This document shows positions 1-64,000 of a stretch of DNA of 64,000 bases, one piece after another. The stretch spans positions 256,001-320,000 of the forward strand of contig OZ241883.1 in NCBI GenBank assembly GCA_965203445.1, written 5' to 3'. The notes below the pieces were generated by a model. The model was not told the DNA's origin and made no database searches. It saw only the letters and a list, made by a program, of their open reading frames with translations. Each line of letters opens with the position of its first letter. Within the stretch, counting starts at the first letter, position 1. A program made the translations under genes and the position numbers. This stretch comes from Candidatus Oxydemutator sp. (GTDB lineage Bacteria > Pseudomonadota > Gammaproteobacteria > Poriferisulfidales > Oxydemutatoraceae).

Positions 1-167
1 ATCATCAGGATGTTTTTCGGCGTGATCTCGTCGCGCAGATGCCGCTCCAGCTGCATCCTGCGCCAGCGATTGCGCAGCGCGATTGCGACCGCGCGCTTGG
101 CGTCGTCCTGCCCGATGATGTGCTTGTCGAGCTCCTGCACGATTTCCCTGGGCGTCATGACCGACAC
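1..167 (-). CDS. hslU: ATP-dependent protease ATPase subunit HslU, 5' part (runs off window start)
   Basis: Manual translation [37 protein letters not shown]...ITPKNILM; GTG at 167 with AGGAG upstream; follows hslV. Confidence 0.95.
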
Positions 168-206
168 GATGCTCTCCTAGATGATCTCGTTTGTTTTTGG
201 ACGCGG

Positions 207-740
207 CTACAGCCGTTCGACGACCAGTTCGCCGTTGGTGTAGATGCAGATGTCGGCGGCTATCAGCAGCGACTCGCGCACCACGGCTTCGGCGTCGAGC
301 GTCGAATGCCGCAGCAGCGCGTGCGCCGCGGCGCGCGCGTAATTACCGCCCGAACCTATCGCAATCAGATTGTCTTCCGGTTCGATGACGTCGCCGGTGC
401 CGGAGACTATCAGCGACGACGCCTCGTCGGCGACCGCAAGCAACGCCTCCAGGCGGCGCAGGCTGCGGTCGGTACGCCAGTCCTTCGCCAACTCGACCGC
501 GGCGCGCATCAACTGCCCGCCGTACTCCTGCAACTTGTTCTCGAAGCGCTCGAACAGCGTAAAAGCATCGGCGGTGCCGCCGGCAAAGCCGGCCAGCACG
601 CGGTCGCCGTACAGCCGTCGCACCTTGCGCGCGTTGCGTTTGACCACCGTGTCCCCCATCGAGACCTGGCCGTCGCCACCCATGACGACGCAACCGTCGC
701 CGCGCACCGACAAAACCGTAGTACCGTGGAAGGTCTCCAT
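207..740 (-). CDS. hslV: ATP-dependent protease peptidase subunit HslV
   Basis: [10 protein letters not shown]-terminal Thr protease motif, [28 protein letters not shown]. Confidence 0.97.
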
Positions 741-776
741 CGAGGGGATTATATACGCAGCGCAAAAATCCCCGTG

Positions 777-1388
777 TCAGATCGGCAGGTTCGAAACGTA
801 GGCCGCGGCGGCGACGACGGTGCCGATGAAGGCAATCAGCGTCATCACGTTCCACCGGATTATCCGCGACTCCAGGTCGGATATTCTCCGGTCGAGACGC
901 AGCTCCACGCCCATGATCTGTCTTTCGAGATCGGCGCGCAGGGCCACCCCGTCGGCGCGCACCTCGGAACGCAGCACGCCCATCTCGGAACGCAGCGCGT
1001 CCATCTCGGAATGCAACACGCCCATCTCGGAACGCAGCGCGTCCATCTCGGAATGCAACACGCCCATCTCGGAACGCAGCGCGTCCATCTCGGAACGCAG
1101 CACGTCCATCTCGGAACGCAGCGCGTCCATCTCGGAACGCAACACGCCCATCTCGGAACGCAGCGCGTCCATCTCGGAATGCAACACGCCCATCTCGGAA
1201 CGCAGCGCGTCCATTTCGGAACGCAGCGCGTCCATCTCGGAATGAAGCGAAGCCAGGTCACCGTGAACGGCGGTCATGGCGTTTTCAAACCGGCCGCGTG
1301 TGACCGGTTCGTTCCAGTTCACCGAGGACGCCTCCAGTTGCCCCGTTTGCGGGTTTGTCGGTGTTTCTTTTGTCATTGTTTTTCGCAT
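777..1388 (-). CDS. Coiled-coil membrane-anchored protein, DUF1640/CCDC90-like, with 13 heptad repeats
   Basis: ATG 1388 with AAGGAG; heptads MDALRSE/MGVLHSE/MGVLRSE; C-terminal LESRIIRW followed by a hydrophobic helix. Confidence 0.75.
   Translation of the reverse strand: MRKTMTKETPTNPQTGQLEASSVNWNEPVTRGRFENAMTAVHGDLASLHSEMDALRSEMDALRSEMGVLHSEMDALRSEMGVLRSEMDALRSEMDVLRSEMDALRSEMGVLHSEMDALRSEMGVLHSEMDALRSEMGVLRSEVRADGVALRADLERQIMGVELRLDRRISDLESRIIRWNVMTLIAFIGTVVAAAAYVSNLPI
963..1235. repeat. Intragenic tandem repeat, 13 x 21 bp
   Basis: Unit about CTCGGAACGCAGCGCGTCCAT repeated head to tail without spacers; codes the heptads. Confidence 0.95.
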
Positions 1389-1494
1389 TGCGGTTCTCCT
1401 TGTTGCTCGCGCAAAAAAGAAAACCACTGTGCCGTCGGCAAAGGGCAGCATAACCACAACCGGAACAAAAGGCACGCTTTGGCCGACGAACGGT

Positions 1495-1524
1495 AAAAAG
1501 CCAGTCGGCAAAGGGCCGACCGGC
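1495..1524 (-). terminator. Putative intrinsic terminator after xerC
   Basis: Minus strand GCCGGTCGGC-CCTTT-GCCGACTGGC followed by TTTTT. Confidence 0.6.
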
Positions 1525-1557
1525 GCGCACAAAGAAACGGGCCGGCCGCCGTCCACG

Positions 1558-2460
1558 TCATCGCCGTTTGCGCGCGCGCGGGTGTGCGCGGTCATATACC
1601 CCGGCGAGATGCTGAAAATCCAGGTGGGTATATACCTGCGTCGTGCCGACGTCGGCGTGACCCAGCAGTTCCTGCACCGCGCGCAGATCGCCGGACGATT
1701 CGAGCACGTGGCTTGCGAACGAGTGGCGCAGCATGTGCGGGTGCAGGCGCCGCGCCAGACCGTGGCGGCGCGCGAACAGGCGCATGCGTATCTGCACCGC
1801 GCGCGCGCCTATGCGCCCGCCGTGGCGGGCCGTGAACAGCGCCGGTTCGGCGGCGCCCGCGCAATCGGCGCGCGCGCGCAGCCACCCGCGTACGGCGTCC
1901 ACCGCGCGCGCGCCGACCGGCGTCTCGCGCTGTTTCGAGCCTTTGCCAGTTACGCGCACCAGGCCGGCGTCGAGGTCGAGGTCGTCCACGTTCAGCGACA
2001 CCAGTTCCGCCAGGCGCAGCCCCGAGGAATACGCAAGCTCGACCATCGCAAGATCGCGCACCGCCAGCGCGTCGCCGGCGGCGGCGGCGCCGTCTAGCAG
2101 GCGCGTGATCTGATCCACGCTCAGCGTCTCGGGCAGGCGCTTGTCCGCGCGCGGCGGCGTGACCGTCTCGGCCGGATTGCGCGGCGCAAGGCCATGCTCG
2201 ACGCAGTAGCCGAAAAAGCGCCGCAGCGACGACAGCTCGCGTTGCAGGGTGCGCGCGCCGATGCCCGCCACGAAGCGCCACGACACGTACTCGCGCACGT
2301 GCTCGTCGCCGACGCGGTTCCACTCGAGGTGCGCGTCCTCGAGGTAGCCGAGAAAACGCCGCACGTCGCGGGCGTACGCGTCGAGCGTGTGCGCCGAGTA
2401 GCCGCGCTCGCCACGCAGCATCTCGAGAAACCGGCGGCAGGCTTCGCGCGGCGGCGTCAC
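1558..2460 (-). CDS. xerC: Tyrosine recombinase XerC
   Basis: GLRLAEL, VTGKGSKQR, HPHMLRHSFASH, VQELLGHA, TTQVYTHL; dapF-yigA-xerC synteny; GTG at 2460 overlaps upstream stop. Confidence 0.93.
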   Translation of the reverse strand: MTPPREACRRFLEMLRGERGYSAHTLDAYARDVRRFLGYLEDAHLEWNRVGDEHVREYVSWRFVAGIGARTLQRELSSLRRFFGYCVEHGLAPRNPAETVTPPRADKRLPETLSVDQITRLLDGAAAAGDALAVRDLAMVELAYSSGLRLAELVSLNVDDLDLDAGLVRVTGKGSKQRETPVGARAVDAVRGWLRARADCAGAAEPALFTARHGGRIGARAVQIRMRLFARRHGLARRLHPHMLRHSFASHVLESSGDLRAVQELLGHADVGTTQVYTHLDFQHLAGVYDRAHPRARKRR

Positions 2461-3176
2461 GCGACCAGGCCCTCGCGCCGCGCGCACGCCTTCAGCGCGC
2501 ACCCGATCAGTTCGCCGTACTGCACCAGAAACATCGTGCCCTTGCCGGCGCGGAAACTGTCGCCGTCGGCGCTGCCGAGCGCCAGCAGGCCGAAACAATC
2601 GTCGCCGCCGGCGAGCGGCGCGACCACGGCCGAGGCGACGCGCCGCGCGAAATGGCCGAACAACGACAGCTTGATCGGGTCGTCGAACGGCCCGCAGTCG
2701 GGCTTGCCGGCCGCGGCCAGCGCGCGCAGCAGGCGCACGACCCTGGCGTCGCCGCCGTCGTCACCCAGGCCGTCCTGCGCGTCGTAGCGGCGCACCAGCC
2801 GGATCACGACCTGGTTGCCGGGCAGCCGGCGCCGCAGTTCGGCGCGCGCCACGGCGGCGACCTCGCGCGGCGTGTCCGCGTCCATCAGTCTCAGCGACAG
2901 GCGGTGCAGGCCGATGCCCAGGTTCTCGTTGGCGCGCGCGGTTTCGATGAGCGCGTCGAGCCGCTCCTTCAGCTCGCCGTTCTTGCCGCGCAACAGCGCG
3001 ACCTGTTTCTCGATGAGCGACGGTATCCTGACGCCGCCATCTTCCGCGTCGCGCACGCGCCCCAGTTCGAGGCTTTCAAGCAGGGCCGCGTGGCGCTCGA
3101 AAAAGGAGGGGTTTTCGCGCAGGTAGCGCGCGACTTCCGCGTCGCGCCGCGCGCCGTCGGCACCTTGCGCGCTCAT
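2457..3176 (-). CDS. DUF484 (YigA-like) protein
   Basis: VARYLRENPSFFERH, SLIEKQVALLR, GLLALGS...GKGTMFL; lies between dapF and xerC. Confidence 0.85.
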   Translation of the reverse strand: MSAQGADGARRDAEVARYLRENPSFFERHAALLESLELGRVRDAEDGGVRIPSLIEKQVALLRGKNGELKERLDALIETARANENLGIGLHRLSLRLMDADTPREVAAVARAELRRRLPGNQVVIRLVRRYDAQDGLGDDGGDARVVRLLRALAAAGKPDCGPFDDPIKLSLFGHFARRVASAVVAPLAGGDDCFGLLALGSADGDSFRAGKGTMFLVQYGELIGCALKACARREGLVA

Positions 3177-3994
3177 GCCGCCAGCACCCCGTCGTACACG
3201 TGCTCGCACGGTCCGGTCAGCTCGACGCCGCCCTCGTCGCGCGCGACCTCGAGCACGCCGCCCGGCAGGCGCACCTCGACGCGCGCCCCGACCAGGCCGC
3301 GGCCGGCGGCGACCACGGCCGCGGCGCAGGCGCCGCTGCCGCAGGCCGCGGTCTCGCCGACGCCCCTTTCGTACACGCGCAATTCCAGACGGCGTTCATC
3401 AACGCGGCGCATGAAGCCGGCGTTGACGCCGGCGGGAAAACATTCGTGCGCTTGCAGGCGCGCGCCGATCTCGGCGACCGGGCAGTCCTCGAGATCCTCG
3501 ACCTCGGCCACCGCGTGCGGGTTGCCGAAGCCGACCACGCCGAAACGCAAACGCAGGCCGGCGGCGTCGAACGGAAAATCATCGCCGGTGTCGCCGGCGA
3601 AGGGCACGCGCGCGGCGTCAAAAACCGGCGCGCCCATGCCGACGCAGACGCGGCCGTCGTCGCGCACGCGCATCTCGACTATGCGCTCGGCGGTGCGCGC
3701 GCGCAGCGTCGTCTTTTCACTCAGTCCGCGCGCGCGCACGAAGCGCGCGAAGCAGCGCGCGCCGTTGCCGCATTGCGCGACCTCGCGCCCGTCGGCGTTG
3801 AACACGCGGTAGCCGAAATCCACGCCGCCGTCGGGCGGCGCCTCGACCAGCAGCAGCTGATCGAAGCCGACGCCGGTGCGACGGTCGGCCAGCGAGCGCA
3901 CGCGCGCGGCGTCCGGCTCGAACGGGCGCGCGACCGCGTCGACGACCATGAAGTCGTTGCCGAGGCCGTGCATCTTGGCGAATTCGACCGTCAT
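3173..3994 (-). CDS. dapF: Diaminopimelate epimerase
   Basis: KMHGLGNDF, QCGNGARC, GNPHAV, ERGVGETAACGSGACA. Confidence 0.97.
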   Translation of the reverse strand: MTVEFAKMHGLGNDFMVVDAVARPFEPDAARVRSLADRRTGVGFDQLLLVEAPPDGGVDFGYRVFNADGREVAQCGNGARCFARFVRARGLSEKTTLRARTAERIVEMRVRDDGRVCVGMGAPVFDAARVPFAGDTGDDFPFDAAGLRLRFGVVGFGNPHAVAEVEDLEDCPVAEIGARLQAHECFPAGVNAGFMRRVDERRLELRVYERGVGETAACGSGACAAAVVAAGRGLVGARVEVRLPGGVLEVARDEGGVELTGPCEHVYDGVLAA

Positions 3995-4057
3995 GGGGAA
4001 ACCGGGGGGAACGGGGGCGGCTGCGACACCCTTGGGATTATACCGGCCGTGCGCGGC

Positions 4058-4738
4058 TCAGCGCACGGCCTCTATGCTCTTGTGCGGCAGGAATATGCCG
4101 CAGCCGAGCTTTTGTCCGTCTCCCAGACCCTGCTGCTGCAAACGCACCGTCTCGTCGAACGTCAGGCCGCCGACCATCAGGCTGGACACCACGATGTCGC
4201 CGTCGGGAACGCGCACGACGCGGCGGCGGCCGCTCATCATTTTGCGCGCGACGATGCCCTTTTGCCGCAACAGGGACGCGGCCCGTTCGAGGAAGGCGTG
4301 TTCACCGCCGTGCGCGGGCGCCGCCAGGCGGCGCGTGAACAGCGTCGTCTCGCGGCTGAGCGGATGCACGGCGGCGGCGCCGACGGCAATCTCGTAGCCG
4401 CCGGCGTCGAGCGTCGCGCCCACGAGAGCGCGCGCGTCATCGAAGCGTTGCTTCGGCAGGCGCAGGCGCAGGCGCGCGCGCCGCGACAGGTGGATCTCGT
4501 CGCGCCCGCCCTGCGGGCGCATCCAGCCGCTGCCCGACTCGGCGCCGTGGATCGAATGGATGGCCGCGAGCGGTTCGTCGTCCAGCCACGGCAATATCTC
4601 GACCAGCGCCCGGTACAGATGCCAAGCGTGGTCCGAAGGCAGGCGGCGGCAGACGACGCGAAAATGCAGGTCGGCGACGTCGTCGGGCACGCGCAACGGC
4701 CGATCTTCTTCGCCCGCCTCTCGCCAATGCGGATTCAT
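4058..4738 (-). CDS. cas6: Stand-alone Cas6-like RAMP protein (Cas6/Cmx6, Myxan-type)
   Basis: N-terminal DLHF...LPSDHAWHL, LSRRARLRLRLP, C-terminal Gly-rich loop GLGDGQKLGCGIFLP typical of Cas6. Confidence 0.8.
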   Translation of the reverse strand: MNPHWREAGEEDRPLRVPDDVADLHFRVVCRRLPSDHAWHLYRALVEILPWLDDEPLAAIHSIHGAESGSGWMRPQGGRDEIHLSRRARLRLRLPKQRFDDARALVGATLDAGGYEIAVGAAAVHPLSRETTLFTRRLAAPAHGGEHAFLERAASLLRQKGIVARKMMSGRRRVVRVPDGDIVVSSLMVGGLTFDETVRLQQQGLGDGQKLGCGIFLPHKSIEAVR

Positions 4739-4932
4739 CGGACGTTGTCGGCGGCCGAAAAGGCGGCTTCCAGCCGCGCCTCCCAGTCTTCGGGAGTATC
4801 CGCAAACGGCGGGCGCACGTCCATCTCTATGAAAATCTCGCCGGCGCGCGCACGGCTTTTGACGTATTCGACGAGTTCCCCGAAACTAGACCAGTCGCGG
4901 TTGCTCATCAGTGCCTCGCTGATTGCGAGCAT
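4735..4932 (-). CDS. Small conserved protein of sulfur oxidisers (recalled as often labelled DsrC-like, but has no Cys)
   Basis: 65 aa, MDVRPPFADTPEDWEARLEAAF motif; ATGA overlap with cas6. Confidence 0.7.
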   Translation of the reverse strand: MLAISEALMSNRDWSSFGELVEYVKSRARAGEIFIEMDVRPPFADTPEDWEARLEAAFSAADNVR

Positions 4933-4935
4933 CGC

Positions 4936-6357
4936 TCAAGTTCGACCCGATTCCGCTTTGGCGACGGGTTTGCCCGCCGGCGCCTTCCTGGCAAGTCGCT
5001 CGACTCTAGTGACGTACAGGGTCTGACCATCGTGGGTGGCCAGCCGCCAGGCGCTGACCGAAATGGACTTGGCGACGGGTCTTGGACGAGACAGCGCAAC
5101 CGCCCGTGCCGTCGTGACACCCAGCTTCAATTCGCACCCGTCGCCGTTGCTTGCGAGTTCCGACAGGATTGACTGCGCTGACGGGGGAGGTGTGACGAGG
5201 CTATGGCCGGCCCTTTGCGGGCCGTCGGCCATTTTGGCCGCCATGGCCTGAAGATACTTCGCATCCTGAACTTGCAGCCAAGGCGACGGCAACCACTCGA
5301 CGCCGGCAAGACATCCCAGCAGGCCGCCGGCCATCGCCGCCAGAGTATCGGTGTCCGCCCCCTTCTCGAAGGCTGCCCTGAGGATGCCTTGAACCGGCTG
5401 CGCCGCGTGTCGCGCCGCAAGGTACGCCGCCGCCGCCGCGCTGCTGGTTCCCGCTCCTTTGGCGCGCCCGAAGCACCCGAGATGCTTAAGAGTCGAGTGA
5501 TCGTCGGCAAGCGCCCCGGCTTGCAGTCCCTTTCGCGCCGCTTCGAGCAGTTCGCGCATTTCGCAAACCGTGTTCTCCCAAAGTTCGCCATAACGACCGT
5601 CCGTCGCCTCCTCCGCCGCCTCGAACCACGCACCGCCCTGGCGCTCGGATTTCGGCAACTGACTCCACTCGGGCGTTTGATCAATCAACAGTTCCAGCAA
5701 TTCGCCGAATCGAAGCGTGCTGCGGTTGCGGGTCAGGCACCAGGCGGCGTAGGCGTATGCCGCCGCCCCGACGAGGGCGCGCGGGTGGCCATGGGTGGCG
5801 GAACCGTCCAAAATCACGTCGTGAATAAGGGTGGCGGCGTTCGCCTGCCCGGCGAGAAACAACGCATGCGGCAGGGCGCGCATGGCCACGCCGTTGCCGC
5901 CGGCCTCAAAGTATTGGCGAACGCTGTTTTTCCGGGTGGACTTCCACGGCGGACACCCGTCGGCCCAAGCTGCGGCGGCGCGCCTGGTGGCGCCGCCGCC
6001 ACCCCGCTCGTACAGCGTCCACAACGGCAGTTCTACGCGAGTGAACGCCTTCCACCAAGCCGGGCCATGGTTCGCCCTGCTACGCGCCACCGCAAGCGTC
6101 AGCTGCGTATCATCGCTGTAGTCTCCGGCGTGAATGACTTCCTCAAACGGATGGAAACGTCCGCCGCTACGCCGCGTCCATTGCGTGAACTCCACCTGAG
6201 GGTTTGCCGAAACGATCTTGCGGACGCTCCCCGGCATCTCTTGCGGCCAGCCCAGCGCGTCGCCGGCGGCCAGCGCCAGAAAGGCGCCCTCGGCCTTCGC
6301 CAGCAGCGACAAACCCGGCCCCCGCGGCTCGTGCCGGCTGCTATCCGGCATTGCCAT
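4936..6357 (-). CDS. ADP-ribosylglycohydrolase (ARH/DraG family) with C-terminal extension
   Basis: AAGDALG, YSDDTQL, GNGVAMR, THGHP, GADTDTLAAMAGGLLG; AAGGAG 6 nt before ATG 6357. Confidence 0.9.
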   Translation of the reverse strand: MAMPDSSRHEPRGPGLSLLAKAEGAFLALAAGDALGWPQEMPGSVRKIVSANPQVEFTQWTRRSGGRFHPFEEVIHAGDYSDDTQLTLAVARSRANHGPAWWKAFTRVELPLWTLYERGGGGATRRAAAAWADGCPPWKSTRKNSVRQYFEAGGNGVAMRALPHALFLAGQANAATLIHDVILDGSATHGHPRALVGAAAYAYAAWCLTRNRSTLRFGELLELLIDQTPEWSQLPKSERQGGAWFEAAEEATDGRYGELWENTVCEMRELLEAARKGLQAGALADDHSTLKHLGCFGRAKGAGTSSAAAAAYLAARHAAQPVQGILRAAFEKGADTDTLAAMAGGLLGCLAGVEWLPSPWLQVQDAKYLQAMAAKMADGPQRAGHSLVTPPPSAQSILSELASNGDGCELKLGVTTARAVALSRPRPVAKSISVSAWRLATHDGQTLYVTRVERLARKAPAGKPVAKAESGRT

Positions 6358-7120
6358 CTTCATCTCCTTGTCGAAACTTGTGCTCCTTTGGAATTTCTCC
6401 GGAACGGAGCATATCCCTGAGCTTTTGCGGATCAAAAAAATCCGGAACAATCAGGATAGGAAGCGGGTCGGCATGAAGCATCTGCATCCGCACCGCCTCT
6501 CTCTTGGCCTGCGCTTCATTGTACACTGCAACTCCAATCACATCCCGCCATTCGACACGGTCGGGAATAAGAACCTCCGCCTGTTGGTCAGTGGGCAGAA
6601 AGGCGGGATGGAGCGGACCGCGTATGAACGTTCGGTTACCTTCTACAGTTTTTTCAAAAAGACCTTCGAATGCCTGCTCACCCTCCTGAACATATTTGCC
6701 AACCCCCGCCGCCGCATTGCGGGGGCAGAACTTCGTGCCGGGGCGCCATAGATAGTAGCACCTGATCAACAGCACGACCCAGTCTTTGAAGAGACACTTG
6801 CCTGCACTGTCGAACGGGCCGGGCGACCCCGAACCTTGCACGACGCAGTCTTTGAAGAGAGGCTTGCCTGCACGCGCTTTTTTGAAGTACCAGGCATTAG
6901 GATACTGAATGGAGCAGCATACATGATCCGGATACCCATCGAAACGATCCCTATCCGTCGGATTGAAAACCGCTCTCTCATCCTCCTTAAGCTGTTTCGA
7001 GGCGAGGACGCCATGCTGATCCGTCACTATATGCCCGAGATTACGAGACGGCGTGAAGTGACACAGTCTGGTGATGCCGCGCCTTTCAGAAGCTTCTTTG
7101 ATTGCAGTAATTTCCTTCAT
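6341..7120 (-). CDS. darT: DarT (DUF4433) ssDNA ADP-ribosyltransferase, DarT1-like
   Basis: LCHFT..RNL, DRFDG..HVCCSIQYPN, DWVVL, FCPRNAA, TDQQAEVLI with the catalytic Glu. Confidence 0.85.
   Translation of the reverse strand: MKEITAIKEASERRGITRLCHFTPSRNLGHIVTDQHGVLASKQLKEDERAVFNPTDRDRFDGYPDHVCCSIQYPNAWYFKKARAGKPLFKDCVVQGSGSPGPFDSAGKCLFKDWVVLLIRCYYLWRPGTKFCPRNAAAGVGKYVQEGEQAFEGLFEKTVEGNRTFIRGPLHPAFLPTDQQAEVLIPDRVEWRDVIGVAVYNEAQAKREAVRMQMLHADPLPILIVPDFFDPQKLRDMLRSGEIPKEHKFRQGDEDGNAG
6772..6873. repeat. Two 36-bp direct repeats (33/36 identical) separated by 30 unique bp inside darT
   Basis: 6772-6807 GCACGACCCAGTCTTTGAAGAGACACTTGCCTGCAC and 6838-6873 GCACGACGCAGTCTTTGAAGAGAGGCTTGCCTGCAC. Confidence 0.9.
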
Positions 7121-8499
7121 TGCAGTTGATACAAGGCTTTGTTATCCGGCAGCATGGCCGTAACTTGTCCGGAGTGCGTCAGCACCAGGGTGGACCTGGC
7201 CCTGGTGATGCCGACGTATAACAGACGTCCATTGCGCGTCGCCGCTTCTCCACCCCCTAGAAGTTTGACATCGGTGGGATCGGGCCAATGCTTCCTCGAA
7301 AGAAGCGGCAAAAAAACCGTGTCGAACTCCAGTCCCTTGGCGGCATGATAGGTTCCGAAGAAGATGCCGGGGCCGCCCGGCCATTGATCCAGCGTACGAT
7401 GAAGCCGCATCGCACCGGGTATCTGCCACTCTTGTTTGCGCCTTCTGAAAAGAATGGCCACGGTTCCCGTCCGCGCAAGCCCGGTCGCCTGGGAGATAAC
7501 AAACTGTTTTTCCTGCTGTTCATCCGGCAGTTCCCTTAGCGCCGGCGGCGGCTCGTCGGCGACTGGTGCCTTGGGTTCGACCAGATCGGGATCGCGCGGA
7601 AAATACGGCATTTTGGCAAGCGCCAAGGCAAGTCTGGCAATCTGCGGCATGTTGCGATAGTTCTCCTTAAACCGCCAAATCGGATTTTTTACACGAAGAC
7701 CGGCGCTTCGCCACGACACGCGGTGTCCGTATATCTGCTGGGCGATGTCTCCGAAGAAAGTCAGGCTGCCGTTTGGCGGAATCGCCGCCACGAGCGAGCG
7801 CAACATCTCCGGAGAGAAATCCTGCCCCTCGTCAATGACGACGTGGCGGTAACGGCGCTCGCTTCCGTCCCGTTGCAATTCTTTAAGAACGCCGCTGGCA
7901 AGGTCGTTCCAATCGTACAGCTTGCCGTGGCTACGGCGTTCAATCAGGTAGCGTTCGTACAAGCCGAACACGGCGGCCCGTTCGTTTCGCACGACACGAG
8001 TACCGGCTCGACCTGTGCGTTCGGCTTCGATGTAGTCTTGCTCCTCGGTGATTCCTTGCTGCTGGATCCATGCAAACTCTTCATCCCAGAACTCGGGCGG
8101 GCGCTCCAAGGAGGTGCCGGACAATCCATCGGTCTGCGCTCGCCTTATCACATCGCGTATGCATTGCCGCCGCTCCTCAGAGCCGCAGATACCTCCCCAT
8201 GACAACTTGCCTCGGGACGAGAGATAGCCTGTTGCGAACTTGTGGTAATTCTCTACGGTGACGGGTTTCTGATGCGCGCCGGCCAAGTGCCTCATATAGG
8301 TGACCAGACACTTGTTGAACGTCACCAGCAGCGTTCGCCCGCCATGGTCGGTGTTTGGATGGGACAAGTAGTTCGAGCGGTAAATGGCGAGCGTGGTCTT
8401 GCCGCTGCCGGCAGTGCCTAATACCACCGTGTGGCCGTGCGCGGGCAGGTACAGCACTTCCTTCTGCCGACCCGTCGGTCGCGGTAGCGGAGCGGCCAT
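7117..8499 (-). CDS. Compact superfamily 1 (UvrD-like) helicase/ATPase
   Basis: Walker A GTAGSGKT, LLVTFN, Walker B IDEGQD, GDIAQQIY, ENYRN, TYHAAKGLEF, LLYVGITRAR. Confidence 0.9.
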   Translation of the reverse strand: MAAPLPRPTGRQKEVLYLPAHGHTVVLGTAGSGKTTLAIYRSNYLSHPNTDHGGRTLLVTFNKCLVTYMRHLAGAHQKPVTVENYHKFATGYLSSRGKLSWGGICGSEERRQCIRDVIRRAQTDGLSGTSLERPPEFWDEEFAWIQQQGITEEQDYIEAERTGRAGTRVVRNERAAVFGLYERYLIERRSHGKLYDWNDLASGVLKELQRDGSERRYRHVVIDEGQDFSPEMLRSLVAAIPPNGSLTFFGDIAQQIYGHRVSWRSAGLRVKNPIWRFKENYRNMPQIARLALALAKMPYFPRDPDLVEPKAPVADEPPPALRELPDEQQEKQFVISQATGLARTGTVAILFRRRKQEWQIPGAMRLHRTLDQWPGGPGIFFGTYHAAKGLEFDTVFLPLLSRKHWPDPTDVKLLGGGEAATRNGRLLYVGITRARSTLVLTHSGQVTAMLPDNKALYQLQ

Positions 8500-8584
8500 C
8501 AGACGACGTGCCTCATGAACTCGTTTCGCTTCATCGGGATGGGCAAGTGAGCGTCGTTCATCAATTCGGGCGGCGGGAGCGGGG

Positions 8585-8590
8585 ATTATA
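8585..8590 (-). promoter_or_regulatory. Putative -10 box for the helicase-darT-ARH cassette
   Basis: Perfect TATAAT on the minus strand about 85 nt upstream of the helicase; no convincing -35. Confidence 0.4.
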
Positions 8591-8643
8591 ACTGTATGCG
8601 CTCGCCAATTTCCGACGGGGCGGCGGGGCGCCTTGGTACTACG

Positions 8644-9555
8644 TCACGTCGGCGGACGCCAGCCGGCGGCGCCGAGGCGTTTGCGGTAGCGGGCGCGGTA
8701 CAGCAGGCGGGGGGCGTCGTCTTGGTCCTCGAAGGCGTCGCGCGTGTGCAGGACGTTGTTGCAGACGACGCCCTCGGACGCGGCCAGGCGGCGGTGTATG
8801 CGCCAGTCGCTCGTCGCCAGTATCTCGCCAAGGCGCGTCAGCGCGTCGCGGCACTCGGCGCGCCATTTTATATGCCGCGCGCGCGCCGTATAGCGCGTAA
8901 GCAGCGCGCCGTCGCGCGCATCCACCGCGAACACCGGCACGCTGCGCGCCGGGCGTATCTGCCCGCCGTCCTCGACGTTGGCCGGCAGCGTCATCGCGCG
9001 CGGGTGCATCAGCTGCTCGACGTGGCGCGGGTCGTCGTCGCGCAACAGAATATAGACGAGTTCGGGATCGAGATAGCAATTCGCGCCGCCGCTTGCCGCC
9101 GCGCGCACGCAATACATCGAAAAAGCGCGCACGGCGTCGGCGGCGGAGTTGTAATAGCCGTCGGTGTGCCATTGCAGCGCGCGGCGCGTGTATGGAACGT
9201 AGCGGCTGCCCTCGAGCGCGCGGACGTGGCTGATGCGCCCGGCGTCGGCACACGGGTTGGCGATGAGATCGCCAAGCCCCAGTTGCTGGCCCATGCGCTT
9301 GAACGCGGCGCCGTCGCGCAGCGGCTTCGCAAGACGATAGAAACACAGGTTGGCGCGGCGGCAGTTGGCGATGATCGCGGCGCGCTCGGCGTCGCTCAGC
9401 GCCTGCGCGTCGGCGACGACGACGGTCAGTTCGTCCGCCGAGCGCGCGCGCGTCGCCAGCTTGCGTTCGCGCCAGCGTCGGTACGCGGTTTCGTTGCCGG
9501 GCACGAACGGCGAATCGGAACGGTCGGCGGCAGTCGTCGGGAGCGGATGCGGCAT
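8644..9555 (-). CDS. TauD/TfdA-like Fe(II)/2-oxoglutarate dioxygenase-fold protein
   Basis: WHTDGYY (HxD) and NNVLHTR (distal His); start could be 9555 or 9588. Confidence 0.8.
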   Translation of the reverse strand: MPHPLPTTAADRSDSPFVPGNETAYRRWRERKLATRARSADELTVVVADAQALSDAERAAIIANCRRANLCFYRLAKPLRDGAAFKRMGQQLGLGDLIANPCADAGRISHVRALEGSRYVPYTRRALQWHTDGYYNSAADAVRAFSMYCVRAAASGGANCYLDPELVYILLRDDDPRHVEQLMHPRAMTLPANVEDGGQIRPARSVPVFAVDARDGALLTRYTARARHIKWRAECRDALTRLGEILATSDWRIHRRLAASEGVVCNNVLHTRDAFEDQDDAPRLLYRARYRKRLGAAGWRPPT

Positions 9556-9611
9556 ACTGCGCCCACTATATAGCGCGTGCCGCGCCAAACGACAAGAACA
9601 CGTTCCGACAA

Positions 9612-9710
9612 AAACCCCTTTCCCAGAGGGAGAGGGTTTGATTATGGGCCTGCAGCTGCCCTCTCCCAGAGGGAAAGGAGTTCATTTTTTGGCCCTTTTT
9701 GGCCCAAGGG
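9612..9710. repeat. REP-like palindromes (CCCTCTCCC-N-GGGAGAGGG type) plus TTGGCCC sub-repeats
   Basis: AAACCCCTTTCCCAGAGGGAGAGGGTTT at 9612-9639 and CCCTCTCCCAGAGGGAAAGG at 9659-9678. Confidence 0.65.
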
Positions 9711-9728
9711 CTATGCCAATAGGCCATC

Positions 9729-9757
9729 TTGATACCCTTCGGCAGTTTAACTATAAT
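9729..9757 (+). promoter_or_regulatory. sigma70-type promoter of the dsr operon
   Basis: TTGATA (9729-9734), 17 bp spacer, TATAAT (9752-9757). Confidence 0.75.
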
Positions 9758-9846
9758 CCTTAGTTACCCATTTGGAGGCCGTGCCGGTCACGGCGGGTTT
9801 GCGCCAAGCGCTTGACCCAAGCACAAAACGACCACGGAGGAACGTT

Positions 9847-11112
9847 ATGACGGCTACGCAGAAGCATCAGACGCCGATGCTGGACGAATTGGAGAAAGGC
9901 CCCTGGCCGAGTTTCATCTCCGGAATAAAACGCCTGCGCGACCAGCACGAGGACGAACGCGTAAGCGGCGTCGCCAACGACCTGCTGGGTCAGCTCGAAC
10001 ACTCGTACGAGACGCGCCGCGGCTATTGGAAAGGCGGCACCGTCAGCGTCTTCGGCTACGGCAGCGGCATCATCCCGCGCTTCTCGGAGGTCGGCGCGGC
10101 GTTCCCCGCCTCCAAGGAGTTCCACACGCTGCGCGTGCAGCCGCCGGCGGGCAACTACTACACCACCGACATGCTGCGCAAACTGGCCGAGAGCTGGGAG
10201 AAATGGGGCTCCGGACTGGTGACCTTCCACGGCCAGACCGGCAACATCATGTTCATCGGCGCGAGCACCGAGAACACCCAGCATTTCTTCGACGAGATCA
10301 ACGATTACGGCTGGGACCTCGGCGGCGCCGGGCCGTGCGTGCGCACCGGGCAGTCGTGCGTCGGCGCGGCGCGCTGCGAGCAGTCCAACATAGACGAGAT
10401 GCGCGTCCACCGCACGCTGCTGAACAACTTCACCGACGACGTACACCGTCCGTCGCTGCCCTACAAGTTCAAGTTCAAGGTTTCCGGCTGCCCCAACGAC
10501 TGTATGAACTCGATCGAGCGCTCCGACCTCGCGATCATCGGCACCTGGCGCGACGACATGAAGGTGGATCAGCGCGAGGTCAGGCAATACGTCGAGAAAA
10601 AGGGCCGCCAGTACATCACCGACAACGTCATCGCGCGTTGCCCGACGCAGGCGCTGTCGCTGGCCGAAGACGACACGCTCGAAGTGGACAACCGCAACTG
10701 CGTGCGCTGTATGCACTGCCTGAACGTGATGCCCAAGGCGCTGTCGCCGGGCGACGACAAGGGCGCGACGCTGCTGATCGGCGGCAAGCGCACGCTCAAG
10801 ATCGGCGATTTGATGGGCACCGTCATCGTGCCGTTCATGAAGCTCGAGAGCAAGGAAGACTTCGAGCGCCTCGTCGAGATCGCCGAGGAGACGATAGACT
10901 TCTGGGCCGAGAACGGGCTGGAGCACGAGCGTTGCGGCGAGATGATCGAACGCATCGGTCTGGTCAACTTCCTCGAGGGAGTCGGCCTCGACGTGGATCC
11001 GAACATGATCTCCGACCCGCGCACCAGTTCCTACGTGCGCACCGACGACTGGGAGCAGGAGGCGGCCAAATGGTTCGAGCACAAACGAGAAAAGCTGGCG
11101 GCCACCGCCTAG
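9847..11112 (+). CDS. dsrA: Reverse dissimilatory sulfite reductase alpha subunit
   Basis: TPMLDELEKGPWPSF, YWKGG, siroheme/FeS motifs CVRTGQSC and GCPNDC; GGAGG before ATG 9847. Confidence 0.98.
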   Translation: MTATQKHQTPMLDELEKGPWPSFISGIKRLRDQHEDERVSGVANDLLGQLEHSYETRRGYWKGGTVSVFGYGSGIIPRFSEVGAAFPASKEFHTLRVQPPAGNYYTTDMLRKLAESWEKWGSGLVTFHGQTGNIMFIGASTENTQHFFDEINDYGWDLGGAGPCVRTGQSCVGAARCEQSNIDEMRVHRTLLNNFTDDVHRPSLPYKFKFKVSGCPNDCMNSIERSDLAIIGTWRDDMKVDQREVRQYVEKKGRQYITDNVIARCPTQALSLAEDDTLEVDNRNCVRCMHCLNVMPKALSPGDDKGATLLIGGKRTLKIGDLMGTVIVPFMKLESKEDFERLVEIAEETIDFWAENGLEHERCGEMIERIGLVNFLEGVGLDVDPNMISDPRTSSYVRTDDWEQEAAKWFEHKREKLAATA

Positions 11113-11172
11113 GCAAGCCCTAAGGCGAACCCCTAGACACGCGACACGCCGCACCGAACAAGGAGACTATAG

Positions 11173-12249
11173 ATGGCGCAACACCACCGCGAACCGATAG
11201 AGTCGGGCTGCCCCGACGGTTTTCAATACATGCATCCCGTGATGCGCAAGAACTACCGCAACTGGGCCTACCACGAAGACCCGCGCCCGGGCGTGCTCAA
11301 GCACGTTGCGCGCGACGGCGACGACGCGATATGGACGGTGCGCGCCGGCACCCAGCGCATCCTCGACGTGTTCACGCTGCGCAAACTGTGCGACATCGGC
11401 GACCGCTACGCCGACGGCTACGTGCGCTTCACGATACGCAGCAACATCGAGTACATGGTCGCCGACGAAAGCAAGGTCATGCCGCTGATAGGCGCGCTCG
11501 AGGACGCCGGCTTCGTCGTCGGCGGCACCAAGAACTCGGTGACGATGATCTCGCACACGCAAGGCTGGCTGCACTGCGACATTCCGGGCACCGACGCCTC
11601 GGGGGTGGTCAAGGCGATGATGGACGAGCTGGTCGAGGAGTTCAAAAACTGGAACATGCCCAACCGCGTGCACATCACCACGTCGTGCTGCCAGATCAAC
11701 TGCGGTGGCCAGGGCGACATCGCGATCAACGTCCAGCACACCAAGCCGCCGAAGATCAACCACGACCTGGTGTCGAACGTGTGCGAGCGCCCGTCGGTGG
11801 TGGCGCGCTGCCCGGTGGCGGCGATCCGCCCGGCGATGGTCAACGGCAAGCCGTCGCTCGAGGTGGACGAGAAAAAGTGCATCTGCTGCGGCGCGTGCTA
11901 TCCGCCGTGCCCGCCGATGCAGATCAACGACCCGGAACACACCAAGCTGGCGATCTGGGTCGGCGGCAACCACTCGAACGCGCGCGGCAAGCCGACCTTC
12001 CAGAAACTGGTCGCCGCCGGCATTCCGAACAACCCGCCGCGCTGGCCCGAGGCGACCGCGGTGGTCAAGAAAATCCTGAAGACCTACAAGGAAGACGCCA
12101 AGGACTGGGAGCGGATCAACGACTGGATCGAGCGCATCGGCTGGCCGCGCTTCTTCGAGCTGACCGAGCTGCCGTTCACCAAGTACCACATAGACAACTG
12201 GCTGGGAGCCAGACGCAGCCTCAACTCCTCGGCGCACGTGCGCTTCTGA
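11173..12249 (+). CDS. dsrB: Reverse dissimilatory sulfite reductase beta subunit
   Basis: HTQGWLHC, SCCQINCG, CICCGAC, PNNPPRWPE, ERIGWPRFF. Confidence 0.98.
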   Translation: MAQHHREPIESGCPDGFQYMHPVMRKNYRNWAYHEDPRPGVLKHVARDGDDAIWTVRAGTQRILDVFTLRKLCDIGDRYADGYVRFTIRSNIEYMVADESKVMPLIGALEDAGFVVGGTKNSVTMISHTQGWLHCDIPGTDASGVVKAMMDELVEEFKNWNMPNRVHITTSCCQINCGGQGDIAINVQHTKPPKINHDLVSNVCERPSVVARCPVAAIRPAMVNGKPSLEVDEKKCICCGACYPPCPPMQINDPEHTKLAIWVGGNHSNARGKPTFQKLVAAGIPNNPPRWPEATAVVKKILKTYKEDAKDWERINDWIERIGWPRFFELTELPFTKYHIDNWLGARRSLNSSAHVRF

Positions 12250-12269
12250 CGCCGCCGCCGGCGCCGTTG

Positions 12270-12662
12270 ATGAAACTGTCGCTGCTGGTCAACGAGGGCC
12301 CGTACACGCACCAGGCGTCCGACAGCGCGTACCGCTTCGCGCTGGCGGCGTTGGCCAAGGGGCACGAGATCTACCGCGTCTTTTTCTACCACGACGGCGT
12401 TCACAACGGCACGCGCCTGGGAGCGCCGCCGCAGGACGACAGAAACCTGCCGCAGCTATGGTCGGAGCTGGCCGCCAGGCACAAACTCGATCTGGTGGTA
12501 TGCGTCGCCGCGGCGCAGCGCCGCGGCCTGCTCGACGGCGACGAAGCCAAACGCCACGGCAAGGACGCCGACAACATCGCGCCCGGCTTTCGCATCTCGG
12601 GTCTCGGCCAGCTGATAGAGGCCGGCGTGCAGTCCGACCGCCTGGTGACGTTCGGCGATTGA
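12270..12662 (+). CDS. dsrE: Sulfurtransferase DsrE
   Basis: NEGPYTHQASDSAY, FFYHDGV, VCVAAAQRRG, GLGQL. Confidence 0.95.
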   Translation: MKLSLLVNEGPYTHQASDSAYRFALAALAKGHEIYRVFFYHDGVHNGTRLGAPPQDDRNLPQLWSELAARHKLDLVVCVAAAQRRGLLDGDEAKRHGKDADNIAPGFRISGLGQLIEAGVQSDRLVTFGD

Positions 12663-12692
12663 CGCCGCGCCCCGCTCGCACCGACACAAACG

Positions 12693-13124
12693 ATGGACGA
12701 AGCACAAGACAACGGCGACGGCACGGTCAAGAAGTTCCTGTACATGAACCGCAAGGCGCCGTACGGCACCGTGTACGCGTTGGAGGCGCTCGAAGTCGTG
12801 CTGATCGCGGCCGCGTTCGACCAGGACGTGAGCATAGTGTTCGCCGACGACGGCGTCTATCAGCTGATGAAGGGGCAGGACACCGGCGACGTCGGCATGA
12901 AAAATTTCTCGCCGACCTACGCGGCGCTCGGCGACTACGACGTCAAGAAGATCTACGTCGAGCGCGAGTCGCTCGAGGAGCGCGGCCTGTCGCCCGGTGA
13001 CTTGCAGGCGCTGACCTACGAGGACGAAGACGACGACTACAAGGAAAAAAACTCGCTGCACGTCGTCGCCCGCGAGCAGCTGGCGAAGCTGATCGCCGAA
13101 CAGGACGTGGTTCTGAGTTTTTGA
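12693..13124 (+). CDS. dsrF: Sulfurtransferase complex subunit DsrF
   Basis: NRKAPYGTVYALEALE, AAFDQDV, DDGVYQL. Confidence 0.95.
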   Translation: MDEAQDNGDGTVKKFLYMNRKAPYGTVYALEALEVVLIAAAFDQDVSIVFADDGVYQLMKGQDTGDVGMKNFSPTYAALGDYDVKKIYVERESLEERGLSPGDLQALTYEDEDDDYKEKNSLHVVAREQLAKLIAEQDVVLSF

Positions 13125-13142
13125 CGGCCGCGGAACGACGCG

Positions 13143-13454
13143 ATGGCCATGCTGCACATAGTCAACAAATCGCCGTTCGAGCGCAACGCGCTGGACGCCT
13201 GCCTGCGCCTGGCCGCGCCCGACGCTTCGGTACTGCTGATCGAGGACGGCGTCATCGCCGCAACGCGCGCCGCGCGCGTCGCGGACAAGGTGACCGACGC
13301 CATGCAGAGGGGGCTTGCGTTTTTCGTGCTGGCACCCGACGTGCGCGCGCGCGGCCTCGGCGAGGAGCGCCTGATAAGCGGCGTTACCGCGGTGGATTAC
13401 GACGGCTTCGTGGACTTGGTGGCGAACCACGATAATGTACAATCATGGCTGTGA
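13143..13454 (+). CDS. dsrH: Sulfurtransferase complex subunit DsrH
   Basis: MLHIVNKSPF, LLIEDGV, DYDGFVDLV, QSWL. Confidence 0.95.
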   Translation: MAMLHIVNKSPFERNALDACLRLAAPDASVLLIEDGVIAATRAARVADKVTDAMQRGLAFFVLAPDVRARGLGEERLISGVTAVDYDGFVDLVANHDNVQSWL

Positions 13455-13488
13455 CGCCTGCAACCAGGACAACGACGGAGGAAAAACC

Positions 13489-13821
13489 ATGCCTTTGGAA
13501 GTAGATGGGAAAACCTATGAAACCGACGAGGAAGGCTACCTCGCCAACCTGAGCGACTGGAAACCGGAGTTGGCGACCGCGATGGCCACCGCCGACGGCG
13601 CCGAGCTGGACAGCAACCACTGGGAAGTCATCAACTTCCTGCGCGAGTACTACGAGGAATACCAGATCGCCCCGGCGGTGCGCGTGCTGACCAAGGCCAT
13701 CGGCAAGAAGCTCGGCAAGGACAAAGGCAACAGCAAGTATTTGTACGAACTGTTTCCCTACGGCCCGGCCAAACAGGCCTGCAAATACGCCGGCCTGCCG
13801 AAACCGACCGGCTGCGTCTGA
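13489..13821 (+). CDS. dsrC: Sulfur carrier DsrC
   Basis: TDEEGYL, LFPYGPAKQACKYAGLPKPTGCV with both C-terminal Cys; GGAGG RBS. Confidence 0.97.
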   Translation: MPLEVDGKTYETDEEGYLANLSDWKPELATAMATADGAELDSNHWEVINFLREYYEEYQIAPAVRVLTKAIGKKLGKDKGNSKYLYELFPYGPAKQACKYAGLPKPTGCV

Positions 13822-13879
13822 AGCGCCGCCGCCGGCGCTCGCACCGGCTTTCCGTGCGGGGGCCGGGGCCGGAATCGTC

Positions 13880-14629
13880 ATGTCATTGCTGACCGCAGCC
13901 TACGCGGCCTTGTTCTATCTGGCGACCGCGGTGCTCGTCGGCGGCGTCGCCTACCGCATATGGCTGTACCGGCGCGCGCCGGCGCCGCTGAAGATCCCGA
14001 CGACGCCGGCGCCGACCACGCGCCGCGGCGTCGTCTTTCGCATGTTCAAGGAAGTCGTGTTTTTCGAGAGCCTGTTCAAGTCGAACAAGTGGATCTGGCT
14101 GTTCGGATGGCTGTTTCACTTCGGCCTGCTGCTGGTGCTGCTGCGCCACCTGCGCTACTTCACGCAACCGGTGTGGTCGTGGGTCGAGTGGCTGCAACCC
14201 GTCGGCAAGTACGCGTCGCTGATGATGGTCGCCGGTCTCGCCGGCCTGTGGCTGCGCCGCATCGTCGTCGACCGCGTGCGCTACATCTCGTCGCCGTCGG
14301 ATCACCTGATGCTGCTGCTGCTGCTTTTGATCGGCGCGACCGGCATGTGGATGACCTTCGCAAACCCGGTCGACATCGTCTCGATGAAGATGTTTTTCCT
14401 GGGACTGATGCGCCTCGAACTGCACCCGCTGCCGCCCGACGCGCTGATGAACGTGCACCTGGCGCTGGTGGCGGCGTTGATGATCGTGTTTCCGTTCAGC
14501 AAACTGCTGCACGCGCCCGGCGTCTTCTTCAGCCCGACGCGCAACCAGGCCGACGACGCGCGCGACAAGCGCCACGTCGCGTCCTGGGCGCTCAAACTGG
14601 AACACTCCGGAGGGCGCCCCGATGGCTGA
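13880..14629 (+). CDS. dsrM: Membrane b-type cytochrome DsrM
   Basis: NarI-like hydrophobic protein, FPFSKLLH; operon position. Confidence 0.93.
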   Translation: MSLLTAAYAALFYLATAVLVGGVAYRIWLYRRAPAPLKIPTTPAPTTRRGVVFRMFKEVVFFESLFKSNKWIWLFGWLFHFGLLLVLLRHLRYFTQPVWSWVEWLQPVGKYASLMMVAGLAGLWLRRIVVDRVRYISSPSDHLMLLLLLLIGATGMWMTFANPVDIVSMKMFFLGLMRLELHPLPPDALMNVHLALVAALMIVFPFSKLLHAPGVFFSPTRNQADDARDKRHVASWALKLEHSGGRPDG

Positions 14630-16145
14630 AGCCCAATTCCAGGTGCCCGAGTTCCGCGAATACCGCGTCATCCCGAAACTGCGCGAAGGCGCGATGGCGC
14701 ACAGCCAACCGTTCGTCGCCAAGCCCGATTTTCAGAAGCCGCTCGGTTTCCCCGGCGAACTGGTGGACGACTGGGAGCGCAAGGCGGTTGCGAAAATGGG
14801 CGAGTTGAACGAGAAGTACCGCTCGTTGCGGGTGTTTCTCGATTCGTGCGTCAAGTGCGGCGCGTGCACCGACAAGTGCCATTACTATCTGGGCACGACC
14901 GACCCCAACAACATGCCGGTCGCGCGCCAGGATCTGTACCGCAAGGTCTATCGGCGCTACTACACCTTCGCCGGCAAATACTTTCCGTGGCTGGTCGGCG
15001 CCAAGGACATGAGCCGGGAAGTGCTCGATCAGTGGTACACCTATTTCCACCAGTGTTCGCAATGCCGCCGCTGCTCGGTCTATTGCCCGTACGGAATAGA
15101 CACCGCCGAAATCTCGATGGCGGCGCGCGAGGTCATGGACCACGTCGGCCACGGGCAGAAGTACTGCAACGAGATCATCGGCAAGGTGCACACGGTCGGC
15201 AACAACCTGGGACTGCCGGAACCGGCGCTGCGCGACACCCTCGAGGGGCTCGAGGAAGAAGTCCTCGAGGACACCGGCGCGGCGGTGCGTTTTCCGCTCG
15301 ACGAGAAAGGCGCCGAGGTGCTGCTGGTGACGCCGTCGGCGGATTTCTTCGCCGAACCGCACGTGGACGGGCTGATCGGCTACGCCAAGGTGCTGCACCA
15401 GGCCGGCGTCTCATGGACCTTAAGCTCCTACGCGAGCGAAGCCGCCAACTTCGGCCTGTTCATCGGCAGCTACGAAAACATGCGCAAGTTGGCGCTGCGC
15501 ATACGCAAAGTGGCGCTCGAGCTCGGCGTCAGTCGCATCGTCTTCGGCGAGTGCGGCCACGCTTGGCGCGTCGCCTACAGTTTTCTGAACACGCTGGCCG
15601 GGCCGTTCGATTTCCTCGACCCCGATTATCCGGTGCCGCAACACGTCTGCGAGGTGACCCACGCCCTGATACAACAAGGCCGACTGCGGCTCGACCCGTC
15701 GCAAAACGACGACAAGATCGTAACCTTCCACGATTCGTGCAACGTCGCGCGCGCGTCGCGCATGGGTGGCGTGGCGGGCGGGCAGTTCACGATCCCGCGC
15801 GACATACTGCGCGCGTGCTGCAACCATTTTTACGACATGCCGGCGGAGACCACGCGCGAGGGCACCTACTGCTGCGGCGGCGGCGGCGGCCTGCTGACCG
15901 ACGATCTGCTAGAGTTGCGCGTCAAGGGCGCGCTGCCACGGATGGAGGCACTGAAGGAGGTCGTCGAGGACTACGGCGTGACCCACATGGCCGCGATCTG
16001 CGCGATCTGCAAAAGCCAGTTTTCCAAGGTGCTGCCTTACTACGGATTCACGATGGACCAGGTCGTAAGCCTGCATCAACTGGTCGGCGACGCGCTCGTG
16101 CTGGAAAAAGAAGCCGGCGCCGAAGCCGCGGAAAAGGCGGCCTGA
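14622..16145 (+). CDS. dsrK: Fe-S protein DsrK
   Basis: CVKCGACTDKC, CSQCRRCSVYCP, GECGH, HDSC, CCGGGGG. Confidence 0.95.
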   Translation: MAEAQFQVPEFREYRVIPKLREGAMAHSQPFVAKPDFQKPLGFPGELVDDWERKAVAKMGELNEKYRSLRVFLDSCVKCGACTDKCHYYLGTTDPNNMPVARQDLYRKVYRRYYTFAGKYFPWLVGAKDMSREVLDQWYTYFHQCSQCRRCSVYCPYGIDTAEISMAAREVMDHVGHGQKYCNEIIGKVHTVGNNLGLPEPALRDTLEGLEEEVLEDTGAAVRFPLDEKGAEVLLVTPSADFFAEPHVDGLIGYAKVLHQAGVSWTLSSYASEAANFGLFIGSYENMRKLALRIRKVALELGVSRIVFGECGHAWRVAYSFLNTLAGPFDFLDPDYPVPQHVCEVTHALIQQGRLRLDPSQNDDKIVTFHDSCNVARASRMGGVAGGQFTIPRDILRACCNHFYDMPAETTREGTYCCGGGGGLLTDDLLELRVKGALPRMEALKEVVEDYGVTHMAAICAICKSQFSKVLPYYGFTMDQVVSLHQLVGDALVLEKEAGAEAAEKAA

Positions 16146-16229
16146 ATGCGGCCCATGGTGCGGCTCATGGCGCGGCCCGTGATGCATCATAGGCGCCGCG
16201 ACGACGCCGAACAACGATAGGAGCAACCG

Positions 16230-18209
16230 ATGCCAGCAGCCAAGCAAACCACGATGACACGGGCGGGCGCCGAGGCGTCCGAACAAAAGCTGACCTTCCG
16301 ACGCTTTGCGGACGGCGATCACAAGTGGTCGAGCTTTTCCGACCAGATTTTCAGCGCCGATCATTCGCACAAGTGCCCGACCTACGTTCACCGCACGCCG
16401 CCGTGCCAGGGCAGTTGCCCCTCCGGCGAGGACATCCGCGGCTGGCTTGCGATCGTGCGCGGCATCGAGCTGCCGCCCGAAGGCACTTCGATGCAGGAAT
16501 ATGCATTCCGGCGCGCGACCGACGCCAACCCGTTTCCGGCGATGATGGGGCGGGTTTGTCCGGCGCCGTGCCAGGACGGTTGCAACCGCAACCACGTCGA
16601 GGACTACGTCGGCATCAACGCGGTCGAGCAGTACATCGGCGACACCGCGATAGCCGAAAACTTCGCGTACCTCGCGCCCCCCGAACCGAGCGGCAAGAAG
16701 GTTGCGATCATCGGCGGCGGGCCGGCCGGCCTGGCCGCGGCCTACCATCTGCGGCGCAAGGGACACGCCAGCGTCATTTTCGACGAGCACGAGGAACTGG
16801 GCGGCATGATGCGCTACGGCATCCCCGGCTACCGCACGCCGCGCGACCTGCTCGACCACGAGATCAAGCGCATCCTCGACCTGGGCGGCATAGACACGCG
16901 CTTGTCGGTGCGCGTCGGCAAGGACGTGTCGGTCGCCGAGATCGAGGACACGTTCGACGCGGTGCTGTGGTGTCTGGGCTGTCAGACCGGGCGCAGCCTG
17001 CCGGTGCCGAACGGCGACGCCAGCAACTGCATCAGCGGCGTCAAGTTTCTCGAGGTGTTCAACAAAGGGCTGCTCAAGGTGGCCTCGGACAAGGTGGTGT
17101 GCGTCGGCGGCGGCGACACCTCGATAGACGTGGTGTCGGTGGCGCGGCGTCTCGGCCAGATGCGCAGGCTGTCCGAGAACGAACGCCCGGAGTACGTCGT
17201 CGGCGGTCACGTCGCGCACGACGCCGCTTTTGCCGCGGCCCGCGAAGGCGCCGAGGTGGTGCTGACGTCGCTGTTCGAGCGCGAGGACATGACCGCCAGC
17301 GAGCACGAGGTGGAGGACGCGCTGAAGGAGGGCGTGCGCATATTGAACGGCGTGATGCCGGTTGCGGTGGTGCTCGGCGAAAACGGACGCGCGCGCGCGC
17401 TGAAAATGGCGAAGTGCAAGATGGAGGACAACCGCCCGCAACCGGTGGCGGGCACCGAATTCGAGGTCGAGTGCGACCTGGTCGTGTCGGCCATCGGCCA
17501 GGGCGGCGACTTGAGCGGCCTCGAGGAATTCGACAACGGCCGCGGCCTGATGGACGTCGACTCGTTCTACGGCGTCGCCGACAAGCCCGGGCATTTCGCC
17601 GCCGGCGACATCATCCGCCCGCACCTGCTGACGACCGCCATCGGCCAGGCCTCGATTGCCGCCGACGGCGTGGATTACTATCTGCGCAGCGCCGAGCTCG
17701 GCAAGCGCCCCAAGGTCGACGTGCACCATTTCGACCTGCTCAGCAAGTTGAAAGAGAGCGCGCTCGACCCGGAGGCGTTCGACGGCGGCGAGCAGCGCGG
17801 CACCTGCGACGCGGACTACTCGGTGCACAACTACGAAGACCGCGCCAGCCAGGAGGTCATACCCGCGGCGCGCTTGTTTCTCGGGCATTTCTCGTACGTC
17901 GCAAGAGAGATCCGCGGCGGGCGCGGCCCGACGGCCGAGGAAGTGTTGGGGCATTTCGAGGAACGCTCCGTCGGTCTCGACGAGGAACGGGCGGTCGCCG
18001 AGGCCGGGCGCTGCATGAGCTGCGGCATGTGCTTCGAGTGCGACAACTGCGTCATATTCTGCCCGCAGGACGCGGTTTTCCGCGTCGACAAAAAGAAGAA
18101 AACGACCGGACGCTACGTGGACACCGACTACGACCGCTGCATCGGCTGCCACATCTGCGCGGACGTGTGCCCGACCGGTTACATAGACATGGCGCTGGGA
18201 GACCATTGA
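16230..18209 (+). CDS. dsrL: Fe-S flavoprotein DsrL
   Basis: PPCQGSCP, GRVCPAPCQDGCNR, GGGPAG, GGGDT, C-terminal ferredoxin; SLF in place of YRR suggests DsrL-1. Confidence 0.95.
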   Translation: MPAAKQTTMTRAGAEASEQKLTFRRFADGDHKWSSFSDQIFSADHSHKCPTYVHRTPPCQGSCPSGEDIRGWLAIVRGIELPPEGTSMQEYAFRRATDANPFPAMMGRVCPAPCQDGCNRNHVEDYVGINAVEQYIGDTAIAENFAYLAPPEPSGKKVAIIGGGPAGLAAAYHLRRKGHASVIFDEHEELGGMMRYGIPGYRTPRDLLDHEIKRILDLGGIDTRLSVRVGKDVSVAEIEDTFDAVLWCLGCQTGRSLPVPNGDASNCISGVKFLEVFNKGLLKVASDKVVCVGGGDTSIDVVSVARRLGQMRRLSENERPEYVVGGHVAHDAAFAAAREGAEVVLTSLFEREDMTASEHEVEDALKEGVRILNGVMPVAVVLGENGRARALKMAKCKMEDNRPQPVAGTEFEVECDLVVSAIGQGGDLSGLEEFDNGRGLMDVDSFYGVADKPGHFAAGDIIRPHLLTTAIGQASIAADGVDYYLRSAELGKRPKVDVHHFDLLSKLKESALDPEAFDGGEQRGTCDADYSVHNYEDRASQEVIPAARLFLGHFSYVAREIRGGRGPTAEEVLGHFEERSVGLDEERAVAEAGRCMSCGMCFECDNCVIFCPQDAVFRVDKKKKTTGRYVDTDYDRCIGCHICADVCPTGYIDMALGDH

Positions 18210-18688
18210 CGGGCGGTAACCGCCGGGCGGCCGCCGCGGCGCTCGCGGCCTCGGCGGCGGCGTGCATCGCGTTCGCGGCCGTCGCCGACGCCGACGATCA
18301 CCGAATGCCGGAACTTCCGAAAGCCAAGGGCGAGCGCTGCGTCGAGCCGACCGAAGTCATGCGCCGCCGCCACATGGAGTTCATCCTGCACCAGCGCGAT
18401 GAGACGGTGCACCGCGGCATCCGCACGCAGAAGCACCGCTTCGTCAACTGCATAGACTGCCACGTGCAGCGCAACGCCTCCGGCGACTGGCCGCGCCACA
18501 CCGACGACGATCATTTCTGCTCGGTCTGCCACCGCTACGCGGGCGTCAGCATGGACTGCTTCCAATGCCACGCCGACCGCCCGCAAGAAGCCTACCGACG
18601 CACCGGCGAGACGGCGCGCCGGGGATCGCGCGCGCGCCTGAGCCTGCGCGATTTGCAACGAACCCTGTCGCGCGAGGAGCCACGATGA
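18206..18688 (+). CDS. dsrJ: Triheme cytochrome c DsrJ
   Basis: Signal/anchor helix, HQRDETVHRGIR, CIDCH, CSVCH, CFQCH; TTG start overlapping the dsrL stop is inferred. Confidence 0.9.
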   Translation: MTGGNRRAAAAALAASAAACIAFAAVADADDHRMPELPKAKGERCVEPTEVMRRRHMEFILHQRDETVHRGIRTQKHRFVNCIDCHVQRNASGDWPRHTDDDHFCSVCHRYAGVSMDCFQCHADRPQEAYRRTGETARRGSRARLSLRDLQRTLSREEPR

Positions 18689-19425
18689 GGAAAGCATACG
18701 ACCGCCGCGAGTTTCTGAAGACGGCGGCGCTGGCCGCGGGCCTGGCGATAGCACCCGGCGTCCTGCTCTACGGCGTCGGACGCGCCGGCGCGCGCGCCGC
18801 CGACGAGGCGGTCACGGGCGAGGTACGCTGGGGCATGTTGGTGGACGTCGGCGCGTGCGCCGACGGCTGCACCGCGTGCGTCGCCGCGTGCGACGAGGAG
18901 CACGGCCTGAGCGGCTTCGGACGCCCCGAGACCGACGCCCAATGGATACGCAAACTGACCGTGCGCGAGCGCGCCAGCGGCCACTCCAAATCGTTTCCGG
19001 TCATGTGTCAGCACTGCGAGCACCCGCCGTGCGAGGACGTGTGCCCCACCGGCGCGTCGTTTCGGCGCGCCGACGGCATCGTGCTCGTGGACAAGCACAC
19101 CTGCATCGGCTGCCGCTACTGCATGATGGCGTGCCCGTACAAAGCGCGCTCGTTCATCCACGAGGCGCTGACCGACCAACTGCCGCACGCGCCGCGCGGC
19201 AAGGGCACGGTCGAGAGCTGCACGCTGTGCGTGCACAAGGTGGACCGCGGCGACGGCACCACCGCCTGCGTCGAGGCGTGCGAGCGCGAGGGTCACCGCG
19301 CGCTGATGTTCGGCGATCTGAACGACCCCGACAGCGACATCTCGAGACGCCTGGCCGAATACGGCGGCGCGCAGATCCGCGCCGACCTCGGCTTGAACAC
19401 CGGCGTGCGTTACCAGGGGCTGTGA
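18685..19425 (+). CDS. dsrO: Periplasmic Fe-S protein DsrO
   Basis: Tat signal DRREFLK, CQHCEHPPCEDVCP, CIGCRYCMMACPY. Confidence 0.93.
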   Translation: MRKAYDRREFLKTAALAAGLAIAPGVLLYGVGRAGARAADEAVTGEVRWGMLVDVGACADGCTACVAACDEEHGLSGFGRPETDAQWIRKLTVRERASGHSKSFPVMCQHCEHPPCEDVCPTGASFRRADGIVLVDKHTCIGCRYCMMACPYKARSFIHEALTDQLPHAPRGKGTVESCTLCVHKVDRGDGTTACVEACEREGHRALMFGDLNDPDSDISRRLAEYGGAQIRADLGLNTGVRYQGL

Positions 19426-20645
19426 ACGTGCGCCCGTTCCGTTACCGAACCCTCGACGCCGACGGCGTCGGCTTCTTCGCCGGATTGGCGCTGCTCGGGG
19501 GGCTGGCGCTCGCGGGCGCGGGCGCCGCCTGGTACATGGAGCACGAAGGCCACCACGTCACCGGCATGAGCAACCAGATCGTCTGGGGCGTGCCGCACGT
19601 CGTCGCGATCTTCCTGATCGTCGCCGCCTCGGGCGCGCTCAACGTCGCCTCGATGGCGTCGGTGTTCGGCAAACTCGACTATAAGCCGCTGGCGCGGCTG
19701 TCGGGCATCCTCGCAATCGCGTTGCTGGTCGGCGGCCTGGCGATTCTGGTGCTCGACCTCGGACGCCCCGACCGCCTCATCGTCGCGATGACCTACTACA
19801 ACTTCAAATCCATCTTCGCGTGGAACATCTTTCTCTACGTCGGCTTTGTGATCGTGGTCGCGGCCTACCTGTGGATGACGTTCGAGCGCCGCATGGCGCC
19901 CTACGCGAACGCCGTCGGCGTCGGCGCCTTCCTGTGGCGCCTGGTGCTGACCACCGGCACCGGCTCGATCTTCGGTTTTCTGGTCGCGCGCCAAGCCTAC
20001 GACGCCGCGGTCATGGCGCCGTTGTTCGTCGTCATGTCGTTCGCGTACGGTCTCGCGGTGTTCATTTTAGTATTGTTGGTCGCGGGGCGCCTCGCGCGCC
20101 GCCCGGTCGGCGACTACATCCTGTTCAAGCTGAAAAACCTGCTCGGCACGTTCGTCGCCGCGGTGTTGTATTTTGTGCTCGCCTTCAAGCTGACCAACCT
20201 CTACGCGGCCGAACACCACGGCGTCGAGGACTTCATCCTGCGTAGCGGCGGCATATACACCTTTTTATTCTGGGCCGTGCAGATCGGCGCCGGCAGCCTG
20301 CTGCCGCTGTTGCTGTTCTACCTGCCCGCGTGGTCGCGCTCGCGCGCCGCCGCCGCCGCCGGCTGCGCGCTGGTCGTCATCGGCGCGTTCGCGCAACTCT
20401 ACGTAATCGTCATCGGCGGCCAAGCGTACCCGCTGGTGCTGTTCCCCGGCATGGAGGAAAGCAGCAGCTTCTTCGACGGCGTCGTCGCCGCATACGCGCC
20501 GAGTCTGCCGGAACTGACGCTGGGCGTGGGCGGCGTCGCGCTGTCGCTGGCGGTGCTGACGTTCGCGCTGGCCGTACTCGACTTCCTGCCGGAAGACCTG
20601 TCCGACCGCCGCTTCATCGAAAACGCGCCGGCAACCGCCGAATAA
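19422..20645 (+). CDS. dsrP: NrfD/PsrC-family membrane protein DsrP
   Basis: TGMSNQIVWG, DLGRPDRL, multiple TM helices. Confidence 0.92.
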   Translation: MNVRPFRYRTLDADGVGFFAGLALLGGLALAGAGAAWYMEHEGHHVTGMSNQIVWGVPHVVAIFLIVAASGALNVASMASVFGKLDYKPLARLSGILAIALLVGGLAILVLDLGRPDRLIVAMTYYNFKSIFAWNIFLYVGFVIVVAAYLWMTFERRMAPYANAVGVGAFLWRLVLTTGTGSIFGFLVARQAYDAAVMAPLFVVMSFAYGLAVFILVLLVAGRLARRPVGDYILFKLKNLLGTFVAAVLYFVLAFKLTNLYAAEHHGVEDFILRSGGIYTFLFWAVQIGAGSLLPLLLFYLPAWSRSRAAAAAGCALVVIGAFAQLYVIVIGGQAYPLVLFPGMEESSSFFDGVVAAYAPSLPELTLGVGGVALSLAVLTFALAVLDFLPEDLSDRRFIENAPATAE

Positions 20646-20688
20646 CCCCGCGCGGCGACGGCCCGCAGCGCGGCGACGCGATACCGCG

Positions 20689-22089
20689 ATGGCACGATTC
20701 CTGGTCAGCGCAATCCGCAAGTCATCGGGCAAGACCGTCGTCTGCGCCGGCCTGTGCGCCGAATTGAGGGCGCGCGGCCTTGCAGTCCGCGCCTTCAAGA
20801 AAGGCCCCGACTACATTGACCCGCAATGGCTGGCGCTCGCCAGCGGCCGCGCCTGCTACAACCTTGATTTTCACGTGCAGTCGCACGAAGAGATCCGCGC
20901 ACTGGCGGCGGCGCGCGCGCCCGGGCGCGGCCACAGCCTGATCGAGGCGAACAAGGGGCTGTTCGACGGCGTCGCCGCCGACGGCAGCGACAGCAACGCG
21001 GCGCTCGCCAAGCTGCTCGACGCGCCGGTGGTGCTGGTCGTGGACTGCGAAGGCATGACGCGCGGCATCGCGCCGCTGTTGCAGGGCTACCGCGCCTTCG
21101 ACGCCGAAGTGACGATAGCCGGCGTCATCCTGAACCGCGTCGGCGGCGAACGCCACCGCGCCAAGCTGACCGCGGCGGTCGAGAACTACACCGACGTGCC
21201 GGTGTTGGGCGCGATCATGCGCGATGCGCGGCTGCAACTTCCAGAGAGGCACCTCGGCCTGGTGCCGTCCGCCGAGGCCGGCGGCGCCGCACAAAGAAGC
21301 GAGAGCATGCGCGAGGCCGTCGCCGCGCAGGTGGACGTGGACCTGTTGCTACGGGCCGTCGACACGTCGGGACACGCGCGGGAGGCCGCCGCCGTCGCTG
21401 CGCCGTTATCCGAAAACGGCGGAAACGACGGACTCAAACTGGCCGTGTTCAAGGACCGGGCTTTTCATTTTTATTATCCCGACGACCTCGAAGACCTCGA
21501 GCGCCGCGGCGTCGAACTGGCGTTCGTGGACGCCCTGCGCGACGCGCGCCTGCCGCCCGTGGACGGCCTGTTCATCGGCGGCGGCTTTCCGGAGACCCAG
21601 GCGGCGGCGCTCGAAGCCAACGGCGACCTGCGCGCCGACGTGGCGCGGGCGATCGGACGCGGGCTGCCGACCTACGCCGAGTGCGGCGGCCTGATGTATC
21701 TGTCGCGCGGCATCACTTGGCGGGGGCGGCGCTATCAGATGTGCGGCGTCGTCGAGGCCGACGTGCTGATGTGCGACGCGCCGCAGGGGCGCGGCTACGT
21801 CGAGTTCAGCGAAACCGCGAACATGCCGTGGCCGGCGGACGCGGACGCGCCGCGATTGCGGCGCGCGCACGAATTCCACTACTCGCGTCTGGTCGGCGCC
21901 GCCGCCTACGCCGCCGCCTACGCGGTCTCGCGCGGCACCGGCATAGGCGGCGGCAGGGACGGCATCGTCCACAAAAACCTGCTCGCCAGCTACCTCCATC
22001 TGCGCGCCACCGGCGGCGCGCGCTGGACCGCGCGCTTTGCCCGGTTCATGCGCCGGAAAATCCGTCGCAACCCGCACGCGGTGGAGTAA
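20689..22089 (+). CDS. dsrN: Siroheme a-amide synthase DsrN (CbiA family)
   Basis: KSSGKT, FKKGPDYID, PERHLGL, GGFPE, YAECGGLMYL, HEFHYS; last gene of the dsr operon. Confidence 0.9.
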   Translation: MARFLVSAIRKSSGKTVVCAGLCAELRARGLAVRAFKKGPDYIDPQWLALASGRACYNLDFHVQSHEEIRALAAARAPGRGHSLIEANKGLFDGVAADGSDSNAALAKLLDAPVVLVVDCEGMTRGIAPLLQGYRAFDAEVTIAGVILNRVGGERHRAKLTAAVENYTDVPVLGAIMRDARLQLPERHLGLVPSAEAGGAAQRSESMREAVAAQVDVDLLLRAVDTSGHAREAAAVAAPLSENGGNDGLKLAVFKDRAFHFYYPDDLEDLERRGVELAFVDALRDARLPPVDGLFIGGGFPETQAAALEANGDLRADVARAIGRGLPTYAECGGLMYLSRGITWRGRRYQMCGVVEADVLMCDAPQGRGYVEFSETANMPWPADADAPRLRRAHEFHYSRLVGAAAYAAAYAVSRGTGIGGGRDGIVHKNLLASYLHLRATGGARWTARFARFMRRKIRRNPHAVE

Positions 22090-22145
22090 GGATGCCGTTG
22101 CCCCTATAATAAGGGATTACCGACAACCAACGCTAGCAGGAAATC

Positions 22146-22502
22146 ATGGCCAGAGTAACGGTCGAGGATTGCCTCGAAAAATTAGGAAACCAATTCAAGG
22201 TGGTGCAGGTCGCCGGGCACAGGGCGCGCCAACTCGAGATCGGCATGCCCGCGAAAGTCGAGGAAAACGGCGACAAGTCCACGGTCATCGCGCTGCGCGA
22301 GATCGCCGAGGGCCTGGTCACCGAGGAGGTCCTGGACGAACCGATCAACGAGTTCGAGGATCTCGACAGCGAACTGTCGCATCTGCTGCGGGCGGACGAA
22401 CCGGGCGCGACGATAGACGACGCTTTGCCCGACGACGAAGCCTCGCTCGAGGCCGGCGACGACCCGCAAGACGGCGCCACGCGACAACCTTCGGAGGAAT
22501 GA
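22146..22502 (+). CDS. rpoZ: RNA polymerase omega subunit
   Basis: [27 protein letters not shown]; acidic tail; TATAAT at 22105-22110 upstream. Confidence 0.95.
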
Positions 22503-24763
22503 CCCCGCCGGCGGGTTGGCGGCCGATGACGACTGCACGATCCGCGCACGCCGTGCCCCGCGTCGCGGCCACGAACGCGGTGCCATCCCCGGTTCCCGCC
22601 GGCGACGATTATTTCGTGCTCTCGGGCTTGCGCGAGACGCTCGCGGAATACCTGGGCGCGCGCGAGGTCGCCGAAATCCACAAAGCCTGCCGCTTCGGCG
22701 CGCGCGCGCACACCGGCCAGACGCGACGTTCCGGCGAACCGTACATCCACCATCCCATCGAGGTGGCGCGCACGATGGCCGAGCTGCGCCTGGACAAAAT
22801 CACGATCATCGCCGGTCTGTTGCACGACGTGCTCGAAGACACGCACGTAACGCGCGCGCGGCTGCGCGCCGAATTCGGCGGCGCCGTGACCGAAGTGGTC
22901 GAGGGCGTCAGCAAATTGCAGGGACTCGACTTCGAGAGCGTCGAGATCGAGCAGGCGGAAAACTTCCAGAAAATGATGCTGGCCATGGCCAAGGACCTGC
23001 GCGTCATCCTGGTCAAGATCGCCGACCGCCTGCACAACATGCGCACCCTGCGCCACATGCCGCAGGCGCGCCAGAAGGCCATCGCCCGCGAGACCCTCGA
23101 AATCTACGCGCCGCTGGCGTTGCGTCTCGGCATGGGCGAGGTACGCCTCGAGTTCGAGGACCTGGCGTTCAAGACGCTGCACCCGCGGCGGCGCGCGGTG
23201 CTCGAGAAACGGGTGCGCGAACGCGGCGGCAACCGCCTCGAACTGATGGAAAAGGCCGTCGCCGGAATCCGCCGTCATCTGCACGCCGCCGGCGTGCCGT
23301 GCCGGGTGCAGGGGCGGCGCAAGCACGTCTATAGCATCTACCGCAAGATGAGGGAAAAACGCCTGCCGTTCTCGCAGGTCATGGACATCTTCGCGGTACG
23401 CCTGGTGGTGGAAAACGTCGACGGCTGCTACCGCGCGCTCGGCCTGATGCACAACTTCTACAAGCCGGTGCCGGGGCGCTTCAAGGACTACATCGCGATC
23501 CCCAAGGCCAACGGCTACCAGTCGCTGCACACGATACTGTTCGGGCCGCAGGGCGTGCTGATGGAGACCCAGATCCGCACGCGCGAGATGGACGAGGTCG
23601 CGCAGACCGGTATCGCCGCGTACGCGCTCTACAAAATCGCCGACGGGCGCCAGCCGGGCGCGGGTTCCGACGGCGTCGTCAAGACCCAGCAGTGGTTGCA
23701 GGGGCTGTTCGGGTTTCCGCACGGCGCCGCCGATTCGCTCGAGTTCATGGAGCATCTGAAAGCCGGTCTGATACCGGACGACGTCTACGTGTTCACGCCG
23801 CAGGGCGAGATCATGGCGCTGCCGCGCAAGGCGACCGCGCTCGACTTCGCGTTCGCGGTGCACACCGACCTCGGGCTGGCGGCGACCGGCGCGCGCATAG
23901 ACAAGCGCCTGAGCATGTTGAGCACCGTGCTCCAAAGCGGACAGACCGTCGAGGTCGTGACCTCGGAAAACGCCAGGCCGAGTCCCGGTTGGCTCGGTTT
24001 TGCGGTGACCGCGAAGGCGCGCGCCGCGATCCGGCACTACCTGAAGAACATCCGCGACGACGAGGCGGTCAAGCTCGGCAAGCACCTGCTGAACGAGGCG
24101 CTGCGCAATTACCAGACCAGTCTCGGCGAAATTGACAAGGGCTGGTTCGACAAGGTCGCCCTGGCGCTCGAGGTCGCCGGACGCGACAACCTGTTCCGCG
24201 AGATCGGCCTCGGCAACCACATCCCGCAGTTGATCGCGGCGCGTCTGGCCGACTCCGAGCGCGTCGCCGCAAGGCCGCTCGAGATCGCGCGCTCGAGCGC
24301 GCTGCGCGGCGCCAAGGGCATGGTCGTGACCTACGCCAAATGCTGCTACCCGATTCCGGAGGACGCGGTCGTCGGCATTATGAGCCCCGGCAAGGGGCTG
24401 GTCGTGCACCGCGACGGCTGCCCGAACGCGGCCACGGCGCGGCGCAAAAAAGACGGCGTCCTCGCGCTGCAATGGAGCGGCGAGAGCGGCGCCGGCGACG
24501 AATACTCGGCCGCGATCCGCGCCGTGACCCGCCACCAGCGCGGCGTCCTCGCGAGCATCGCCGCGAAGGTCGCCGAGATGGGATCGAACATAGAAAACAT
24601 ATCCATCGAGGAGCGCGGCACCGAGACCGCCGCGATCACGTTCGTCATCAGCGTCAACGGCGGCGCCCAGCTCGACAAGATCATGCGCAAGATCGTACAA
24701 GCGGTCGAGGGCACCGAGGTGCAGAGGATCGGCATCCCCGAGAAAGCCGGCGCCGGTCATTGA
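22499..24763 (+). CDS. spoT: (p)ppGpp synthetase/hydrolase SpoT
   Basis: [49 protein letters not shown] and ACT domains; start 22499 or 22526. Confidence 0.95.
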
Positions 24764-24789
24764 CCCCCCAACCCGAGGCGAGGCGGAAC

Positions 24790-25173
24790 GTGGGCAAAAA
24801 AACGATAACGACCGAGCGCGCGCCGCGCGCCATCGGAACCTATTCGCAGGCGGTGCGCGCCGGCGATACGGTGTACCTTTCCGGCCAGATCCCGCTGCAC
24901 CCGGAGACCATGGAACTGATCGAAGGCGACGTCCGCGCCCAGGCGCACCGGGTGTTCGCCAACTTGGCGGCAGTCGCCGCCGCCGCCGGCGGCGGCCTGG
25001 ACGACGTCGTCAAACTGAACGTCTATCTGGCCGACGTCCGCGACTTTCCGATCATCAACGAGGTAATGAGCGAGTATTTCAGCGAGCCGTACCCGGCGCG
25101 GGCGGCGCTCGGCGTCGCCGCGCTGCCGAAAGGCGCCGGCGTCGAAATCGAAGCGATTATGCACCTGGGCTGA
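24790..25173 (+). CDS. ridA: RidA family enamine/imine deaminase
   Basis: [32 protein letters not shown]. Confidence 0.9.
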
Positions 25174-25197
25174 AGCGCGGCGCCGCGGCCGCCGGCA

Positions 25198-27273
25198 ATG
25201 AAAATAACCGAACTCAAAGGCGTAGGCCCCGAGACCGCGGCGCGCCTCGAGAAACTGCATCTGCGCTCGATCGAAGACCTGCTGTTTCACTTTCCGCTGC
25301 GCTACCAGGACAAGACGCGGGCGCTGCCCATCGGCGGCCTGCAACCCGGGCGGGCGGCGTTGATAGAAGGCAGCGTCCACGCCGCGCACGTCGCCTACAC
25401 CGGGCGACGCGTGCTCGTCGTGCAGGTCGGCGACCGCAGCGGCTGGCTGCAACTGCGGTTCTTCCACTTCTCGACGGCGCAAAAAGCGGGCTTCAGGCCG
25501 GGGCAGAAACTGACCGCCTACGGCGAAGTCCGCGCGACGCGCGGCACGCTCGAGATCATCCATCCCGAATACCGCCTGATCGGCGCGCACCGCGCGGCGC
25601 CGCTGGAACGCCACTACACGCCGGTGTACCCGGCGACCGAGGGGCTGGCCCAGAAAAGTCTGCGCCGCTTGGCGCGCGCGGCCGTGGAATGGTTTCAAAA
25701 ACCGGAGAACCGGCTCGAGGAACTGCTGCCCGACGAAGTGACGCGCGAACTCGGCGCCGCCGGGGCGATACCGACACAGGAGGCGTTGCGCCTGCTGCAC
25801 GAGCCGCCCGCCGGCACCGACTTGGCGGCGCTCACCGAGGGACGCCACCCGGCGCGCAAACGCCTGGCGTTCGAGGAATTGCTCGCCAACGTCCTGAGCC
25901 TGAAGAGGCTGCGCGCCAGACAACGACGCCACAAAGCATGGGCGCTCGACTGCGAAGGGCGCTTGTTTCGGGAGTTGACGCGCGCGCTGCCGTTCGCGTT
26001 GACCGCGGCGCAGCACAAAGTCATCGGCGAAATACTGGAAGACGCGCGCCGCGAATCGCCGATGATGCGCCTGGTGCAGGGCGACGTCGGTTCGGGCAAG
26101 ACGCTGGTCGCCACGGCCGCGTTGTTGCAGGCCATCGAGGCCGGCTTTCAGGCCGCGTTGATGGCGCCGACCGAGATCCTCGCCGAACAACACTACGACA
26201 ATCTGCGCGAACTGCTCGCGTCGTCCGACGTGTCCGTGTGCGTGTTATCGAGGCGTCACAAGACACGCGCGCGCCAAGCGGCGCTGCGGCGCATACGCAG
26301 CGGCCAGGCGCGGCTGATTATCGGCACCCACGCGTTGTTCCAGGAAGCGGTCGACTTCCCGCGCCTGGCGATGATCGTGGTGGATGAACAACACCGCTTC
26401 GGCGTGCACCAGCGGCTGCTGCTGAAGGAAAAAGGCGCCCACGGCGAGGTGCGCCCGCACCAACTGATCATGACCGCGACGCCGATCCCGCGCAGCCTGG
26501 CGATGACGATGTACGCCGATCTTGACTACTCGGTGATAGACGAACTGCCGCCCGGACGCAAGCAGATAAAGACCGTCGCGTTGCCGGAAACGCGCCGCGA
26601 CGAGGTCATCGCGCGCCTGCACGAGTCGTGTCGCGGCGGCGCGCAGGCGTACTGGGTGTGCCCGCTGATCGAAGAATCCGAATCGCTGCAATGCCGCGCC
26701 GCCGAGGCGAGCCACCGCCACTTGTGCGGCGTCATGCCCGATCTCAAGCTCGGCCTGATCCACGGCAATCTGCACGGCGACGAGAAAGAGGCGGTCATGC
26801 GCGCGTTCAAGGACGGCGCCGTCGACGTGCTGGTGGCGACGACCGTGATCGAGGTCGGGGTGGACGTCGCGAACGCGACGCTGATGATTATAGACAACGC
26901 CGAGCGCCTGGGGCTTGCCCAGCTCCACCAGCTGCGCGGGCGCGTCGGTCGCGGCCGGCGCCAAAGCTCATGCGTGCTGATCTACGCGCCGCCGTTGTCG
27001 GACAAGGCGGCGCGCCGCCTCCGCGTGATGCGCAAGTCGAACGACGGCTTCGAGATCGCCGCCGAGGACATGCGCCTGCGCGGCCCCGGCGAGATTATGG
27101 GCACCCGCCAAGCCGGACAGATCCACTTCCGCGTCGCCGACCCGTCGCAGGATGCCGAGCAGGTGCAGCAAGTGCTGAAGGTCGCCGACGACTTCGCCGC
27201 GCGCCATCCGCGCCGCGCCGAAGAACTGACGAAACGCTGGCTTGGGAAATTCGCCCGCTACGCCGAGGTGTAA
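25198..27273 (+). CDS. recG: ATP-dependent DNA helicase RecG
   Basis: QGDVGSGKT, DEQHRFGV, MTATPIPR, QLHQLRGRVGRG, LRGPGE. Confidence 0.97.
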   Translation: MKITELKGVGPETAARLEKLHLRSIEDLLFHFPLRYQDKTRALPIGGLQPGRAALIEGSVHAAHVAYTGRRVLVVQVGDRSGWLQLRFFHFSTAQKAGFRPGQKLTAYGEVRATRGTLEIIHPEYRLIGAHRAAPLERHYTPVYPATEGLAQKSLRRLARAAVEWFQKPENRLEELLPDEVTRELGAAGAIPTQEALRLLHEPPAGTDLAALTEGRHPARKRLAFEELLANVLSLKRLRARQRRHKAWALDCEGRLFRELTRALPFALTAAQHKVIGEILEDARRESPMMRLVQGDVGSGKTLVATAALLQAIEAGFQAALMAPTEILAEQHYDNLRELLASSDVSVCVLSRRHKTRARQAALRRIRSGQARLIIGTHALFQEAVDFPRLAMIVVDEQHRFGVHQRLLLKEKGAHGEVRPHQLIMTATPIPRSLAMTMYADLDYSVIDELPPGRKQIKTVALPETRRDEVIARLHESCRGGAQAYWVCPLIEESESLQCRAAEASHRHLCGVMPDLKLGLIHGNLHGDEKEAVMRAFKDGAVDVLVATTVIEVGVDVANATLMIIDNAERLGLAQLHQLRGRVGRGRRQSSCVLIYAPPLSDKAARRLRVMRKSNDGFEIAAEDMRLRGPGEIMGTRQAGQIHFRVADPSQDAEQVQQVLKVADDFAARHPRRAEELTKRWLGKFARYAEV

Positions 27274-27576
27274 TCAGCCGTACGTGCCGATGGCCATCGT
27301 CACCAGAAAAATAACGAGCAGCAGCGCCAACGCGACGAACGCCGCGCCGGCCCAAGGGGAATCCAGACAGCGGCGCCACGCGACGGCGCCGCACGCGAGG
27401 CCCGCGACGGTAACGCAAAACGCCGCCCAGTACAGCGCGAACACGCAATCGCTCCGGCAGGCGCGCGTATCGAAGGTTCCCGACAACAACTGCGCCACGA
27501 GCACGACGGTCAAAAGCCAGCCGGCGACGGCGCTCGAAACGAGGCTCGAAACGAGTATCGCGTCTTTCGCGTTCAT
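27274..27576 (-). CDS. Hypothetical small membrane protein (about 3 TM)
   Basis: Three hydrophobic stretches, CxxxC in a loop; start uncertain. Confidence 0.55.
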   Translation of the reverse strand: MNAKDAILVSSLVSSAVAGWLLTVVLVAQLLSGTFDTRACRSDCVFALYWAAFCVTVAGLACGAVAWRRCLDSPWAGAAFVALALLLVIFLVTMAIGTYG

Positions 27577-27647
27577 ATGATTATTGGCCCGAGATGTAAC
27601 GCCGGCCATTGTATCATCGCGGATGGAGTGTAACAGCCCCTGTACAT

Positions 27648-27798
27648 GGCCCATCCTCTCCTAGGGGGAGAGGATTACAGGGTTCTCGGCCCAGCTTCTC
27701 GGCCCAGCTTCTTCGGCCCATCCTCTCCATAGGGGGAGAGGATTACAGGGTTCTTGGCCCGGCCTCTTGGCCCAGCTTCTCCTAAGAGGGAGAGGGTT
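27648..27798. repeat. Tandem REP/BIME-like array: two ~67-bp units plus a partial third
   Basis: GGCCCATCCTCTCC(A)TAGGGGGAGAGGATTACAGGGTTCT twice, with GGCCCAGCTTCT sub-repeats; hairpin ATCCTCTCC/GGAGAGGAT. Confidence 0.8.
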
Positions 27799-27861
27799 CG
27801 GATTGTTAAGCTTTTACAGTCTCCGCGTCGCCGGCTATGGGGCGCCTGTTATTCTGTACCT

Positions 27862-28533
27862 ATGGAACGCATCGTCGAGCCGGAACTGATGGAGGACGCG
27901 GCCCAGGCGCGCGCCTACGCCGCCGCCGACTTTGAGCGTGCGCACTCCATGATCATGCGGTGTTTCGCGCGCTGGCTGCCCGAAGTCGGCGGCGCGTTCG
28001 ACGCCGTCGACCTCGGTTGCGGCGACGCCGACGTCGCGGTGCGCCTGGCGAAAATGCACCGGTGCGCGCGCATCGTCGCGGTCGACGGATCGCGTGAAAT
28101 GCTGCGCCACGCGCGCAAGCGGCTTGCGCGCGAGCGCCTTGCGGGGCGCGTGCGGCTGGTCGAGGCGGTGCTGCCGCACGTGCCGCTGCCCGAGGCCGGT
28201 CACGACGTCATCGTATCGAACAGCCTGCTGCACCATCTGCACGACCCGCGGGTTTTGTGGAGCACGGTGCGGCGTCTCGGCAAGCCGTCGGCAAGCGTGT
28301 TCATCGCTGATCTGGCGCGCCCGGCAAGCCGCGCGTGCGCCGCGACCCTGGTCGAACGCCACGCCGCGCGCGAGGCGCCGGTGCTCAAACGCGACTTTTA
28401 CAACTCGCTGCTCGCGGCCTTCACGCCGCGCGAGATCGAGGATCAGCTGGAACGGGCCGGGCTTGCGCGCCTTTCGGTAAGGCGCATAGACGACTACCAC
28501 GTGGCCGTCTGCGGCGGTATGGACGCGCAATGA
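27862..28533 (+). CDS. Class I SAM-dependent methyltransferase
   Basis: MERIVEPELM..QARAYA, VDLGCG, VDGSREML, SNSLLHHL, DLARP. Confidence 0.88.
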   Translation: MERIVEPELMEDAAQARAYAAADFERAHSMIMRCFARWLPEVGGAFDAVDLGCGDADVAVRLAKMHRCARIVAVDGSREMLRHARKRLARERLAGRVRLVEAVLPHVPLPEAGHDVIVSNSLLHHLHDPRVLWSTVRRLGKPSASVFIADLARPASRACAATLVERHAAREAPVLKRDFYNSLLAAFTPREIEDQLERAGLARLSVRRIDDYHVAVCGGMDAQ

Positions 28534-28547
28534 CCAGGCGCCCCGCC

Positions 28548-28624
28548 TGGTAGGCGCGGCTGGACTCGAACCAGCGACCCCCACCATGTGAAGATGGTGC
28601 TCTAACCGACTGAGCTACGCGCCC
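28548..28624 (-). tRNA. tRNA-Val (anticodon CAC)
   Basis: Cloverleaf GGGCGCG-TA-GCTC..GAGC-A-CCATC-TTCACAT-GGTGG..GCTGG-TTCGAGT-CCAGC-CGCGCCT-ACCA; CCA encoded. Confidence 0.97.
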
Positions 28625-28666
28625 TCAACTCTGCGCCGCGCGCGGCGGCTTGTACACGACGGCCAA

Positions 28667-28996
28667 TCAGTCGCGGCTTCTGGCCAGCGCGTCCTTGGCG
28701 ATCTCGTTGGCGTAAAAATCACGAATGCTGGCCACCGATTCCAGACGGTTGGCGCCGGAACCGACCAGGCACACGCCGTTCTTGTCGCATCCCCACAGCA
28801 GATACGGAGTGAAGTCCTTGAGATCGTCCGGAAACTGATCGCGGTGCGGCACACCCGCCACTTCGACCTTGTCTCCAGAACCGGCCTTGCGCAATTCCTG
28901 TTTTATGCGGGCCAACTCGGTCTTGAGGTCGCCCGCGTCGCGCCCGTCCCATTGGCCGACGACCTCGCCGGCTTTGGTAACAATGTCATCCGACAT
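28667..28996 (-). CDS. Hypothetical protein
   Basis: 109 aa globular-looking ORF, PHRDQFPDDL...LWGCDKNGVCLVG; TATAAT at 29033-29038 upstream. Confidence 0.7.
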   Translation of the reverse strand: MSDDIVTKAGEVVGQWDGRDAGDLKTELARIKQELRKAGSGDKVEVAGVPHRDQFPDDLKDFTPYLLWGCDKNGVCLVGSGANRLESVASIRDFYANEIAKDALARSRD

Positions 28997-29156
28997 GAGA
29001 TGGAACCCCCGATGGATTTGATAAAGGTACGGATTATACCCGCGACGACGGCGGATGCAATCGGCGCCCGCGCCCGTCGCGGATGCCGCGCCGTGCTATA
29101 CTCGTTCGAGCACCCTCAGGAAGTGGGGGAACCGCAAAAGCGAGAACACAACCACG

Positions 29157-29357
29157 ATGACGAAACAGGAAAAAATCCAGGCGCTGTTGGAGATGCAAAA
29201 GCGCTTTCTGGAAAAGGAAAAAAGCGACGGCGTGTCCATGGAGGAATACTTCGCCCCCTCCGACGACTCGCCGTTACACGGCTACACCAAGGATTACAAC
29301 GACCTCGCCATGGAGATCGTGGACGACGCCCACAAGGAAGTGGGGTCGAAACGCTGA
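29157..29357 (+). CDS. Small acidic hypothetical protein
   Basis: 66 aa MTKQEKIQALLEMQKRF...AHKEVGSKR; TG-C-TATACT at 29094-29102 upstream. Confidence 0.7.
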   Translation: MTKQEKIQALLEMQKRFLEKEKSDGVSMEEYFAPSDDSPLHGYTKDYNDLAMEIVDDAHKEVGSKR

Positions 29358-29379
29358 ACGCCGCGCCGCGCGTCAACGG

Positions 29380-29700
29380 ATGCGGCTGAAAGTAACCGCC
29401 GCCGGGCGCACCCGTGAGATGGAAGTGCCCGAGGATCTGCTGGTCGAGGCCGAGGATTTCTTCACCCGCCTCGACGCCGACATGGATCGGGGTTGGCAAA
29501 TGAGCCGCCGTTGGGTCGAAAACCCCGACGTCGTGCAACGGTGCCAGATTCTCGCCGACCGCATGTTGACCGCGTGGCACAAGGAAGACCCGAAGATGGC
29601 CGGCCTCGCCGCCGCCTACATCTTAAAACGCCTGCCCGGCACCCGCCACGTGACGATAGACACCGACGGCGACATGACCTTGACCCGCTTCGACGGGTAG
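29380..29700 (+). CDS. Hypothetical protein
   Basis: 106 aa, DADMDRGWQMSRRWVENP..QRCQI motif. Confidence 0.75.
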   Translation: MRLKVTAAGRTREMEVPEDLLVEAEDFFTRLDADMDRGWQMSRRWVENPDVVQRCQILADRMLTAWHKEDPKMAGLAAAYILKRLPGTRHVTIDTDGDMTLTRFDG

Positions 29701-29744
29701 CACGACGCTCGGACCGGCGGCGACTAACCTCGGGTGGAAGCGCG

Positions 29745-31079
29745 CTACGCCGCCCCGGCGCTCGGCGGCGGGCCGGCGACGAGGCGCCGGACGGCGCCGG
29801 TCAACCGCGCCAGCTCGTCGTCGCCGATCACGTACGACGGCATCAGATAGACCAGGTTTCTAAACGGGCGTACCCAGACGCCCTGCTCGGCGAAGGCGCG
29901 GCACCAAGCGCCGACGTCGACTTCCCGCTCGAGCTCGACGACGCCGACGGCGCCTAGCACGCGCACGTCGCGCACGCCCTCCAGCCGGCGGCACGGCGCA
30001 AGCCCCTCTTCAAGCAGGTTCTCGATACGCGCGACGCGCGCCCGCCAGTCCCCTCGCGCGAGCAAATCGAGGCTGGCGCAGGCGGCGGCGCAGGCGAGCG
30101 GGTTGGCCATGTAGGTCGGGCCGTGCATCAGGACGCCGGGGTCGCCGGCGTCGAGGACGTCGCTGACGCGGGCGTGGGTGACCGTCGCCGCGAGGCTCAA
30201 ATAACCCGCGCTCAGAGCCTTGCCGACGCACAGAATATCCGGCGTCGCGCCGTCTCCTCCGGCGGCGTGTCCGGCGTGTTCGAGCGCGAACATCTTCCCG
30301 GTTCTGCCGAAACCGGTCGCAATCTCGTCGAAGATCAGCAACACGCCGTGGCGGTTGCACAGACGGCGCGCGTGCTCCAGGTAGCCGGCGCCGTATATGC
30401 GCATACCGCCGGCGCCCTGCACCACCGGTTCGAATATCATCGCCGCGGTTTCGTGCGCGTGGGCCTTCAGTTTGCGCTCGAGATCGGCGACGGCCTCGTC
30501 GTCGCAGCCGCTCCCGCAGCGTGGCGCGCGCGCGAAGATCTGCCTGGGCAACGTTCCCTCGAACAGGTGGTGCATGCCGCCCACCGGATCGCAGACCGAC
30601 ATCGCCGCGAAGGTGTCGCCGTGATAGCCGTAACGAAGCGCCAGCAGCCGCGTTTTGCGCGCTTCGTTCAGCGCGCGCCAGTATTGCAGCGCGATCTTGA
30701 CCGCGACCTCGACCGCCACCGAACCCGAATCGCAAAAGAAGATTTTGTCGAGCCCCGGCGGCAGCACCGCGCACAGTTTTCTCCCCAACTCGACCGCGGC
30801 CGGGTGCGTCAGCCCGCCGAACATCACGTGCGCCATGCGCCCGAGTTGGCGTGTGACGGCGTCGTTTATCTGCGGATGGTTGTAGCCGTGGATCGCGGCC
30901 CACCACGACGACGTACCGTCCACCAGCCGCCGCCCGTCGGCCAGTTGCAGATGGACGCCGCGCGCGGCGACCACCGGCAGCGCGGCGTCGGCGGCGTTCA
31001 TCGCGCTGTACGGGTGCCACAGGTGATCGCGGTCGAAAGCCGCCATCGTCTCGTCGAAGCCGGTCATCGGCCCGTTCAC
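29745..31079 (-). CDS. bioA: Adenosylmethionine-8-amino-7-oxononanoate transaminase
   Basis: HLWHPY, SSWWAAIHGY, SGSVAVEVA, DEIATGFGRTG, GKAL, HGPTYMANPLAC. Confidence 0.96.
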   Translation of the reverse strand: MNGPMTGFDETMAAFDRDHLWHPYSAMNAADAALPVVAARGVHLQLADGRRLVDGTSSWWAAIHGYNHPQINDAVTRQLGRMAHVMFGGLTHPAAVELGRKLCAVLPPGLDKIFFCDSGSVAVEVAVKIALQYWRALNEARKTRLLALRYGYHGDTFAAMSVCDPVGGMHHLFEGTLPRQIFARAPRCGSGCDDEAVADLERKLKAHAHETAAMIFEPVVQGAGGMRIYGAGYLEHARRLCNRHGVLLIFDEIATGFGRTGKMFALEHAGHAAGGDGATPDILCVGKALSAGYLSLAATVTHARVSDVLDAGDPGVLMHGPTYMANPLACAAACASLDLLARGDWRARVARIENLLEEGLAPCRRLEGVRDVRVLGAVGVVELEREVDVGAWCRAFAEQGVWVRPFRNLVYLMPSYVIGDDELARLTGAVRRLVAGPPPSAGAA

Positions 31080-31094
31080 GCCGGCGCGGGAATA

Positions 31095-31484
31095 TCAGAC
31101 GTCCGCGATGGGCGGATGGTAGATCATCTGCACGCGGTTGCCCGCCGGGTCGCGGCAGTAGAAACTGCGCGCGCCGTCGCGGTGGGTTTTCGGCGACGCC
31201 TCGACGGCGACGTCGTGCGCCGCCAGAAAGCGGTGCCAGGCGTCCACGTCGCCGGCGCGCCGCAACACGATGCCGACGTGGTCGAGCGCCCCTCCCTGCA
31301 CGGCGTCGCGTGCGCGGTGCAGCGCGAGGTTGTCCGCGCCCGAAGTCAGATAAACGTTGTCGTCGTCGGGACGCCACTCGACGCGGTAGCCGAGCAACCC
31401 GACGTAGAATTGCTCGCAGGATTCGAGGTCCGCCACGACCAACGCAACGTGGCGCAACCCGGCGATTGCAGGAGGGGTTTCCAT
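31095..31484 (-). CDS. VOC/glyoxalase family protein
   Basis: GLRHVAL, LDHVG, HRDGARSFYCRDPAGN. Confidence 0.88.
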   Translation of the reverse strand: METPPAIAGLRHVALVVADLESCEQFYVGLLGYRVEWRPDDDNVYLTSGADNLALHRARDAVQGGALDHVGIVLRRAGDVDAWHRFLAAHDVAVEASPKTHRDGARSFYCRDPAGNRVQMIYHPPIADV

Positions 31485-31677
31485 ATTCCATGGGTGGTCG
31501 TTCGTCGGCTATTTTATACCGCCTATCGCAAAACGCGACGCCAAGCGCCGATACCGGCGTATGTTTTGCCCGCCCCGAAAGAGGCAAAGTTTCAGCCGTG
31601 AAATCAGGTACAATGCATACATTACGCCCAAACGTGGCAACGTGTTCCACGCACTTTCCGCCATGAGGCCGTCGCTG

Positions 31678-32559
31678 ATGAAATCAGAGCGCACCTATCG
31701 CAACAAAGTTTTTTATCAATCGGCGGAAAGGATGGCCGAATTGCCGGATGGCGTCGTGCAGCTGGCGGTGACCTCCCCACCGTACTTCAATATCAAGGAT
31801 TATTCGCAAAACGGCTACCAGGATAGTCGGCACTCCGCACCGGAAGGGGATGACATCGGCGGAATCAACGATTACAAAGCGTATCTTGAGCACCTGCTGT
31901 GCGTGTGGAAAGAGTGTGAGCGCGTGCTCAAACCAAACGGCAAATTGTGCGTGAACGTGCCTCTGATGCCGATGCTGAAAAACGACGTAGCGACCCACTA
32001 CAATCGCCACATTTTCGACCTGCAAAGCGACGTTCAGCACGCGATTTTGGAAAGCACCGGACTGTTTCTGATGGACGTCTACATATGGAACCGCACCAAT
32101 CCGTCCAAAAGCCTGATGTTCGGCAGTTACCCTTTCCCGTGCAATTTTTACGCTCAGAACACCGTCGAGTTCATCACGGTTTACGTCAAGGACGGCAAAC
32201 CAGAAAACGACGTTTCGCCGGCGGCCAAACGGGCCAGTCGTCTGTCCCAAAAAGAATGGCGCGAGTTCACGAAACAAATATGGGACTTGCCCATTCCCGG
32301 CAGAAATGATCTCGCGTTCGGGAAACATCCGGCGCTCATGCCGGAGGAAATAGCGTATCGCTGCATACGCCTGTTTTCCTTCGTCGGCGACGTAGTCCTG
32401 GATCCTTTCGCCGGCAGCGGCACAACCTTGAAAGTGGCGAAACAACTGCAAAGAAAATACGTCGGCTATGAAATATATTCCGCCTATCGCCGGATCATCG
32501 AGCAGAAACTCGCCTCGGCGGATCAAACGGATTTCTTGTATGCAGAAGCTTATCAATAA
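31678..32559 (+). CDS. Beta-class amino DNA methyltransferase, probably m4C (M2.MboII-like)
   Basis: Motif IV TSPPY before motif I DPFAGSGTT; lower GC. Confidence 0.88.
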   Translation: MKSERTYRNKVFYQSAERMAELPDGVVQLAVTSPPYFNIKDYSQNGYQDSRHSAPEGDDIGGINDYKAYLEHLLCVWKECERVLKPNGKLCVNVPLMPMLKNDVATHYNRHIFDLQSDVQHAILESTGLFLMDVYIWNRTNPSKSLMFGSYPFPCNFYAQNTVEFITVYVKDGKPENDVSPAAKRASRLSQKEWREFTKQIWDLPIPGRNDLAFGKHPALMPEEIAYRCIRLFSFVGDVVLDPFAGSGTTLKVAKQLQRKYVGYEIYSAYRRIIEQKLASADQTDFLYAEAYQ

Positions 32560-33322
32560 GATAGTCCTCGACGATTGTTTTTCTTTTCTCGCGCGATTGC
32601 CTGAGGATGCCATTGACCTCGCCGTCATAGATCCCCCTTACAACATGGGCAAGGGCAGTTGGGACTCTTTTCGCAACCAGGACAATTTTTTTGCGTTCAC
32701 GGCAAAGTGGCTGGATGAACTACTGCCCAAGATGAAAACCACCGGGAGCCTGTATATATTCAACAATCCGTTTAACAGCGCCTATATTTTGCGGATGCTG
32801 GTAGAACGCAACGTCGTGTTCAGAAATTGGATCACGTGGTATAAAAAAGACGGCCTCAGCGCGTCGAAGAACAAATATGTGACCAACCAGGAGACGATTT
32901 TGTTCTTCACGATGGGCGAGAATTATTGTTTTAACGCGGATGACGTCCGGGAGCCGTATTTGTCCGGTGATCGCATGAAGCACGCGGCCAGGAAGGGCAT
33001 ATTGAAGAATGGAAAGAGGTGGTACCCCGATCCGAGAGGACGTTTGTGTGCCGACGTGTGGGAATTCTCGAGCCACCGCCACAAAACAAAAGTCAACGGG
33101 AAAATAATCAAGCCCGATCATCCGACGCCCAAACCGGAAGATCTGATAACGCGCATGGTGACCGCCAGCAGCGAACCGGACGACGTTGTGCTGGACATGT
33201 TCAGCGGCACCGGAACTACCGCGTTGGTTTGTAAGAGGTTGGGACGCCGGTTCGTCGGTTTTGAAAAAGACCCTGAGTACCATGCCCACTTGCAGAAAAG
33301 GTTGGAACGTGTTCTTGCATAA
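32540..33322 (+). CDS. Beta-class m6A DNA methyltransferase (M1.MboII-like)
   Basis: IDPPYN, KGILKNGKRWYP..RGRLC..VW.FSS.RHK.KVNGK, HPTPKP, DMFSGTGTT. Confidence 0.9.
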   Translation: MQKLINKIVLDDCFSFLARLPEDAIDLAVIDPPYNMGKGSWDSFRNQDNFFAFTAKWLDELLPKMKTTGSLYIFNNPFNSAYILRMLVERNVVFRNWITWYKKDGLSASKNKYVTNQETILFFTMGENYCFNADDVREPYLSGDRMKHAARKGILKNGKRWYPDPRGRLCADVWEFSSHRHKTKVNGKIIKPDHPTPKPEDLITRMVTASSEPDDVVLDMFSGTGTTALVCKRLGRRFVGFEKDPEYHAHLQKRLERVLA

Positions 33323-34685
33323 CCAGATAGAAGACCTGCCCAATTATCACGACGCTATCGGCGACCAGCTCGAAAAGGCGCGCAGGGTCGCTCTTGTCGT
33401 CTCTTACGTCCAACGGTCGGGCGTCGCCGCCTTGAAGAAACGTATGGCTGAAATCGGCGGCAATATCCGTCTGGTCTGTAGTTTCGATATGGAAATTACC
33501 GATCCGCTGGCCATCAAACAGTTGATGGACATGGGCGCAACGGTCAAGATTTATCAAGCGCAAAGAGGTACTTTACACGCCAAACTCTGGTTGTTTAAGA
33601 ATGTCGAGGGATATTGGAATTGCATAGTCGGTTCTGCCAATTTGTCCGCCCACGCGCTACACGATAACGTAGAAGCCGGCGTGTTGATAGCAGGCAAGGA
33701 TAATCGAGAAGCGGTCGGCGAGGCATTGAAGATATTTGATTTCCTATGGAACGGAGACAACTGCCGCGAACTGACGAACGAGGATATTGAAACGTGGATA
33801 CAAGAGCGGGATAAGAGGGAAAAAATAAAACTGCGTTCCCCAAGACCTTTGTCTCCTGATGAAGGCATGGTTGTTCTGGAAGATTTTGTCAAAAGCTGGA
33901 TTGACATTGGAGTCGACGCACCGGCAGGCGGTGAAAAAACGGGCATAAGGGGAAGGCTTTGGCGCGGTTGGTACATTATTCCCGACCAAGGCTACATTGA
34001 CGATGAGTTGATGGATCGCCTCCACGGGATTTGCAAAATCATCTCTTCCGAAGAAACGATTATGGATATTTCATCCGGCAGCAAAGACGGACGGTTTGGC
34101 GGCATTCTTGAGATAGTGGAGGGGAAGCTTATCCGTCCCAAACGCAAAATGGACTCACGCCAGTTGTTTGTCCGACAAGAAAAGAATTATTTGATTCGTC
34201 TTGGTTTCGCGGTTCATCCCGAAAAGTCGAACGGAAAACCGGATCGCAACGTGCTGAGACTGACGGAACACGGGAAAAGATTTTCTCTCGCGGCAAAGAT
34301 CAATGAAAAAAAGAAAAATTACACGGAAGCCATGCGGGAGTACTTGTACAACGGCCTGCCTTTGCTGCAATTTACATACGGGTTGCTGAAACGAACGAGA
34401 AGCGTGAGCTTTACGGAATTCAGTTTTTTTGCCAGCCATGCGTATTCTCTCGACGAACTCGATAGTATTGCCGGTCTCGTACATATTTATCGAAATCTTC
34501 CGCCTGAGTCCCGAAAGCGTTTCGAGGTGGACGTGGATGCATATTTCCATGAGAAGTTGGAACCCACCGCGACCAACGTCAGGGGAAACTACGACAAGAA
34601 AGTCAAACACACCATGTCGGCCCTCGGTTGGTGCGCGGGATTGCAGTTTGATTCCGCCGAAAAAGAATTGCGGTTGGCAGAGTGA
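33309..34685 (+). CDS. PLD-family (HKD) nuclease, putative type IIS restriction endonuclease
   Basis: LHAKLWLF...IVGSANLS...NVEAG single PLD motif; GTG 33309 overlaps the MTase end; C-terminal helical domain. Confidence 0.8.
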   Translation: MFLHNQIEDLPNYHDAIGDQLEKARRVALVVSYVQRSGVAALKKRMAEIGGNIRLVCSFDMEITDPLAIKQLMDMGATVKIYQAQRGTLHAKLWLFKNVEGYWNCIVGSANLSAHALHDNVEAGVLIAGKDNREAVGEALKIFDFLWNGDNCRELTNEDIETWIQERDKREKIKLRSPRPLSPDEGMVVLEDFVKSWIDIGVDAPAGGEKTGIRGRLWRGWYIIPDQGYIDDELMDRLHGICKIISSEETIMDISSGSKDGRFGGILEIVEGKLIRPKRKMDSRQLFVRQEKNYLIRLGFAVHPEKSNGKPDRNVLRLTEHGKRFSLAAKINEKKKNYTEAMREYLYNGLPLLQFTYGLLKRTRSVSFTEFSFFASHAYSLDELDSIAGLVHIYRNLPPESRKRFEVDVDAYFHEKLEPTATNVRGNYDKKVKHTMSALGWCAGLQFDSAEKELRLAE

Positions 34686-34726
34686 GGCGATGGGATCAGC
34701 ATCGGCGCCCTTCGCGGCGCGTCGCT

Positions 34727-35143
34727 TTACGTCTCGACGATCTCGTAGTCGTAGGTAACGGCGGCGGTTTTCTCGAGCATCTTCGACACCGACGAATGCT
34801 TTTCGGCGGAGGCGCGTACCGCCTTGCGCACCTCGTTCTCGTCCAGATCGCGTCCGCGCACGATGAAGTGGCCGTGGATGCGCGTGAACACCGCGGGTTC
34901 GGTTGCGGCGCGTTCGGCTTCGAGCGCGATCTCGACGCCGTGCACGTCCTGCCCGGCGCCTTTCAGCAGCTGCACGACGTCGAAACCGCTGCACCCGCCC
35001 AAGCCCATCAACACCATCTCCATCGGTCGCGGCGCCAGGTTGCGCCCGCCGGCCGCGGGCGCGCCGTCCATTGTGACGCTGTGGCCGGAACCGGACTCGC
35101 CGAGAAACGACACGCGCCCGGTCCATTTTACGTTTGCCTTCAT
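34727..35143 (-). CDS. OsmC/YhfA family protein
   Basis: SGSGH, PRPMEMVLMGLGGCSGFDV, FTRIH. Confidence 0.88.
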   Translation of the reverse strand: MKANVKWTGRVSFLGESGSGHSVTMDGAPAAGGRNLAPRPMEMVLMGLGGCSGFDVVQLLKGAGQDVHGVEIALEAERAATEPAVFTRIHGHFIVRGRDLDENEVRKAVRASAEKHSSVSKMLEKTAAVTYDYEIVET

Positions 35144-35958
35144 CGCGCCGCGTCCGCGAGCAGACTTTGCAGCTTCGCGCCCGGGTCGTCGGCCGTCATC
35201 AGCGTCTCGCCGATCAGGCAGGCGTGGATCGCGCCGTCGCGCAGGCGCCGCAGGTCGGCGCCACAACGGATGCCGCTCTCGGCGACGACGATCTTGTCGT
35301 CGGGGACGCCGGGTGCCATCCGCAGGCTGGTATCGAGGGACGTCTCGAAGGTCGTGAGATCGCGGTTATTGACGCCGATCAACTCGAGGTCGGCGCCGAG
35401 CGCCAGCGCGCGCCCGAGTTCGGTCTCGTCGTGCACTTCGGCGAGCACGTCCATGCCGAGCTCGATGGCCAGCGCGAACAACTCGCGCATCAATCCGTCG
35501 TCCGGCAGGGCGGCCGCGATCAACAACAGCGCGTCGGCGCCGAGCGCCTTGCTTTCGTAGATCTGGTACGGGTCCATGATGAAGTCCTTGCGCAGCACTG
35601 GCAGCGCGCAGTGGCGGCGCACGAGATCGAGGATCGCGCCCGAACCGCGGAAAAAGCGGGTATCGGTCACCACCGACACGCACGCGGCACCCGCCGCCTG
35701 GTAGCCGCGCGCGATTGCAATCGGATCAAACGACTCGCGCAGCGTCCCCTTGCTCGGCGACGCGCGCTTGATCTCGGCGATGACCGCGGTCTCCCTGCGC
35801 GACGCGCGGCTTTTGATGCTTTGCGCAAAACCGCGCGCGCCGGGTTGTTCGGCGGCAAGTTCGCGCAGTTGCGCAAGGCCGTGCCTGGCGCGCCGCTCGT
35901 CAATCTCCTCGCGCTTGTGGGCGAGAATGCGTTCGAGCATCGAAGGCTGGGCCGACAT
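35140..35958 (-). CDS. trpC: Indole-3-glycerol phosphate synthase
   Basis: IAEIKRASPSKG, LRKDF, GVNNRDL, AESGI, LIGE. Confidence 0.97.
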   Translation of the reverse strand: MSAQPSMLERILAHKREEIDERRARHGLAQLRELAAEQPGARGFAQSIKSRASRRETAVIAEIKRASPSKGTLRESFDPIAIARGYQAAGAACVSVVTDTRFFRGSGAILDLVRRHCALPVLRKDFIMDPYQIYESKALGADALLLIAAALPDDGLMRELFALAIELGMDVLAEVHDETELGRALALGADLELIGVNNRDLTTFETSLDTSLRMAPGVPDDKIVVAESGIRCGADLRRLRDGAIHACLIGETLMTADDPGAKLQSLLADAAR

Positions 35959-35961
35959 CGC

Positions 35962-37011
35962 CTACGCCGCCAGTTCGCGGCTTGTCGCAACGAGCGCCTC
36001 GAGTTTGGCCGCGGCCGCGCCTTGTTGCAGCGCGCGGCGCGCCATCTCCGCGCCGGCGCGCAGATCGGGCGCGCGGCCGGCGACGTAGAGCGCGGCACCC
36101 GCGTTGGCGACGACGGCGTCGGTGGCGGCGCCCTGCTCGCCGGCGAGCACCGCGCGCAATCGCGCGAGGCCGTCGGCCACCGACGATACGCGCAGTTCGC
36201 CGGCGTCCGCGCGGCGCTGGCCGAAATCCTCGGGCGTCACCGTGTAGCGCCGGCGCTCGCCCTCGATCAGCTCAAACACCCGCGTCGGCGCCGCGCTGCT
36301 GATCTCGTCGAGGCCGTCGTCGGAATGCACCGTGAGCACGCGCCGCACGCCGGTGGCGGCGGCGGTCTCGGCCATCGGTTCGAGCCATTTGCGGTCGAAT
36401 ACCCCGATCACGCGGCAGCGCGCGCGCGCCGGGTTCAGCAACGGCCCCAGCAGATTGAAGATCGTGCGCGTGGCGACGGCTTTGCGCGCGGCGGCGACGT
36501 GCTTCATCGCCGGATGGAAGCACGGCGCAAACAGGAACGCGATGCCGGTGCGCGCGAGACATTCGGCGGCCCGGGGCGCGTCCAGTTCGAGCGTAACGCC
36601 GGCCGCCTCGAGCACGTCGGCGCTGCCGCTGGTACTCGAAACCGCGCGATTGCCGTGTTTGGCGACGCGCGCGCCGGCGCCGGCCGCGGCCAGCGCCGCG
36701 CCGGTCGAGACGTTGAAGGTGCCGGCGCCGTCGCCGCCGGTGCCGCAGGTGTCGAGCAGATCATCCGCCGGCACGTCCATGGTCACCGCAAATCGCATCA
36801 GCACGCGCACCGCCGCCGCAAGCTCGGCCGCGCTCTCGCCCTTGTCGCGCAGCGCCATGAGCAGGTCGCGCGCGCGCTCGACGTCGGCGTCGCCGGATAC
36901 CAGCGCGCGCATCGAAGCACTCATCGCGGCGTCGTCGAGGTCGCCGCCGCGCCCCAACGTTGCGACGGCCGCGGCAATCGGATCGGGCGCGTCGGACGGC
37001 TCAGGCGGCAT
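35962..37011 (-). CDS. trpD: Anthranilate phosphoribosyltransferase
   Basis: [40 protein letters not shown]. Confidence 0.97.
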
Positions 37012-37585
37012 CTTCGAGAAAATTGCGCAGCAGGTCGTGGCCGTGCGCGGTCAGAATGGATTCGGGATGAAACTGCACGCCGGCGACCGCGTGGTGCCTG
37101 TGGCGCACGCCCATGATCTCGCCGACGCCGCCGCCTTCTGATTGCGTCCACGCGCAAATCTCGAGACAGTCGGGCAGCGTATCCTTTTTTATCACCAGCG
37201 AATGGTAGCGCGTCGCCTCGAACGGGTCGCTAAGCGCGGTGAACACGCCTTTGCCGTCGTGGCGTATCATCGAGGTCTTGCCGTGCATGATCTCGCGCGC
37301 GTGGACGATGCGCCCGCCGAAGGCCTGGCCGATGGCCTGATGACCGAGGCACACGCCGAGGATCGGCACGCGCCCGGCGAACGCGCGGATCGTATCGAGC
37401 GACACGCCGGCCTCGTTCGGCGTGCACGGCCCCGGCGAGATGATGATGCGCTCCGGACGCAGCGCGGCGATGCCGTCGACGTCGACCTCGTCGTTGCGCA
37501 CGACGCGCACCTCGGAACCGAGTTCGCGCAGGTACTGCACCAGGTTGTAGGTGAACGAATCATAGTTGTCGATCATCAAAATCAT
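37001..37585 (-). CDS. trpG: Anthranilate synthase component II
   Basis: [32 protein letters not shown]. Confidence 0.96.
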
Positions 37586-37620
37586 CGTGCCAGTATCATC
37601 GTGCCAGTATCATCGCGCCG
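37581..37620. repeat. 14-bp tandem repeat (about 2.8 copies) overlapping the trpG start codon
   Basis: ATCATCGTGCCAGT ATCATCGTGCCAGT ATCATCGCGCCG. Confidence 0.85.
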
Positions 37621-37662
37621 GCCCGTGCCGATGGGGAACGCGGGGACAGACGTTCGATTGTA

Positions 37663-39135
37663 TCAAAGCAATTCGCCGGCGCCGGCGGCGGCCTCGAACA
37701 TCGCGCGCGCCTTGCTCATCGTCTCCTCCCATTCGCGTTCGGGCACCGAGTCATAGACCAGCCCGGCGCCGGCCTGCACGATCAGCGCGCCGTCGCGGAT
37801 GAGCGCGGTGCGGATTGCGATGGCGGTGTCCATCGCGCCGTTCCAGCCGATGTAGCCGATGGCGCCGCCGTACACGTTGCGCTTGACCGGTTCGAGTTCG
37901 GCGATGATCTCCAGCGCGCGGATTTTGGGCGCGCCCGACAGCGTTCCCGCCGGAAACGTCGCGCGCAGCGCGTCGAGCGGGCGCAAGCCGTCGGCGGCGA
38001 TGGCGGTGACGTTCGAGACGATGTGCATGACGTGGGAGTAGCGCTCGACGACCATCTTCTCGGTCACGCGCACGCTGCCGGTGCGCGCGACGCGCCCCAG
38101 GTCGTTGCGTCCGAGATCGATCAGCATCAGATGTTCGGCGAGCTCCTTGGCGTCCGCCAGCAGTTCGCGTTCCAGGCGCAGGTCCTCGTCGTGGTCGCGG
38201 CCGCGCCGGCGCGTGCCGGCAATCGGGCGCACCGTCAGCCGCCCGTGTTCGAGGCGCACCAATATCTCGGGCGACGAACCGGCTATGCGGAAGTCGTCGA
38301 GGTCGAGGTAATACAGGTACGGGGACGGATTCAGGCGCCGCAGCGCGCGGTAGAAGTTCAGGCCCGGATGACGGAAAGGCGCGCTCAGGCGCTGCGACAG
38401 CACGATCTGCATCGCGTCGCCGTCGGCGATGTAGCGGCGGCACTTGTCGACCGCGCGCACGAACGCGTCGCGCCCGAAGCTCGACACGAAGTCGCGCTCG
38501 CGCGGCGGCGGCGCGTCGCAGCGGCGCGCTTGCGGCAGCGGCGCGCGCAGGCGTCGTTCGAGTTCGGCGACGTCGTCGCAGGCCTCGTCGTAGCCGTCGG
38601 CCCGCGAGGTGTCGGCGAGCGCGATCAGCGACAGCGTCCCGCGCAGGTTGTCAAACACGACGACGCGCTCGGACACCAACAGCAGAATATCGGGAATGCC
38701 GAGTTCGTCGGGGGGGCTTGCGCCGGCCAGGCGCGGCTCGATATAGCCGACGGTCTCGTAGCCGAAGTAGCCGACGAGACCGCCGATGAAGCGCGGCAGA
38801 CCGTCTATTTGCGGCACTCGAAACGCGGCCGCGTAGTCCGCGATCCAGGCGAGCGGGTCGCCGCCGTCGTGGCGTTGCTCGACGTGCCCGTCGCAGTGGA
38901 CGCTGACGCGCCCGCCGCTGACGCGGACGTGCCTGCGACAAGCCGCGCCGATGATCGAATAACGCCCCCAGTGCTCGCCGCCGCTGACCGATTCGAGCAG
39001 GTAGGTGTACGCGCAGTCGGCCAGTTTGCGATAGACGCCGACGGGCGTGTCGAGATCGGCCGCGACCTCGCGCACCAGCGGCACGTGCGTGTAGCCGCGT
39101 CGCGCCAGACGCCGGTATTCGTCGCGCGTGATCAT
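37663..39135 (-). CDS. trpE: Anthranilate synthase component I
   Basis: LLESV, NPSPY, SSPEIL, PIAGTRRRG, EHLMLIDLGRND, FPAGTLSGAPK. Confidence 0.96.
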   Translation of the reverse strand: MITRDEYRRLARRGYTHVPLVREVAADLDTPVGVYRKLADCAYTYLLESVSGGEHWGRYSIIGAACRRHVRVSGGRVSVHCDGHVEQRHDGGDPLAWIADYAAAFRVPQIDGLPRFIGGLVGYFGYETVGYIEPRLAGASPPDELGIPDILLLVSERVVVFDNLRGTLSLIALADTSRADGYDEACDDVAELERRLRAPLPQARRCDAPPPRERDFVSSFGRDAFVRAVDKCRRYIADGDAMQIVLSQRLSAPFRHPGLNFYRALRRLNPSPYLYYLDLDDFRIAGSSPEILVRLEHGRLTVRPIAGTRRRGRDHDEDLRLERELLADAKELAEHLMLIDLGRNDLGRVARTGSVRVTEKMVVERYSHVMHIVSNVTAIAADGLRPLDALRATFPAGTLSGAPKIRALEIIAELEPVKRNVYGGAIGYIGWNGAMDTAIAIRTALIRDGALIVQAGAGLVYDSVPEREWEETMSKARAMFEAAAGAGELL

Positions 39136-39143
39136 CGCGCGCT

Positions 39144-39809
39144 TCAGGCCGCGGCCAGCGCCGCGCGTAAATCCGAGATCGCGCGGCGGCGATCGCGGGC
39201 GCCGAACACCGCGGAACCGGCGACGAAGGTGTCGGCGCCGGCGGCCTTGATGCGGGCGACGTTGCCGGCGCAAACGCCGCCGTCCACTTCCAGGCGAACG
39301 TCGCGTCCGCTTTCGTCTATCCACTCCCGCACGCGGCGAATCTTGTCCAACGTCGCCGGAATAAATTGCTGGCCGCCAAAGCCGGGGTTGACCGACATCA
39401 GCAATATCACGTCGAGCCGTTCCAGCACCCGGCGCAGGCAGTCGGGCGGCGTCGCCGGGTTCAGCGCAAGCCCGCCGCGGCAGTGCCTGGCGCGGATCAG
39501 TTGCAGGCTGCGATCGACGTGCTCGCTGGCTTCCGGGTGAAACGTCACGTACGAGGCGCCGGCGTCGGCGAACTCCGCGATCAGGCGATCCACCGGCGTG
39601 ACCATCAGGTGCACGTCTATCGGCGCGTCTATGCCGTAGTCGCGCAGCGCGCGGCACACCATCGGCCCGAACGTCAGGTTGGGCACGTAGTGGTTGTCCA
39701 TCACGTCGAAGTGGATCATGTCGGCGCCGGCGTCGAGCACGGTGCGCACCTCCTCGCCGAGGCGCGCAAAGTCGGCGGACAGGATCGAGGGACAGATCAG
39801 GTCTTTCAT
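39144..39809 (-). CDS. rpe: Ribulose-phosphate 3-epimerase
   Basis: [33 protein letters not shown]. Confidence 0.97.
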
Positions 39810-40778
39810 CTACCGTTTGCGAAGAAGCTTGTGTATCCGATATTTGCAGTAGTCGAGCCGGTCGTGCAAGCCCCGGCGCACGCCGCCGCGTTCGCGGTAG
39901 CTCGGAAACCGCAGATGGCGCGAGGACGCGGCGCCTCGGATGATCTTGCGCGTCGTAAAAATGCGTTCAAAGCGCGCGAATATCGCGTCGTCGGTCAGGT
40001 AATCCAAGTCGCGGTTGTCGCGCAGGCGAGGTTCGGACAGACACGCCGCGTAGAGATCCTCGGATCGGTCCATTTCGGCGACTCTCTCCACCACCTCGTC
40101 GAAATTGTCGAAATCGTGGCAGTTGACGAAGGACTGGGGGTTGAACTCAAGGCCGATGAGCGGGTTGCCCCAGTATATCGGTATCGTGTCGGCGACCATC
40201 GCGTCGCAGATCTTCTCCGAAGTATAGCCGGGGTAGGAGGCGTTTTCAAAAATTATTGAAAACTTGTACGCCGACATGAAGTCCATCTTCGCCCGCGAGG
40301 TCGGCAGGCCGAAGCCGACGTTGTTGCGAAATCTTCCCGCGCTGTCCACGCGCTTGTAGGCGGAGAGCCTCGCAAAGAAAAAATTCCTCGCCGCGGGTTT
40401 CGGGTTGGCGTAGATGAAGTTGCAGAACTTGTCCTTGGCCGCCATCAGCGCGTCCACGTCTCGCGGCGACTTCAGCTCTTCGTAGCGGTTGCGTCCCCAA
40501 CGATAGGCGGGCAGCCTGTAGTTGCGCCGGGTTATCGGATAGTCGAAACCGAAGGCGTAGTCGCATTCCGAGAAATCGGGGCGCACGTTTTCCGCGGTGC
40601 AGAAGATGCGCACGCAGTCGTACGCCAGATAATCCTTGCCGAACGTCGAATAGAACAGGAAATCCGGCTTGTCGGAGATCTCGAGGTCGAACCTTTTCGA
40701 CAACAGCAGAAAAAACGGATTGTTGCGGGCGTTTGCCCCCGGCCAGAAGTCGCTGAAGTGAACCTTGAGGCTTTCCAT
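39810..40778 (-). CDS. Glycosyltransferase family 10 (alpha-1,3/4-fucosyltransferase-like)
   Basis: ENVRPDF, YKFSIIFEN..YPGYTSEKI, IPIYWG, FVNCHDF. Confidence 0.88.
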   Translation of the reverse strand: MESLKVHFSDFWPGANARNNPFFLLLSKRFDLEISDKPDFLFYSTFGKDYLAYDCVRIFCTAENVRPDFSECDYAFGFDYPITRRNYRLPAYRWGRNRYEELKSPRDVDALMAAKDKFCNFIYANPKPAARNFFFARLSAYKRVDSAGRFRNNVGFGLPTSRAKMDFMSAYKFSIIFENASYPGYTSEKICDAMVADTIPIYWGNPLIGLEFNPQSFVNCHDFDNFDEVVERVAEMDRSEDLYAACLSEPRLRDNRDLDYLTDDAIFARFERIFTTRKIIRGAASSRHLRFPSYRERGGVRRGLHDRLDYCKYRIHKLLRKR

Positions 40779-40824
40779 GGGGCATCCTCCCGCGTGATCG
40801 GCGTGGTTGGCCGGGCGGGGTGGG

Positions 40825-43335
40825 TCAGAAAGAAAGCTTCAGGCTGGTGAAGTAAAACCCGCCGGTATAGGGGAAGGGCGCGGTGCGTCGGCTGTACGGG
40901 AAAATACCGCGGAAAGAATTGTCCGGGCAGACGCGCACTCTGTCAGGATCAGCCGGGCAGCCGGGCGCTCTCAGATTTATATTGCGCTCCGGCTTGGTGT
41001 CGAGCAGGTTGTTGGCGCCGATGGTCCAGTTGAAACGGTCGTCAAAATGGTACGTGTATTCGACGTCGGCGAGCCAGCGCGCGCCGTAGGTCTGGCGCAC
41101 CTCGTCCTGTTTGGAAGTGACGCTGCCGTAGCGGTTGACGCGCAGCGTAAGGTCATGGTCGCCGCGCTGGTAGCGCGCCGTGAATTGGTGGCTCTGGCTC
41201 GGATGGCCGGTCTCGATGTAGGCGGCCTCGACGTCGTTGAACAGCTCGACGCCCGCATCCAGTCCCGGCGGCGGCGCGGGGTCGCCGCTGACTTCGGCGT
41301 CGTTGACATTCATCGCCGCGCTCAGGTTCAGCGTCGCCCCGTCGGCGAACGGGTGCGCGTATTCGGCGACCACGTCGACGCCGCGCGTCAAGGTATCTAT
41401 CGCGTTGGTGAAAAACTGAAACTGGAGGCCGTCTATATTGGTGATGCCGTAGTCGGCCATCAGGACGTCGCCGACCCGGCCTCTCACCTCGGGGCGTATC
41501 TGGCCGCCCCTTATCCGGTTCGACAGCACGATGCGGTCGCGGATCTTGATCGCGTAGGCGTCCACCGACAGCGTGACGCGGTCGAAGGGATGCGCGACCA
41601 GGCCGAGGCTCAGGCTCTGCGAGTTTTCCTCCTCCAGCGCCTCGATGCCAAGCGCGCGCGCGAAGTTGCCGTCGTTGCGCGTCGTCAGCACCTCCCTGCC
41701 CACGTTCATGCCGGTGTCCCGATCGAAGTTGAACTGGGTGCTGATGTTGTCCAGATAGGTCTGCGCCAACCCCGGCGCGCGGAAACCCGACGAGATCGTC
41801 GCGCGCAGCGCCAGGCGCTCGGACAATTCGTAGCGCGCGGAGAGCTTGCCGTTGAGGTCGCTGCCGAAATCGCTGTAGTCCTCGTAGCGCAGCGCGGCGC
41901 CGACGCGCAGACGCTCGAGCGGCCACGTCTCGGTATCCACGTAGAAGGCGTGGTTGTGGCGGCTCTCGTCCACTTCGTTGTCGGGTCTGAAGCCCGGGAA
42001 CACCTGTATTCCGGGCGTGCCGGGCACGGCCGACGTCGTGGTCGGCTGGTTGGCCGCCAACACGCCGCCGTTTATCCACGACGCCTCCTCGCCGGCCTTG
42101 ATCTCGTAGCCGTCGCGGCGGTATTCGTAGCCGGCGGCGAGATGCAGCGGCTGCGCCAGCCCCAATTCTATCTGGCGCGTGGCGTCGAGGTTGAACGTCG
42201 TCTGCTCGAACACCATTTCGCCGGCGTCGGCGGCTCTCGGGCTGTCGTCGCCGAGCGACACGTTCAGCGAATTGGTGATGCGAAACTCGAACGTGTTTCG
42301 GCCGTGGGTGACGCCCGCGTCGACGTCCCACGCGCCGAGCGTCGTGCGCGCGCCCAGCGTCAGCGCATCGTCGTTCACGTCGGTGTTGATGAACGGCAGG
42401 AAACCATCCGGATATATCGCCGGACGGTTGCGGGCATCGAGCGCGCGGCGGTAGAAGCCGGCGGCCTTGGTGTCGCGCCGCGACAGCCCGCCGAAGGCGT
42501 AGAACGTGACGTCGCCTATCGGCAGTTCGGAATTGAAGAACAGATAGTCGTTGTCGGACTCGGCGTCGCCGAAGCGGTGGTTTTTGCGGTCGAAGGCGGC
42601 CTCGCGCCCGGTGCTCGTATCGCACGGACTGCTGTATTGACAGCGCGGGTCGTCGCCGGCGCGGTTGGTGCGGTTGCGGTCGCGGCGCTCCGCGGCAAGG
42701 TGGACAAAGCCGCCGTTGGCCAGCTCCAGTCCGGTGTTGAAGCTGTAGCGCCGCTGTGCGCCGTCGCCTTCGTAGGTCTCGCCGAAATAGGTGAACAGAT
42801 CGGTCGCCCCGGTGCCCCGTTTCAGCACGATGTTGATGATCCCGGCGATGGCGTCCGAACCGTACTGGGCCGCGGCGCCGTCGCGCAGCACTTCGATGCG
42901 CTCGATGGCGCTCGCCGGAATCGCGTTCAGGTCGGTGCCGGCGGAACCGCGACCGACCGAACCGTTGATGTGCACCAGCGCGCTGTTGTGGCGGCGTTTG
43001 CCGTTGATCAGCACGAGCACCTGGTCGGGATAGAGACCGCGCAGCGTCGCCGGGCGCACCGCGTCGGTGCCGTCGCTGATGGTGGACACCGAAAAATTGA
43101 ACGACGGGATCAACGTCTGGAGCAGGCGCGCGGTCTCGGTGATTCCGGTGCGCGCGATCTGGGCCCCGGTGATCACGTCCACCGGCGCCGAGGTGTCGCT
43201 TATCGTGCGCGCTTCGGCACGCGAACCGACGACGACCAGGCGCTCGACTTCGGCGGCCGTCGCGGTCACCGCAAACGCCGCCGCGCCCGCCAGTCCGGTA
43301 AGGACGGCGCGTATCCTGCGGATGAGGACGTGCAT
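40825..43335 (-). CDS. TonB-dependent receptor
   Basis: Signal peptide, VVVGSR, LRGL.PDQVLVLINGKRRH, IERIEVLRDGAAAQYGSDAIAG, terminal Phe. Confidence 0.93.
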   Translation of the reverse strand: MHVLIRRIRAVLTGLAGAAAFAVTATAAEVERLVVVGSRAEARTISDTSAPVDVITGAQIARTGITETARLLQTLIPSFNFSVSTISDGTDAVRPATLRGLYPDQVLVLINGKRRHNSALVHINGSVGRGSAGTDLNAIPASAIERIEVLRDGAAAQYGSDAIAGIINIVLKRGTGATDLFTYFGETYEGDGAQRRYSFNTGLELANGGFVHLAAERRDRNRTNRAGDDPRCQYSSPCDTSTGREAAFDRKNHRFGDAESDNDYLFFNSELPIGDVTFYAFGGLSRRDTKAAGFYRRALDARNRPAIYPDGFLPFINTDVNDDALTLGARTTLGAWDVDAGVTHGRNTFEFRITNSLNVSLGDDSPRAADAGEMVFEQTTFNLDATRQIELGLAQPLHLAAGYEYRRDGYEIKAGEEASWINGGVLAANQPTTTSAVPGTPGIQVFPGFRPDNEVDESRHNHAFYVDTETWPLERLRVGAALRYEDYSDFGSDLNGKLSARYELSERLALRATISSGFRAPGLAQTYLDNISTQFNFDRDTGMNVGREVLTTRNDGNFARALGIEALEEENSQSLSLGLVAHPFDRVTLSVDAYAIKIRDRIVLSNRIRGGQIRPEVRGRVGDVLMADYGITNIDGLQFQFFTNAIDTLTRGVDVVAEYAHPFADGATLNLSAAMNVNDAEVSGDPAPPPGLDAGVELFNDVEAAYIETGHPSQSHQFTARYQRGDHDLTLRVNRYGSVTSKQDEVRQTYGARWLADVEYTYHFDDRFNWTIGANNLLDTKPERNINLRAPGCPADPDRVRVCPDNSFRGIFPYSRRTAPFPYTGGFYFTSLKLSF

Positions 43336-43438
43336 AAAAATGATTATATCAACCGCCGACCCTTTGACGAAGCGCGGTTGCGCCCCGCCGGTAATTTGTT
43401 AAAATCAATAAACGATCCAAAAATAATCGTTTTTTCTT

Positions 43439-44344
43439 ATGACGAGACAACCGACGCTGCGCCAGCTGGGCTTTTTGATCAGCCTCGACGAACACCTGCA
43501 TTTTGGCAGAGCGGCGCAGGCGTGCTTTGTGTCGCAATCCACTTTCAGCCTGGCGATCAAGGAACTCGAATCGCTGCTCGGCGCGAAGCTGGTGGATCGC
43601 AACAGTCGGAGGGTGTTGTTCACACCGTTCGGCAAGGACGTGGTCGAGCAGGCGCGCGCGGTGTTGCGCGAGACCGACCGCCTGGTCGAGATCGCAAGCC
43701 GCGGCAAGGAACCGTTCACCGGGCGCCTGCGCCTCGGCGTGATTCCGACCATCGCGCCGTTCGCGCTGCCGGAGATGCTGCCGGACGTCCGCCGTCGCTG
43801 GCCGAAACTGCGGTTGTCGATCCGCGAGGACCTGACGGTGCGGCTGCACGAGGCACTGATCGCCGGTCATCTCGACCTGATCCTGATAGCGTTGCCGTTC
43901 GACCTGAAGGGCGTCGAGACGCTGGTGTTGTTTCGGGATCGTTTCAAACTTGCCTATCGCAAAGGCACGCGGCTTTTCGACCCGCGTCGCTACGACGAGG
44001 AGCAACTGCCCGACGGCAGTATCCTGCTGCTCGAGGACGGGCACTGCTTGCGCAACCAGGCGCTGTCGGCCTGCCGCGTCGAGAACGTGGACAAGATCAG
44101 CCCGTACAGCGCGAGCAGTCTCTACACGCTGGTGCAGATGGTCAACAACGATCTCGGCGTCACGTTCGTGCCGGAGATGGCGTGCAGCGGACGGCTGCTG
44201 GTGCGCACCAGCGTCGAGGTGGTGGACATGCCGCGCGCCGCGTACCGCGAGATCGGCTTCGCGTGGCGCCAGGGCACGGTGCGCGCCCCCGAATACCGAG
44301 ACTTCAGCGCCGCCTTTCAAAAACTCGATCCGGCGAACGCATGA
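43439..44344 (+). CDS. oxyR: LysR regulator, OxyR-like
   Basis: HFGRAAQACFVSQST HTH, GVIPTIAPF, LLEDGHCLRNQALSAC with both redox Cys. Confidence 0.85.
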   Translation: MTRQPTLRQLGFLISLDEHLHFGRAAQACFVSQSTFSLAIKELESLLGAKLVDRNSRRVLFTPFGKDVVEQARAVLRETDRLVEIASRGKEPFTGRLRLGVIPTIAPFALPEMLPDVRRRWPKLRLSIREDLTVRLHEALIAGHLDLILIALPFDLKGVETLVLFRDRFKLAYRKGTRLFDPRRYDEEQLPDGSILLLEDGHCLRNQALSACRVENVDKISPYSASSLYTLVQMVNNDLGVTFVPEMACSGRLLVRTSVEVVDMPRAAYREIGFAWRQGTVRAPEYRDFSAAFQKLDPANA

Positions 44345-44387
44345 GCACGCATCGCGGCACCCGGCCGCGCCCGCCCCGCCCCGCCTC

Positions 44388-45968
44388 GTGACCACGCCGA
44401 CCGACGCCGCCGCGCGACGCTCGCCGAGGCGCCCACTCAGGCGCGCACTGCTAAGCGTGTCCGACAAAACCGGCGTCGTAGATTTCGCGCGCGCGCTGCG
44501 CACCGCCGGCGTCGAGATATTGTCCACCGGCGGCACCGCGCGCGCGCTCGCCGCGGGCGGCGTCGAAGTACGCGACGTATCGGACTACACCGGCTTCCCG
44601 GAGATCATGGACGGGCGCGTCAAGACGCTGCATCCGCGCGTTCACGGCGGCCTGCTCGCGCGGCGCGACGCCGACGCCGCGGCCATGCGCGAATACGGTA
44701 TCGCCGGCATAGATCTGCTCGCGGTCAACCTCTACCCATTCGCGCAAACCGTCGCACGCGCCGACTGCACGACCGAGGAGGCAATCGAGAGCATAGACGT
44801 GGGCGGCCCGGCGATGATCCGGGCGGCGGCAAAAAATTACCGCCACGTCACGGTCGTCGTGGATCCGGCGGATTACGCCGAGATTGCCGAGACAATCGGC
44901 GGCGGCGGCGACGTCGCCGACGACCGGCGCTTCGCGTTGGCGACAAAGGCTTTCGAACACACCGCGGCCTACGACCGGATGATCGGCGGCTGGTTTGCCG
45001 CACGCACCGCGCCGGAGGAAGATGAGCTGCCGAAAACCTGGGGCGGTTTCGCGCGCACGGCGGCGCTGCGCTACGGCGAGAACCCCCACCAGCGGGCCGC
45101 GCTCTACGGTGACGGCGGCCCGTGCAGCGCGCGCCGGTTGCAGGGCAAGCCGATGTCGTTCAACAATTATCTGGACGCCGACGCCGCGTGCCGCACGCTG
45201 CGCGAGTTCGGCGAAACACCCGCCTGCGTCATCGTCAAACACGCCAACCCGTGCGCCGCCGCATGCGCGGACGACGCCGGCGAGGCCTACGCGCGCGCCC
45301 ACGCCGCCGATCCGTTGTCGGCCTTCGGCGGCGTCATCGCGCTGAACCGCGCACTCGACGAGGCCACCGCGCGCGCCGTCGTCACGACGCAGTTCGTCGA
45401 GGTTATCGCGGTGCCCGAGGCGCACCCCGGCGCGTTGCGGGTGCTGGCTGCCAAACCCGGGGTGCGCCTGCTGGCGTACCGCGACGACGCGCGCGACGGC
45501 GTGCTCGCCGTCAAGAGCATACGCGGCGGCTTACTGGTGCAGCAGGAGGACGAGGCGCGCGTCGAGGCGGGCGACCTGCAAACGGTGACCCGGCGCAAAC
45601 CGAACGCCGCCGAGATCGCGGACCTGCTGTTCGCGTGGCGCGTGGCCAGGCACGTGCACTCGAACGCAATCGTCTGCGCCGCCGGAATGCGCACCGTGGG
45701 CATCGGCGGCGGCCAGACGAGCCGCGTGGACGCGGTGCAAATCGCGCTGCACAAGGCCGCGCGCTGCGGCCATACGCTCGCCGGCGCGGCCATGGCGTCG
45801 GACGGATTCTTCCCGTTCGCCGACGCCGTCGCGCGCGCGCACGAGGCCGGCGTCGCGGCGGTCATCCAACCCGGTGGTTCGATGCACGACGCCGACGTGA
45901 TCGCCGCCGCCGACGAACGCGGCATCGCGATGGTGTTGACCGGCGTGCGCCATTTTCGGCACGGGTGA
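44388..45968 (+). CDS. purH: Bifunctional AICAR transformylase/IMP cyclohydrolase
   Basis: RALLSVSDK, GRVKTLHP, LRYGENPHQ, KHANPC, ASDGFFPF, RHFRH; start approximate. Confidence 0.96.
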   Translation: MTTPTDAAARRSPRRPLRRALLSVSDKTGVVDFARALRTAGVEILSTGGTARALAAGGVEVRDVSDYTGFPEIMDGRVKTLHPRVHGGLLARRDADAAAMREYGIAGIDLLAVNLYPFAQTVARADCTTEEAIESIDVGGPAMIRAAAKNYRHVTVVVDPADYAEIAETIGGGGDVADDRRFALATKAFEHTAAYDRMIGGWFAARTAPEEDELPKTWGGFARTAALRYGENPHQRAALYGDGGPCSARRLQGKPMSFNNYLDADAACRTLREFGETPACVIVKHANPCAAACADDAGEAYARAHAADPLSAFGGVIALNRALDEATARAVVTTQFVEVIAVPEAHPGALRVLAAKPGVRLLAYRDDARDGVLAVKSIRGGLLVQQEDEARVEAGDLQTVTRRKPNAAEIADLLFAWRVARHVHSNAIVCAAGMRTVGIGGGQTSRVDAVQIALHKAARCGHTLAGAAMASDGFFPFADAVARAHEAGVAAVIQPGGSMHDADVIAAADERGIAMVLTGVRHFRHG

Positions 45969-45972
45969 CGGC

Positions 45973-47265
45973 GTGGACGCGCTGATCGTCGGCGGCGGCG
46001 GCCGCGAGCACGCGCTGGCGTGGAAAATGGCGCAGAGTCCGCTGGCCGGCAAGATATACGTGGCGCCGGGCAACGCCGGCACGGCCCTGGAGGACGGCGT
46101 CGTCAACGTCGCAATCGCGGCGGACGACCTGGACCGGTTGTGCGCGTTCGCGCGCGAGCGCGGCGTCGGGGTCACCGTGGTTGGTCCGGAGGCGCCGCTG
46201 GCGGCGGGTATCGTGGATTGCTTCCGCGAGCACGGGCTTGCCGTCGTCGGCCCAACGCGCGCCGCCGCCAGGCTCGAATCGTCCAAGGTCTTCTGCAAAG
46301 ACTTCCTGCGCCGGCACGCCGTCCCGACCGCCGACTACCGCGTCTTCGACGACGCGCGCGCGGCGCGCGCGCACCTGCGCGCGTGTCCGCTGCCGGTCGT
46401 CGTCAAGGCCGACGGCCTGGCCGCCGGCAAGGGCGTCGTCGTCGCCCGCGCCCGCGACCACGCGTTGCGCGCCGCCGACGCGATGCTGTCGGGCGAGCGT
46501 TTCGGCGGCGCCGGGCGCCGCATCGTCGTCGAGGATTTTGTCGCGGGCGAAGAGGCGAGCTTCATTTGCCTGTGCGACGGCGAAACGCTGCTGCCGTTCG
46601 CCGCGTCGCAGGATCACAAGGCGCGCGACGAAGGCGGCGCCGGCCCCAACACCGGCGGCATGGGCGCGTATTCACCGACGCCCGTGGTCACCGACGACGT
46701 ACGCGAGCGCGTGCTGCGCGACGTCGTGCGCCCGACGCTCGCCGGCCTGGCCGCCGACGGCGTCGCGTTCACCGGCTTTCTGTACGCCGGCCTGATGGTG
46801 AACGCGACCGGCGATGCGCGCGTGCTCGAGTTCAACTGCCGCCTGGGCGACCCCGAGACGCAGCCGCTGTTGATGCGCCTGCGCTCGGATCTGCTCGAAT
46901 TGTGCGCCGCGGCCGCCAGCGGACGCCTGCAAGAGAGCGCGCCCGAGTGGGACAAACGCGCCGCGTTGGGCGTCGTGCTCGCCGCCGCGGGCTATCCCGA
47001 CGCCTATGAAACGGGGCACGCCATCGAGGGGCTGGATCGCGTGCCGCACGATACGAAGGTCTTTCACGCCGGCACCAGACGCAACGGCGCCTCGGTCGAG
47101 ACCGCCGGCGGGCGCGTGCTGTGCGTAACCGCGCTCGGCGACGAAGTCGCCGAAGCGCGCAAACGCGCCTACCGCGCGTGCGCCGAAATCAGCTGGCCGG
47201 GAATGTTCTTTCGTCGCGACGTCGGACAACGGGCAGCCGACCGCGACCACCCTGCGGGCGAATAG
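45973..47265 (+). CDS. purD: Phosphoribosylamine-glycine ligase
   Basis: GGGGREHAL, KADGLAAGKGV, QDHK, GPNTGGMGAYSP, GDPETQ. Confidence 0.97.
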   Translation: MDALIVGGGGREHALAWKMAQSPLAGKIYVAPGNAGTALEDGVVNVAIAADDLDRLCAFARERGVGVTVVGPEAPLAAGIVDCFREHGLAVVGPTRAAARLESSKVFCKDFLRRHAVPTADYRVFDDARAARAHLRACPLPVVVKADGLAAGKGVVVARARDHALRAADAMLSGERFGGAGRRIVVEDFVAGEEASFICLCDGETLLPFAASQDHKARDEGGAGPNTGGMGAYSPTPVVTDDVRERVLRDVVRPTLAGLAADGVAFTGFLYAGLMVNATGDARVLEFNCRLGDPETQPLLMRLRSDLLELCAAAASGRLQESAPEWDKRAALGVVLAAAGYPDAYETGHAIEGLDRVPHDTKVFHAGTRRNGASVETAGGRVLCVTALGDEVAEARKRAYRACAEISWPGMFFRRDVGQRAADRDHPAGE

Positions 47266-47355
47266 ACAAGAGCATTGGGAGAAACGGCGTTGCCGCCGGC
47301 TTTTCTACCGGGTTCCCGAAGGGAGCGCGGCGTTGACGGAGCGGACGGGGCGCGC

Positions 47356-48615
47356 TCAGCCCTTCTTCATCGCCTCAAAGAAGGCGTCGTTGCTCTTGGT
47401 GGCCTTCATCCGCGTCAGCAGGAACTCGACCGCTTCCGGCTCGTCCATCGAGTCGAGGAACTTGCGCAGGATCCATATTTTCTGGAGTTCGTCCGGGTCT
47501 ATCAACAGTTCCTCGCGGCGCGTGCCGGAACGCTTGATGTTGATCGCGGGATAGATGCGCCGTTCGGCGATTCTGCGGTCCAGGTGTATCTCCATGTTGC
47601 CGGTACCCTTGAACTCCTCGTAGATGACCTCGTCCATCTTCGAGCCGGTGTCTATCAGCGCCGTCGCCAAAATGCTGAGGCTGCCGGTACCGTCCACGTT
47701 GCGCGCGGCGCCGAAGAAGCGCTTCGGACGGTGCAGCGCGTTGGCGTCGACGCCGCCGGTCAGCACCTTGCCCGACGACGGCGCCACCGTGTTGTGCGCG
47801 CGCGCAAGCCGCGTGATCGAGTCGAGCAGGATGACGACGTCGCGCTTGTGCTCGACCAGCCGCTTGGCCTTCTCGATGGCCATGTTGGCGACCTGCACGT
47901 GGCGGTGGGCGGGCTCGTCGAAGGTGCTCGAGATGACCTCGCCGCGCACCATGCGCTGCATTTCGGTGACCTCCTCGGGACGCTCGTCTATCAGCAGCAC
48001 CATCAGATACACGTCGGGGAAGTTGGCGGCGATGCTCTGCGCGATGTTTTGCAGCATGATGGTCTTGCCGGCCTTCGGCGGCGACACGATCAGGCCGCGC
48101 TGCCCTTTGCCTATCGGCGCGACGATGTCTATGATGCGCGCGGTGATGTCCTCGGAGCTGCCGTTGCCGCGCTCGAGGCGCAGGTGGTCGTCGGCGTGCA
48201 GCGGCGTCAGGTTCTCGAACAACACTTTGTTGTGGGTCTGATCCGGCGCCTCCATGTTGATGGTCTCGACCTTGAGCAGCGCGAAGTAACGCTCGCTTTC
48301 CTTCGGCGGGCGGATCTTGCCGGTGATGGTGTCGCCGGTTCTCAGTGAAAAACGGCGGATCTGGCTCGGCGACACGTAGATGTCGTCGGGGCCGGCCAGG
48401 TAGGAGCAGTCCGCCGAACGCAGGAAGCCGAAGCTGTCCGGCAGGATCTCGAGCGTGCCCTCGCTGTAGATGTCCTCCCGGTTGCGCGCCGTGGTCTTCA
48501 GGATCGAGAAGATGATGTCCTGGCGCTTGGCGCGCGACACGTTCTCGATGCCGAGCGATTCGGCCATCATGCTCAGCTCGGCGGCCGGTTTTCTTTTGAG
48601 TTCGGGGATGTTCAT
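47356..48615 (-). CDS. rho: Transcription termination factor Rho
   Basis: [45 protein letters not shown]. Confidence 0.98.
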
Positions 48616-48865
48616 AGATAAAGACTCTTGAGTTCTGGTTCCGGCTCGTCGCCGGAAGGGTCCAGGTCCGGGGAAATCCCTGGTCGAGTAAGCCCGTGGC
48701 GGAGGAAGGGGCGGCATCCTTGCCGGCAAATTTTCAGTCGCTTGTCGTGCCTCCGCGAAACTACCGGGTCGTGGCCGGGCCGGATGCGTGTGGACGCATT
48801 GTCGGCAATTTACCGGCGCTGTCAAGTCGGTGTACGGGCGACCGCGTCCGCGCGCTGGCCCCGCG

Positions 48866-49198
48866 TCACAGGAGCTGGTCTATAAAAGCCGTCAACTGTG
48901 AGCGCGTCAGTGTACCCACCTTGGTGCTCTCGACGTTGCCGTTCTTGAACAGCAACAGCGTCGGGATGCCACGGATACCATAGCGCGCGGGCGCCTCCGG
49001 ATTGGCGTCCACGTCGAGCTTGACGATTTTCAAGCGCTCCTTGTATTCGGGGGCGATTTCCTCGAGCAGCGGCCCGACCATCTTGCACGGCCCGCACCAC
49101 TCGGCCCAAAAATCAACCAGCACCGGTATCTTCGAGTCGAGAACCTCGCTCTGAAAACCGGCGTCGCTGGTATCGCTGACGTGCGCGCTTGTAGCCAT
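48866..49198 (-). CDS. trxA: Thioredoxin
   Basis: [21 protein letters not shown]; trxA-rho synteny. Confidence 0.96.
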
Positions 49199-49237
49199 CG
49201 TTGTTCTATAGTATATGAAATTTCGGACGCAAATGGT

Positions 49238-50080
49238 ATGCCCGCAACATTTCTTTTCCTGGCGGCGATTGCCGCGGCACCGGCAGCCGCCGCCGACGCG
49301 GCCGACGCCGCGCGGGCGTGCCGGCTGATCGGCGGCAAACTGTCCTCGATCGCGATCGAGGAATGTCTCGACAGGCGGCTCGTCGCGAGCGGCTTTTACA
49401 CCTCGGGCGGTCTGCCGATCCTGTACAAGGAATACCCGCCGCTGGACAAACGCCGTCCGCTCGCGCGCGTGCTGTTGATCGGCGGTACGCACGGCGACGA
49501 GTACGCGTCGTTCAGCGTGACCCTCAAATGGATGAAGATACTGGACCGCCACCACTCGGGCCTGTTCCACTGGCACGTCGCGCCGGCCGTCAACCTCGAC
49601 GGCCTGCTCGAAAGTCCGGCGGTGCGCGTCAACGGCGGCGGCGCCGACTTGAACCGCAACCTTGCGAGCGCCGACTGGGACGGCGAGGCTTTGTCCTACT
49701 GGCGGGAACGCCACGGCGCCGACCCGCGCCGCTATCCCGGCGCCGCCGCCGGCAGCGAAAACGAGTCGCGCTGGCTGGCGCACGAGATCGAGTCGTTTCG
49801 ACCGGACGTGATCGTCTCGGTGCACGCGCCGTACGGGATCGTTGATTACGACGGCCCGGCGACGGTCGCGCCGCCGGCGCGCCTCGGGCCGCTGCCGTTT
49901 CTCGACCTGCCGACCTTCCCCGGATCGCTCGGCCGTTACGCCGGCGAGGATCGCGCGATCCCGGTGCTGACCATCGAGCTGGCGTCGTCGAGACACATGC
50001 CGAGCGACCGCGACCTGCGGACGATCTGGACTGATCTGGTGCGCTGGTTGCGCGAAGGCGTCGGCGCGCGCGCGAGATAA
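49238..50080 (+). CDS. M14 zinc carboxypeptidase (MpaA-like murein peptide amidase)
   Basis: Signal peptide, GGTHGDE, DLNRN, SVHAP, PGSLG, TIEL. Confidence 0.85.
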   Translation: MPATFLFLAAIAAAPAAAADAADAARACRLIGGKLSSIAIEECLDRRLVASGFYTSGGLPILYKEYPPLDKRRPLARVLLIGGTHGDEYASFSVTLKWMKILDRHHSGLFHWHVAPAVNLDGLLESPAVRVNGGGADLNRNLASADWDGEALSYWRERHGADPRRYPGAAAGSENESRWLAHEIESFRPDVIVSVHAPYGIVDYDGPATVAPPARLGPLPFLDLPTFPGSLGRYAGEDRAIPVLTIELASSRHMPSDRDLRTIWTDLVRWLREGVGARAR

Positions 50081-50108
50081 CGTAGGAATCAGGACGCCGC
50101 GGCGGCGC

Positions 50109-51281
50109 TCACGTGCGCCCCTCGAACACGATTTTCCAAACACCGTCCTCGATCTTCCAGAATTGCTGCTTGCGGTAGGCGACGTTGTAGTTGTTGCTGC
50201 GGTAATCCTGATCGAAGCGCGCCACGACCAGCTCCGGGTCGCGCGAGTAGAGCAGCAGATCCACGTCGCTGACGCCGACCGTAACGAAAGTCTTGGCGCG
50301 CGCGTTGCGCCGCACGCGCGCCTCCAGCTCGCGGTAATCCTCCCTGCGATCGCGGTAGTCGCGCGAGTAGTGCGACAGGTATTTGCCGGTGTCGAGACTC
50401 TGCCAGTCGCCGCGCCAGCGTCCGATGACGTCGAGCAATTCTCGTTGCCGGCGCCGCCACGCGGCCGGCTCCAGCCAGACGACGTCGTCGGCCAGCACCA
50501 CCGGCAGACCCGCTATTCTCGTCCGCCGCCGCAACTGCCGCACCACTTCGTTGCTGGCGACGACGCAACCGCGGCTGGTGCGCGGCGGACGGCTGTAGGT
50601 GACGCGCGGCACGCCGTGCAGCCAGATGCCGTGGCCGCTGCGGTGCCAAAGGCGATCCCAGGCGTTCGGGTAGTCGAGCGGATAGGCGCCGGCGCCGTAG
50701 AACTCGGCCAGCCGCCCGTCATGGATGTCGTGGGTGATTTTATAGACGCCGGTAGGCGTGCGTTTGTCCCCCTCGCTGCGCTTGTCCATGCCGCCCTTGC
50801 CGTGGGCGGCGTAGTAATCGGCGACCAGCGACGGCGTCTCGCCGGCGTTCTCGAACAGGTAGAGGCGCGAGCGCGCGGCGTCGAAGAGCAGCGCGTGGCG
50901 GTGGCGCGCGGACAGCCGCAGTATGTTGGCCGGCAGTTTGTCCGCGGGCGCCAAGCGGTGGCGCATCCGCGCCTTCGCCTCGTCCAGCAAATCGGCGACC
51001 CGAGTCTTGGCGCCGGCCTCCGGGCGCGGCAGCAGCGCCGGCTGCCCGGCGCGCACCGCCAGCAGATCGGCACGCAACATCGCCGCGATCCCGAAGTTCG
51101 GATGGCGCCGCAAGACGTCGTCCAGTTCCTCGAGCGACCGTTGCGGCCGCGCCGACGCCAACGCCTGCAACGCCGACCCGAAACGCACCTCGGCCGCTTC
51201 CCTTTCCACGCCCGTGGCCGGTGCCCCCGCGAGCGCCCACGCGCAGACGAGCAGCGTCGTTTTTGCAAGCCGATTTTTCAT
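50109..51281 (-). CDS. L,D-transpeptidase (YkuD) family protein with C-terminal NTF2-like domain
   Basis: EGDKRTPTGVY, YPN..D, GIWLHG, SRGCVV; C-terminal W..WQS...YLSHY...WKI. Confidence 0.85.
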   Translation of the reverse strand: MKNRLAKTTLLVCAWALAGAPATGVEREAAEVRFGSALQALASARPQRSLEELDDVLRRHPNFGIAAMLRADLLAVRAGQPALLPRPEAGAKTRVADLLDEAKARMRHRLAPADKLPANILRLSARHRHALLFDAARSRLYLFENAGETPSLVADYYAAHGKGGMDKRSEGDKRTPTGVYKITHDIHDGRLAEFYGAGAYPLDYPNAWDRLWHRSGHGIWLHGVPRVTYSRPPRTSRGCVVASNEVVRQLRRRTRIAGLPVVLADDVVWLEPAAWRRRQRELLDVIGRWRGDWQSLDTGKYLSHYSRDYRDRREDYRELEARVRRNARAKTFVTVGVSDVDLLLYSRDPELVVARFDQDYRSNNYNVAYRKQQFWKIEDGVWKIVFEGRT

Positions 51282-52150
51282 CGTCGCCGCACGACCCGTT
51301 CGCGTGCGATCTTCCAACCGTCGGCGGTGTCGCGCAGCAACAGATTTTTGGTCACGGTGCTGGCCAGCAGGTTGGAGCGATATTTCTGCACAAAGGTCAC
51401 GTTCGCCGAACCATCGTCGCGGCGCCGGACTTGCAAGCCTGAAATCTCTATATGGATGCTTTTGGGGCCCAGGATGCGGTCGCGGCGCTGCCGCTTCCAG
51501 GCCTCATGGTCGGTGCCGGAGCGCGGACGGTAATCGCCGGCGTAACTCGTGAAATAGTCGTCCAGATTCTTGCCGGCCCAGGCGCGCGCCCAGCGGCGCA
51601 CGCTGGCGACGATGGCCGCGTCGGCCTCCCGCGACGCGCGTGCCGGCGGCGCCGGTTCCTCGACCAGGGAGCTTTCGATTTCGGCCGCGGCCAACACCGC
51701 GTCCGCCGGCGTCGAAGGCGTCGCCGGCGGAGTCACGCGTTCGCTCCCGACCAGTTCATAGCGCGGCGCCGCGACTTCCATCGAATCCAGCGCCAGCGCG
51801 TTCTTATAGCCGCGCGCCGCGCGATACGCGTACAGCGCGCGCAGATTGCGGTGACCGGTGGCGATGACCGGGGCCGTCGCAATCGCCTTCTCGAACAGGC
51901 GCGCGGCGAGATCAAGGCGGCCTTGCCGGGCGGCGATGATACCGAGGTTGTTGAGTATGCCGGGGTCGTCCGGGTAGCCCTCCTCGAGTTGCTTGAACAG
52001 CCTGTGCGAAGCTTCGAGATCGCCGGCCTGGAACTTGTCGAGCGCCCGCCGGTAACGGGGGTCCTCGCTGACGTCGGCGGCGGCGGCGGCCAGCGCCAGC
52101 AGGCAGCCGGGCAGCAGCCACCGACAACCTTTTCTCGAGAGGGAATACAC
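51278..52150 (-). CDS. TPR protein with C-terminal NTF2-like domain
   Basis: [13 protein letters not shown]; WARAW...YF..Y...F.QKYRS...WKI; coupled to the L,D-transpeptidase. Confidence 0.8.
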
Positions 52151-52254
52151 GTCGTATTTTGTCGGCTTACCAGTGCTACCATATTATAGCCGCACGCGGC
52201 TGTGATAGTGTAACGAGATGTGCTCATCCCGTAATCTGGGCGCGGTGCGCTGAC

Positions 52255-53358
52255 GTGAAAATATACCGGGTCGGCGGCAGCGTGCGCGACGAACTGCTCG
52301 GACTGAGCGTCGGCGAAAAGGACTGGGCCGTCGTCGGCGCGACGCGCGAGCAGATGTTGACGCGGGGGTTCAAGCCGGTCGGAAAACATTTCCCGGTGTT
52401 CATCCACCCCGACAGCGGCGAGGAATACGCGCTCGCGCGCACCGAACGCAAAACCGGGCGCGGCTACCACGGCTTTTCCTTCGACGCGGCGCCGGTGGTC
52501 ACGATAGAGCAGGACCTGGCGCGCCGCGACCTGACCATCAACGCGATGGCGCGCGCCGCGGACGGGCGCCTGGTGGACCCCCACGGCGGCCGCCGCGACG
52601 TCGAGGCGCGCGTGCTGCGCCACGTCTCGCCGGCCTTCGTCGAGGATCCGGTGCGCATCCTGCGCACCGCGCGCTTTGCCGCGAAACTACACGACCTCGG
52701 CTTTGTCGTGGCCGCCGAGACGATGGCGCTGATGCGCACGATGGTGCGCGACGGCGAGGCCGACGCGCTGGTCGCCGAGCGCGTCTGGCAGGAGACCGAA
52801 AAAGCGTTGACGACGCCCCGTCCGTCGGTGTATTTCGACGTGCTGCGACGCGCCGACGCGCTCGCGCGCACGTTGCCGGAGATCCACGCGCTGACAAACG
52901 ACGACCGTCAGGCACTGCGCGCGCTCGACGACGCGGCGACGCGCCACCCGCCCGAGACCCTGCTGGCGTTGCTCGCGGATTTTGCGAAGCGCCGAGGGCT
53001 ATCGCTGATGCCGCTCGGCAAACGCCTGAAACTGCCGGGGCGCCATCGCCGCCTGATGGCGGCCACCGAGCGTTGGCTGGAGGCGCTGACCCGCGCCGAG
53101 GTCCTGGCGCGCGAGGATCTCCTCGACCTGCTGGAAGGCACGCGCGCGACGCACGACGGGCGGCGTCTCGACTCGTTGCTGAGCGTATGCTCCTTAGGGC
53201 GCGGCGCACCGTCGCCGCGCGGCGCGGCGCGTATCCGACGGGCGTTGCACGCGCTCACCGACGCGGACTTGCGCGCGGCGCTCGCCGACGCCGCCAAAAA
53301 AGACGACGTCAAAAGGCGCGTGCGCGAGCTGAAGCTTGCCGCGCTCACAGATATATAA
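52255..53358 (+). CDS. cca: CCA tRNA nucleotidyltransferase (short form)
   Basis: [38 protein letters not shown]; HD domain not evident. Confidence 0.92.
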
Positions 53359-54127
53359 AACCGAACAGCAGCGCGCCGAGCACGCAACGGTACACGACGA
53401 AGGGCAACATACCGACCCTTTCGACGAAACGGACAAACAGCCGTATCGTCGCCAGCGCGAACGCGGCGGCGACCACGAAGCCGAGCGCAAGCGGCAGCCA
53501 CTCCGTCGGCACCCGCGTCAGCTGCCACGTTTGCAACGCGGCGGCGGCGAGGATTACCGGGATCGCAAGCAGCAGCGAGAAATGCGTCGCGCGCTCGCGC
53601 GACAGACCGAGCAACAGCGCCGCCGTGATCGTGACACCGGTGCGCGAGGTTCCGGGAATCAGCGCCAGCGTCTGCGCGGCGCCGATCCACAGCGCGCAAC
53701 GCCACGTGATTTCGCGCACGTCGCCGCTGCGGCCGGCGTCGGCAAACCACAAGGCCAACGCGAAAAAGACGGTGGCCGCGGCGATCACCGGCGGTGCGCG
53801 CAGGTGCTCCTCGACCACGGTCTCGAAGGCAAATCCCGCCGCCAACACCGGCAACGACGCCACCGCGAGCGCCGCAAGCAGCCGCCGGTCTTCGGCGCGC
53901 CCCGGGGCGCGCGGGTGGCACGCGAGCAGCAGCGCCGCGAGCTGCGGCCGGTAATGCCAGACCACCGCGAACAAGGTGCCGGCGTGCACCATAACGTCGA
54001 AGGCGAGAACGTCGCCACGCGCACCCAGCGCCTCGTGCGCCAGCGCGAGATGTGCCGAACTCGACACCGGAAGAAATTCGGTCACACCCTGGATCAGAGC
54101 GAGAAGAATAACGTGGAAATTATCCAT
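53345..54127 (-). CDS. uppP: Undecaprenyl-diphosphate phosphatase
   Basis: [32 protein letters not shown]. Confidence 0.95.
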
Positions 54128-54202
54128 GGTGCACAATACTTAAGGTAGTATTGGACCTCAAGTATAGCAGCCGCGACGCCGAGCTGCCGGCCAACGACCC
54201 GT

Positions 54203-54952
54203 ATGAACGAGCACACGAACGACGCCGACAAGACGGCGCTGATCACCGGCGCAGGTCGGCGCATCGGCGCGTGCATCGCCAAGACGCTGCACCGGGGCGG
54301 CTTCAACGTCGTGCTTCACTGCCGCCGCGCGCGCGCCGACGCGGACGCGCTGGCCACGGCCCTGAACCAAAAGCGCGACGACTCGGCGCACGTGCTGGCG
54401 GCCGACTTGCTCAGCCTCGAGGCGCTCGAGGACCTGGCGGACGCGGCGCGCGCGCGCTGGCGGCGCCTCGACGTGCTGGTCAACAATGCGTCGGTGTTTC
54501 GCGCGACCGCGCTCGACGAACTCGACGAGGCCGCCTTCGACGAGTTGATCGGCGTCAACCTGAAAGCGCCGTTGTTCCTGGCACGGCAACTGGCGCCGGA
54601 GCTGCGGCGGCGCGGTGGCTGCATCGTCAACCTGACCGACATCCACGCCGGGCGTCCGCTGCGCGGCCATCCGGTGTATTGCGCGGCGAAGGCCGGGCTG
54701 GCGATGCTGACGCGCTCGCTGGCGCGCGAGCTGGCGCCCGAGGCGCGCTGCAACGCGGTCGCGCCCGGCGCCATCCTGTGGCCGCGGGACGACGACGATG
54801 ACCGGCGCCGGCACGAAATCGTGCGCCGCACCGCGCTCGGGCGCACCGGCGATCCGGGCGACGTGGCGCGGGCGGTGGCGTTCTTAGTGACGGCCGAGTA
54901 CGTCACCGGACAGACGATTACCGTGGACGGCGGCAGGACCTTGCGCAACTGA
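54203..54952 (+). CDS. Pteridine reductase (FolM-like SDR)
   Basis: TGAGRRIG, NNAS, YCAAKA, NAVAPG, VDGGR. Confidence 0.85.
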   Translation: MNEHTNDADKTALITGAGRRIGACIAKTLHRGGFNVVLHCRRARADADALATALNQKRDDSAHVLAADLLSLEALEDLADAARARWRRLDVLVNNASVFRATALDELDEAAFDELIGVNLKAPLFLARQLAPELRRRGGCIVNLTDIHAGRPLRGHPVYCAAKAGLAMLTRSLARELAPEARCNAVAPGAILWPRDDDDDRRRHEIVRRTALGRTGDPGDVARAVAFLVTAEYVTGQTITVDGGRTLRN

Positions 54953-55063
54953 GTCGGGGCCTAGGCGAAACAGCGGGCGCCAATCGTTCCCGCCCCTCGC
55001 TGGTCCCGCCCCCGACGTCGGGGCCGGCACGCGGCAACGGCCGGCCGGGGCGGGTGCTCCAGG

Positions 55064-55426
55064 TTACGAGGCGGGGCGGGAGTCGGACTCGATGAAACAG
55101 ATGGCGACGTCAAAGGCCTCCTGATAAGCCTGGGTGACCCTGACCAGCAAAGCGGTCATCGGGTCGGCGGAGGTGGCAGTGCCGCCGGAAATCTGCTCCA
55201 GGTCGCTGCTTTCGAGCGCTCGCATGGCCTGGTAATCAGGCACGCAGACGTGCACTACGGCGGCGGTGTTCTGCACCGTGCGCACCTTCAGGGCGGCGTC
55301 GCGCACGTTGAGCGCCTTGGCGGGGTCGCTCTTGACCGCCGCCAGCAACGCCTTGTCGGCGGCGTATTTCTTCGCCAACAGCGCGGACACGACCTCGTTC
55401 GTCGCCGGAATTTGTATCGTCGTCAT
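55064..55426 (-). CDS. NHLP (nitrile hydratase-like leader) RiPP precursor-like peptide
   Basis: DPAKAL..VRTVQNTAAVVHVCVP leader and LESSDLEQISGG double-Gly motif, then 38-aa core; GAGGAG RBS. Confidence 0.7.
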   Translation of the reverse strand: MTTIQIPATNEVVSALLAKKYAADKALLAAVKSDPAKALNVRDAALKVRTVQNTAAVVHVCVPDYQAMRALESSDLEQISGGTATSADPMTALLVRVTQAYQEAFDVAICFIESDSRPAS

Positions 55427-55586
55427 TGCATCTCCTCGGTGGTTTCAGGATTCTCGCGAACGTTCGTCGGCGCTACTCCGACTGAATTTCGTGCCGGGCG
55501 ATTGTAACACCGCCGGGTGCGCGCCACCCGCTGCCAGAAGCGATTGAACGGGGACTGCGTCCGCGGCCCCGGCGCGGCCGGCGGCG

Positions 55587-57443
55587 TCAGGCGCGACCGT
55601 CGTCTTTGCGGTGCGCGCGGCCGGCGATGGCGCTCAGCAGCGCGTCCGGCGTGCGCCGATGCCGGCGCAGCAGGCACCCGGAGAAATTGCCAGGCGTGCA
55701 TCCTTCCACCGGGCACCGCAAATCGTCTCTCCTGGCCAGCATTTCCCAGGCGTATTCGAGCGCGCGGTTGCGATCCCTGAAAAAATGATCGGCCCAGTCG
55801 GGGTTGGCGAAACCGCTGCGCTTGAAGGTGTTCATGACCGGCGTCGGCGTGCGTGCGAACAGCAGTTCGACGCCCAGCCCGACCAGCGTGCGCGCCAGCT
55901 GGTGCAGCATCTCCTCGCCGGTCGCGTCTATCTCGGTGATCGCCACCGCGTCCACGATGATGAACTTCAATTCCGGCTGGCTGGCGACGCGCTCGAGCAC
56001 GTGGTCGTGAAAGTAACCGGTGTTGGCAAAGAACAACGGCCCGTCGAAACGGATCACCGCGACTTTGGGGCATACCTTGAGGATGTGTCGCGCCGCGTCG
56101 CGCAGCGTGCCGTCCTTGTGTCTCGCCATGATCGTGATGGTCGGGCGCATCGTGCGGTACACGTACAGACCGAGCGACAGCAAAACGCCGGTCAGAATGC
56201 CGTTCTCCAGGTGCGGCGCGTAAAACAGCGTCACCGCGAAGGTGATCACCGCCACCACCGTATCGTGGCGCTGCACGCGCCACATGTATTTGAAGGGTTT
56301 GACGCGCACCAGGCCGGCGACCGCCAGGATCACGACCGCCGCCAGCGTCGGCTGCGGCAAGTGGTAGAGCAGCGGCGTCAGAAACAGCAGCGTCAACCCC
56401 ACCAGGGCCGCGGTCACCACCGACGAGAAGCCGGTCGCCGCCTTGGCGTCGAAATTCACCGCCGAGCGCGAAAACGACCCCGACACCGCGTAGCCCTGGA
56501 ACAACCCGGCGACGACGTTCGACAGGCCCTGGCCGATCAACTCCTGGTCCGCGTCGAGACGCTGGCGCGTGCTCGCCGCCATCGCCTTGGCGATGGAAAT
56601 CGCCTCCATGAATCCGATCAGCGCGATCGCGACGGCGACGCTGAACAGCTGCTGCACCGCGCCCAGGGTGAACGTCGGCATCTCGAACGACGGCAGGCCC
56701 TGCGGGATTACGCCGACGACGCGGCCACCGTGCTTCTCGAAGCCGAAGTACCAGGAGAGCAGCGTCGCCACGACGACCGCCACCAGGATGTTGGGCACGC
56801 GCGGCAGGTAGCGCTTCAGCAGTACCATCAGCGCGAGCGAAAGCACCGCGATGACCAGCGTCGGCCGGTGCGTGTGCGCGGCGGCGGCCACCACCGTGTC
56901 CCATACCATCTCGTAGTGATGCTCGGCTTTTTCGACGCCGACGCCGAAAATTTTCCCGAGTTGTGACGTCGCTATGATAATCGCGGCGGCGTTGGTGAAC
57001 CCGACCACGACCGGGTGCGACAGAAAGTCCACCATCATGCCGAGGCGCACGACGCCGAGCGTGAACTGGAACAGGCCGACCATCAGCGCCAGCAGTACCG
57101 CGTACGCAAAATAACCGCCGCTGCCGCTCGCCGCCAGCGGCTCGATGGCCGACGCCGTCAGCAGCGAGACGACCGCCACCGGCCCGGTCGCCAGCTGCCG
57201 CGACGAACCGAACAACGCCGCCACCGCGACCGGCAGGAACGACGCATAGAGACCGTAATACGAGGGCAGCCCGGCCAGTTGGGCGTAGGCCATGGATTGG
57301 GGAATCAGCACCAGGGCGACGGTGGTGCCGGCGATGACGTCGGCGCGCAGCGACCGCGCGTTGCGCAACTCGCCGATCCAGCCGGTAAAAGGCGTTACGT
57401 TTCGATAGAAACCAGAGAGCGTTTTTCTGAACTTTTTCGGCAA
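55587..57443 (-). CDS. SulP family anion transporter with STAS domain
   Basis: PQSMAYAQLAG, GSSRQLATGP, GSFSRSAVN, FDGPLFFAN; TTG start uncertain. Confidence 0.92.
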   Translation of the reverse strand: MPKKFRKTLSGFYRNVTPFTGWIGELRNARSLRADVIAGTTVALVLIPQSMAYAQLAGLPSYYGLYASFLPVAVAALFGSSRQLATGPVAVVSLLTASAIEPLAASGSGGYFAYAVLLALMVGLFQFTLGVVRLGMMVDFLSHPVVVGFTNAAAIIIATSQLGKIFGVGVEKAEHHYEMVWDTVVAAAAHTHRPTLVIAVLSLALMVLLKRYLPRVPNILVAVVVATLLSWYFGFEKHGGRVVGVIPQGLPSFEMPTFTLGAVQQLFSVAVAIALIGFMEAISIAKAMAASTRQRLDADQELIGQGLSNVVAGLFQGYAVSGSFSRSAVNFDAKAATGFSSVVTAALVGLTLLFLTPLLYHLPQPTLAAVVILAVAGLVRVKPFKYMWRVQRHDTVVAVITFAVTLFYAPHLENGILTGVLLSLGLYVYRTMRPTITIMARHKDGTLRDAARHILKVCPKVAVIRFDGPLFFANTGYFHDHVLERVASQPELKFIIVDAVAITEIDATGEEMLHQLARTLVGLGVELLFARTPTPVMNTFKRSGFANPDWADHFFRDRNRALEYAWEMLARRDDLRCPVEGCTPGNFSGCLLRRHRRTPDALLSAIAGRAHRKDDGRA

Positions 57444-57576
57444 GTCGCTACCACCGACGATGAACGCTTATAGTAACACGGGGCGGCGAGCGACTTTCAT
57501 TGCCACGCTACCCATGCCCTCATCCCCATAGGCTCCCATACCGGCCCGTGGGCTTTGCTGGAAAAAATCCACCCTT

Positions 57577-57585
57577 TGCTATACT
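57577..57585 (+). promoter_or_regulatory. Extended -10 promoter of the globin gene
   Basis: TG-C-TATACT, with TTGCTG at 57555-57560 and AAGGAGG RBS downstream. Confidence 0.5.
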
Positions 57586-57627
57586 CTGCACAATCCGCCA
57601 ATCACGGCGGCCAAAGGAGGAAACAAC

Positions 57628-57996
57628 ATGAGCTCACTATACGAAAGAATCGGCGGCGAAGCGGCCTTGGACGCGGCCGTGAACAAGTTCTATGAAAAGG
57701 TGCTGGCCGACGAACGCATCAAACATTTCTTCGAGGGTGTCGACATGCAACGCTTGGCGCGGCACCAGAAACGCTTCATGACCTACGCGATGGGCGGCGC
57801 ACCGGATTATCCGGGACAGACGCTGCGCGCGGCCCACAAGGGGCTGGTCGAGAACATGGGGTTGAGCGACGAGCACTTCGACGCGGTGCTCGAGGACCTG
57901 GGAGCGGCGCTGAAAGACCTGGGCGTCGCCGACGATCTGGTCGCGGAAGCGGCGGCGATCGTCGAGTCCACCCGCGGCGACGTGCTGAACCGCTAA
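57628..57996 (+). CDS. Group 1 truncated hemoglobin (GlbN-like)
   Basis: LYERIGG, FY..VLAD, HQ..F, AAH proximal His, EHFDAV. Confidence 0.93.
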   Translation: MSSLYERIGGEAALDAAVNKFYEKVLADERIKHFFEGVDMQRLARHQKRFMTYAMGGAPDYPGQTLRAAHKGLVENMGLSDEHFDAVLEDLGAALKDLGVADDLVAEAAAIVESTRGDVLNR

Positions 57997-58030
57997 CCGG
58001 CAACCAGCCCGGGCGCCCCGGCGGAGCGCG

Positions 58031-59065
58031 ATGGAATACCGAACCTTAGGCGATACCGACGTCGAAGTCAGCGTCATCTGTCTCGGCACGATGACCTGGG
58101 GCGAGCAGAACACCGAGGCCGAGGCGCACAAGCAGCTCGACTACGCGGTCGCGCACGGCGTCAACTTCATAGACACCGCCGAGATGTATCCGGTGCCGCC
58201 GAGACAGGAGACACAAGGGCGCACCGAGGCGTACATCGGCAGCTGGTTGCGGCGGCGCGACGACCGCGAGCGGCTGATCATCGCGAGCAAGGTATCGGGG
58301 CCGGGTATGCAGGACTACCTGCGCGGCGGCCCGCGGCTTACGCGCGACCACGTCGAGCGCGCCGCCGAGGCGAGCCTCGAGAGGCTGGCCACCGACTACA
58401 TCGATCTCTACCAGGTGCATTGGCCGGCGCGCCGCACCAACTTCTTCGGCAAGCTCGGCTATGCGCACGAGGATGACGACGACGCGACGCCGATCGCGGA
58501 GACCCTCGAGGCGTTGGGCGATCTGGTCGCGCAAGGCAAGGTGCGCCACGTCGGCATCTCGAACGAGACGCCGTGGGGGGCGATGGCGTGGCTGCGGGAG
58601 GCCGCGGCCCGAGGGCTGCCGCGCATCGTCGGCATCCAGAATCCGTACGGCCTGCTCAACCGCACGTTCGAGGTCGGCCTGGCCGAGATCGCGCACCGCG
58701 AGCGATGCGGGCTGCTCGCCTACTCGCCGCTCGGCTTCGGCGTGCTCAGCGGCAAGTACCTGGACGGCGGGCGTCCGCCGGGCGCGCGGCTTACGCTGTT
58801 CGACTACTTCACGCGCTACACCGGCGAGCGCGGCGTCGCGGCGACGCGCCGCTACGTCGAAATCGCGCGCCAGGCGGGCCTCGACCCGGCGCAGATGGCG
58901 CTGGCCTACGTCAACACGCGCCCGTTTCTGACCAGCAACATCATCGGCGCGACGACCATCGAACAGTTGCGCGACAACGTCGAAAGCGCGGCCACGACGC
59001 TGTCCGAGGACGTGCTCGCGGCCATCGAGCGGGTGCACGAGGAACTGCCCAATCCCTGTCCGTAA
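58031..59065 (+). CDS. tas: NADP(H)-dependent aldo-keto reductase (Tas-like)
   Basis: CLGTMTWGEQN, DTAEMYP, LYQVHWP, SNETPWG, AYSPLG. Confidence 0.88.
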   Translation: MEYRTLGDTDVEVSVICLGTMTWGEQNTEAEAHKQLDYAVAHGVNFIDTAEMYPVPPRQETQGRTEAYIGSWLRRRDDRERLIIASKVSGPGMQDYLRGGPRLTRDHVERAAEASLERLATDYIDLYQVHWPARRTNFFGKLGYAHEDDDDATPIAETLEALGDLVAQGKVRHVGISNETPWGAMAWLREAAARGLPRIVGIQNPYGLLNRTFEVGLAEIAHRERCGLLAYSPLGFGVLSGKYLDGGRPPGARLTLFDYFTRYTGERGVAATRRYVEIARQAGLDPAQMALAYVNTRPFLTSNIIGATTIEQLRDNVESAATTLSEDVLAAIERVHEELPNPCP

Positions 59066-59103
59066 CCCGGGCGACCACGGGTCACGACGTCATTCTCCGC
59101 CAC

Positions 59104-60057
59104 GTGCCGGCGCCCTTCACCATTCGGCTGGAAACGGAGGCCGCCACCGGCGACGAGCGCTGCCTCGCAAGCATCGCCTTTCCGGACGACGGCGGCGGCC
59201 AGGCCGTCGCCACCGGACTGTCGCCGCTGGGCGACGACCGACGCTGCCAGAACTGGTACGCGCGTAAGCCGGTGCGCCACGCGCGCGCGGGGGCGCTGCA
59301 CTACGCCTACAATGACGAGCTGCTATTCGGCCACGTCCGGCTGGCGGGCGACGCGCGGCTGGAGTCCGAGGCCGGCGCCGCGTACCGCACGATTTTGCAC
59401 GTGCTCGAACGCCGCCGCATGGCGCTGATAAGAGCCTGGCATTACCTGCCGCGCGTCAACGAAGACTCGCGTTACCGCGCGTTCTGCCGCGCGCGCGCGC
59501 ATGCGCTCGGCGCGACCCCGCAATCGCGCTATTGCGCCGCCACCGTGATCGGCACGCGCGCGGCGCACGGCGTGCTCTATTTCCTGGCGGCGAAACAAGC
59601 CGGGGTCGCGATAGAAAACCCGCGCCAAGTCAGCGCCTACCGCTACCCGCCGCGCTACGCCGACCCGCCGCCGGCGTTCGCGCGCGCGACGCTGAAACGA
59701 TGGCAAGAGACCCGCCAGCTCCACGTCTCCGGCACCGCCGCCATCGTCGGCCACGAATCAACGCACGCCGGCGACGTCGCCGGGCAGTTCGGCGAGATCG
59801 TCTGCAATCTCGAGGCCCTGATCGAGGAGGCGGCGCGCGTGGAACCGGCCTTCGCCGGCGCCGGGGTCGCCGATTTTTCGCACTGCGTCATCTATCTCGA
59901 TCGGCGCGCCGACGACGGGAAATTCCCGGACGCGGCGCGTGCGCGTCTCGCCCCGCGCTCCGGGCAAACTCGATTGCGCCTGTTTTGCGGCGAGATGTGC
60001 CGTCCCGAGCTGCTGGTCGAGGTCGAGGGTCTGCTCGAGAAACAGGAACGCGCTTGA
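59104..60057 (+). CDS. FkbO/Hyg5-like chorismatase family protein
   Basis: RAWHYLP, IENPRQVSAYRYP..Y, FARA, SGTAAIVGHE, CRPELLVEVEG; start uncertain. Confidence 0.78.
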   Translation: MPAPFTIRLETEAATGDERCLASIAFPDDGGGQAVATGLSPLGDDRRCQNWYARKPVRHARAGALHYAYNDELLFGHVRLAGDARLESEAGAAYRTILHVLERRRMALIRAWHYLPRVNEDSRYRAFCRARAHALGATPQSRYCAATVIGTRAAHGVLYFLAAKQAGVAIENPRQVSAYRYPPRYADPPPAFARATLKRWQETRQLHVSGTAAIVGHESTHAGDVAGQFGEIVCNLEALIEEAARVEPAFAGAGVADFSHCVIYLDRRADDGKFPDAARARLAPRSGQTRLRLFCGEMCRPELLVEVEGLLEKQERA

Positions 60058-60149
60058 CCACCCGCGACGACGACGGGCGCGCCGCGGCCTCGACCCGTCC
60101 GTCGCTTCATTCGGCACAAAAACCCGACGACCCGCGCCAATAACCGCCG

Positions 60150-60965
60150 ATGCCCGAACTGCCCGAAGTCGAGACGACGCGCCGCGGTCTTGCGCGGCAC
60201 CTGACGGGGCTTGGCATCCGCGACGTCGTCGTGCGCGAAAGGCGGCTGCGCTACCGCGTGACGCCGGGGCTGCGCGCCAGGCTGCGCGGGCGGCGCATCG
60301 CCGCAATCGGCAGGCGCGGCAAATACCTGTTGCTGTATCTCGACCGCGGCTGTCTGCTGTGGCATCTCGGCATGTCCGGCAGCCTGCGCGTAACCGACGC
60401 CGCCAAAGCCGCGGGCAAACACGACCATCTGGATCTGGTATTCGGCGGCGGCGCGGTGTTGCGCTTCCGCGATCCCCGCAAATTCGGCTTCGTGCTGTGG
60501 AGCGCGCGCGAACCGCTTGGCCACAAACTGCTCGCCGGCCTCGGCCCGGAACCGCTGGGAGCGGACTTCGACGGCGACTACCTGTACGAAAAATCACGCG
60601 GGCGCCGCGCGCCGGTCAAGCATTTCATCATGGACGGGCGCGTCGTGCCCGGCGTCGGCAACATCTACGCCAACGAGGCCCTGTTCAAAGCCGGCATACG
60701 CCCGGCGCGCGCCGCCGGTCGCGTCTCGCGGCGGCGTTACCAAGTGCTGGCCACGGCCATCCGCGACGTGCTGAAACGGGCAATACGCAAAGGCGGCACG
60801 ACGCTGCGCGACTTCACGAGGGACGACGGCCGGCCCGGTTATTTCGGCCAGACGCTTGCGGTGTACCAACGCGCGGGCGAAGCCTGCCCCGCGTGCGGCG
60901 GCGCCATCCGCACCCATATCCTCGGCCAACGCTCGACGTTCTACTGTCCGCGCTGCCAGACCTGA
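60150..60965 (+). CDS. mutM: Formamidopyrimidine-DNA glycosylase
   Basis: MPELPEVE, RRGKY, HLGMSG, GVGNIYA, CPAC...CPRCQ. Confidence 0.97.
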   Translation: MPELPEVETTRRGLARHLTGLGIRDVVVRERRLRYRVTPGLRARLRGRRIAAIGRRGKYLLLYLDRGCLLWHLGMSGSLRVTDAAKAAGKHDHLDLVFGGGAVLRFRDPRKFGFVLWSAREPLGHKLLAGLGPEPLGADFDGDYLYEKSRGRRAPVKHFIMDGRVVPGVGNIYANEALFKAGIRPARAAGRVSRRRYQVLATAIRDVLKRAIRKGGTTLRDFTRDDGRPGYFGQTLAVYQRAGEACPACGGAIRTHILGQRSTFYCPRCQT

Positions 60966-61132
60966 GCGGGCACGAACTCAACTCTCGAGAAACTCCCCAG
61001 AAATTGCCCCAGACTCTTGAAATGTGAACTGTCGGCACCGGACACGACTATCAGGTTCTTTACCGGCGCACGCGGCAGAAAACGCTTGTCATACAGATGT
61101 ACAAGCTCCCGCTTCAGTGTTGAGAATGCCAT
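60941..61132 (-). pseudogene. Probable truncated 5' remnant of a DUF1647/glycosyltransferase-like gene
   Basis: LIVVSGADSSHFKSLGQFL resembles the N-terminal motif of that family; reading frame runs into the antisense of mutM; lower GC. Confidence 0.4.
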
Positions 61133-61139
61133 CGGAGTA

Positions 61140-62897
61140 TTATCGTGCGGTAAGCACCGGCGCCACCAGCGCGCTCCCCATCCCTCTCGGGTCGGACGCG
61201 GCGTCCAAAGTGCGCCGACGCCGGTCGTGCACGATTACCTGCATGTTGCCAAAGGCGCGCTCGCGCGGTTGCAGTTTGTGGCCGAAGGCCCGCAGTTGTC
61301 GCTGCACCCGCGGCGTCAACGCGCGCGGCTCGAAACTGATCTCGTCGGGCAGGTATTGGTGGTGGTAGCGCGGCGCAGCGACCATCGCCTCGGCGTCGGC
61401 GCCTTCGAGAAACCGCAATATCGCCAGCAGCACCATCGTGATGATGCGGCTGCCGCCGGGCGTGCCGATCACGGCGAGACGGCCGTCGTGCTTGACGAAC
61501 GTCGGCGACATGCTCGACAACATGCGCTTGCCGGGCGCGATCGCGTTGGCGTCGCCGCCGACGAGACCGTAGAGGTTCGGCGTCCCGGGCTTGGCCGCGA
61601 AATCGTCCATCTCGTCGTTCAGCAGAACACCGGTGCCCGCGACCATAAAACCGGAACCGAACGGATAATTGATCGACAGCGTCGCGGCGACGCGGTTGCC
61701 GTCGGCGTCGAGAATCGAGTAATGCGTCGTGTCCTCGCCTCGCGGCGCGCCCGCGGGCGGGGCGGCAAGCGGAGCGGCAGCGGGCGTCGCGCGCCCGGGC
61801 GCTATGGTCGCGGCCAGCGCGGCGGCGTGCTCGGCGCTCAGAAGACGCGCGACGGGCACCGCCACGTAGTCGGGATCGCCCATGTGTTCGGCGCGGTCGC
61901 GGTAGGCGCGCCGCATCGCCTCGACGACGTGGTGGACGCGCTCGGCCTCGCCCATCGCGACCAGATCGAAGCGCGCCAGCTGATTCAGCATTATGCCCAA
62001 CACGAGACCGCCGGACGAAGGCGGCGCCGCGCTGACAATCTCGGCGCCGCGGTAGCGCACGCGCACCGGCTCGCGCTCGACCACGCGGTAGCGTTCGAGA
62101 TCCTCAAGCCGCCAGATACCGCCGCCGCGGCGCACGCCCGCGACCAGCCGCGCGGCCAGGGCGCCGCGATAGAAACCGCGCGCCCCCTGAGCGGCGATGC
62201 GCTCCAACGTCGCCGCCAGATCGGGCTGGACGATCCGGTAACCCGGCGGCGGCACCTGGCCGTCGTGCAGAAACACCGCGGCCGCGGCGGGCGACGCCGC
62301 CAGCGCCGCGAGGCGAAACTCGACGCGCGCGCGATAGATGGCATCTGCCGCAAATCCCTCCCGCGCCAGGCGAATTGCGGGTGCGAGACTGCGCGCGAGC
62401 GGCAGCCTGCCGTAGTCGCGCGCGAGATGCCAGAGCGCCGCCGGCACCCCCGGAATCCCGGCGGCCAGCGCGCCGTCCACCGAGGCGCCCTCGACAACCT
62501 CGCCGTCGTCGCCTATATACAAGTTCCGGTGGGCGTCAAGCGGCGCGCGCTCGCGCGCGTCCAGCATCACGGTCTTGCCGTCGGTCGCGCGATGCAACAG
62601 CCAGAAGCCGCCGCCGCCGAGACCCGACGAATATGGCTCGACGACCGCGAGTGCCGCGGCCGCGGCGACCGCCGCGTCGAAGGCGTTGCCACCTTGCCTG
62701 AGAATTGCGAAAGCGGCGCTGGTCGCGAGCGGATGCGCCGTCGCCACCGCGGCCACGCGCGGCGCATCCGCGTCCTGCGCCGTCGCCGGCGGCATCGGCG
62801 CCGCGACACTACCGCAAAAGACCAATATCGCGGCGCGCGAAGACCTCGCCAAAAGGCGCACAAAAGGCGGGATTGCGAGTGGGCGTGCGAGTGTCAC
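61140..62897 (-). CDS. ggt: Gamma-glutamyltransferase
   Basis: [41 protein letters not shown]. Confidence 0.96.
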
Positions 62898-63379
62898 CGA
62901 CGCTCGTGCTTGCGCTTCATCGCCGCCTCGACCGACGGCGCGACGAAAGCCGAGACGTCGCCGCCCAGTTCGGAGATCTCGCGCACCAGGCCGGAAGAGA
63001 TAAAAGCGTGCTCGTCGGAAGGCATCATAAAGACCGACTCCAACTCGTCGTCGAGCTTGCGGTTCATCCCCGCCAACTGGAACTCGTACTCAAAATCGGA
63101 CACCGCGCGCAAGCCGCGCAAAATCACGCTGGCCGCGTGCTCCCGCGCGAAGTTCACGAGCAATCCGTCGAAGCCGCGCACTTCGACCCCCGAGTAGCGC
63201 GAGAGCACGTCGCACGCGAGCGCCACGCGTTCGTCGTCGCTGAAAAAAGTTCGCTTGCCGGAGGCGACGGCGACACCGACGATGATACGGTCGAACAACG
63301 GCGCGGCGCGACGCACCAAGTCGGCGTGCCCATTGGTAACCGGATCGAACGTTCCCGGATAGACGGCGATCAAAGCCAT
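62894..63379 (-). CDS. coaD: Phosphopantetheine adenylyltransferase
   Basis: [32 protein letters not shown]. Confidence 0.97.
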
Positions 63380-63502
63380 GGCGGTATTATGCCGACAACC
63401 GAATTTTTAACGACGGAACTATGGTCATAGCATGATTTGCCGTTGGCGGGCGTGCCGCTCTGATTGGCGGCGCTCACCCAAACCAGCCGCCACAAAACGC
63501 CC

Positions 63503-64000
63503 TTATTCTCGCGCCGCAGTCTCCGTCGGCGGGCGCTGACGGCTGACGTCATGGCCGCCGTAGCGCAGCACCGGGTACTGGGTGCTCGTGCCGAAGTCCC
63601 ACGGGTTGTCGCCACCCGCCACGCCGTCCAGGTTCACGTTCCAGGCGGCGTAGATTCCGGTGTAGGCCGTCGGCGCGCGCAACTCGGAGGTGCTCTTGCC
63701 CACACCACCGCGACTCGTTGACTGACCGGAGGTATCGGTGTTCCAGTAACTGTTGGTTACTGTTCCGCTGTCGAATGCTCCTCCTACGAGGCCGCCTGCC
63801 CACGACCGCCACCACGACCACCCGCTGACCGCCCCCGTCGCGTAACTGGCGGCTATCTTCCCCTGGTTCCCCCCTACGAGGCCCCCCTTATAACTCTCCC
63901 CATCGACCGCCCCCGTCGCGTAACTGGCGACTATCTCGCCAGAGTTATCCCCTATGAGACCGCCTGTCTCGAACCTCCCGTTAACCGCCCCCGTCGCGTA
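63503..64000 (-). CDS. GLUG-repeat surface/secreted protein, 3' part (runs off window end)
   Basis: Manual translation YATGAV..GGLIG..ASYATGAV..GGLVG..ASYATGAV..GGLVG..NSYWNTDTSG..WDFGTSTQYPVL. Confidence 0.85.
   Translation of the reverse strand, partial: YATGAVNGRFETGGLIGDNSGEIVASYATGAVDGESYKGGLVGGNQGKIAASYATGAVSGWSWWRSWAGGLVGGAFDSGTVTNSYWNTDTSGQSTSRGGVGKSTSELRAPTAYTGIYAAWNVNLDGVAGGDNPWDFGTSTQYPVLRYGGHDVSRQRPPTETAARE

Follow-up and report, generated by a model that had tools for sequence, protein, structure and literature searches.

Cas proteins are almost always interpreted as immunity genes, and a Cas6-like gene lying close to the oxidative (reverse) dsr genes of the gammaproteobacterium Candidatus Oxydemutator sp. 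raises the question of whether it serves CRISPR-Cas or has taken up a different function. The window analyzed is a stretch of 64,000 nucleotides (genome positions 256001-320000), and near one end of it the gene is paired with a much smaller one.

4058..4738, minus strand: Cas6-like gene, 226 amino acids (open reading frame; Dsr-linked clade of the Cas6/Cmx6 family)
4735..4932, minus strand: gene for a 65-amino-acid acidic microprotein without cysteine, the 5′ partner of the Cas6-like gene (open reading frame)
4735..4738, minus strand: ATGA start/stop overlap of the 65-aa gene and the Cas6-like gene (sequence)

The plus strand reads TCAT at 4735-4738, which is ATGA on the minus strand and so the overlapping start and stop, and both reading frames are as the initial annotation had described them. 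In 18 other genomes the spacing between the two genes ranges from -4 to +43 nt. The pair had also been assigned by its composition to the core genome and not to the adjacent island, and this is borne out by a GC content of 0.70 over 4001-4800 against 0.54-0.60 in the island at 6401-8400 (the values are 0.71-0.74 for dapF and xerC and 0.68-0.70 for the TauD-like gene).

What had been overlooked is that the pair forms the two central genes of a module of four. In its usual layout this module is divergent from dsrA and encodes, in order, DsrQ (TauD-like), the 65-aa protein, the Cas6-like protein and a Cys-less DsrC-like protein of RspA type. Across 80 loci, the 65-aa gene lies upstream of the Cas6-like gene in 76 of 78 and is itself immediately preceded by dsrQ in 64 of 71, the Cas6-like gene is followed by the Cys-less DsrC-like gene in 70 of 78, and dsrAB is divergent in 52 of 60. 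The neighborhood of the pair is conserved across GC contents of 33-66%, and in one genus (loci L029, L046 and L047) the pair is kept apart from DsrQ. The surroundings in the window are as follows.

3173..3994, minus strand: dapF, at the usual site of the Cys-less DsrC-like (RspA-type) gene (PF01678)
4936..8499, minus strand: island splitting the module (Pfam, PADLOC, lower GC)
4936-6450, minus strand: ADP-ribosylglycohydrolase of the island (Pfam/PADLOC)
6341-7120, minus strand: DarT-like gene of the island (Pfam/PADLOC)
7117-8499, minus strand: UvrD-like helicase of the island (Pfam/PADLOC)
8644..9588, minus strand: TauD-like dioxygenase, first gene of the module (PF02668), the DsrQ of the literature (PMC7596348)
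9729..9794, plus strand: promoter-like TTGATA-N17-TATAAT of dsrA (9729-9757) and leader hairpin (9778-9794), from sequence and folding; candidate RNA target
9772..11112, plus strand: dsrA, divergent from the module, likely start ATG 9847 (open reading frame; clusters with dsrA/B of other loci)
11173..12249, plus strand: dsrB (open reading frame; 72-95% identity to the full-length dsrB matches of the searched genomes)
13489..13821, plus strand: canonical dsrC, C-terminus ...PKPTGCV (tblastn of the own genome; alignment)

A DarT-like defense island is inserted into the module in the window. At a locus of the same genus (L048) the island was not found and the end of dsrQ overlaps the start of the 65-aa gene, while the order dapF-DUF484-xerC is present there likewise. 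At the likely start of dsrA a Shine-Dalgarno sequence and an ATG are seen. A tblastn search of the own genome revealed no DsrC-family gene besides dsrC at 13489..13821, and the RspA-type gene is missing. In DsrQ, H141, D143, H281 and R294 (R294/R298) are invariant in 12 orthologues, and from their position in the motif we take them to be the HxD...H iron triad and the 2-oxoglutarate-binding Arg; together with the PF02668 match, this predicts a TauD/TfdA Fe(II)/2-oxoglutarate dioxygenase. Selection is purifying, with dN/dS of 0.03-0.36. The maximum, 0.36, is in the window's genome, and this, the split operon and the missing RspA-type gene may reflect a relaxed function there.

Membership of the larger protein in the Cas6 family is seen in matches to Pfam PF09559 (Cas6; E 3.8e-54, 184 bits, cut-off 26.7) and to NCBIfam TIGR02807 (cas6_cmx6; 129.4 bits, cut-off 98.85), and PADLOC Cas6 models also match. 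The Gly-rich loop pointed out at the start, GLGDGQKLGCGIF, spans residues 204-216; such a loop is the RNA-backbone-binding element of RAMP proteins. The top Foldseek matches of the AF2 model (pLDDT 85.8, pTM 0.82) are all Cas6 chains, the best in the PDB being 8fcu_B, the Cas6 of a type I-B CAST Cascade (E 1.4e-15, TM 0.77/0.82), and the protein is predicted to have two ferredoxin-like/RRM domains and a C-terminal Gly-rich loop. Conservation among the Dsr-linked orthologues is highest in the loop region, GLGxxxxLGCGIFLPHKSI, in which G204, G206, G212-C213-G214 and F216 are invariant.

These orthologues form a clade separate from canonical Cmx6 with support of 100/99, the canonical set being 30 rows of which 29 were fetched as homologues of the genome's own paralogue and for which the cas context was checked for the own copy only. 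Common to both clades are D36-H37, H61, R93, R136, G204, G206, G212-C213-G214, F216 and P218. Invariants of the canonical clade that the Dsr-linked clade has not kept are R172, R173, K180, R208, R209 and a His at position 53 (window numbering), all of which probably contact RNA in the canonical clade. The Dsr-linked clade has invariants of its own, W5, C30, E67, S68, W72, R74, P75, S85, R87, H219 and K220, and the clade-specific motifs AESGxGWxRP and LPHK.

The initial annotation had regarded the gene as an orphan, and for the 64 kb this holds. In the window neither a cas1 match nor a CRISPR-type array was found, and no Cas protein emerged from a PADLOC scan of the 132 window ORFs of at least 140 aa that lie beyond 12.4 kb. 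The sole near-miss in that scan, a helicase of 691 aa (25198-27273), has weak matches of about 42 bits to generic Cas3/PbeA/DpdF. The genes nearest to the pair were covered by Pfam, NCBIfam and PADLOC, the PADLOC coverage starting after the dapF-hslV side (1-3994). For the genome, orphan status does not hold: there are four CRISPR arrays with 147, 117, 40 and 42 repeats, cas1 is at four places and a complete type I-MYXAN-like operon includes a canonical Cas6/Cmx6. This paralogue (genome 1397519-1398166) is about 30% identical to the window protein.

The distribution of the pair across genomes bears directly on the question. Of 61 relatives, an identical set of 50 carries both the Cas6-like gene and the 65-aa gene; 49 have dsrB, every one of them a carrier of the pair. 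The sole discordant relative (G051, with the pair and no dsrB) is 73% complete, and all 11 relatives without the pair are also without dsrB. With a sample centered on a different genome (G061, the source of locus L103, a Thioalkalivibrio denitrificans record with the full module) dsrB is in 19 of 61 and the same 19 have a Cas6-like match of at least 243 bits. At the level of the class, 121 of 400 genomes have dsrB and 115 of these 121 have the Cas6-like gene; those with dsrB only include G268, G407 and G489, and the reverse, a Cas6-like gene and no dsrB at E 1e-60, is found in G282, which is 100% complete. As relatives are not independent, such co-occurrence counts overstate the number of events. 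Recurrence of the pair beside dsr genes, as the initial annotation had put forward for sulfur-oxidizing proteobacteria, is thus substantiated by the relatives, the class sample of 400 genomes and the synteny of 80 loci. With respect to CRISPR-Cas, 29 of the 50 pair-bearing relatives are without cas1, including 16 whose genomes measure about 0.7-1.2 Mb and the single-contig genomes G001, G030, G034, G036 and G048. Queries with the proteins of the genome's own cas operon found no other cas protein at any of the 80 loci, one of which has a CRISPR array nearby. A Cas6-family gene has therefore been retained independently of CRISPR-Cas, and the clade of the window gene follows dsrAB, not CRISPR. 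In a species-level genome collection 526 Cas6-like loci were counted.

The small partner has been harder to place. It has no Pfam, NCBIfam or PADLOC match. Its orthologues have a pI of 4.0-5.5, their alignment has 12 invariant columns and dN/dS for the gene is 0.03-0.21. A structure model with a pLDDT of 90 matched nothing in the PDB at E <=0.001 with Foldseek, and a wide VIA-align search gave a best Z of 4.2 and no convincing match. Database entries carry the label 'sulfur relay protein DsrC', and ESM Atlas returned only unnamed clusters auto-named 'DsrC family'. Kinship to DsrC, TusE or RspA was considered and rejected: there is no PF04358 match, hhalign against a DsrC-family alignment gave a probability of 0.8%, and the protein and 19 of 20 orthologues are without Cys, all of which upholds the earlier argument that the partner is not a DsrC-type sulfur carrier. 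The gene was found in 107 of 401 class genomes, 106 of which also have the Cas6-like gene; conversely, 17 of 123 class genomes with the Cas6-like gene are without it, and in one metagenome-assembled genome (G062) it was not found anywhere. Complex prediction from the alignments of the Cas6-like and 65-aa proteins returned no answer (score 0.01, mark 0.32) and so speaks neither for nor against a complex.

The family and fold, the independence of cas1, the near-perfect co-occurrence and synteny with dsrAB, the purifying selection and the separate clade are directly supported, and a non-immune, Dsr-linked role of the Cas6-like protein is very probable. Being inherited with sulfur-oxidizing dsr and not with CRISPR systems, it appears to be an immune protein redeployed in core energy metabolism. 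Retention of RNA binding is narrowly favored. We would give an even chance to the reading that the 226-aa protein has been exapted from the Cas6/Cmx6 family and is now a vertically inherited accessory of oxidative Dsr that acts on RNA in a dsr regulatory module. A divergent position beside a promoter, here that of dsrA, is typical of local regulators, and the module would on this proposal be a local regulator of dsr expression. With its Gly-rich loop and DH motif the Cas6-like protein would bind, and perhaps cleave, structured RNA; the most plausible target is part of the dsr transcript, with the leader hairpin of dsrA as one example. The Cas6-like protein would be modulated by the acidic microprotein, whose gene is rarely found without the Cas6-like gene; DsrQ would provide an O2/2-oxoglutarate-dependent input, and the RspA-type protein would act at the DNA level.

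For the RNA target itself the picture is mixed. Inspection by eye shows hairpins in the majority of the 47 dsrA leaders, and one leader hairpin covaries (seven loci, three compensatory pairs), though it could equally be a DNA operator; the dsrA leader in the window folds no better than shuffled sequences (z -1.25). No common hairpin was found in the intergenic regions 3′ of the Cas6-like gene at 57 loci, shared 9-mers in the dsrA-dsrQ intergenic regions were uninformative, and an Rfam scan of window positions 1-20000 (E up to 1) returned nothing but two sRNA matches below threshold, unrelated to the locus. A role as regulator of the dsr transcript is possible, if somewhat doubtful. The fullest form of the proposal is that a domesticated, CRISPR-derived Cas6 endoribonuclease controls the dsr operon by sequence- or structure-specific RNA processing or binding in most gammaproteobacterial sulfur oxidizers, lineages of about 1 Mb included, with the 65-aa protein as modulator and DsrQ as an oxygen/2-oxoglutarate switch that might hydroxylate the microprotein or the RspA-type protein, the invariant DxRPPFxDTP loop being a candidate site; in its entirety it is unlikely.

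The foremost alternative keeps the link to Dsr and dispenses with RNA, the Cas6 fold serving as a protein scaffold: the protein would work with DsrQ, the RspA-type protein or both, as a subunit, a chaperone or a partner in sulfur handling. It could, for example, assist an O2-dependent conversion of a sulfonate, or of sulfur bound to protein, that gives sulfite to Dsr or takes it from Dsr, with possible participation of the invariant C30 and C213. The loss of the canonical basic invariants and the gain of new clade-specific ones point this way, as do a near-neutral to acidic pI (below 7 in 11 of 20 Cas6-like orthologues), the constant linkage to what appears by its residues to be an active dioxygenase, and the speculation, in PMC7596348 and PMC9371685, that DsrQ frees sulfite from sulfonates. 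Nevertheless, the Gly-rich loop is the best conserved part of the protein, the DH motif is retained and the pair survives away from DsrQ in one genus; C213, which is conserved at 0.97 in the canonical clade too, is not a new redox residue. The scaffold explanation is somewhat unlikely.

If RNA is bound, it need not be a dsr transcript. DsrC/TusE relatives act in tRNA 2-thiouridine synthesis and Fe/2-oxoglutarate dioxygenases include nucleic-acid-modifying enzymes, so that the protein could bind tRNA or another cellular RNA with the RspA-type protein and DsrQ forming an RNA-modifying or RNA-hydroxylating unit, and the frequency with which the RspA-type gene follows would then be accounted for. 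Against this, TauD-family enzymes are not known to act on RNA, presence of the module tracks dsrAB and is not universal, and the window's genome keeps the pair without an RspA-type gene, which makes such a unit improbable.

It is very improbable that an ordinary CRISPR Cas6 here processes pre-crRNA from the genome's arrays in trans and is near dsr by chance. The four arrays and four cas1 places, and the passing of the TIGR02807 equivalog cut-off, are what such a protein would be expected to show, and a type I system or arrays served in trans had been named beforehand as what would count against domestication. Both system and arrays are indeed in the genome, but the MYXAN-type operon has a Cas6 of its own and service in trans is argued against by the phyletic data: orthologues in 29 relatives without cas1, presence that tracks dsrB, a separate clade and 80 loci without cas neighbors. 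Scarcely credible is a type II toxin-antitoxin-like pair of an RNase toxin and a small acidic upstream antitoxin, for which the 4-nt overlap, the RNase-family neighbor and the adjoining DarT-like island could be cited, in view of a strictly vertical, single-copy and dsr-tied distribution that extends to genomes of about 1 Mb, a constant neighborhood over the GC range, a core-genome composition and the 17 genomes that retain the Cas6-like gene without the small one.

The module has a partial history in the sulfur literature. According to the accessible parts of PMC7596348, PMC6018796, PMC9371685 and PMC8477390, dsrQ is a tauD-like gene upstream of dsrA and RspA a Cys-less relative of DsrC/TusE, with functions that are unknown or speculated; those parts make no mention of a Cas6-like or 65-aa gene between them. 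In the alphaproteobacterial strain Methylovirgula thiovorans HY1, dsrQ and rspA are separated by genes listed only as hypothetical proteins, of 66 aa (pI 4.9) and 89 aa (PMC9371685, supplement file 3), and PMC6018796 names a 'DsrU (unknown function)'. No link between the Cas6 family and dsr was found in the literature, the coverage of which was partial, and earlier dsr papers may describe these genes (for example as 'dsrU'). Since the NCBI equivalog model labels the clade 'type I-MYXAN Cas6/Cmx6', hundreds of genomes probably carry a CRISPR annotation for a non-CRISPR protein. For sulfur microbiology, the module is a near-universal four-gene companion of oxidative dsrAB, present also in genomes of about 1 Mb that keep little dispensable DNA, and the finding makes regulation of rDsr, possibly by oxygen, testable. 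For CRISPR biology, the proposed role, if true, would give a clear example of a member of the Cas6 family that has quit the system for housekeeping, functioning in the cell by itself, independently of CRISPR, within a pathway of major biogeochemical importance.

Among known systems the closest is the Cas6/Cmx6 of type I-MYXAN (I-B-like), with which the window protein shares the sequence family, the two-domain fold (TM 0.77-0.82), the DH motif, H61, R93, R136 and the GxG...GCGxF loop; it differs in being without cas or array neighbors and in being coupled to a 65-aa protein. Type II toxin-antitoxin systems with an RNase toxin likewise have a small acidic 5′ protein, a 4-nt overlap and an RNase-family partner, yet the present pair is not mobile, is single copy and tied to a pathway, and its 'toxin' is sometimes alone. 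A regulatory precedent is found in Thermus thermophilus, where a type III-associated Cas6 is reported to regulate type I-B negatively (PMC12102369). There the regulation is inside CRISPR-Cas, whereas the window protein has left CRISPR-Cas and is tied to dsr.

A Cas6-family protein with the Cas6 fold is retained here independently of CRISPR-Cas and under purifying selection. The gene, its partner and their neighbours in the window are:

3173-3994, dapF, flanking the pair
4058-4738, reverse strand, Cas6-like gene (226 aa)
4735-4932, reverse strand, 65-aa gene
4936-8499, reverse strand, co-oriented block of ADP-ribosylglycohydrolase (ARH), DarT-like and UvrD-like genes
8644-9588, reverse strand, TauD-family gene (dsrQ), beyond that block
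9772-12249, dsrA and dsrB, divergent from the pair

The initial annotation had described two reading frames joined by an ATGA start/stop overlap, the first product with the Gly-rich loop of Cas6 and the other free of cysteine, and the sequence and family searches agree. The Cas6-like protein scores 184 bits against Pfam PF09559 (cut-off 26.7) and 129.4 bits against NCBIfam TIGR02807, ‘type I-MYXAN Cas6/Cmx6’ (cut-off 98.85), its residues 204-216 are the loop GLGDGQKLGCGIF, and the 65-aa protein has zero cysteines and matches no family in Pfam, NCBIfam or PADLOC. The core-like composition noted for the pair also holds, GC being about 0.70 across the pair and core neighbours versus 0.54-0.60 across 6401-8400. 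The AlphaFold model of the Cas6-like protein is confident (pLDDT 85.8, pTM 0.82) and its top PDB matches are all Cas6, the best being 8fcu_B, Cas6 of a type I-B CAST Cascade (TM 0.77/0.82, 21% identity).

The description of the gene as an orphan stands within the window but fails genome-wide. No array or cas gene is present in the window, as had been claimed; the genome's arrays, cas1 matches and Cas6 operon all lie outside, and PADLOC, run on 132 additional ORFs of the window, finds no Cas protein among them. However, the window sits within one contig of 2,378,814 bp, and a whole-genome search for arrays, which had been proposed as a check on the domesticated-Cas6 reading, revealed by k-mer scan four CRISPR arrays, each adjoined by cas1 matches. 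The genome also has a complete MYXAN-type operon (coordinates G000:C1, the own genome):

134211-143300, array of 147 repeats, 28 nt
1381277-1389556, array of 117 repeats, 36 nt
1459730-1462315, array of 40 repeats, 36 nt
2279634-2282680, array of 42 repeats, 37 nt
1397519-1398166, second PF09559 gene (the canonical paralogue), first of the cas operon

The operon, which adjoins the 117-repeat array, encodes Cas6, Cas3, Cas8 (Csx13, MYXAN), Cas7, Cas5 and a Cas4-Cas1 fusion, and its Cas6 shares just 30% identity with the protein in the window. The four arrays are large, in a genome of 2.38 Mb; cas1 was not found in any of the three relatives of the same genus that were searched. The PADLOC scan also picks out a second defence-like stretch at about 22000-35000 of the window:

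22037-24763, PDC-S33-like
24340-25173, PD-T4-2_B-like
25198-27273, helicase with weak, generic Cas3/PbeA/DpdF model matches, the closest to Cas in the scan
27754-28533, mad2-like
31561-32559 and 32468-33322, two type II methyltransferases
33186-34685, PLD/type IV REase-like protein

Elsewhere in the window, a tandem repeat at 963-1249 (21/42-nt, 13.7 copies), inside a reverse-strand ORF at 777-1595, encodes the heptad-like LRSEMDA/GV repeat of a 272-aa protein, and a second tandem repeat, with a 78-nt period, occupies the window end (63817-64000). Many similar short repeat clusters occur elsewhere in the genome, including at 1265-1285 kb, by k-mer scan.

Across three samples, whose overlap and the kinship of whose genomes make the counts strong associations and not numbers of events, presence of the Cas6-like gene follows dsrAB, not CRISPR. 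Among 61 relatives of the own genome, the 65-aa and Cas6-like genes occur in the identical 50, and dsrB in 49 of those, the exception (G051) being 73% complete; the 11 relatives without the pair, three of them from one genus of the same family, are missing dsrB too. The cas1 gene is found in 25 of the 61, and 29 of the 50 pair-bearing relatives are without it, among them all 16 pair-bearing members of a family with 0.7-1.2 Mb genomes and several single-contig genomes. A sample centred on G061, the genome of one fetched locus, comprises 61 genomes; dsrB is present in 19, and exactly those 19 give a strong Cas6-like match (at least 243 bits), while one more has only a weak match (118 bits), resembling the canonical paralogue. 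The class-level sample comprises 400 scored genomes, with Cas6-like matches counted at any strength: 121 are dsrB-positive and 125 have a Cas6-like match, with 115 having both, 6 dsrB only and 10 the Cas6-like match only. Of the six dsrB-only genomes, three fall below 85% completeness; G268 and G407 are dsrB-positive without the Cas6-like gene. Of the ten Cas6-like-only genomes, two have a weak match of the canonical kind (one is G422, flagged unpublished), and most of the others are incomplete MAGs. The clear exception is G282, 100% complete, in which the Cas6-like and 65-aa genes are present and dsrB is not matched at E 1e-60.

Position as well as presence of the gene is tied to oxidative dsrAB, and the link of the pair to dsr, first put forward in the initial annotation, is strongly upheld by co-occurrence in the three samples and by synteny, and widened to a four-gene module. 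In the species-level genome collection 526 stretches encode a relative of the Cas6-like protein; 80 loci from it were compared along with 20 from the relatives. The source records are gammaproteobacterial sulfur oxidisers (Thioalkalivibrio denitrificans, Thiogranum, Thiohalobacter and Ca. Porisulfidus among others) and one Burkholderiales MAG. Usually dsrC-H-F-E-B-A occupy one strand, with genes for a TauD-like protein, the 65-aa protein, the Cas6-like protein and a second DsrC-family protein on the opposite strand. Counting those of the 80 collection loci with sufficient flank, the 65-aa gene is immediately upstream of the Cas6-like gene in 76/78, the TauD-like gene is in the module in 64/71, dsrAB is divergent in 52/60 and the DsrC-family gene is downstream in 70/78. 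The Cas6-like gene is part of a module with an Fe/2-oxoglutarate dioxygenase, apparently active to judge from its invariant H141, D143, H281 and R294, and a Cys-less DsrC-like protein, in which both C-terminal cysteines are missing and the end is (R/K)KGGY in place of PTGCV (conserved as ...GLPESRRKGGY in L030, L039 and other loci). Queries with the own genome's operon proteins found no other cas proteins in the 80 loci. A single locus of the 80, L065, has a 22-repeat CRISPR-like array (66-nt period, 14671-16060), which lies downstream of the module at a distance of about 6 kb.

Variants occur. The pair lies apart from dsr, beside aroK/aroB, in one genus, and with the TauD-like gene beside rpsF in one family; the 65-aa gene is on a separate contig in one relative and is not found anywhere in one MAG. 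In 7 of the 80 loci an extra 223-aa protein, acidic and without a Pfam family, is encoded between the 65-aa and Cas6-like genes (L100, at 7334-8005, L072, L088, L111, L112, L114 and L122); for L112 the 65-aa gene is not found across the whole genome.

The window holds a rearranged copy of the module. At the same-genus locus L048 the end of the TauD-like gene overlaps the start of the 65-aa gene; dapF, DUF484 and xerC come after the Cas6-like gene, just as they do in the window; and no ARH, DarT-like or UvrD-like gene is found. This indicates that the 3.6-kb block is an insertion at the junction of module genes one and two. The island, lower in GC and set precisely at the dsrQ/65-aa gene boundary, encodes an ARH of 504 aa, a DarT-like protein of 259 aa (PF14487, 72.9 bits) and a UvrD-like helicase of 460 aa; its DarT-like toxin is paired with an ARH-type, not a macrodomain, partner, and, as called, the reading frames of the ARH and the DarT-like protein share 6341-6450. 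Only 3 nt separate the ARH stop from the 65-aa start. A gene for the Cys-less DsrC-like protein was not found by tblastn anywhere in the own genome, the sole match being canonical dsrC (13489-13821), and was not seen at L048. Both window genes of the pair are intact with every family-invariant residue retained, and comparison with the same-genus copy gives a dN/dS of 0.36 for the Cas6-like and 0.21 for the 65-aa gene, with lower values (0.03-0.17) in two other lineages.

The 65-aa protein is conserved over genomes of 33%-66% GC (mean column identity 61%), is acidic (pI 4.0-5.5), has a confident predicted fold (pLDDT 90) and contains the invariant stretch GE.F...D.(R/K)PPF.DTP..W...LE..F. Its database name in places, ‘sulfur relay protein DsrC’, is unsupported, since profile comparison with DsrC/RspA gives a probability of 0.8%; the earlier exclusion of a DsrC-type carrier for want of cysteine is reinforced by that result. 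Of 401 genomes in the class sample, 107 encode it and all but one of these (106) also have the Cas6-like gene, whereas 17 of 123 Cas6-like-positive genomes are without it, so its distribution nests inside that of its Cas6-like neighbour. That pattern and the tight gene coupling are our reason to treat the two proteins as functional partners.

Lenk et al. 2012 gave the name dsrQ to the tauD-like gene that lies upstream of dsrA; the gene was found in most chemotrophic sulfur oxidisers with an aerobic or facultatively aerobic lifestyle, and its product has been speculated to free sulfite from sulfonates (all as related in PMC7596348); ‘DsrQ/DsrU (unknown functions)’ are named in PMC6018796, and one of these module genes may be ‘dsrU’. 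Cys-less DsrC relatives are termed RspA, ‘regulatory sulfur-related proteins’ (PMC8477390, PMC9371685). The Methylovirgula thiovorans HY1 locus runs rspA (104 aa), hypotheticals of 89 aa and 66 aa (pI 4.9), dsrQ and dsrA, both hypotheticals being detected in the proteome table (PMC9371685 supplement file 3); from these sizes and this order, the alphaproteobacterial version may carry a similar microprotein and no full-length Cas6-like gene. A literature search, with Lenk et al. 2012 and Venceslau et al. 2014 beyond its scope, found no publication that connects any gene of the Cas6 family with dsr.

A non-immune role for the Cas6-like protein is very likely, and RNA processing is a plausible candidate mechanism. 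An operon divergent at the dsrA promoter would most simply be a local regulatory unit. The Gly-rich loop binds the RNA backbone in this superfamily, and because the loop is the most strongly conserved part of the protein, we lean somewhat towards retained RNA binding, for which a structured portion of the dsr transcript would be a candidate target. The window has a near-consensus sigma70-like promoter before dsrA (9729-9757, TTGATA-N17-TATAAT) and a leader hairpin (9778-9794), and most of 47 dsrA leaders have a hairpin 35-75 nt before the start. Seven loci (L074, L082, L089, L091, L092, L119 and L127) have in common a leader hairpin whose loop is (A/G)(A/G)CGTACG and whose stems covary, with compensatory changes at 3 of the 8 predicted pairs; this palindrome may act as structured RNA or, equally, as an operator in the DNA. 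Hairpins turn up readily in sequence, and the window leader is not unusually stable (z -1.25), so the leader hairpin as candidate target is a lead, not evidence. The main rival, possible and distinctly less probable than retained RNA binding, is that the Cas6 fold is now a protein subunit in DsrQ/RspA chemistry with no RNA involved.

Comparison with canonical Cas6 bears on both. A joint tree separates 20 sequences of the Dsr-linked group from 30 homologues of the canonical paralogue on one branch with 100/99 support, a branch where the tree tool warns of long branches meeting. Apart from the own genome's copy, the latter are labelled canonical from their homology and the names of their sources. 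Orthologues of the window protein have pI 5.8-9.7, with 11 of 20 below 7. Common to both clades are D23, F26, D36-H37, H61, G65, R93, P95, R136, F149, S197 and Q201, and in the loop G204, G206, G212-C213-G214, F216 and P218. In contrast, R172, R173, K180, G207-R208-R209 and a His at position 53 are invariant in the canonical clade and variable in the Dsr-linked one, whereas W5, C30, P50, A66-E67-S68, W72, R74, P75, S85, R87, H219 and K220 are invariant in the Dsr-linked clade only. We read this as a Cas6 whose core and loop are retained and whose surface is remodelled, pointing either to a new specificity for RNA or to a new ligand.

Follow-up and report, generated by a model that had tools for sequence, protein, structure and literature searches.

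A probable DarHTG-type anti-phage operon in Candidatus Oxydemutator, acquired horizontally and carrying two private lesions

The described system closest to the locus studied here is DarHTG (Liu-DS3; Liu et al., Nucleic Acids Res, April 2026), which that article (PMC13069673) presents as three components: DarH, a UvrD-like helicase without domain 2B; the toxin DarT; and DarG3, an ARH-type antitoxin likened to archaeal and eukaryotic ARHs. According to the same article, DarHTG is anti-phage in E. coli, its defense depends on the active site of DarT and on the ATP site of the helicase, and it is commonest in Thermodesulfobacteriota and Bacteroidota. Other relevant systems are DarTG1, which combines DarT1 with a NADAR antitoxin (Schuller et al. 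2023, PMC11543638; structure 8baq); DarTG2, which combines DarT2 with the macrodomain protein DarG; and DraT/DraG and Tre1/Tri1, in which an ARH-family hydrolase neutralizes its cognate ADP-ribosyltransferase.

The window, by which we mean the whole 64,000-nucleotide stretch analyzed, contains three co-oriented genes on the minus strand: a DarH-like SF1 (UvrD-family) helicase gene (7117-8499, 460 aa), a darT gene for a predicted DarT1-like ssDNA ADP-ribosyltransferase (6341-7120, 259 aa), and a gene for a DarG3-like ARH-family hydrolase (4936-6357, 473 aa). Their reading frames overlap by 4 nt between helicase and darT and by 17 nt between darT and the ARH gene, whose start is at 6357. Together with an upstream leader (8500..8650, minus strand), they are the only contents of a 3.7-kb island (4933..8650, minus strand). 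The leader holds a lone TATAAT (minus strand, 8590-8585), 86 nt ahead of the helicase ATG, and a consensus scan of 4600-8800 found no sigma-70-type two-hexamer promoter, at that hexamer or elsewhere. The neighbors are a TauD-like gene (8644-9588) on one side and a small ORF (4735-4932) with cas6 (4058-4738) on the other. A preliminary description of this DNA had reported the three overlapping genes, the TATAAT and these neighbors, and all were found as described.

The trio is like DarHTG in every described feature: the order helicase, DarT, ARH-type antitoxin; a UvrD-like helicase without 2B, here with Walker A and B intact; an intact DarT active site; an ARH-fold antitoxin; and a family that occurs in Bacteroidota as well as many other phyla. 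It departs from DarHTG in the 22 extra residues of its DarT, in the missing C-terminal module of its ARH, and in its position outside any defense island, in a 2.38-Mb genome with dsr genes. We put at roughly 0.8 the probability that the trio is a horizontally acquired copy of a DarHTG-type anti-phage toxin-antitoxin system with two private lesions. The preliminary description had proposed an undescribed DNA ADP-ribosylation defense, itself naming a match to a named system as grounds for refutation; the arrangement matches DarHTG, an architecture that appeared in print, with validation in E. coli, in April 2026 (PMC13069673), and the claim of novelty is gone. Because the Liu-DS3 proteins were compared by description only, membership in DarHTG rests on architecture and folds, and this leaves some room for a distinct, undescribed system that resembles DarHTG in domain content only. 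Among the PADLOC 2023 models, DarT had a weak match (1.8e-8) and the ARH had none, which that reading would accommodate. A tblastn search of plasmids with DarT and the ARH returned no E. coli record, and blastn of four related loci (L069, L076, L056, and L055) against 5,426 E. coli genomes returned only a NADAR gene of ordinary DarTG1. We nevertheless consider a distinct system improbable, given the feature-by-feature agreement and the presence in the family of DarHTG-rich Bacteroidota (14 loci, 13 with an ARH) and of three 'Deltaproteobacteria'/Myxococcota MAGs.

The helicase matched the Pfam profiles UvrD-helicase (7e-15) and UvrD_C (1.6e-16), and its translation contains Walker A (GTAGSGKT), Walker B (VIDEGQD), and motifs V and VI. 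When aligned with UvrD (3lfu), its residues 294-379 lay against 296-554, that is, 85 residues against 258, which points to a helicase without the 2B domain. It has two private changes among 98 columns with a conservation of 97% or more (relatives' median 1, maximum 11), neither of them in Walker A or Walker B.

DarT matched Pfam PF14487 (3.9e-20; 72.9 bits against a cut-off of 22.5), and the only structure matched by a profile of its family was E. coli C7 DarT1 (8baq, E 4.1e-28); no DarT2 structure was matched at E <= 1. Equivalents of DarT1 residues R52, D54, S63, F72, K74, N104, Q150, and E152 are kept. In this alignment R59, D61, N135, and E182 of the window protein correspond to R52, D54, N104, and E152, the catalytic Arg, Asp, and Glu and the base-coordinating Asn, which coordinates guanine in DarT1 and takes the place of DarT2's His. 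Three guanine-contact residues of DarT1 are changed (N48 to T55, M71 to Y78, and Y75 to A82), and 46 conserved columns hold no private change. The translation carries QAE (E182), CPRNAA, DWVVL, and DxxRxDG (D56..R59.D61G62). Among the motifs listed in the preliminary description, Walker A/B, QAE, and the SDD and DTD sites of the ARH stand, and its 'DxRxDG' is corrected to DxxRxDG. As judged from sequence, the toxin is DarT1-like, in agreement with that description and with the published architecture.

The locus thus shares with DarTG1 a DarT1-kind toxin, and differs in its antitoxin, which in this family is an ARH that has additional domains and is about 550 aa long, and in having the helicase as a third conserved component. 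Like DarTG2, it places a DarT-family toxin beside an ADP-ribose-removing antitoxin, in a system type with an anti-phage role; unlike DarTG2, it has no adjacent macrodomain. The absence of NADAR and macrodomain genes from the window, already noted before this analysis, was extended to the complete genome, which carries dsr sulfur genes and encodes one DarT and one ARH. Profiles PF08719 and PF22397 found no NADAR in it, so that there is none elsewhere to serve as partner; as a positive control, the PF22397 search recovered the NADAR gene in the genome of L055. Its sole macrodomain genes, two stand-alone ones, lie at 1.05 and 1.33 Mb of the genome; the window spans 0.26-0.32 Mb, which puts them about 0.8 and 1.1 Mb from the trio.

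The antitoxin candidate matched PF03747 (8.1e-41), and its metal-site motifs, SDD (81-83) and DTD (335-337), are intact. Its best PDB sequence matches were DraG (7.6e-10, the top match) and ARH1. We used the AlphaFold model of P0276, a full-length relative 76% identical to the ARH (pLDDT 89.3), for a Foldseek comparison, where ARH3 was best (6hh4, E 1.5e-9, TMt 0.76), followed by archaeal MJ1187, DraG, Tri1, and ARH1. TMt ranged from 0.68 to 0.76 across ARH3, MJ1187, DraG, and ARH1, and the Tre1-Tri1 entry 6dre was among the fold matches. The model indicates an ARH fold, as opposed to a macrodomain or NADAR, and so agrees with the published likening of DarG3 to ARHs of archaea and eukaryotes. 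By structure the nearest enzyme is the serine-specific ARH3, and by sequence the nearest are the arginine-specific DraG and ARH1, so that more than one adduct chemistry is conceivable.

In DraT/DraG and Tre1/Tri1 the transferase acts on protein arginine, whereas here the partner is a DarT predicted to modify DNA. The ARH here also contains a beta domain, and its relatives bear a tail of DNA-binding type as well. Since the characterized bacterial ARH enzymes DraG and Tri1 act on proteins, the ARH could in principle reverse protein ADP-ribosylation and stand beside DarT by coincidence. We regard this as scarcely credible: an ARH follows DarT in 74/80 related genome loci across phyla, mostly with overlapping reading frames, the genome has no ARH besides this one, and in L055 a NADAR takes its place.

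Helicase, DarT, and ARH occur in the same order and on the same strand in 70 of these 80 loci, in Pseudomonadota, Acidobacteriota, Latescibacterota, Chloroflexota, Cyanobacteriota, Planctomycetota, Bacteroidota, Bacillota, and Actinomycetota. This neighborhood survey, which the preliminary description had recommended, agrees with PMC13069673 on two further proposals made there: that the helicase is a working partner, and that the ARH is a third kind of DarT antitoxin. The second is also in line with L055, in which a DarT1-associated NADAR (PF22397, 286 bits) occupies the ARH's position behind the helicase-DarT pair. The C-terminal modules of the ARH vary by clade as well, being wHTH-like, glyoxalase/bleomycin-resistance-like, or DprA/SLOG-like. 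These observations suggest, at odds a little short of even, that helicase and DarT1 form a conserved core of two genes whose de-ADP-ribosylase (an ARH in 74 of the 80 loci, a NADAR in at least one) is exchanged, as is that enzyme's C-terminal module, and that DarG3 removes ADP-ribose from a DNA base. The latter follows from the NADAR/ARH swap, since NADAR reverses guanine-N2 ADP-ribosylation; a limited literature search found no demonstration of an ARH removing ADP-ribose from a DNA base.

The trio is absent from three genomes of the same genus (G001, G002, and G003), in which dapF, cas6, and the small ORF are followed directly by the TauD-like gene, with a gap of 24 nt between small ORF and TauD-like gene in G001. 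DarT is present in 2/31 related genomes. The AT-richer block seen earlier was confirmed: GC was 0.54-0.60 over 6500-8500 versus 0.69-0.73 in the left flank, and 0.607 for the island versus 0.711 and 0.646 for its flanks. GC3 was 0.565 in darT, 0.681 in the helicase gene, and 0.749 in the ARH gene, against 0.848-0.919 in five native neighbor genes. We conclude that the DNA of the trio is foreign in base composition and that the copy was recently acquired horizontally. The operon would have arrived as 3.7 kb of DNA with no further genes, placed between the small native gene and the TauD-like gene.

We also considered a housekeeping role, in which reversible DNA ADP-ribosylation regulates replication or growth, as the abstract of PMC12170906 describes for DarTG in M. 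tuberculosis; the window contains no defense neighbors or defense island around the trio, which would fit. Such a role is highly improbable for an operon that is patchily distributed and foreign in composition. Moreover, a PADLOC defense protein lies within 6 kb in 14 of 23 related loci scanned, in 4 of those 14 the trio comes immediately after BREX pglX, and relatives' neighborhoods include BREX, Druantia, restriction-modification, Lamassu, and Dnd. DarHTG in E. coli, according to PMC13069673, protects against phages.

The preliminary description took the copy as intact and missed two lesions. The first, at 6772..6873 in darT, consists of a 36-nt sequence present twice in direct orientation (6772-6807 and 6838-6873; the copies are 92% alike and offset by 66 nt), with 30 nt of filler between the copies (6808-6837). 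The resulting 66-bp insertion is in frame and adds 22 residues outside R59, D61, N135, and E182. It is missing from 13/13 aligned homologues, and the loop that holds it measures 11-16 residues in 133/133 homologues (exactly 12 in 119), versus 34 here. With 3 mismatches and in reverse orientation, the filler matches part of a carA-like gene located elsewhere on the genome; the reversed pattern, our control, gave 0 hits. Contigs from two runs of one sample contain the insertion with 0 differences, and a relative from another study's run was exactly 66 nt shorter there. The insertion therefore appears to be a templated duplication with filler copied from the carA-like gene, that is, a repair scar and not an evolved feature. 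For DarT with the insert, AlphaFold gave a model of too low confidence to be used (pLDDT 56.7).

The second lesion is in the ARH gene, where the catalytic domain and a small beta domain are whole and the C-terminal module is missing. The best 120 homologues measure 497-648 aa versus 473 aa here, and 71/72 relatives' ARH ORFs extend 55 aa or more past the part shared with the window. The gene's TGA stop (4936-4938) is 1-5 nt away from the junction of the island. In a quick DarT tree the window falls in a clade of 20 rows (SH-aLRT 98), 18 of which have a wHTH-tailed ARH. We conclude that the 3' part of the ARH gene was lost, that the gene ends at the insertion junction, and that the module concerned is of winged-helix type in this clade.

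Whether these changes matter to function is a closer call. The copy may be a fully working DarHTG in which the loop insertion is tolerated and the catalytic and middle domains of the ARH suffice without the winged-helix tail. The insertion keeps the frame and falls in a loop, the ORFs are open and overlapping, catalytic motifs are intact, and private changes at strongly conserved columns number 0-2 per protein, a count that relatives also show; the ARH tail, being variable among clades, may be accessory. Against this, the lengthened loop has no parallel among the homologues and adjoins the helix that bears the DNA and guanine contacts of DarT1, its filler is a gene scrap left by repair, the ARH tail is kept almost throughout, and decay is frequent among related copies (an in-frame TGA in G011, and also L020, L060, and L063). 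We give full function a substantial chance that falls somewhat below one half, and lean slightly toward a crippled or attenuated toxin; a crippled toxin would make a truncated antitoxin tolerable. With all catalytic residues intact and no other sign of decay, both lesions are taken to be recent.

In an intact system, DarT would be toxic in the absence of DarG3: it would move ADP-ribose from NAD+ onto a base of ssDNA, most likely guanine N2 as the family suggests, and this would block replication. DarG3 would strip the adduct and keep the cell alive, and DarH may use ATP to supply the ssDNA substrate, to track it, or to couple toxin release to phage DNA.

What is new here is the operon's insertion at a site where same-genus genomes lack it, the insertion in DarT, the loss of the ARH tail, and the NADAR-bearing relative. 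Family members occur widely, frequently inside BREX or other defense loci, and the C-terminal modules of their antitoxin are interchangeable. The substitution of NADAR for ARH yields a testable prediction for the base and the bond cleaved by DarG3. Under our preferred reading, a DarHTG-type copy with two private lesions, the window would offer a clear natural example of a toxin-antitoxin defense decaying soon after transfer, its toxin interrupted by a repair scar and its antitoxin cut short at the junction of integration.

Reading of the ORFs bore out three overlapping genes on the minus strand of the window, encoding a UvrD-type SF1 helicase (7117-8499; Pfam UvrD-helicase 7e-15, UvrD_C 1.6e-16), DarT (6341-7120; PF14487, 3.9e-20, 72.9 bits with the cut-off at 22.5), and an ADP-ribosylglycohydrolase, or ARH (4936-6357; PF03747, 8.1e-41). 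All the motifs listed in the preliminary description were found in their translations, and the block is of foreign composition by both GC (0.607 in the block versus 0.711 and 0.646 in the flanks) and GC3 (0.565 in darT, 0.681 in the helicase gene, and 0.749 in the ARH gene, with dapF, cas6, the TauD-like gene, dsrA, and dsrB at 0.848-0.919). On one side, the trio is flanked by a XerC-like recombinase, dapF, a Cmx6-type cas6, and a 65-codon ORF; on the other, by a TauD-like dioxygenase and dsrAB. The cas6 gene stands alone (4058-4738, minus strand; TIGR02807, 129 bits with the cut-off at 98.85) between dapF and the 65-codon ORF, a position kept in same-genus genomes. Between the TauD-like gene and dsrA, a stretch of ∼63 nt (9616-9678) recurs, with 76-84% identity, at ten or more other sites of this genome and is probably a REP-like intergenic repeat. 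Tandem repeats occur at 963-1249 (21-nt unit, 13.7 copies; period 42 at 93% matches), inside a long ORF with no Pfam match (39-1496), at 27648-27780 (68-nt unit, 2.0 copies), and at 63817-64000 (78-nt unit, 2.4 copies), where the array runs off the end of the window.

The preliminary description took the trio for a candidate undescribed defense system made up of a helicase, a DarT1-like toxin, and an ARH. This interpretation was right in substance, but its novelty is gone, as the architecture has already been published under the name DarHTG, the designation given to the Escherichia coli candidate Liu-DS3 (Liu et al., Nucleic Acids Res 2026, PMC13069673). The available portion of that paper describes DarG3 as an antitoxin with an ADP-ribosylglycohydrolase fold, like archaeal and eukaryotic ARHs, and reports that construction of a DarG3 mutant was impossible. 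A literature search on combinations of DarT, ARH, and helicase returned no other paper on the trio, and the portions available of three further papers (PMC11543638, PMC9503650, and PMC12945103) name only macrodomains and NADARs as DarT partners.

The gene order in the window is H-T-G. Residues 10-75, 215-294, and 379-443 of the helicase align to residues 12-76, 212-296, and 554-615 of UvrD (3lfu), leaving 85 residues where UvrD has 258; thus, on this alignment, the window helicase is predicted to be without a 2B domain. For the ARH, we modeled a full-length relative (P0276) that is 76% identical to the window's protein, using a 139-sequence alignment (mean pLDDT 89.3). Its best match among solved structures was ARH3 (6hh4, E 1.5e-9, TMt 0.76), with archaeal MJ1187, DraG, a Tre1-Tri1 entry, and ARH1 among the further top matches. 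Searching the PDB with a profile of the ARH's middle beta domain gave no match (best E 0.44), and a comparison of this domain with the protein atlas gave no usable one. When we looked for the E. coli DarHTG itself, a tblastn search of plasmids gave no E. coli record, and four related loci used as blastn queries on 5,426 E. coli genomes found no trio, the single match being an ordinary DarT-NADAR pair. The DarT loci seen on Klebsiella and Acinetobacter plasmids are not trios. From comparison with the published description of the E. coli system, we conclude that the trio belongs to the DarHTG family and is a copy that was recently acquired and carries lesions.

Scanning genomes at one per species, we identified 80 loci with relatives of the window's DarT, in hosts from at least nine bacterial phyla plus one Nitrosopumilaceae MAG. 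With the three window proteins as tblastn queries, the helicase, DarT, and ARH were found in the same order and on the same strand at 70 of the 80 loci. An intact helicase was absent from four (frameshifted in L020, decayed in L060, and missing from L044 and L053), the ARH was not found by the window query in two (L055 and L080), and DarT stood alone in four (L057, L073, L075, and L062), the contig breaking off shortly upstream of DarT in each of the first three. A metagenome scan with DarT gave 23 loci, the closest at most 54% identical. We also compared 115 flanking ORFs from 23 loci (two further loci were left out) with PADLOC and found a match to a defense model (E ≤ 1e-10) within 6 kb at 14 of the 23, as a raw count. 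In three loci (L006, L012, and L016) the helicase gene begins at the end of the BREX gene pglX, in L014 one gene intervenes, and in L006 pglZ lies two genes downstream. These BREX-associated trios (L006:1104-11974, L012:993-8368, L014:58-8374, and L016:1491-8380) lie inside or directly after BREX operons. The remaining defense matches were to Druantia with Wadjet, type I restriction-modification, pAgo, Dpd, Lamassu, and Dnd.

The trio is absent from three genomes of the same genus, where the TauD-like gene comes immediately after the block of dapF, cas6, and small ORF; in one of these genomes (G001), 24 nt separate the block from the TauD-like gene. Alignment across the junctions placed the limits of the acquired island at ∼4933-8650. 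DarT was present in 2 of the 31 related genomes searched, the second being a genome of the same family (G011). The G011 locus (G011:C1:1878721-1883409, L119-L121) contains two adjacent helicase-DarT-like copies with 66-70% DNA identity to the window's; an in-frame TGA interrupts one of their DarT genes, and the second DarT gene is partial.

At 259 aa, the window's DarT is longer than its best 120 homologues (226-245 aa), and it carries 22 extra residues that are missing from all 13 aligned homologues, including one that is 91% identical over the aligned columns. The loop from PNAWYF to the Trp of the DW motif spans 34 residues in the window, as compared with 11-16 in all 133 homologues (exactly 12 in 119). 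At the DNA level, the insertion consists of two 36-nt direct repeats, 92% alike and spaced 66 nt, and the 30-nt filler between them has 3 mismatches to the stretch encoding LSNGPGDP in a carA-like gene 1.7 Mb distant, in reverse orientation; a control with the reversed pattern gave 0 matches. The insertion looks like a templated repair scar. That it is a mobile element or an assembly artifact was rejected: the filler matches carA-like coding sequence, and Logan contigs from two runs of a single sample span the insertion and carry it unchanged (0 differences). In a run of another study, a related sequence joins 6786 to 6870 by 17 other letters, making it 66 nt shorter. The insertion site lies between the helix that holds DNA and guanine contacts in DarT1 (F72-Y75) and strand beta-3. 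An AlphaFold model of the window's DarT (14-sequence alignment) had a mean pLDDT of 56.7, too low for use. On balance, we lean slightly toward the toxin being impaired.

The antitoxin is also altered, with 473 aa in the window versus 497-648 aa (mostly 551-565) in its best 120 homologues. Among 72 ARH ORFs from the loci, 71 extend at least 55 residues past the part common to the window, and the sole tailless one (L063) is a broken copy. The tails are of several types. Twenty-six were of a type modeled as a disordered linker leading into three helices and a hairpin. HTH matches of these 26 were sub-threshold only; TrmB appeared in 12 of 23 tails and HTH_29 in 10 of 23, with a best PDB E of 0.027. 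The winged-helix label used for this type is therefore putative, taken from the helix-helix-helix-hairpin topology of the model and from such sub-threshold matches. Another 24 tails are glyoxalase/bleomycin-resistance-like, and the three that were scanned (L019:6695-8515, L027:6695-8518, and L042:6696-8450) scored above the Pfam cut-off (PF00903). A further 12 are of a Bacteroidota type and 3 of a Bacillota type, and 6 are singletons, including a DprA/SLOG-like fusion at a locus with no helicase (L053:6683-9088). In a quick DarT tree, the window fell in a 20-row clade (SH-aLRT 98), 18 rows of which have the winged-helix-type tail.

The window's ARH ends within the linker, at a TGA only 1-5 nt away from the junction of the island. 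From this stop/junction point onward, a sponge-metagenome contig that is 96% similar has 711 nt of unlike sequence. The ARH of the closest relative (P0274, 94% identical) has a frameshift after residue 386. An ORF in frame after the ARH stop (4735-4932) was considered as the lost tail and rejected: it has no similarity to the relatives' ARHs (best E 0.2), and it lies beside cas6 in same-genus genomes without the trio. This ORF is a native gene. As a measure of decay, we counted private changes at columns at least 97% conserved. The helicase has 2 (98 such columns), DarT 0 (46 columns), and the ARH 1 (73 columns), which is the truncation itself; the counts of all three proteins are within the range of the relatives. 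Besides the insertion and the ARH truncation, no sign of decay was seen at conserved columns, suggesting that the lesions are recent or tolerated.

The genome containing the window, which is rated 100% complete, forms one contig of 2.38 Mb. A single DarT and a single ARH are encoded in it, its two macrodomain genes stand alone at a great distance from the trio, and a search for NADARs of either Pfam family found none in it; the PF22397 search was validated on the L055 genome, where it recovered the gene.

Against solved structures (E ≤ 1), the DarT family profile matched only the E. coli C7 DarT1 (8baq, E 4.1e-28). With residue equivalences from the profile alignment to 8baq and residue roles from the available text of PMC11543638, DarT1 R52, D54, S63, F72, K74, N104, Q150, and E152 correspond to R59, D61, S70, F79, K81, N135, Q180, and E182 of the window's DarT, while the equivalents of N48, M71, and Y75 are changed. 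According to that text, N104 is the Asn that holds guanine, and DarT2 has His at that place. A complex prediction for the DarG3 and DarT of L012 returned scores of 0.00 and 0.00 ("no answer"), which weighs neither way. A Paraclostridium MAG (L055:4564-7324) lends independent support to the DarT1 assignment: its 2B-less helicase (467 aa, 32% identity to the window's) and its DarT (37% identity) precede a DarT1-associated NADAR antitoxin (PF22397, 286 bits), which replaces the ARH. The available portion of PMC13069673 makes no mention of this helicase-DarT1-NADAR variant. NADARs undo guanine ADP-ribosylation (PMC11543638, available text), and the presence of one in the ARH's place suggests that guanine is the base modified by this DarT clade and that the ARH may fill the role of the NADAR.
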